From positions 1 through 24,158 of the IMG/VR virus record IMGVR_UViG_3300012038_000161: a DNA stretch of 24,158 nt. One strand, 5' to 3'. A program made the translations under genes and the position numbers. Each line of letters starts with the position of its first letter. Within the stretch, counting starts at the first letter, position 1. Under the pieces are notes generated by a model. That model was given only the letters and a program-made list of their open reading frames with translations. It did not search any database and was not told the DNA's origin. This DNA is from a virus (taxonomy: Duplodnaviria > Caudoviricetes). Shown here piece after piece: positions 1 to 24,158 of this stretch.

Positions 1-15
1 CGTCGTCTTATCCGC

Positions 16-31
16 GGGCGGCCGGCCGCCC
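16..31. repeat. Perfect 16-bp GC palindrome
   Basis: GGGCGGCCGGCCGCCC is its own reverse complement and lies just downstream of int; function unknown. Confidence 0.6.
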
Positions 32-63
32 AGGGTCCCCACCCCAGGTCGCACTAACATTTG

Positions 64-84
64 TGGTTTGATTTTGGTTTGATC
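64..84 (+). repeat. Integrase arm-type site pair, left arm
   Basis: Two TGGTTTGAT units; identical to 238-258. Confidence 0.8.
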
Positions 85-105
85 GTAAGCGCACAAAAGC
101 CGAAG

Positions 106-1293
106 TTATCCCACTTTGCGCAGTTTCTGCGCTGACCTAACTGCTTGAAATACCGATTGTTTGATTTTATCAGATATCAGTGACCCGGGTTCGAGTCCCG
201 TTGGGACCACCACATTATTCAACGACTTAGCTACCTCTGGTTTGATTTTGGTTTGATCACCCATCGCCAGAGCGCCGCAGTAGTTGCGCTCGATCATCGC
301 AACGCTGGTGCCGTGGTACTGGGCGACCGCCAGCAGCTGCTCGCCGCGCTTCACCGCTTCGGTGATGCTGGTATGTCTTGTGCTGTAGAACTTTCGATGT
401 TCAACGTTGGCGCCCTCACAGATCTTGCGCCAGTATATTCTCATCCACTCGTTGGCGTCGAGCGCCGCGGCGCTCACCTTGTTGTAGAAGACCGCGTCCT
501 TGTCGGTGTGCCATGGCAGCCGCATCTGTTGCAGGACATCGATCAGATCGCGGCTCACCTGGATGACCCGCCAGCTCCCCGCTGTCTTGGTGCGGTTATC
601 TGCCCGCAAATGTCGGCTGCGCTGGATCGCTACCGTGCAATGCTCGGCCGATATGTCCGCCCAACGCAGGCCGGTCGACTCGCTCGGACGGCAGCCAGTG
701 GAGAACTGAAACAGGACGAAGGGATAATAAAAAGTTTGATGCTCGGCGACCCACGCTAGGATCTTGTCAGACTCCTCGTTAGTGAACGGCTCAGGTAAGC
801 GCCGATCGGCGGCCGGCCAGCGCAACCCGGCAAACGGCACGCGATCAAGCAGACCGTCAGCCATGGCGTCGCGCCACATCGCCCGGAGGCTGCCGACGAT
901 CACATTGCGCGCCGTCTTCACGCTCAAACCCTTGGCCAGCATTATGTTTCTCAATCGCTCTGCCGCTTTCATGTCCACCGCCGCCAGTGGCGTCTTGCCC
1001 ATCACCGGGAGGATATAAGCATTGAAATGCTGCTTATAATCCCGCACCGCGCTGCGCCGCACCATCGGCTCCGTCTTGCGATCAATCCAACTTTCGTAAT
1101 AATCGGCGACGGTGACACCCTTTCCGAAACCGAACTTGCCCTTGACGTACTGATCGAGGCGATGCTCGGCGAACCGTTTAACCGTCGTCCCCAACGACTT
1201 GAGTAGACGGCCATCTACCAAGTAATAGACGCCCTTGCGGTCCAGTCTTTTTTTTAAGTGCGGCGGCATTGTCAGTCGGCACGCTCTGGCCAT
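106..1293 (-). CDS. int: Tyrosine recombinase / phage integrase
   Basis: Core-binding region plus catalytic motifs TGCRPSE (R), RTKT (K), FYSTRHT, YHGTS and RNY (Y); start may be ATG at 1269. Confidence 0.95.
   Translation of the reverse strand: MARACRLTMPPHLKKRLDRKGVYYLVDGRLLKSLGTTVKRFAEHRLDQYVKGKFGFGKGVTVADYYESWIDRKTEPMVRRSAVRDYKQHFNAYILPVMGKTPLAAVDMKAAERLRNIMLAKGLSVKTARNVIVGSLRAMWRDAMADGLLDRVPFAGLRWPAADRRLPEPFTNEESDKILAWVAEHQTFYYPFVLFQFSTGCRPSESTGLRWADISAEHCTVAIQRSRHLRADNRTKTAGSWRVIQVSRDLIDVLQQMRLPWHTDKDAVFYNKVSAAALDANEWMRIYWRKICEGANVEHRKFYSTRHTSITEAVKRGEQLLAVAQYHGTSVAMIERNYCGALAMGDQTKIKPEVAKSLNNVVVPTGLEPGSLISDKIKQSVFQAVRSAQKLRKVG
186..212 (+). other. att core: 3' fragment of a tRNA (probably tRNA-Glu), not a full tRNA
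   Basis: CGGGTTCGAGTCCCGTTGGGACCACCA = T-arm, acceptor 3' strand and CCA; no D or anticodon arm upstream; the implied acceptor 5' strand GGTCCCA resembles tRNA-Glu. Confidence 0.85.
217..229 (+). promoter_or_regulatory. IHF-like binding site
   Basis: ATTCAACGACTTA has one mismatch to WATCAANNNNTTR; a similar one-mismatch site is on the minus strand near 138-150. Confidence 0.5.
238..258 (+). repeat. Integrase arm-type site pair, right arm
   Basis: Two TGGTTTGAT units; identical to 64-84. Confidence 0.8.
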
Positions 1294-1514
1294 GTCGCTG
1301 GATCTATGCCGAAATTACGTAAAGCCACAACCAATGCCTCAGTTGGGTTTGTTCCGCCGGGTCTTTTCGCTAGGAGGTGCCAGTGTATGGTAGTGCGCTC
1401 TTGAACTATTTGGATCACAAGAGCGCGCACTCGGCTAACTCCAAATGTACCGAACTCACCGGCATCTCTGTTTTGTATTTCTGTCCACACTGCTCCTATT
1501 TCCTTGTCGGTCAT
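1272..1514 (-). CDS. Hypothetical phage protein (about 80 aa)
   Basis: ATG overlaps the upstream stop, GGAG RBS, coupled in the operon. Confidence 0.6.
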   Translation of the reverse strand: MTDKEIGAVWTEIQNRDAGEFGTFGVSRVRALVIQIVQERTTIHWHLLAKRPGGTNPTEALVVALRNFGIDPATWPERAD

Positions 1515-1816
1515 CACTCCACCCCTATCGTTTCCCGCCAACCGCCAGGTAATAAACGCCCTTGCGGTCTAGTCTTTTTTTTATGTGCGGCGGCATTGAT
1601 CACGAGCTCCTTCAGGCTGATATTAAGCCTATCGCAGATTCGAAACAACGCATCGCAGCGCGGCAGCTCGCCGCGAAAGTCGAGCAGCTTCTTAAAGCTA
1701 GCCGGCGCTGTCTCGCAGGCAGCCGCGGCATCTTCGATGCCGGCAAAGCCAGCGTCGTGGATCGCTTGGAGCAACAAGCCGACGTCGACCTTGGTCTCTT
1801 CAGCGTTGACCTTCAT
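1514..1816 (-). CDS. XRE-family HTH protein (possible regulator or directionality factor)
   Basis: LPRCDALFRICDRLNISLKEL matches the XRE HTH C-terminal pattern; close to int. Confidence 0.7.
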   Translation of the reverse strand: MKVNAEETKVDVGLLLQAIHDAGFAGIEDAAAACETAPASFKKLLDFRGELPRCDALFRICDRLNISLKELVINAAAHKKKTRPQGRLLPGGWRETIGVE

Positions 1817-1992
1817 TCAACGACCCTGATTTTAAGTTGCGTCATCTTGTCTTTGCAGTGGTTCACAAACTGGCCGAACGCTATCATGTCAAGCGCTGAA
1901 AACTCACCAGTAAAAGTCACCTGATATGCCGCCGTTGGCAGCGGTGCCGGATCAGGCGTTTGACTATCGGCAATAATGCTTTCGCTGTCCAT
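1813..1992 (-). CDS. Hypothetical protein (59 aa)
   Basis: ATG immediately after the VRR-NUC stop; ATGA overlap with the next gene. Confidence 0.5.
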   Translation of the reverse strand: MDSESIIADSQTPDPAPLPTAAYQVTFTGEFSALDMIAFGQFVNHCKDKMTQLKIRVVE

Positions 1993-1994
1993 GC

Positions 1995-2432
1995 CTAAAT
2001 CCACCGCTTCAAGATCAGCGCGCACAAATTTTCCGCCTCGGTTGGAGTGCTCGGGGAGTGCCACTCGTGTCCGAATTTTAGGAGATCGTCGCGCCATCGT
2101 CTTTGTTCCGGCCGCAGCTTTCCGCCGGGCGCCTTGGTCTCGACCCAGACAGTGACGCCGTGGGGGCATACGATGGTGAGATCCGGCTTGCCGCGTTGCG
2201 ACTCGGCCAGCAGAGCCGGCACCAGGCGGCCGTCTTTGCTCTGAACCAGCTTCACGTCGCGGTTGCGCATGTACGGTATTTGCGCCTTCTCGCAGAAGTC
2301 GACGAGAATCTTCTGAATGTTGCGTTCCTTGATCTGCCCATAATACGCCGAGATGTCTTTCGCTAACCGCTCTTGCTGTTGTTTTTCACGTAGACTGCGC
2401 AGCGCAACGTGACTGCTAAAATTCTTGGCCAT
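1995..2432 (-). CDS. VRR-NUC (PD-(D/E)xK) nuclease, likely Holliday-junction resolvase-like
   Basis: ERNIQ...GKPDL...WVETKAPGGKLRPEQRRW is the canonical VRR-NUC pattern. Confidence 0.9.
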   Translation of the reverse strand: MAKNFSSHVALRSLREKQQQERLAKDISAYYGQIKERNIQKILVDFCEKAQIPYMRNRDVKLVQSKDGRLVPALLAESQRGKPDLTIVCPHGVTVWVETKAPGGKLRPEQRRWRDDLLKFGHEWHSPSTPTEAENLCALILKRWI

Positions 2433-2840
2433 CTACTTATCTCCTTCTATTTGTGCCGCCACCCATGCGCGCATTCTAGCCCATCGCTCTGGTGGTGTTT
2501 CCGGGTTGTTCCACTTGTCCCACCATTCGTCGTTCATGTAGGCGATCTCGGCAGCCATCGCCGGCGCGATTCCGAGGACTTTACCAACATAATGACTGTC
2601 GAAATAGTCCACTCCGGCGAGGTCGAGGTTGCGCGTTTTGAACACCGCACCGAGCGCGCAGCAGTTGCCGTTTGCGTCAACTAACTCGTCGGCTATGAGA
2701 GTTTTTTCTGGCATCGCGTCGAGCGCTGCCGCCATGGCGCGCAAAAACTTTTGCCCACGTTTGCCCTTCAGAGCCCGCTCGACGGCGTTGCGGTACAGTT
2801 CTAAGTTTTCACAGTCCTCGCTGTAGCCGCTTCTACTCAT
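2433..2840 (-). CDS. Hypothetical phage protein (135 aa)
   Basis: Coupled ORF with globular protein-like composition (CCALG motif). Confidence 0.8.
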   Translation of the reverse strand: MSRSGYSEDCENLELYRNAVERALKGKRGQKFLRAMAAALDAMPEKTLIADELVDANGNCCALGAVFKTRNLDLAGVDYFDSHYVGKVLGIAPAMAAEIAYMNDEWWDKWNNPETPPERWARMRAWVAAQIEGDK

Positions 2841-3045
2841 GATTATTTCCCCACTCTTGCTGATCGTTATTATAATTGGACGAGATCAACGGCCTGTCAG
2901 GTTTGTCCGCGGAGATCAGCGCGGCGCGGATCACCCCCTCGACCCTGATGCCCTGCTGGTTATACCAGCTCGCGCACTCGGACACCGACGCGCCGGCCTT
3001 GAACTGTTGGAGAATTTTAGCCTTGAGGTTTTTCGTCAATCGCAT
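2833..3045 (-). CDS. Small putative HTH protein
   Basis: ILQQFKAGASVSECASWY resembles an HTH; overlaps both neighbours. Confidence 0.6.
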   Translation of the reverse strand: MRLTKNLKAKILQQFKAGASVSECASWYNQQGIRVEGVIRAALISADKPDRPLISSNYNNDQQEWGNNHE

Positions 3046-4117
3046 TTATAAGCCACTTCGCTTTCTTGTAGCACTTCACACCATCGGCCATGTCTTCAGT
3101 GCCATGATAGTCTGCGCAAAAACAGTTATCTTCGCACGGCGCCGTCACCGTCTTCGGCGTCAAGATGCCATGCTCAACCGCCAGTTCCTCGAACGTCCCG
3201 CAATCGATGTCACCGCCATCAGGCCAGTGTGACGCTTCGAACAGCGCGCGGATAAAGGTGCGCAGGGTGGCGATCTCCGCTTGTCCGTGCAGGTAATCGT
3301 CTTCTTGCTTTTTCAATTCTATAATTCTTTGATATTGCCACTTGTTTGATTTTTCCAGCCGCTCCACTTCCCCGCGCAGGGTGTCACGCTCATACATGAC
3401 ATCCACGTTGTACCGTTGCACCGCATTTAGCTCATCGCGCAGGGTGGCGATCTCTCTTGTTACTGCTTCAAGTTGGTCCCGTATCATCTGTTGCTCTGGC
3501 GCAACTCTGTTCTTCCACTCATTCACTTCCCGGCGCAGGTCGTAACACTCGTTTATGAGTGCCATCACGCCATCGTAAGGCCCCTCGGTTATCATCACGC
3601 CAGCATTGCCCAACTCTTTCGCAATGAACTCTACCTGTTCTCGGTAATCAAGCAGGTCGCCGCGCAGGGTGGCGATCTCGGCTTCGCGTATGTGCACCAA
3701 TCCTTGAATGGATTGGTACGCTATTTTTGCCGAGCTTTGAGGGCACAACCCCCCGCACACCGGGCACTTAGTAACATCACCATCATAGTTGCCGGGATGA
3801 AATGTCCCCCAACATTCACTACACTTAGTTAGCCGCTCCACTTCCTTGCGCAGGGTGGCGATCTCGGCTCGCAGCTCCAGCTTTTCAGCTTCCAACCTTT
3901 TGAAATCGTGCATACCGTTGTCGTTGATAATCGTTTGTAGCCGTTCCACTTCCCCGCGCAGGGCGGCGATCTTCCATTGCAAAGCCGCTGCGCAATTTAC
4001 GCACAGCGGCGGATTCTCGGCACTCGTATGATCGCCACAACGGCAAATTGTGGCTTCGCGCAGTGTGGCGATCTCGGCCTCATAGCTCTGTTCAGTCCTA
4101 AAATTGTGGTTACTCAT
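3017..4117 (-). CDS. Modular coiled-coil and zinc-ribbon protein with repeated EIATLR(xEVERL) linkers
   Basis: About 8 linker copies, two Cys4 modules and a C-terminal Cys-containing domain; likely start MSNHNF at 4117. Confidence 0.8.
   Translation of the reverse strand: MSNHNFRTEQSYEAEIATLREATICRCGDHTSAENPPLCVNCAAALQWKIAALRGEVERLQTIINDNGMHDFKRLEAEKLELRAEIATLRKEVERLTKCSECWGTFHPGNYDGDVTKCPVCGGLCPQSSAKIAYQSIQGLVHIREAEIATLRGDLLDYREQVEFIAKELGNAGVMITEGPYDGVMALINECYDLRREVNEWKNRVAPEQQMIRDQLEAVTREIATLRDELNAVQRYNVDVMYERDTLRGEVERLEKSNKWQYQRIIELKKQEDDYLHGQAEIATLRTFIRALFEASHWPDGGDIDCGTFEELAVEHGILTPKTVTAPCEDNCFCADYHGTEDMADGVKCYKKAKWLINAIDEKPQG
3260..4078 (-). repeat. Interspersed direct repeats GAGATCGCCACCCTGCGC(GGGGAAGTGGAGCGGCT)
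   Basis: Copies at about 3260-3277, 3357-3383, 3437-3454, 3524-3539 (partial), 3662-3682, 3831-3868, 3939-3972 and 4058-4078. Confidence 0.9.
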
Positions 4118-4259
4118 CGTCGCTGCCCCCATCCGTACAGCGGACGCATAACGTATCTCGTAGAGAATTGCAGCACGGCCCATATAGCGCCCCGCAAATC
4201 TCACAACAAGACGTTTCCTGACACTCTTCGTTACATATTTCGCAGGTAATTTCAGCCAT
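4110..4259 (-). CDS. Cys-rich microprotein (49 aa, 10 Cys), below the ORF-track cutoff
   Basis: MAEITCEICNEECQETSCCEICGALYGPCCNSLRDTLCVRCTDGGSDDE; overlaps both neighbours; GAGG RBS. Confidence 0.7.
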   Translation of the reverse strand: MAEITCEICNEECQETSCCEICGALYGPCCNSLRDTLCVRCTDGGSDDE

Positions 4260-4443
4260 CGGATTTGCCCCTCGCTGCTTCAATGATCGCTATGATCAAC
4301 TCATTTTCCGCGGCTGTGACTTGCTGCGGAGTGTTGTCTTCTTTTCCCCATCGCTTCACCGCTAAGAAATAATCGTCAAAAGCTGTAGACACAGCTGGCG
4401 ACACCCTAATTCTGCAAACTTTGTCCATCAGATTGCCCATCAC
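4252..4443 (-). CDS. Hypothetical protein (63 aa)
   Basis: Coupled ORF with AAGGA RBS. Confidence 0.65.
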   Translation of the reverse strand: MMGNLMDKVCRIRVSPAVSTAFDDYFLAVKRWGKEDNTPQQVTAAENELIIAIIEAARGKSDG

Positions 4444-4871
4444 GGCGTTTCCTTGCCGGCTGCTGGTTCTGGTCGTTCATGGCAATCACCCATCGCGGCA
4501 ATGAGCTGATCGGCGGTCAGTCGGCCCTCGGTGATCGCCAGTATGCCGGCCAGCCACCGCCGGCCGCGCTCGACGTTGCGCTGGTCGCCAGCGGGCGGGC
4601 GATAATTCGACAACGGCCGGCGCGGCTCTGCTGCCTTCTTGGCTTCCCACGCCTTCTCGCGCGCGTCGGTGACGAATGTTCTGAAGCGCTCGATGGTTGG
4701 AAAGCGCCCGGGCGTCTGCTTGCTGTTGTGCAGCATCATCGCTTTGCAAAAAACATCGTCATGCTCTTTCTCAAAAGCGATCCACCACGCCTCGCGCGCC
4801 GTGTAGGAAAAATCGACCTTGTGAAAGCGTTGCATGTATTCAAAGCACTCGTCAAAAGTGTGTTTGTCCAT
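4440..4871 (-). CDS. Putative replicative helicase loader/inhibitor-like protein
   Basis: Helical N-terminus with W...F...A....FPTI pattern (G39P/lambda P N-terminal-like); downstream of the initiator. Confidence 0.6.
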   Translation of the reverse strand: MDKHTFDECFEYMQRFHKVDFSYTAREAWWIAFEKEHDDVFCKAMMLHNSKQTPGRFPTIERFRTFVTDAREKAWEAKKAAEPRRPLSNYRPPAGDQRNVERGRRWLAGILAITEGRLTADQLIAAMGDCHERPEPAAGKETP

Positions 4872-4887
4872 GGGTGAAATCTCTGTT

Positions 4888-5010
4888 GACTGGCCGGGAA
4901 CGATAGGTTGATAGATTAGCGCCTAACCCCTATCGCCCCCGCCAGCCTTGCGATGGGCCAGCGTCCTGTAGCGAGAATGTTTTCCGGGCGTTCTCTACAG
5001 ATTCGCCCGG
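4888..5010 (-). promoter_or_regulatory. Structured RNA element (two hairpins)
   Basis: A long stem of about 19 bp with G-U pairs only on the minus strand (4888-4947) and CCGGGCG...CGCCCGG (4984-5010). Confidence 0.55.
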
Positions 5011-5051
5011 TTCTATGACTGACGCAGCGCTATGGCCCTGATGTATTTGTT

Positions 5052-5522
5052 TCATTCCCTGTTTGCTGTCGCATTGAGCGCGAGACGTTTGGCATCGTCA
5101 AAACTTTTAATCTCTCCAAATTCCTTGATGCCGACTGTAATGGCCGGCGGCGTCGGTATAGTCGACACCGTTGGCCGCCAAAGATGCAGCGTATCAGGGT
5201 GGTTGTTCACGTACTCTGACGCGCGCGGGTGTAGTTGCATCACCACGTCTTCATCGTCCCAAAATACAGCCTTAACCGCGTTCATCTCACGCCAAGTCGG
5301 GGTGCGAGAGCGCTTGCCCTCTTCGCAGTGTACTGAAACATGCTCCCACGGCTCACCTGGCAGCATTGCGACGTGCCAATCGCTGCCATCGCTCGCAATC
5401 GCGAAGATCGTTCGCGATGGTATGACCGACGGCAACAAGAAGGCGCCGTTGTTGCCGTTTTCTGGCGTGCTACGCATTCGCCCGACCTTGAGTCTAAATT
5501 TCTCTGGAACATGAAAACTCAT
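5052..5522 (-). CDS. Conserved-type phage hypothetical protein (156 aa)
   Basis: WEHVSV...RTPTWREM..VK..FW...QLHP...YVNNHP..LHLW motif set, recurrent in phages. Confidence 0.85.
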   Translation of the reverse strand: MSFHVPEKFRLKVGRMRSTPENGNNGAFLLPSVIPSRTIFAIASDGSDWHVAMLPGEPWEHVSVHCEEGKRSRTPTWREMNAVKAVFWDDEDVVMQLHPRASEYVNNHPDTLHLWRPTVSTIPTPPAITVGIKEFGEIKSFDDAKRLALNATANRE

Positions 5523-5527
5523 TGTGT

Positions 5528-6364
5528 TTACCCCGACCCTTTGGCTATCGACTCGATCCGCTTGAGCACCGCGCCGTCGTCTTCGACACCAGGCGGTTTC
5601 TTTTCGTCGTCGTCAAGATCGTGCAGATTGACCCACTCGTTGGCGAGATTCTTTAGCACCACAGCACGCGGATCGCTGCCGGTGAGCTTGAACTGTGACA
5701 GCTGTTGTCCTACTGCCTCCAGGCTGAAAACCGATTGCCGTTTGCCCTTGCTGCGGAGAAACCGCTCGTAGTTCTGCCAGAGATTCCAGTCACCGATTAT
5801 ATTTGCCGGATGTCTCTCCCCTAGTCCTAGATCATCCCCGGCTTTGACCAAGGTTAACTCCACACGCGCGCGCGCGGAAGAAACTGCGCAAGCGGTTTCT
5901 TCTGAATGTGAAAGAGAAAGAGGAAGAGGAAGAGAGACGGTACTTTCCGGTGTTTCGCGCTGATCTCCGGTGTTTTCCGGTGTTTTCCGGTGTTCTCCGC
6001 TGATCTCCGGTGTTTTCCGGTGTTTTCCGGTGTTTTCCGGTGGCGTCTTGGCGCGGTTACCTGGCTTGATGTAAGTCTGGTATTTATAAAAGGATTCAGC
6101 GGGGAAATAATATCTGCCGTCGGCATCACGTCCGACCAGCTCATACTCGATCAGCTCGTCGACGGCAGCCTCGACCTCATCGTCAGTGCGCCTCCGGCCT
6201 GGCATCACCGATAATCTCAACTCCTCGGCGTTTTTCGCTGAAAGTCGGCAATTGTCGGCGGCGTGCGGCAGCATCCATGAATAAAGCAGCGCCGCCAGTT
6301 CGGACACCCGATTTAACTTGGTATCGATTGATACGTCGGTTGAAATGTAGCGTTTGCGAGCCAT
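5528..6364 (-). CDS. Phage replication initiator (replisome organiser)
   Basis: MARKR N-terminal winged-helix-like domain, internal 10-bp iteron tract, SLPLPLSLS linker. Confidence 0.85.
   Translation of the reverse strand: MARKRYISTDVSIDTKLNRVSELAALLYSWMLPHAADNCRLSAKNAEELRLSVMPGRRRTDDEVEAAVDELIEYELVGRDADGRYYFPAESFYKYQTYIKPGNRAKTPPENTGKHRKTPEISGEHRKTPENTGDQRETPESTVSLPLPLSLSHSEETACAVSSARARVELTLVKAGDDLGLGERHPANIIGDWNLWQNYERFLRSKGKRQSVFSLEAVGQQLSQFKLTGSDPRAVVLKNLANEWVNLHDLDDDEKKPPGVEDDGAVLKRIESIAKGSG
5945..6042. repeat. Iterons / probable replication origin
   Basis: Eight CCGGTG(TTTT) and two degenerate CGCTGATCT units in exact 10-bp register inside the initiator gene. Confidence 0.85.
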
Positions 6365-6392
6365 TAGAGTCCTTTCAAAACGGCACTTTTTG

Positions 6393-6605
6393 TTAATTAA
6401 AACTGCCAGCTCTTATCCGATTGCAGCTCGCGTGCACAAGTCGTTTGTTAAACGGCTTTTCCGATCCACCGCGGTGCTTGTGAATGATATGATCTATCTC
6501 AATGTTTCTCGCGTCCAGGCGAAAGCCACAGATAGCGCACATTCCACTTTGTTTTTTTGAAAGAAAAGTTTTCAATTTTTCCATGGAGCGTCTATTTTTT
6601 CGCAT
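6393..6605 (-). CDS. HNH endonuclease
   Basis: CAICG...DHII...GG....N.RLVHASCN. Confidence 0.9.
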   Translation of the reverse strand: MRKNRRSMEKLKTFLSKKQSGMCAICGFRLDARNIEIDHIIHKHRGGSEKPFNKRLVHASCNRIRAGSFN

Positions 6606-7125
6606 ACCGTAGGGTCGATGGATCGATGCCGTTGGATTCTGCCAGACCTATCTGTTCATTAACCTCTGCCAACATTGTTTGCACTCTGGACAATTCTTTG
6701 GATTTTGCTGTCAACGCTTCACGTAGCACGTCTTCTTCTTGCTCCAACGATAGTTCCCGCGACGCTAAAAACGCCTTCAACTCCAATGGCGAATAGTGAA
6801 AATATTCCTTTGGCACTCCGTCTATAATCAGCCGGCGCGGTATAACGACTTCACGGTCACAAAAGAGATCGCCTTGGATATGTGTATTAACCCATCTGGT
6901 CGTGTCCGTGGCATCGCGCCGATCAGCATTTATTAATTTCTCGTTTATAGAATTCACCATCGCGCGCTCAAGCACAGATCCAACGTTTTCCGATGGCCAC
7001 ATTTCACCAAGAGAAGATCGCAAAATGTCGTATCCATCACGCTTAGTTGGATTGGCTAGTCGCCAGTTACTGATAAATTTCTCCACCTCACGAATGGTCA
7101 TTTCCATCGGCGTGTTCATCTTCAT
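6592..7125 (-). CDS. Hypothetical protein with C-terminal coiled coil
   Basis: GAGGAG RBS before ATG 7125; AT-richer than its flanks. Confidence 0.75.
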   Translation of the reverse strand: MKMNTPMEMTIREVEKFISNWRLANPTKRDGYDILRSSLGEMWPSENVGSVLERAMVNSINEKLINADRRDATDTTRWVNTHIQGDLFCDREVVIPRRLIIDGVPKEYFHYSPLELKAFLASRELSLEQEEDVLREALTAKSKELSRVQTMLAEVNEQIGLAESNGIDPSTLRYAKK

Positions 7126-7801
7126 ATCCAAGCTCCTCACTGATAAATTTGCTTAACTCTTTCCATACTAGAAGAATTTTCCCGGCCTCGACGTTTGAGA
7201 TGGACGGCGCATTCTCACCACGTAGTTCTACGGTTGTTTTTTTTGCGCTTTCCAAATCCCAACGAAAACTTCTCCATAAGCCAGCGCGCCGTTCTTCTTG
7301 AGATCTTTCGGCGTGATCGCTCATCCGTTGCATGGCATCGTGTAGCCGTATCATGCCCGCGGTTGATGCCGTCTCGGGCTCGGACTTGGCGTTTTTGTTC
7401 TGCTCCAACACTTCTTCGAACTTTTCCTGCGGGATCTCGGCCAGCTTTTGGTAGCGGGAGGATTGGTTGCGGCTAAGACCTAACTTCGGCAAATTAAGTG
7501 TCCCACGATGGGACACTTCTTTAGGTCGTCCAGCCGCCGCCGTCGCTCTTTTCCCTGTCGCCGCCGTTTCTTTGAGCATCTGTCCGCAGCGCCGTTCAGC
7601 TCTCAACTTGATTTCGGTCGCCCAGTTGATCATTGCCGTGTCTCGCGCCTGGCGGGCATAGGCTCGCAACGCTTCGGCTTTATCACGGATAGTTTTCACC
7701 TCATCGATGCTATGCGCCGCTTCAAGGGCGGCTCGGGCCGCCTCGTATTTAACGAGACGCGCGCTTTGAACGGTGAGATTTATCGGATTAGCATTCTGCA
7801 T
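7088..7801 (-). CDS. Phage protein whose N-terminal helical domain is often seen on phage adenine methyltransferases; no MTase domain visible
   Basis: YEAARAALEAAHSIDEVKTIRDKAEALRAYARQA...EIKLRAERR.G..L and LGLSRNQSSRYQKLA HTH-like segment; no DPPW/DPPY motif. Confidence 0.7.
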   Translation of the reverse strand: MQNANPINLTVQSARLVKYEAARAALEAAHSIDEVKTIRDKAEALRAYARQARDTAMINWATEIKLRAERRCGQMLKETAATGKRATAAAGRPKEVSHRGTLNLPKLGLSRNQSSRYQKLAEIPQEKFEEVLEQNKNAKSEPETASTAGMIRLHDAMQRMSDHAERSQEERRAGLWRSFRWDLESAKKTTVELRGENAPSISNVEAGKILLVWKELSKFISEELGYEDEHADGNDHS

Positions 7802-7803
7802 TG

Positions 7804-8214
7804 CTATGAGTCATTCCAAATCGCCAGCCTTACCTGGCCGGCCAGCTCGGCGCCGTGCACGTTGGTTAATCTTGAGTACCGGCGCAGGCCGGACATAGCC
7901 CGCGCGAAAAGATTTTTAGTGTAGAGTTTTAAGTCTTCTTCGCACTCGATTAGATACACGCCCATCGGCTCGCGGCAGCTCGTGCCGATCGCAACGCCAT
8001 GATCTTCGGTCAATGATTTCAGTACCAGCTGGAGCCGCCGCGTTGTCGGCCGTGGCCATACCCGCGCCGCCAAATCGCGCTGCTTGATCGCTCGCGCCAG
8101 GCCGACGTGATCGAGCAGGGCCGCATAGACCGCGCGCTCGTCAGCCGAGAGCCGGTCCAGGCTCCAGCCTAGCGGCAGCCAGATCGGCAAGGTTAGTTGA
8201 TCCGCGCGTTCCAC
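7804..8214 (-). CDS. Winged-helix DNA-binding protein
   Basis: AIKQRDLA...RRLQLVLKSL..HGVAIGTS...GVYL (HTH_11-like). Confidence 0.7.
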   Translation of the reverse strand: MERADQLTLPIWLPLGWSLDRLSADERAVYAALLDHVGLARAIKQRDLAARVWPRPTTRRLQLVLKSLTEDHGVAIGTSCREPMGVYLIECEEDLKLYTKNLFARAMSGLRRYSRLTNVHGAELAGQVRLAIWNDS

Positions 8215-8221
8215 TTATCGT

Positions 8222-8512
8222 TTATCTCGCCTTGATTCCTCGCCTGTATTCCACTATCGCCCCCGCCTGTGCACCGCGATTTTTCGTCCCAACCGGACGC
8301 CCGCGACGCCAGCGCGCGCGCGGCTGCGTCATCGGGATCGTCGGCGACTGCACAGCGATGAGCTGCCCAGACTGCCCCGCTTCCATCACCTCATGGCGTA
8401 ACAGGTGCGCCTCGAGCGCCTTCACTGGCCAAAACGCCGGACTCGACTGACAGAGATCGCACACCGCCGCGCGGATCACGCGGTTACCGACTCGGATCTG
8501 TCTACGGTGCAT
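8222..8512 (-). CDS. Hypothetical protein with C2H2-like finger and AT-hook-like GRP motif
   Basis: CDLC...H...H and RRGRPVG; GGAGG RBS. Confidence 0.6.
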   Translation of the reverse strand: MHRRQIRVGNRVIRAAVCDLCQSSPAFWPVKALEAHLLRHEVMEAGQSGQLIAVQSPTIPMTQPRARWRRGRPVGTKNRGAQAGAIVEYRRGIKAR

Positions 8513-8515
8513 TTT

Positions 8516-8695
8516 TCACCTCCAAAGAGTTAATTCCTTTTTCACCGTAACGAGACCAGCATCTTCCAACATTTCAATTGCATCCTGTAGAGATTCTGGC
8601 GCGTGCTCTACTTCACCATTCTCATAGGCATCATTGGCCCAAACAATTAACTGATCTTCGCTTATGGTTCGTGTTTCAGGGTAAATTAGGTCCAT
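8516..8695 (-). CDS. Small acidic hypothetical protein (59 aa)
   Basis: MDLIYPETR..., purine-rich RBS. Confidence 0.65.
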   Translation of the reverse strand: MDLIYPETRTISEDQLIVWANDAYENGEVEHAPESLQDAIEMLEDAGLVTVKKELTLWR

Positions 8696-8744
8696 TATTT
8701 TCTTCCCCCTTTGTTTCGCACATTGACGAGCCGAGCCGAGCCCT

Positions 8745-9260
8745 CTATGATCTCTCTTCCAACCATTCCATCGCTTCGCGCGTTCCACTCGGCCCATGCA
8801 AAAGCGCCTCGCGCCTCTCGTGGCGCACCTGCCGGCGGTGCGCTTGATACCAGTGGGCATAACGCTGGCGGCATTCACGGCAGTGCGCCAAGCTTGGCCC
8901 GTCCGGCGGACATTCGCCATATTTATGCGTGTACTCGATGCCCGGCACGTCGGCGATATCGACACGACGGACCATCTTCTTGCTCTGCCGCGGCTTCATC
9001 TTGCGATTGAGCACTCGGCGCGCCGCCTCGCAGTCGATCCCGAGCGACTCGCAGCAGGAGCGAAAGGTAAAGACGCCGCTGTCCTCACGATTGATCCACG
9101 GCAGATCGCCATCATCGATGCCGTGCTCCAACACCGCAGCGATGAGCGCCAGATGCGGCGGCAGTACCGTGCGCACCGGATGCGTCAGGCTGTAAAACTC
9201 GACACTCTCGCAGTCCGCCGCGGCGTGTACCGATCTGAAAGATGCGCCGTCTAAGTCCAT
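8745..9260 (-). CDS. Hypothetical phage protein (171 aa)
   Basis: WI...FTFRSCCESLGID motif and Cys/His-rich C-terminus; coupled in the operon. Confidence 0.65.
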   Translation of the reverse strand: MDLDGASFRSVHAAADCESVEFYSLTHPVRTVLPPHLALIAAVLEHGIDDGDLPWINREDSGVFTFRSCCESLGIDCEAARRVLNRKMKPRQSKKMVRRVDIADVPGIEYTHKYGECPPDGPSLAHCRECRQRYAHWYQAHRRQVRHERREALLHGPSGTREAMEWLEERS

Positions 9261-9263
9261 CGC

Positions 9264-9464
9264 TTACAGTCCCAAGAGCGAAAACAGCCGCCGGCCGATC
9301 CCATCGAGGCGCCCCGTGATAGCCGCAGCAGCGAGCGCCGCGCAAGCCAGACACGCCACCAGGGCGATAGCCTCGGCGGTCAAACCCACCTCCGGCTCGG
9401 TCTCATCGAACCATGTCTTGCGGTAGCGCTGCGCCTCTTGCTCTTTTTTGATCGCGTGCGGCAT
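9264..9464 (-). CDS. Small membrane protein
   Basis: Hydrophobic segment AIALVACLACAALAAAAIT; GAGG RBS. Confidence 0.6.
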   Translation of the reverse strand: MPHAIKKEQEAQRYRKTWFDETEPEVGLTAEAIALVACLACAALAAAAITGRLDGIGRRLFSLLGL

Positions 9465-9484
9465 AGAAATAACCTCTTTCCCGA

Positions 9485-10045
9485 CTATCGAAGTAACGCC
9501 CGCTCTAAAGCAGACAAATTCCACATTGCTAAAACCGCATAGATATACCGACCGAGATGCCGCAATAGAATTGGATCAGTCGGTGGTTCGGAAGTCCACG
9601 TCGCGTCCCATAAGATGAAGTAGTCGTCCAAGCGGCCGGCCGGTTTGTATTGCGGCGGGATGGACGGCACGAGCGCTGAATACTGGCTCCAAGAATTGCA
9701 CAGCGGCGAGAGCGTCTGGGGTGGTAGATATATCACGCCACGGCTCTCTGCTCCGCTCACATAGCTGCGCTTCAAAAATGAGCAGTCACCGTTTGCGTCC
9801 GAGCGCAAAAAACACTGCTCCCAACTGGCACGCGCAATCGCCAGCTTTGGACGACCTTGGCTATCAACCCCGGCAAACTTCATCACTTCCACTAGATCGA
9901 GAATCTTTTTCCCTTGAGACAGGTGCCGATAACCCGCCTTGAGGATTTTATCATCCCGGGTCTGCCGCTCTTTGACAGCTTTGCAGTAGGTGTGCCACGC
10001 CTGCTTCGCCTTGGTCCGATCCATTTCAATAACTGGTGTTTCCAT
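9485..10045 (-). CDS. Hypothetical phage protein (186 aa)
   Basis: AGGAG RBS, globular composition. Confidence 0.8.
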   Translation of the reverse strand: METPVIEMDRTKAKQAWHTYCKAVKERQTRDDKILKAGYRHLSQGKKILDLVEVMKFAGVDSQGRPKLAIARASWEQCFLRSDANGDCSFLKRSYVSGAESRGVIYLPPQTLSPLCNSWSQYSALVPSIPPQYKPAGRLDDYFILWDATWTSEPPTDPILLRHLGRYIYAVLAMWNLSALERALLR

Positions 10046-10065
10046 ATTGCGCTCCTATCCCTTCT

Positions 10066-10170
10066 TCACTTCACCCTCTCGATCGACACGTAGATGACTC
10101 GCTGCAACGGCGACAGATCAACCAGCCGGCGCCGGCGCAGCTTCGAGGCTATCCAGCGAATGAGTTTCAT
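10066..10170 (-). CDS. Small basic peptide (34 aa)
   Basis: ATGA overlap with the upstream gene; MKLIRWIASKLRRRRL... Confidence 0.4.
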   Translation of the reverse strand: MKLIRWIASKLRRRRLVDLSPLQRVIYVSIERVK

Positions 10171-10394
10171 CGCTTTGTCCGCCTTGCCCGCTTCTCGGCC
10201 TCCACAGTCGCCATGATTGTCCATTGCATCAGCCGCGGGATCGCCGCCGTGTAACGTCGCCGCGTACCCTTCCAGCGAAATGTGATCAAGTCCGGCGCCT
10301 CGATCTCGACGATGATTGGCCTGCCGCGCGACATCTTGTCGACATCGAGCCTGGCGTCGATCTCACGGGCAACTCTTTTTGTCAGCAGGGTCAC
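10167..10394 (-). CDS. Small basic hypothetical protein (75 aa)
   Basis: GTGA overlap, coupled. Confidence 0.65.
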   Translation of the reverse strand: MTLLTKRVAREIDARLDVDKMSRGRPIIVEIEAPDLITFRWKGTRRRYTAAIPRLMQWTIMATVEAEKRARRTKR

Positions 10395-10663
10395 GTTTTG
10401 ATATCCCCGGTGCAGTCGGCGATGAGTCTCTTGAAATCCTCGCCACCCTCGACAACCACAGTCTTCCCGAGCCGCCGCTCCAGGTTATTCTGGGCGCGCA
10501 TAACATCGCCGCTCTCGTCCCATCCCGACGCGGTCATACCGCGCGCCAGATCCAGCACCAGCGCCGCCGCCTCCGGCGAGAGCTGATCGCAGATCTTGTC
10601 GATGAGGTTGGAGTCGGAACAGGCGTGAGGCGTGAGGCGTGAGGCGTGAGTTTCAGATTTCAT
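10391..10663 (-). CDS. Hypothetical protein (about 90 aa)
   Basis: ATGA overlap with the upstream TM peptide; contains a 7-bp tandem repeat. Confidence 0.55.
   Translation of the reverse strand: MKSETHASRLTPHACSDSNLIDKICDQLSPEAAALVLDLARGMTASGWDESGDVMRAQNNLERRLGKTVVVEGGEDFKRLIADCTGDIKT
10621..10650. repeat. 7-bp tandem repeat (AGGCGTG)x4
   Basis: Read directly from the sequence. Confidence 0.9.
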
Positions 10664-10782
10664 CGCGTCACCCACCAGGCCAGCCAGATTACTGCCGCCC
10701 AGATTGCCATGCTGACCACCATGACCACGCCTATGCCGCGCGGATCTTGTTCGTTGTAACGGCGCTCGATCGGATCTTTCAT
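10660..10782 (-). CDS. Single-TM peptide (40 aa), below the ORF-track cutoff
   Basis: MKDPIERRYNEQDPRGIGVVMVVSMAIWAAVIWLAWWVTR. Confidence 0.6.
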   Translation of the reverse strand: MKDPIERRYNEQDPRGIGVVMVVSMAIWAAVIWLAWWVTR

Positions 10783-10789
10783 TTTTCAC

Positions 10790-11149
10790 TCATTCCTCTT
10801 TCGCCGCTAATTTTCTCGTCACCACACCGCCGAAGTCCTCGACCAACTCTTGCGCAATGTGCAACGGCAAGTCGGGATAAGTCTTCGCCCCCACCCGCAT
10901 GATGTCGCGCACGCGCTCGATCGGGTCCTTGCGCTCGCCGGAAATCCACATATCCAGAAGTTTCTTGCTGATACGCAGCTCGAAGCACAGCCGCTTGCGC
11001 CCGATCGGCTTGCTGATATGCGCCAGGAATGAGGGCCGCACCGGCTCTGGCGTACTATCTATGTTCCCTGCGATATTCCCTGTAGTGCTCATCAAATCGT
11101 CTTCAGCGTACTTACGCGCCGCCGCCGCGGCGGTTAGTTTTTGCGACAT
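10790..11149 (-). CDS. CII-like phage regulatory protein
   Basis: HTH-like GRKRLCFELRISKKLLDMW, DPIERV motif, position directly after cro. Confidence 0.6.
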   Translation of the reverse strand: MSQKLTAAAAARKYAEDDLMSTTGNIAGNIDSTPEPVRPSFLAHISKPIGRKRLCFELRISKKLLDMWISGERKDPIERVRDIMRVGAKTYPDLPLHIAQELVEDFGGVVTRKLAAKEE

Positions 11150-11179
11150 GGCGGCCTCAAATCAATTCTCTCCCGGCAC

Positions 11180-11209
11180 TTGCATTTCCGTTATCCTTTG
11201 CCCTAAAGT
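11180..11209 (+). promoter_or_regulatory. Putative rightward (PRE-like) promoter
   Basis: TTGCAT-18 nt-TAAAGT, pointing antisense through cro towards the repressor. Confidence 0.35.
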
Positions 11210-11218
11210 CGTCTGCGT

Positions 11219-11270
11219 AAAAAAAGAGCCGCTTCGCGCCCTGCTTGCCCGGCTGACGCTAAGCGGCTCT
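11219..11270 (-). terminator. Intrinsic terminator after cro (tR1-like position)
   Basis: AGAGCCGCTT...AAGCGGCTCT perfect 10-bp stem followed by a T run. Confidence 0.7.
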
Positions 11271-11480
11271 GATTTCGTCCCATGGCTTGCCGATGATCTG
11301 CTCGATCCGGCGTTGGATACGAGCGCTCCTGCTTTGGCCCAACATGACCTTGGTCACAGTGGACGGCGCGACATTTTCAAGCCTTGCGACTTCCGACGGC
11401 GAAGAGCCCGCTTTGTGCAGCGCCCGGGTGACCGGACCCAGCTCAGGCTCTTTGCGGTCGGTTTTCTTTTGCGCGTTCAT
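11259..11480 (-). CDS. Cro/Ner-like HTH regulator
   Basis: SPSEVARLENVAPSTVTKVMLG...SARIQRRI; divergent from the repressor. Confidence 0.85.
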   Translation of the reverse strand: MNAQKKTDRKEPELGPVTRALHKAGSSPSEVARLENVAPSTVTKVMLGQSRSARIQRRIEQIIGKPWDEIRAA

Positions 11481-11490
11481 TTAGGGCAAA

Positions 11491-11519
11491 GAAATACAGA
11501 ATTTAGAGATTTATGTCAA
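11491..11519 (-). promoter_or_regulatory. Putative lytic promoter for cro
   Basis: Consensus TTGACA, 17-nt spacer, weak -10 TATTTC; very short leader with no RBS. Confidence 0.5.
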
Positions 11520-11998
11520 CAAAAAAACAGCGAAAATCTGTAGTAATCCCTACATTCGCGAAAACTATAACGATTTTGCGCAAGAAAGTTGGCTTAAAAC
11601 AAAAAGATTTGGCTAGAAAGGTCGGATACGAACCGAATTATTTCAGTCAGGTGATGCGAGGAAAGATACCGGCCACTGAGCGGCTAATAAATTCCGTAGC
11701 CCATGAGCTTAATGTATCGCCTGAAAATCTTCGTCTCGGGATGACTAACGAAACTGGGGCTAAATATTTAACACCCAAAGAGGTTTTGAAATCGAAAGCT
11801 CACGAGGCCGCCCGCAACTTCATCGAGAGCGCGGAGATTGGTGGGCTCAGACTATTGCTCGAGTATATTGCTGTCTTGCAAAAATCATCGATTCAGACCG
11901 AGTCGCCGCCCAGGAGGGGTGACGAGGACCCTTTTCAAACCGTCGGGCCAGATAACGATAGTAAAGAGTTTCGCGAACTGGCGCGGCGCGAGCCGTGA
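11513..11998 (+). CDS. CI-like XRE repressor (no evident S24 peptidase domain)
   Basis: LRKKVGLKQKDLARKVGYEPNYFSQVMRGK HTH; start codon uncertain. Confidence 0.85.
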   Translation: MSTKKQRKSVVIPTFAKTITILRKKVGLKQKDLARKVGYEPNYFSQVMRGKIPATERLINSVAHELNVSPENLRLGMTNETGAKYLTPKEVLKSKAHEAARNFIESAEIGGLRLLLEYIAVLQKSSIQTESPPRRGDEDPFQTVGPDNDSKEFRELARREP

Positions 11999-12002
11999 CT
12001 TT

Positions 12003-12617
12003 ATGACGCTCACCGAACAGCTAACAGAGTCCATCGCCAAGGGCAGCACCCTTACGATTGTTTATCACGGTGGCAGCCAGCCTGGCGCCAAGCGTGTTAT
12101 TCAGCCCATCATGGTTTTAGGAAAGAAACTCCGGGCGCGCGATGTCAGCACCAACCAAACAAAGCTGTTTTTGCTCGACAAGGTAGAGATCGTCTCTGTT
12201 GGTTATGATGCGCCAGATTATGCAAGGATCACCAAAGTGGACAACCGAACAAACGATCTCGGCGAGGTTTTTAACATGTACCGTCCAGACATTGAGCGCC
12301 TTGGTTGGCTCGCGACCGCGAGCGCGGATGCCATTCGGCTGTTCGATCCATCTGCCGCGAAACAACAAAAGTATGGTGTCGTCGGTATCCGGCGCAACTT
12401 GGAACCGGTTCTTCGTATTACGCTAAATGGCGTGACGACCACGGAAGAACAATCCACGGATCATCCTTGGTTTGTCTACGGTCCCGATGTCGCGCCTGGT
12501 ATTATCGGACGTGCATTAGAACCAGGTCAGTCCTACAAATATCTGACAAAAGCGATCCGGATCTTCTTGAGTCAAGCAACTCGTCATGCCCCGAAACACA
12601 GCCCCACTCGCGGATGA
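12003..12617 (+). CDS. WYL-domain protein with unknown C-terminal domain
   Basis: LTIVYHGGSQPGAKRVIQP...LRARD......KLFLLDKVE matches the WYL fold pattern. Confidence 0.7.
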   Translation: MTLTEQLTESIAKGSTLTIVYHGGSQPGAKRVIQPIMVLGKKLRARDVSTNQTKLFLLDKVEIVSVGYDAPDYARITKVDNRTNDLGEVFNMYRPDIERLGWLATASADAIRLFDPSAAKQQKYGVVGIRRNLEPVLRITLNGVTTTEEQSTDHPWFVYGPDVAPGIIGRALEPGQSYKYLTKAIRIFLSQATRHAPKHSPTRG

Positions 12618-12698
12618 GTTGAAAACGACATGGTCTTTGGACTAAAGATTGTGCTGAATAGGGTTCAGACTTCGTCTTGAGCATAACTGGAGGCACCC

Positions 12699-13019
12699 AT
12701 GCGGACCCTTGCCGATATCGTCGGGATCCTGCTGATCGTCCTCGGCACGCTGGCGATATTCGCCGGCTGCGGCCTGTCGGCTGTTAGCCCAGGCGGCAGC
12801 GTCCTTCTATGGGCTGGAGTGGCGATGGTCGCCGTTGGGCTGGTCTTTACCAACGCCGCCGGTAAAAAGACCTGCCCCGCGTGCGCCGAGACGGTAAAAT
12901 ACAAGGCTTTCAAGTGCAAACACTGCGGCTTTGACTTCGCCAGCGAGGGCAAAAAGGCGCCGGGCCCCACCGATCCTAATGCACTGCCGCACGAGTCCGG
13001 CCGGCTGCTGGGCGGCTGA
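12699..13019 (+). CDS. Two-TM membrane protein with zinc ribbon
   Basis: Two hydrophobic helices then KKTCPACAE...KCKHCG; GGAGG RBS. Confidence 0.85.
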   Translation: MRTLADIVGILLIVLGTLAIFAGCGLSAVSPGGSVLLWAGVAMVAVGLVFTNAAGKKTCPACAETVKYKAFKCKHCGFDFASEGKKAPGPTDPNALPHESGRLLGG

Positions 13020-13290
13020 GCGCGCACGCCCGCCGCTCCTCGAGGTCCTTTTTCGCCGCCGCCTCTCGATCCTGCCACTGCATGTTTGCCGGCGTATCTG
13101 CGCCGCCCAGGCACAGCGGCACGATATGGTCGACAACCCAGCCCGGACACGCGCCGCCTTGATTCCCAGTCGCCGGGCAAGGGTTGGCCTGGCGAAACAG
13201 TCTGACCTGCCTGGCGTCACGCGCGGATAGCGCCACCGGTGAGCAAGCCAGGATCAGCCCAAGCGTGACGGCGAGGATTAAGGACAGCAT
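12976..13290 (-). CDS. Secreted HNH-like protein
   Basis: N-terminal signal peptide; FRQANPCPATG...CPGWVVDHIVPLCLGGAD.PANMQWQ. Confidence 0.85.
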   Translation of the reverse strand: MLSLILAVTLGLILACSPVALSARDARQVRLFRQANPCPATGNQGGACPGWVVDHIVPLCLGGADTPANMQWQDREAAAKKDLEERRACALSRPAAGRTRAAVH

Positions 13291-13294
13291 CTGA

Positions 13295-13774
13295 TCAGAC
13301 AAACATCGGCGGTGCGAACTGCCGCCATGATTCGACGTAGTCTTGCACCGTGCCGGCGCCGAGCGGAGTGTTGTAGACTTTCTTCCAAAACGCCGCCTGT
13401 CCGGGCAGAGTGTCGGGAATAATCTCAGGCGATCGATAGTAGTGAATCCGGCAGATAGCCGTGGCATAGTACAAGTTTCCGGTCAGCTCATCGCTACCTA
13501 TACCGTTGCCCCATGAGATACGCCAGCGGTTGACCTTCTTAGCGAGCTCCGGTCGGTTGCTCAAAAAGTGAGTCCACAGATCCTCATGCGTCGCCGGCTC
13601 GCATTGATAAATGCCCTTCGCCGGGCCGTTTCCGAGCTGCACAAGCCAGGTGCCGCACTTGCTCTCCTGGCAAGCCGTGCCCAGTACCATCGCCTCGGCT
13701 ACGACTCCGCCCATGCCGAGAGATTGCAGCACCGGTCGGATGACTTCTTTGAGGAGATGATTAGCGTCTATCAT
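13295..13774 (-). CDS. Endolysin, lysozyme-like/transglycosylase fold
   Basis: GTACQES (catalytic Glu), GPAKGIYQCEPAT, WKKVYNT; ATGA overlap at 13774. Confidence 0.8.
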   Translation of the reverse strand: MIDANHLLKEVIRPVLQSLGMGGVVAEAMVLGTACQESKCGTWLVQLGNGPAKGIYQCEPATHEDLWTHFLSNRPELAKKVNRWRISWGNGIGSDELTGNLYYATAICRIHYYRSPEIIPDTLPGQAAFWKKVYNTPLGAGTVQDYVESWRQFAPPMFV

Positions 13775-14070
13775 TGGATTAACCTGCACCCATCGCCGAA
13801 GTGCGGCTGAATAATTGCTTCCTTTGGCATGACGAGCCACATCGTTGCACCGGATGGCGGGGGTCCGACCACTTGAAAGCATCCGTACACTTTTTGGCCG
13901 AGTTCGTTGTACGCCTTGACTTGTTCCGGCGTCAGCGCCTGCCCCTGGCCTAGCGCGTTGCCAATCAGCATGCCGGTGCAGCCATAGATGGAGAGAAACA
14001 AGGCGATAGCCGCAGCGATGATCAAATTTTCTTTCCATGATTGCGCGCGCAGGCGACGCTCGTCTTTCAT
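13771..14070 (-). CDS. Lipoprotein, possible outer spanin
   Basis: Hydrophobic leader ending in lipobox-like IYGC; GGAGG RBS; within the lysis cluster. Confidence 0.65.
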   Translation of the reverse strand: MKDERRLRAQSWKENLIIAAAIALFLSIYGCTGMLIGNALGQGQALTPEQVKAYNELGQKVYGCFQVVGPPPSGATMWLVMPKEAIIQPHFGDGCRLIQ

Positions 14071-14243
14071 TCTCGCCTCCGTATATCCCGCGCCACCCGA
14101 CACAGCATGTAGACAAACAGAATCACCAGCACAACAAGCAGAATGATCAAGGCGATAATGCCCACCGCGTCGTAGAACAGCGACAACATGCCCACCATCG
14201 TGCGCCAGGATATGTCGAGCCAGAAGTAAATTTCATCGGTCAT
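14067..14243 (-). CDS. Small membrane protein (58 aa), below the ORF-track cutoff
   Basis: TM segment AVGIIALIILLVVLVILFVYML then basic tail; ATGA overlap. Confidence 0.65.
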   Translation of the reverse strand: MTDEIYFWLDISWRTMVGMLSLFYDAVGIIALIILLVVLVILFVYMLCRVARDIRRRE

Positions 14244-14263
14244 CGTAGGCTCGGGATTTGACC

Positions 14264-14473
14264 CTATTTTTTTTCTGCGGTCGCGGTCTGAATTTGTTTC
14301 ATAGTCGAGTGCGTTGAATAGTCCTTAGCCGCAATGCCGACCAACGCGCCGCCGAGAGCGGTTAAAAATTGCGGCACCCACTTCCAATTTTCTGGCAATG
14401 GCACCAGGACAAGAGCGGCGCCGAACGCTGCCAGTACACCGCCGACCGTCGTTTTCCAATTTTCTATTTGCAT
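14264..14473 (-). CDS. Putative holin (two TM)
   Basis: NWKTT motif, two TM helices, AKD motif, GGAGG RBS. Confidence 0.7.
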   Translation of the reverse strand: MQIENWKTTVGGVLAAFGAALVLVPLPENWKWVPQFLTALGGALVGIAAKDYSTHSTMKQIQTATAEKK

Positions 14474-14477
14474 GTTT

Positions 14478-14585
14478 CTACCTCCGTCTCGACTCAAGTT
14501 CGAATCTCATGTCTATTCCAGAGATCTTGTCCGAGTGTTTTCGCTGTAGGGCTTCAATTCTCTCAACGATAGTGTCAGCGCTCAT
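14478..14585 (-). CDS. Small peptide (35 aa)
   Basis: TGATG overlap with the upstream gene; fills the gap. Confidence 0.4.
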   Translation of the reverse strand: MSADTIVERIEALQRKHSDKISGIDMRFELESRRR

Positions 14586-14851
14586 CAACGATCCTCGATT
14601 AGTTTCATCGGCTCGCATCCTGATCGATACTGATTACCGTCGAGCTTGTAGCAAATTGAGCGCAAAATCGATGTTTGTTGCCAAGCGTTGTACTCTAGTC
14701 GTGAGAGCGTCTGCATGATCGGTGATGGCATCCAACCGAGCAGTGCAGCGACGAGCAAGACGGCCAATGCAGTAGGGAAGCCGACTTGAACGAAAATTCT
14801 CACCCACCAAGGCGTCGGGATGTGCAACTCCGTAGATTCTCCCATCATCAC
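14585..14851 (-). CDS. Single-TM protein (holin-, antiholin- or inner-spanin-like)
   Basis: VGFPTALAVLLVAALLGW TM; short C-terminal region with two Cys. Confidence 0.6.
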   Translation of the reverse strand: MMMGESTELHIPTPWWVRIFVQVGFPTALAVLLVAALLGWMPSPIMQTLSRLEYNAWQQTSILRSICYKLDGNQYRSGCEPMKLIEDR

Positions 14852-14897
14852 CTTCTTCCTATGTCTTCAATTTGGATGACCTTAATCTCAATCCACT

Positions 14898-15206
14898 TCA
14901 TCCCACCGGATTCTCTGCCTTAACCCGAAAGCTGCCTTGCTGCGCCGACTCCACGGTGCCGGTCGATTCATAACGCCAATGCCATGTGCCAGGTTCGATC
15001 AAGGATAGATCGACGTGATACAGACCAACGCCTTCGCGCACCAGTGCGGCGTCGACGCCGTACACGAGCAGCGTTGGGGCGGGATCGCTCGGCACCTGAT
15101 AGATAAATTTTACCTGATTAGGATCGGTTAAAACCTTCCCGAGTCGGAACGATCCTAAAAAGCGCGGCTTTTGGCCGACGACGTAATCGCAATCGAATTG
15201 ACTCAT
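14898..15206 (-). CDS. Small Ig-like phage protein
   Basis: LTDP...G.GLYHVD.....GTWHWRYE beta-sandwich pattern. Confidence 0.75.
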   Translation of the reverse strand: MSQFDCDYVVGQKPRFLGSFRLGKVLTDPNQVKFIYQVPSDPAPTLLVYGVDAALVREGVGLYHVDLSLIEPGTWHWRYESTGTVESAQQGSFRVKAENPVG

Positions 15207-16237
15207 GCTGCCTGCCCGATCTGACCGATGTCATGGTGTGGAACAGCGCGCACGCGCAGCTCTTGATATGGAACAGCGCGTGCGCGCAGCTCTTGATGGA
15301 AATAAACCCGTACACGGCAAGACGATTCTTCTATGAGAACACCGAGTGTGGCCGGGTTTATCGCAAGCGCCGTGTCGGTCTCGATCGCCTGCGCGATGCT
15401 CTTATTCTTCAGCTTGCCGAGTCCGAAAGCGCTGTCGGCCTCCAGCGCCTGCAAGATGGCGAATTGATAGATGATCGAAATAGGCTGCGCGGTGTCGGTC
15501 TCACTCGCTTGCGCAATCGCCTTGTTCTTGAGCCCCACCAACGCCTGGGCAATATCGGACTCAGCGGCTGCGAGGATCAACCGGCGAAGAGGCGAGATCG
15601 TAAGAGCTGCGGCGGTGTCGGTCTCACTCGCCTGGGCGACCGCTTTGACCTTGAGTTTCGATAGCGCCTGGGCGCTGTCGGTTTCCTCTGCCTGGCCGAT
15701 GATCCCCGGACGTGTGACGGCGTCGGCGGTGTCGATCTCGCTGGCCTGGCCGAGGAGCTTGGATTTGGCCGAGTCGACCGCCTGCGCGGCGTCGGTTTCG
15801 CTGGCCTGCGCGATCGCCGCCGCTTTGGCCGACGCGATCGCCTGGGCGATATCGGTTTCGCTGGCCTGGGTGATGCCTTTGGCTTTGCGCGCGGTGAGCG
15901 CCTGCGCGCTGTCGTTTTCACTGGCCTGGGTGATGGTTTTTGCTTTGGCCGCGGTGAGTGCTTGGGCCGCGTCGGTCTCCTCGGCGGTGGCTATTAGCCG
16001 GCGTTGCGGATTGACGGTGACAGCTTGGGCGCTGTCGGTTTCCGTCGCTTGCGCGATGGCTTTGGCCTTGCGCGAAGTGATCGCCTGCGCTGCATCGGTT
16101 TCGGTGACTTGGGTGACGGCTTTGGTCTTGAGACGGGTGATCGCCTGCGCGGTGTCGGTTTCGGTGACTTGCCCGACGGATTGGGTGATTGCACCGCCGG
16201 CGTGGGGATGACCCCAAAAGATTTTTGCAATCGCCAT
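15203..16237 (-). CDS. Fibre-like protein with about 19-aa tandem repeats
   Basis: About 15 repeats of I.QA.ETD.AQA....K.K. Confidence 0.85.
   Translation of the reverse strand: MAIAKIFWGHPHAGGAITQSVGQVTETDTAQAITRLKTKAVTQVTETDAAQAITSRKAKAIAQATETDSAQAVTVNPQRRLIATAEETDAAQALTAAKAKTITQASENDSAQALTARKAKGITQASETDIAQAIASAKAAAIAQASETDAAQAVDSAKSKLLGQASEIDTADAVTRPGIIGQAEETDSAQALSKLKVKAVAQASETDTAAALTISPLRRLILAAAESDIAQALVGLKNKAIAQASETDTAQPISIIYQFAILQALEADSAFGLGKLKNKSIAQAIETDTALAINPATLGVLIEESSCRVRVYFHQELRARAVPYQELRVRAVPHHDIGQIGQAA
15239..15298. repeat. 30-bp tandem duplication
   Basis: TGGAACAGCGCG..CGCGCAGCTCTTGAT twice; encodes QELR.RAVP. Confidence 0.85.
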
Positions 16238-16245
16238 TTAGCAGC

Positions 16246-16560
16246 TCATGAAGTCGTCGGGATCGAGAGAAAATAATCCGCCCACTCTTTGGGGTTAGTC
16301 TGATCGACACCTTGGATCGTGATCACGTCGCCGTTCATTTCCGAAGATGACAGCTCAATCAGCACAGCGCGGCCGCCCGATGGACTGACACTCGGCAGCG
16401 TCGCCAGATTATTAAACCCGCCACCGTCGATGTCGACTTTGAAGTCACCGCTGGCGATGGTCGGATTGGTTTTGAGCGTGCCGACGCCCTGCAGGTCCTC
16501 CAGGGCGATGCGGATTTTGAAGTCCTCGTTTTTCTTTGGCGGATTATAAGGTGCAGCCAT
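16246..16560 (-). CDS. Small beta-rich phage protein
   Basis: NPTIASGDFKVDIDGG.F.NLATLPSV.P...ELSSSEMNGD motif. Confidence 0.8.
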   Translation of the reverse strand: MAAPYNPPKKNEDFKIRIALEDLQGVGTLKTNPTIASGDFKVDIDGGGFNNLATLPSVSPSGGRAVLIELSSSEMNGDVITIQGVDQTNPKEWADYFLSIPTTS

Positions 16561-16562
16561 CG

Positions 16563-18734
16563 TTAAAACCCCGCGCCGATGTTTGGCCCCGGCCGCGAAT
16601 CTTGCCGCTGCGCCGCGCCGGGATCGATATAGTTGTAGGTAGATGAGCCTGTGCCAATAGCTAACGAGCCGCCGACCGGATAGCCCTTAGCTCTCAGCGC
16701 GGCGTTTTGAATGCGGAAGTCACCGCCTGCCGCATTGACGAATTGCGGGTCGAGGGTCTGCTCATCGAAGCTGGGGATTTGTGTGGGATAATACGCGCCA
16801 GATGAATTGTTGTAAAAATTATTCCCGCGAATTATCCACGGCAAAACTCCCTCTGTGGCTGTATAGTGGAGCTTGGAATCGACGGTTAACCCATATCCAG
16901 TGTTGTTCGATATGATGTTGTTTACAAGAAAACCGCCAAGCATGAGCACCGGGTAGGCATTGGGACCGCTTAACTGAACGCCTCCGCCTGCGTTCCCATT
17001 TATAGTATTCCCTACGATCGTAAAACCAGCACTACCGCTCGTGGTTGGTGTGATCTGGATACCAACTCCAGTACAGCCGGTGATTATGTTGCCCGTTATC
17101 ACTGCTTCGACGCCACTTGCCAAGTTGATTCCAATGGCACAGTCATGAATATAATTATTTGCAAAGATTCTACCCGGCGTAGGGATGGTTGTCTGGATGC
17201 ATGCCACAGCGCAAGAAATCTCAGAGTCTACAATCATTGCTCCGGTAAAAATGCTGTTGAATGGGATTGCAAACTTGTTTGTTGCATGGGCGGCTTTTAT
17301 ATTCTTAAAGAGAAGTCGGCTGACTGACCCCTGCGTGAAAATAGTTGAAGCCGTCTTAGTTCCGTTGGTATTTTGGAATTCGATACCCTCAAACCACAAC
17401 AGAGAACCGGCTAGCGAAAATCCAGTTCCGTTATTGCTAAAGGTGACCAGCGGTCTCGTTGCCGCGCCTGGGGTGGCCCTCATCGTAACCCACCCGCCAA
17501 TCATCTGATTGCCGCCAGTTCTCCAACTCACCGCACCGGCAAAGGTGTCCGTAAATCCGCTTTCCAGTTCCAGTGTCCATCCAGGTTGTAAATCCGAAAG
17601 TGTACCTGACATCGCAAACAAACTCTGGCTGGAGGTTGACGATATCGTCAACCGTTTTCCGCCAATTGCGCACGCTTTTGTTTGGCTCGTCTGTAGCGGC
17701 AGCTCCACCCTCACTACATCGTTGGCATCGTCAACGCTGGTGATCATGACGAAATTTCTAAAGTCTGCGGTCGTGTCGTTGAAAAACAGCGCCGCGCTCC
17801 CATCGCTCGCTACCCCGCTTAGATCCGATCCCGATAGGGTAACCGAAAAACCGTCAGCCGAGGATTGACACGAACCGTTGGTAACCGCCGTAGCTGGTCC
17901 CGCTCCGCTGGCATTGCTATCCGATCCGGTCGAACTGTTGGCGAGAATCGTAGGAAAAACCCTCGGCGTGCCTTCCACGAAAGCAAGATACATACTAACC
18001 GAGGTCGCACTCTCGACCGTTGGATCGCTCGCCTGGCTTGTTGCGGTAACGATCCTGAATTCCGCGAAGGCCTGCCTGGATGTGTTTGCCGTGCCGGTAT
18101 TCGCGTTGGCGACTGAAAACGCTGTAAAATTAGTCGTTGGAGTTATTGCTCCACCGTTACCCGACGAACCTATGGCGCGCAGAAACAAGTATTCTGCGCT
18201 CAGAAGATTGTCGATTGTCATCGATGCTGGGTCTGCGCTATTGGCCTCTATATCCGTAACAAACCCGGCAACTCGAAGATAATTTCCGCTACCGACGCTA
18301 AATTCCCAACAAGTCATGGCGCGAGCATCGGCAGAAGAATGATGTGCAGTTATAGTGCCGCTACTCGGCAAATCGACAGTGGCCTTCGTCATGAAAACGG
18401 CCCCTGTCGATTGAGTCACCGAATCATCGCCATCGATATTGAACTCTCTTACAAACTCCCAAATATTCCCCACCGAATCGACAAACGCGAACATTCGACC
18501 ACGATAGCCCTCGGTATTGTCACTTGAATCGTGAACGTGAACGCAGGCCCCATAATTACCGACATCAAGTTGAGCGGAAGTTGTGAGGGCGAGACTATTT
18601 TGCGCGGTGTTGGTTGCCGTTGCGGTCCCGAGCGAGCCGATGCTGGTGATCGCTGCGCGAACCGGCACAACGGTCGCAATCGGCGACACGATTAGAGTCA
18701 AGGCAAAGAGCAAAAGCCGCTGCCACAAATTCAT
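16563..18734 (-). CDS. Signal-peptide-bearing protein with right-handed parallel beta-helix (pectin lyase-like)
   Basis: Sec-type leader ending VRA; repeats NNYIHDC, GNIITGC, GNTINGN, NNIISNN; terminal DPQFVNAAGGDFR motif. Confidence 0.85.
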   Translation of the reverse strand: MNLWQRLLLFALTLIVSPIATVVPVRAAITSIGSLGTATATNTAQNSLALTTSAQLDVGNYGACVHVHDSSDNTEGYRGRMFAFVDSVGNIWEFVREFNIDGDDSVTQSTGAVFMTKATVDLPSSGTITAHHSSADARAMTCWEFSVGSGNYLRVAGFVTDIEANSADPASMTIDNLLSAEYLFLRAIGSSGNGGAITPTTNFTAFSVANANTGTANTSRQAFAEFRIVTATSQASDPTVESATSVSMYLAFVEGTPRVFPTILANSSTGSDSNASGAGPATAVTNGSCQSSADGFSVTLSGSDLSGVASDGSAALFFNDTTADFRNFVMITSVDDANDVVRVELPLQTSQTKACAIGGKRLTISSTSSQSLFAMSGTLSDLQPGWTLELESGFTDTFAGAVSWRTGGNQMIGGWVTMRATPGAATRPLVTFSNNGTGFSLAGSLLWFEGIEFQNTNGTKTASTIFTQGSVSRLLFKNIKAAHATNKFAIPFNSIFTGAMIVDSEISCAVACIQTTIPTPGRIFANNYIHDCAIGINLASGVEAVITGNIITGCTGVGIQITPTTSGSAGFTIVGNTINGNAGGGVQLSGPNAYPVLMLGGFLVNNIISNNTGYGLTVDSKLHYTATEGVLPWIIRGNNFYNNSSGAYYPTQIPSFDEQTLDPQFVNAAGGDFRIQNAALRAKGYPVGGSLAIGTGSSTYNYIDPGAAQRQDSRPGPNIGAGF

Positions 18735-20107
18735 GGTTGAAGCTCTCCGTTTATGATGACATTGGCGCCCGCTGGAGCCAGAATTCTAATCGGCGGTGCC
18801 GATCGCTCGAATGTAAACGGGACTCCATCCCTGATTGTGATCGTCGCATCGGCTTCAATCTGCGGTAAGTCATGCTCGAATACGTGAATCGCCACGGCGC
18901 CGTACTGTCCGGCTCCCTGTTGAGCGATATAAACCCTTCGCGAAGTTTCGTCGTAAGCGACTCCTCCGAGGGCGTGTGCGTTGTTAGCCTCGAAGGGCAA
19001 ATTGAACCGCCAAAGTGCGTAAGGCAGAACATCCCAGGCGTTTTTCTCACCGCGCCTTACCTTGTCCAACTCAACGGCGTCGTAGGCCCACATTTGGTAA
19101 ATGTACGGGTAGGCATGAGGCCCGGTAGAATTGCTGACTGGATCATAGCAGTAGTGTTGAATATTCGCCGGTGGAAACGGGAGCAGATGTTTCGCCGGAT
19201 CATTCGTACCAGGACCGTAGCAGTATTCGCCGGTTCCCTTCTTTCCGACGTACAGGACAGTTCGAGTGCCAACTGGCTGCACGATCCCGGTGATCGCGGT
19301 TGCCGCGCCGTAAGCATCTGTGTTGCCGGTATACTGCCCAAGTGTGGGATGGGCGAGCGGATAATACACCAGCGCAGATGTGTTCACTGTATTCCCAGCC
19401 TGAATGTCTTGTGGATTAAAAGAGAACGCTGACGGTCCTAACGAAGTCCTGCTAATGATCGACACACAACAATTGCCGGTCAGGTGAGTCCCTCCCAAAA
19501 GAGACTGCAACCCGCTTTGCACCTTTGCCATGTAGCCGCTGAAAAACCCGGCCTTCAACGTTCCGTTGGCCATGCGTACCGGACCGATTACTTGCCCCGG
19601 CATTCCAAACGATAGCGGGCGGGCGAAGTGCGAGAGCACCTGGCTACCGTCAGCATCGTAGGACGAATAAGCCGAGATAATCAGCCGCCCTTGATCGACT
19701 ACCATGCCGCCAAGCTGAATATCGGTGGCTGGTGGATCGACTAAGAGCCGCTTTCCTTCCAGGGCGTCGGAAAATGCTTGAAGCACCGGCGCAATCGGCA
19801 AGGCCGCGAATGTCGAACCTGGCGCCCCCAGTGTGAGCGGAATCTGAACTTCCGACACATGGTAAGGATGCCAAGCATGGCCGCTGTAAAATAGAGACCG
19901 ATTCGCCGGATTGAACGCGAGCGCATAGCCGCCGTAAGTAAAGCAGTTGCTTACCGTACTCGTTGGAACAGCTCCGCATGGAACGGTCCCGGCCGGCAGG
20001 CGGAATGCACCAACGTGGCGCAGGTGGCTAGATTGGAGCAACGGCTCGACTGCGTGGGCCGTTGAAATCAGCAGAAGGCATGCAAGGACCAACTTCATCA
20101 AGATCAT
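18731..20107 (-). CDS. Secreted protein, probable beta-propeller
   Basis: AAGGAG RBS, leader ending AHA; blade-like motifs LAFNPANRSLFYSG and GGVAYDETSRRVYIAQ; paired Cys. Confidence 0.8.
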   Translation of the reverse strand: MILMKLVLACLLLISTAHAVEPLLQSSHLRHVGAFRLPAGTVPCGAVPTSTVSNCFTYGGYALAFNPANRSLFYSGHAWHPYHVSEVQIPLTLGAPGSTFAALPIAPVLQAFSDALEGKRLLVDPPATDIQLGGMVVDQGRLIISAYSSYDADGSQVLSHFARPLSFGMPGQVIGPVRMANGTLKAGFFSGYMAKVQSGLQSLLGGTHLTGNCCVSIISRTSLGPSAFSFNPQDIQAGNTVNTSALVYYPLAHPTLGQYTGNTDAYGAATAITGIVQPVGTRTVLYVGKKGTGEYCYGPGTNDPAKHLLPFPPANIQHYCYDPVSNSTGPHAYPYIYQMWAYDAVELDKVRRGEKNAWDVLPYALWRFNLPFEANNAHALGGVAYDETSRRVYIAQQGAGQYGAVAIHVFEHDLPQIEADATITIRDGVPFTFERSAPPIRILAPAGANVIINGELQP

Positions 20108-20117
20108 CGCTGTCTCC

Positions 20118-20597
20118 TTATGACGCCCGGAAAAATCCCGCCGCGGCGATCTGCGCTGTGACGTCACTTCCGTCCGGCGTGATCGCAAAATCGTGGTGCG
20201 TCATCGGCACGATGTTGGCATCCGTCCCGCCCGTTGTGTCGCTGTCGTAGGCCGTGACGAATTTACTGATCGCCCCGGTGCCGTCATTGGCGAGCCCGGT
20301 CCAGGTCTGGTCGGGGATGTCGATGTCCACTCGGTCGTTTGTATCGTCCGGTGCGAACGCGCTGATGTCGGAGTCGGTCAACACCTTGCGCGCATACCCG
20401 GTGTTCGTTGCTTCGTTGGTAGTGCCAGCGACGAGCGCGCTTACCGTATCGAAATCGCGCAACGCCGTGTCGGCCTCAAGGCCTGTGGTCGCGAGCAGAA
20501 TGATAATCAACGCCGAGTTGGCCGGATCGTTTAAGTCGACGCGGTTGTAGAGCTCGGCGACGCGCCCCTTTGCTATGTTAAAGACTTCGTTTCCCAT
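20118..20597 (-). CDS. Putative phage structural protein (159 aa)
   Basis: AAGGAG RBS; NEATNTGYARK.L...D.TW...PDGSDVT motif typical of small virion-associated proteins. Confidence 0.8.
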   Translation of the reverse strand: MGNEVFNIAKGRVAELYNRVDLNDPANSALIIILLATTGLEADTALRDFDTVSALVAGTTNEATNTGYARKVLTDSDISAFAPDDTNDRVDIDIPDQTWTGLANDGTGAISKFVTAYDSDTTGGTDANIVPMTHHDFAITPDGSDVTAQIAAAGFFRAS

Positions 20598-20628
20598 AAT
20601 TCACTCCTTGGAAAAATTTTCCTTCGTG

Positions 20629-21093
20629 TTAAGACGCCTTGCGATACCGCGCGGCAAGTCGCGCGTGAAACTTTGTCTTGCCGGTGTCCAGGATCTTGGC
20701 AACTTCCTCGTTGCTGATCTCGCTGAAGTCCTTGCCCGTCACCACGGTAAAGAAGTTGTCGACGCGGTAGCCTGAAGGGTTGGTAGGATCGGGCGAAGGC
20801 TTGCCCCCGCCGACCTTGGCGACATGCGCCTTGGCCTCGGCTTCGCCGCCGAGTTTTTCGCCGGTAAAGCAGGAATAGTGCCCGGGGCCGCGAACCACGC
20901 GATATTCCATGGTTTGGTTCTCTCCCTTAACCACGAACTTTCCCGCGCTCGCCTCCAGCCAGCCTTCCGCAATGCCTGTCTCGATCAGCGACGGAGACCA
21001 GTGCTCCACCGCCTTGGCGCGCATCACGCGCACGCCGTTGACGTGGGTCGGCTTGCCCTCTTTATCCTTCGCGTAGAGTCTTTTCAAAAACAT
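20629..21093 (-). CDS. Hypothetical protein (154 aa)
   Basis: AAGGAGG RBS. Confidence 0.8.
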   Translation of the reverse strand: MFLKRLYAKDKEGKPTHVNGVRVMRAKAVEHWSPSLIETGIAEGWLEASAGKFVVKGENQTMEYRVVRGPGHYSCFTGEKLGGEAEAKAHVAKVGGGKPSPDPTNPSGYRVDNFFTVVTGKDFSEISNEEVAKILDTGKTKFHARLAARYRKAS

Positions 21094-21102
21094 AAAACCT
21101 CC

Positions 21103-21801
21103 TTATTGAACCTGAATTGTTAAAGCTGTGGGAGCACCCGGCGTGCTCATTTCAAAGCGCACCGCGGCTTTGTTGATCTTGTAGCCGATAGTTTTCTGAT
21201 GCCCGAAGCGCAGCTTATTGACGCCGTCGACTAGGTAGGCAAGCGGAATATCGTATTCGACCGTGGCGACCTTCTGCTGGTTGGCCGATGTGCCGACCGA
21301 GCCAAACAGCACAATGGGCCCGTTACCGTTGATGTATAGGTCGCCCTCGTCTGGATAGTCCGGGTCGTAGACTTCCAGAATGAGGATCGCCCGGCTTACA
21401 CCGGCCGGCTTGGCGACCGTGATTTCCAAAGTCTTATACTCCGGCAACGTCGTCCCTTCCATATTCAGCGGCAACGTGGCCACCGCGGTGGTGGGGATCG
21501 TGCCGCACCCTTCATTTCTGGCGGACTCGCCGCCGGCGTTGAAGGCCGTTACCGCAAAGCAAATCTGCGAACCCTCGTTCGCGGTGATCGAGGGAGTAAC
21601 GAATTTCGTCTGGTTGGCGCCCACTTGTCCGATCACAGCGAAAGTGCCGTCAGCGGCCTTGCGATATAGCTTGAACCCGTCCTCGTTGTTGGAGTTATCT
21701 GTCCAGGTGAGGGTAAACACGGCCGGCCTGGGTTGAGCGGAGACAGATCCGGCATAGATGATCGACGCCAGAGCGGCGATGACGAGGCAACATAATTTCA
21801 T
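21103..21801 (-). CDS. Secreted fibronectin type III protein (internal in-frame start)
   Basis: GGAGG RBS, signal peptide, LTWTDNSNNEDGFKLYR...FAVTAFNAGGES. Confidence 0.8.
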   Translation of the reverse strand: MKLCCLVIAALASIIYAGSVSAQPRPAVFTLTWTDNSNNEDGFKLYRKAADGTFAVIGQVGANQTKFVTPSITANEGSQICFAVTAFNAGGESARNEGCGTIPTTAVATLPLNMEGTTLPEYKTLEITVAKPAGVSRAILILEVYDPDYPDEGDLYINGNGPIVLFGSVGTSANQQKVATVEYDIPLAYLVDGVNKLRFGHQKTIGYKINKAAVRFEMSTPGAPTALTIQVQ

Positions 21802-22338
21802 AGACCCACCCTCCAAAAGATTTTCGGCAAACGATTTCAGACTGCGGCAGGCGTACCAGTAGGTGTCGGGCTTTAACCCGGGCGGCAGATCCAGCCGTTC
21901 ACCCTTGACGCCGGTGCCGTGGGTCGCCATCAGATTCAAGGTCCGCACATGCTTGCTGTGACCCCTACTGTCCGACTGCTTCGCCGCCTCGACCAGAGCG
22001 CCTAATTGCAAGCGCGCGTCGGCTCGATCTTCGATGGTGCTGGTTTGGTGCCTGGTCTCGTCGACGTGATCGAGCGGCATCGCTAGGTCGCGCTTGTGGG
22101 TCCGCCTACCGTACCATCGGCTTTCCCAGCAGATATTCGATAGCTCGTTGAGCATGTAATAGCGCACCGATTTCGCCGGAAAGTAATTGCAATCGCTGTA
22201 ACGCACGAGCGCTTCGCAACCGGATTGAAAAATATCTTGCTCGGCGGCGCGTGGATCGCCGAGTTGAAATTTGTTTTGCCAGGCGATCTTACGAGCCATC
22301 TTTTTCAACGTAGTCAAGTGATCCTCGACCGCTATCAT
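21103..22338 (-). CDS. Sigma-70-like domain fused in frame to a signal/TM segment, FN3 domain and jelly-roll-like domain
   Basis: Region-2-like LKKMARK...DIFQSGCEAL...VRYYMLNEL; no stop before MKLCCLVIAALASIIYAGSVSA; GAGG RBS at ATG 22338. Confidence 0.55.
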   Translation of the reverse strand: MIAVEDHLTTLKKMARKIAWQNKFQLGDPRAAEQDIFQSGCEALVRYSDCNYFPAKSVRYYMLNELSNICWESRWYGRRTHKRDLAMPLDHVDETRHQTSTIEDRADARLQLGALVEAAKQSDSRGHSKHVRTLNLMATHGTGVKGERLDLPPGLKPDTYWYACRSLKSFAENLLEGGSMKLCCLVIAALASIIYAGSVSAQPRPAVFTLTWTDNSNNEDGFKLYRKAADGTFAVIGQVGANQTKFVTPSITANEGSQICFAVTAFNAGGESARNEGCGTIPTTAVATLPLNMEGTTLPEYKTLEITVAKPAGVSRAILILEVYDPDYPDEGDLYINGNGPIVLFGSVGTSANQQKVATVEYDIPLAYLVDGVNKLRFGHQKTIGYKINKAAVRFEMSTPGAPTALTIQVQ

Positions 22339-22373
22339 CTTGGTCTCAACCTCGGGAATGCGGAGCCCGCCAC

Positions 22374-22408
22374 AAAAAAAGGCCGGGGAGTTCTGCACTC
22401 CGCCGGCC
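22374..22408 (-). terminator. Intrinsic terminator / attenuator
   Basis: GGCCGG(C)GGAGT-GCAGA-ACTCCCCGGCC followed by T7. Confidence 0.8.
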
Positions 22409-22467
22409 TCTCAGGGCTCGTCAGGCAATGTTGTAAGCCTGGGCCTCTCAGGGCTCGTCAGGCAATG
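22405..22467 (-). repeat. Two perfect 26-nt direct repeats CATTGCCTGACGAGCCCTGAGAGGCC
   Basis: Copies at 22442-22467 and 22405-22430; partial CTGACGA copy near 22476-22482. Confidence 0.95.
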
Positions 22468-22486
22468 GTTTTAATTCGTCAGCGTC

Positions 22487-22684
22487 TCATGGCCACCGGT
22501 TCAAATGGCCGCAACGCGGACATTTGATTTCACCGCGCAACGTGCCGCGGAAGAGTAATCGTTGACACTTGCCGCAGCGGGTGTCGCGCAAGGCCACACC
22601 AGCCGCTTCGGACGCGCCGATATTATTTTGTCTCCCGTATAGGGGGGCGGGAGACTGTGTCTTGAGCTGCGTTTCATTGGCCAT
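22487..22684 (-). CDS. com: Com-family zinc-finger regulator (phage Mu Com-like)
   Basis: RCGKCQRLLF......EIKCPRCGHLN signature; the true start may be further downstream. Confidence 0.85.
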   Translation of the reverse strand: MANETQLKTQSPAPLYGRQNNIGASEAAGVALRDTRCGKCQRLLFRGTLRGEIKCPRCGHLNRWP

Positions 22685-22715
22685 TTGTACGCCGCCGAGG
22701 AGAAAAAGTCCAACA

Positions 22716-23054
22716 TTAAACGACTGCCGAGCCGGGGAAGCCGCGCCCGACGGTCTCGCTCATTTGGTACACGTTGACGGTCACCGACGCCTGGGGAGAT
22801 CCGAAATCGGTGGTTTGCTGCGCCGCGCTGTAGGCGACCGTCTGCGCGCTTGCCGTGAGCGTCCGCACGACCGTTGAGCCGTTCAGGATGTCGATTTCAT
22901 AAGCCTCGGTCGTTTCCCCCAGGGGCACGTCGACCAAGTCGCGCCATTCCTGATGCTCTCTGGTTCGCCGAATCCAAGTGATCGTGAGATTGTCCGAACC
23001 GTCCCGGCTGCCGGCGATGTGAACCGGCGCCAATGGTTTCAAGCTCGCGGTCAT
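22716..23054 (-). CDS. C-terminal module of a GTA-like tail-tip/host-specificity protein
   Basis: LKPLAPVH...ITWIRRTR...W....DVPLGE..EAYEIDI...VYQMS..VGRG. Confidence 0.8.
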   Translation of the reverse strand: MTASLKPLAPVHIAGSRDGSDNLTITWIRRTREHQEWRDLVDVPLGETTEAYEIDILNGSTVVRTLTASAQTVAYSAAQQTTDFGSPQASVTVNVYQMSETVGRGFPGSAVV

Positions 23055-24157
23055 AGCGTGAAGTGAACCTCGTTCGCATCGGTGAACAGAGACCCCAACG
23101 AAGTCGCCCGGAAAATCTGCGGTGCGCCGATCTCCGATCCGGACGCGCTTATACGGTGCAGGGCCAGGGGATCGAGCACCACAAACGGCTCGCCGATCAT
23201 GTGGTCGGCCACCGCAAACTCGCTCCCCCTGCGGCCGCGCAATAGGTTTGACAGCCTGTAGATGCCAGAGCCGAGAGCGACCGCCGTCGTCCACTGGATA
23301 ATCTCGACGTCGCCGTTGATCTTAATCAGCGCCGCAGCGTTGGCGCCGTTGAGCACGTTGGCCTGGCTCTCGCTCGACAGCATGAAAATGTCCGGTCTTA
23401 CCAGATGTACGTCGAGGGTGTTGACCGTGTCCCAGGTGTTTACATTGGCCGGGGGGAGCAGGGCAGTCCTGGCGTAGCCAATACAGCTCTGCACGTCCAT
23501 GGTCGCGATGTCGGTATAGGTTTGACCATCATCTATTGACTTGGCGATGATGGCGCCTGTCCAAGGTGGGTTGTAGCCGCTGACTGCCAGATAGTAGCCG
23601 ATCCCGTTGTCCTCGGGGCGCAACAGCACCGAGTCAAAAACAATCAACCGCGTCGATCCGGCAAGCCCGACAACCTTGGGAATAAGACCACCGGATGGCG
23701 TGCCGCCTAGCGCGACGTAACCGGAATAAAGGCCGGGGTCCTCGGACACTGCTTTCACCACTATGATTCCCGGTTGACCGTATTCCACGCCAGCCGCCCG
23801 AAAGCGCAGCGTGCGCGGGACCGCCACTTGAACTACCTCGGCCACACCCATCGCGCGCGCGCCTACGAGGGACACGCTAACCAGGGTCTGATCATCGATA
23901 ACCAGAGCGTCGGCGCCGACGGCCGCCGTCCTGACAATCGACGGCACGTTGAACCGCGCGGATACCGTCGGTTGTCCGACCGCGAGCGTCCCGACCAGAG
24001 AGGCAGCAACGAGGGTGTTGGCGTCGACTACATAGTGGTCGCCCACCCCGGTCGAGGCATTGACCAGCGAGGGGGCCTGTAACGCGCGTCCGAGCGTTGG
24101 CGTGCCGATCGCCAGCGGGCCGGTTAATGATGGGATAGTGAGAGCTACGGCGAGTAC
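23051..24157 (-). CDS. GTA-like tail-tip/host-specificity protein, 5' truncated by the window
   Basis: VLNGANAAAL...EIIQW..A......YRLSNLLRGRRGSE; frame is open to the window edge. Confidence 0.85.
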   Translation of the reverse strand, partial: VLAVALTIPSLTGPLAIGTPTLGRALQAPSLVNASTGVGDHYVVDANTLVAASLVGTLAVGQPTVSARFNVPSIVRTAAVGADALVIDDQTLVSVSLVGARAMGVAEVVQVAVPRTLRFRAAGVEYGQPGIIVVKAVSEDPGLYSGYVALGGTPSGGLIPKVVGLAGSTRLIVFDSVLLRPEDNGIGYYLAVSGYNPPWTGAIIAKSIDDGQTYTDIATMDVQSCIGYARTALLPPANVNTWDTVNTLDVHLVRPDIFMLSSESQANVLNGANAAALIKINGDVEIIQWTTAVALGSGIYRLSNLLRGRRGSEFAVADHMIGEPFVVLDPLALHRISASGSEIGAPQIFRATSLGSLFTDANEVHFTL

Positions 24158-24158
24158 C

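Follow-up and report, generated by a model that had tools for sequence, protein, structure and literature searches.

The analysed stretch of DNA (24,158 nt, hereafter the window) corresponds to G000:C18:12430-36587, part of a 48,328-bp contig with a 55-nt terminal repeat. The contig encodes an integrase, terminase-, portal- and capsid-like frames read from their translations, and tail genes assigned with PHROG. This gene set, together with the terminal repeat, indicates that C18 is a circular, probably complete temperate phage. Nearly all of its genes lie on one strand, and comparison with the rest of G000 gave no convincing match (the best being 39 nt at 87%) and no tRNA. Inside a replication-initiator-like gene (5528-6364), we observed 10-nt tandem repeats at about 5960-6040, which are probably the origin. 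At the other end of the window, the minus strand reads from the tail tip into a com-like gene, a 148-nt leader and about 9.4 kb of packed genes down to 12976. The com region is present as identical copies in four IMG/VR contigs. The com-like gene starts 31 nt after the stop codon of the last tail gene, on the same strand. The last tail protein itself (phrog_4271) is split over two overlapping minus-strand frames, 23051-24158 and 22716-23294, which cover profile positions 930-1189 and 1190-1306, pointing to a frameshift or an assembly error.

The com-like gene (22487-22684, minus strand) encodes 65 residues, with a four-cysteine zinc ribbon at residues 34-64 and an N-terminal extension modelled with low confidence. 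The protein matched PF10122 over residues 32-62 with 35.9 bits (cut-off 22.9), as well as PHROG 6417 and 13819. In the family search, zinc-ribbon families alone were matched, with no CAT or PRD domain. Residues C37, C40, C55 and C58, in the CxxC...CxxC arrangement, were invariant in 25 sequences, and the ribbon was modelled as four strands with pLDDT of 90 or more. Only seven residues follow the last cysteine. A fold search with the model returned no match at E 0.001. We also noted a perfect GC-rich hairpin of 8-9 bp at 22630-22655, within the 5' part of com, and a weak terminator-like hairpin just before the gene.

Two 26-nt repeats, 100% identical and 37 nt apart from start to start, follow com on the minus strand, in agreement with the original prediction. 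Repeat 1 (22442-22467) begins 19 nt past the com stop, and the sites lie 19-82 nt after it. Perfect 26-mers repeated at a distance of 26-60 nt were found at just two places in the 5.5-Mb assembly. Each copy reads GAG-C-CC-UGA-GAG-G-CC, a bipartite GAG/CC pattern with three occurrences in the phage, namely both repeats and one on the non-coding strand. The predicted Com hairpin of repeat 1 spans 22454-22443 and can be extended by 5 bp to 22437, its extended form reaching -10.6 kcal/mol. In repeat 2 (22405-22430), the predicted hairpin spans 22417-22406, and its 3' arm doubles as the base of a terminator. A third copy of the 7-mer CUGACGA was present at 22482-22476 (minus strand), between the com stop and repeat 1.

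Mu Com has been reported to recognise CC(N)2-3GAG within the loop of a hairpin that has a C-G closing pair, and in selected RNAs two GAG(N)2CC cores were arranged around a stem of 3-4 bp (PMC6483171). The window repeats fold as GCC-CUGAGA-GGC, that is, a 3-bp stem with the C-G closing pair and a loop one base off the CUGCGA of the Mu target. The Mu 19-mer and the 5' half of each repeat also have 11 bases in common once a single inserted base is allowed for, and the full stem is absent. The Mu site had been described in the original prediction as lying downstream of its own gene; in the Mu record it is part of the com coding sequence, directly ahead of the start of mom, which overlaps com.

The predicted intrinsic terminator (22374-22408, minus strand) consists of an 11-bp stem with one bulge, a 5-nt loop and U7 (22380-22374). 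Its hairpin (22408-22381, -21.0 kcal/mol) was present in both the MFE and centroid structures, with a probability of 1.0 for the first six pairs. It was missed by a simple hairpin scanner, for which the bulged C is the probable reason. The stem opens with the last GGCC of repeat 2 (22408-22405), as had been noticed from the letters alone, and in the extended form of hairpin 2 the overlap grows to seven bases. Since the 3' arm of hairpin 2 is the terminator base, the two folds are mutually exclusive. In hand-drawn states, repeat 1 plus terminator (OFF) gave -32.6 kcal/mol, compared to -22.9 kcal/mol for both hairpins without the terminator base (ON). Constrained folding up to the U tract gave -40.2 kcal/mol with the terminator and -32.7 kcal/mol without it. 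In these predicted folds the terminator wins by 7.5-9.7 kcal/mol without protein, and the default would therefore be termination. No Rfam family matched at the gathering score in 21800-23000, nor in 16 gate loci; compared with known hammerhead and riboswitch motifs, the region has no GAAA core after the hairpin, and such a reading was rejected. We found no further gate on the C18 coding strand and no other strict gate in G000, so that by these rules there is no multi-gate regulon.

The 35-nt spacer between the terminator and the next gene (22339-22373, minus strand) contains a Shine-Dalgarno-like GAGG (22353-22350) and is free of strong inhibitory structure and of sigma-70-like promoters. It had been suggested that GCGGAGU of the terminator arm pairs alternatively with GCUCCGC beside this ribosome site, possibly controlling translation. 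The complement indeed exists (22403-22397 with 22366-22360, seven possible pairs), but its pair probability was 0.0 and forcing it costs 9.6 kcal/mol. Moreover, GCUCCGC lies 3' of the U tract and would not yet be made at the termination decision. In the predicted fold, the start codon of the next gene was unpaired and GAGG was weakly paired. On these grounds the translational arm of the original prediction was rejected.

The gene directly behind the leader (21802-22338, minus strand) encodes 179 residues without a stop codon. Residues 1-78 resemble sigma-70 region 2, with VIA Z up to 9.3 and rmsd of 2.3-3.1 over 71-75 residues; the model is weak, and this Z lies below the caution level for helical bundles. 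Sigma chains filled most of the top 14 VIA rows and also most of the Foldseek rows, the latter not significant, and in the Atlas the protein groups with sigma-70 clusters at 0.95-0.96. The part corresponding to region 4 was modelled weakly (mean pLDDT 59) and matched no family, and the gene as a whole had no Pfam, PHROG or NCBIfam match. The product is probably a sigma-like factor that the window phage carries behind the gate. Two homologs were found by sequence, plus one in a further phage (L319), whose copy belongs to an early-type region and is preceded by neither com nor a gate. In L319, the sole relative with context, the link between Com and sigma is thus not conserved. A Com-sigma cascade is possible in the window phage, without comparative support; the gene proposed to be gated does look sigma-like. 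The sigma-like frame, lacking a stop, runs into a 232-residue secreted protein, at which point the three homologs of the sigma part stop. This arrangement could yield a membrane-tethered form of 411 residues, or the stop may have been lost recently.

The 232-residue protein (21103-21801, minus strand) has a signal-peptide-like start and its own GGAGG/ATG, and its likeness to fibronectin-III and carbohydrate-binding domains is a lead only, with Atlas matches under 0.9. A homolog (E 3e-6) lies behind the com gate of another phage (L514), where it is followed by an endolysin-like frame, read from likeness to L451, in a block without a sigma-like gene. BLASTP to the L454 gene was not significant, and neither the 232-residue protein nor a 159-residue one had a relative of known structure. 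The rest of the likely gated block (12976-21093, minus strand) is made of packed genes for a 723-residue beta-helix protein (PF13229), for holin-, lipoprotein- and muramidase-like proteins, for a protein of phrog_3108 (unknown function) and for an HNH-like protein with a weak match. Down to 14851, neighbouring genes are separated by -4 to 46 nt; the gaps beyond measure 111 and 160 nt. Lysis and fibre genes had been predicted here; the holin-, lipoprotein- and muramidase-like labels were inferred from protein anatomy, and the lysis and fibre labels in general rest mostly on such anatomy rather than on family matches.

We surveyed com loci from the protein side by homolog searches and locus scans, which gave 280 com-like frames, 60 of them non-redundant. 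Besides the window, 54 served as comparison loci; L427 (21 bits, with a loose gate) and four other frames below 25 bits were excluded. At 8 of the 60 loci, the 3' arm of a hairpin formed the beginning of a predicted terminator, namely at the window site, at six of the comparison loci and at one weak dropped frame. By this rule, the overlap was present at 6 of the 54 comparison loci and absent from the other 48. Among 904 terminator-like hairpins in G000, 19 had a loose hairpin overlap and one, the window site, had the strict form, whereas behind other com genes the loose overlap was present in 6 of 10 and the strict form in 5 of 10. The strict definition had been drawn up with the window site already known and had been widened to include it. 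At the 54 loci, sequence-defined boxes near the com stop paired at 2-3 of 3 positions in 19 of 23 cases, compared to 25 of 102 in distant intervals. Counted by locus, a pairing box was present at 13 of 54 com loci and in 24 of 997 intervals.

At several other loci, the arrangement recurs directly after com. The ribbon closest to that of the window Com belongs to L217, in which twin CCC-CUGGGA-GGG hairpins, the second within a terminator, precede a scaffold-like gene. At L416, from the host family of G000, two differing hairpins and an overlapping terminator stand between com and lysis-like genes. In L514, a twin hairpin and overlapping terminator directly follow com and precede the homolog of the 21103-21801 gene. 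The host-family search gave a match in 2 of 89 other genomes, one with a gate and the other a frame with a lost cysteine; this frame type was seen only once (L417), at a locus that shows no site. The exact repeat is private to the window phage, as a 14-mer scan of viral contigs returned 119 loci of which the two relevant ones were copies of that phage, and a twin-hairpin pattern scan of viral contigs returned 18 loci, four of them the window phage, with no new com gate.

Other com loci are organised differently. At L324 and L382, com overlaps a methylase-like gene, as in Mu. In gut phages (L141-L216 and L220-L296), com is followed by GAG...GAGCC words and a hairpin that, by eye, apparently pairs with a ribosome site, which belongs to the next long gene (tape-measure-like). 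Judged by eye, these loci are likely a translational branch of the Com family. In the host's phylum, com-like frames at L127, L129, L134 and L135 overlap the start of a pilin-like gene, which we take from its sequence to be of the conjugative type.

A second scan of viral contigs used an RNA pattern drawn from four gates, without protein information and with two stem positions left free. It gave at least 120 loci, with 100 non-redundant ones among the matches listed. Both free stem positions paired in 68 of these 100, with U-A, C-G, A-U and G-C all seen. Among the same listed matches, a com-like frame (18 bits or more on the profile used here) ended within 600 nt upstream in 29 of the 68 paired gates, in none of the 32 non-pairing matches and in none of 117 control loci. 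The Fisher value for this linkage among the matches listed, 2e-6, is overstated, since some of the counted loci had also served to derive the patterns, and related phages do not count as independent cases. A second hairpin was likewise found in 26 of 68 paired gates and in 0 of 32 non-pairing matches among those listed. Next genes were looked up for 22 of the 29 com-linked gates, and 21 had a frame; the downstream frames of L449 and L480 were not part of the family assignment. Their first genes, again among the matches listed, comprised five head protease or head genes, three portals, one terminase, four endolysins, one major tail gene, two of unknown families and five without a match. Named virion or lysis genes accounted for 14 of these 21 among the matches listed, and none was a DNA-modification gene.

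The arrangement of com, hairpins and terminator is a family trait across phages. The window site, a short-stemmed variant, does not match the scan pattern. Aligned in the family register, it has pairing at two of the three stem positions, and the last C is missing from repeat 2. A sequence-only model built from 17 other sites found just two matches in the window, repeat 1 (E 0.4) and repeat 2 (E 5.3), both weak. Family twins are 28-58 nt apart (37 nt in the window) and share a common stretch of at most 10 nt, so that the perfect 26-nt repeat of the window suggests a recent duplication or conversion. Nevertheless, the window site is a real and well-formed example of Com-linked terminator gates, a family that has apparently not been described before.

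We propose, with a probability of about 0.65, that the 9.4 kb or so of sigma-like, secreted and probable lysis genes are under antitermination by Com, which would bind the hairpin in the nascent RNA. The twin repeats would be RNA sites for the adjacent Com-like zinc ribbon. Once bound by Com, hairpin 2 would not release its 3' arm to the terminator stem, and RNA polymerase would read through into the genes behind. Repeat 1 would be a second, earlier-made site that may load Com or steepen the response. Because com lies 31 nt behind the last tail gene on the same strand, Com would be expected to accumulate late, and the gate would open only after the virion genes had been expressed. The original idea that Com binds the repeats to control termination gains from the likeness to the Mu site and from the family pattern, with binding and read-through standing as predictions.

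Some observations argue against antitermination. We must note that the window site is off the family norm in both stem pairing and model score, and that Com would have to overcome a large energy difference. A terminator gate is absent from most com loci of the protein-side survey, and many of those in gut phages have, by eye, a hairpin over the ribosome site. The zinc finger of Mu Com alone suffices for RNA binding, while the C-terminal tail that, as suggested for Mu (PMC6483171), may be needed for RNA remodelling is missing from the window Com.

The source of the leader RNA bears on the first alternative, according to which a separate promoter directly ahead of repeat 1 serves the leader, or the whole site is a relic. 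Transcription of com with the tail operon would then be beside the point, the terminator would mainly insulate or leak, and a phage-specific or activator-dependent promoter would fire the leader. Among the matches listed, a sigma-70-like promoter (at least 9/12) was present within 150 nt upstream in 29 of 66 paired family gates, compared to 1 of 66 downstream of the gates and 5 of 32 non-pairing matches. In L454, L514, L451, L519, L562 and L526, a near-consensus sigma-70 promoter overlaps the com end, 12-14 nt before the first hairpin, suggesting that the gate has its own promoter in many phages. The window leader has no promoter at 9/12 or better; an 8/12 match ends 11 nt before the first GAG, with a candidate -10 that lacks the final T. 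Between the U tract and the start codon, no 8/12 promoter fits wholly inside with room for a ribosome site. The simplest source of the leader would be the tail-com transcript. A promoter of its own would alter the timing and not the need to pass the terminator. The weak terminator-like hairpin before com and the departure from the family norm would suit this alternative, whereas the perfect repeats, the intact four-cysteine ribbon and U7 argue against decay, as does the absence of a site at the locus with the lost cysteine. Taken together, we consider the alternative unlikely. Contigs from RNA libraries (four runs) decide nothing here, since DNA may be their source and the runs had been chosen together with the window: 14 short ones (depth 2-6) fell inside 10000-24158, on both sides of the terminator, none bridged it, no piece lay in 22603-24158, and six more fitted C18:1-20000, including head genes.

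A second alternative has com as a mere neighbour and the hairpins as targets of a different factor, either a host or other phage protein or one acting at the DNA level; we regard this as quite improbable. Direct repeats are a common form of DNA operator, and 39 of 68 paired gates among the matches listed have no com-like frame within 600 nt upstream. Nevertheless, the stem covaries as RNA, and com is tied to paired matches only (29 of 68 vs 0 of 32 among those listed). A missing com may also be distant or beyond the flank, as the last 40 loci of the RNA scan had flanks of about 300 nt and two com-less paired loci among the matches listed had a com-like frame 894 and 1291 nt away. Moreover, the loop matches a site tested with the Com finger (PMC6483171).

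The opposite direction of control would have repeat 1 pair with repeat 2 and hide the terminator arm, so that Com on repeat 1 breaks the pairing and causes termination, as negative feedback. Indeed, when nascent RNAs of 84-102 nt were folded, repeat 1 formed base pairs across repeat 2, the 3' arm of the latter included. At full length, however, the terminator still wins without protein. Such control also needs identical twins, whereas the stems at L416 and L124 differ and cannot cross-pair, family twins share 10 nt at most, and 42 of 68 paired gates among the matches listed have no twin within 70 nt. We therefore hold it to be very unlikely. Just as improbable is a Mu-like activation of the next gene's translation, with Com melting structure over the ribosome site, which is the sole tested role of the Com family (mom in Mu; PMC6483171) and could draw on the 7-nt complement and on the com loci that look translational, but is opposed by the folding results given above and by the U7 terminator between the hairpins and the start.

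The locus shares with Mu com-mom a four-cysteine ribbon above the Pfam cut-off, with 12 of 29 ribbon positions identical, a hairpin with a C-G closing pair and a CUGnGA loop, a protein gene that adjoins the predicted site, and the overlap of that site with the 5' arm of an inhibitory hairpin. Unlike in Mu, the inhibitory hairpin is a U7 terminator and not structure over a start codon, two perfect sites lie in a 148-nt intergenic leader and not within com, the protein ends without the C-terminal tail, and the genes downstream are sigma-like, secreted and probable lysis genes instead of a DNA-modifying enzyme overlapping com.

In the RAT antitermination systems of BglG and LicT, a small protein-bound hairpin overlaps the 5' arm of a terminator, the two folds are exclusive, and the proteins are built of CAT and PRD domains. 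The window gate has the same overlap between the predicted protein site and the terminator 5' arm, and the same mutually exclusive folds. It differs in having no CAT or PRD domain, the protein being a 65-residue zinc ribbon encoded in a phage late region, and no sugar-signal input was seen. In consequence, we suggest that the gate would work like RAT-type antitermination with a finger and site of the Mu Com type, being neither a com-mom translational switch nor a member of the RAT family. Lambda N and Q modify polymerase for passage through many terminators and time blocks of genes. As with these proteins, a phage protein is proposed here to time gene blocks by passing terminators; the window site, unlike theirs, is built into one terminator, and the phage has only one such gate.

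Homologs of com have been described in Pseudomonas directly before llpA, before tailocin cargo and lysis enzymes, and before levansucrase (PMC6240691, PMC4684702). These loci are like the window in having com directly before non-mom genes, including lytic enzymes, but the available text of both accounts names no RNA site or terminator and calls the role unexplored. We found no description of a Com-hairpin-terminator system in the literature searched, which left most subscription papers outside. Com is not mentioned in the available text of PMC13551039 or in the main text of PMC5737381, which reports 224 RNA motifs.

A broader reading, which we put forward as doubtful, is that Com-like ribbons are widespread, undescribed phage antiterminators. 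In the window phage the gate would head a two-step timer, in which late Com opens the terminator and releases a phage sigma factor, made also as the 411-residue form with a membrane anchor and an outside domain, which may fire further phage promoters.

Com is known from one tested case, as the translational activator of a DNA-modifying gene in Mu, and reviews describe its wider role as unexplored. Should antitermination be confirmed, many phages would use the same tiny finger and hairpin to set when their virion and lysis genes are expressed, and this form of late regulation would stand beside those based on Q, N, activators and sigma factors. Starts of late operons could then be recognised through the gate in phages without annotation, and the gate would supply a small ON switch made of protein and RNA.
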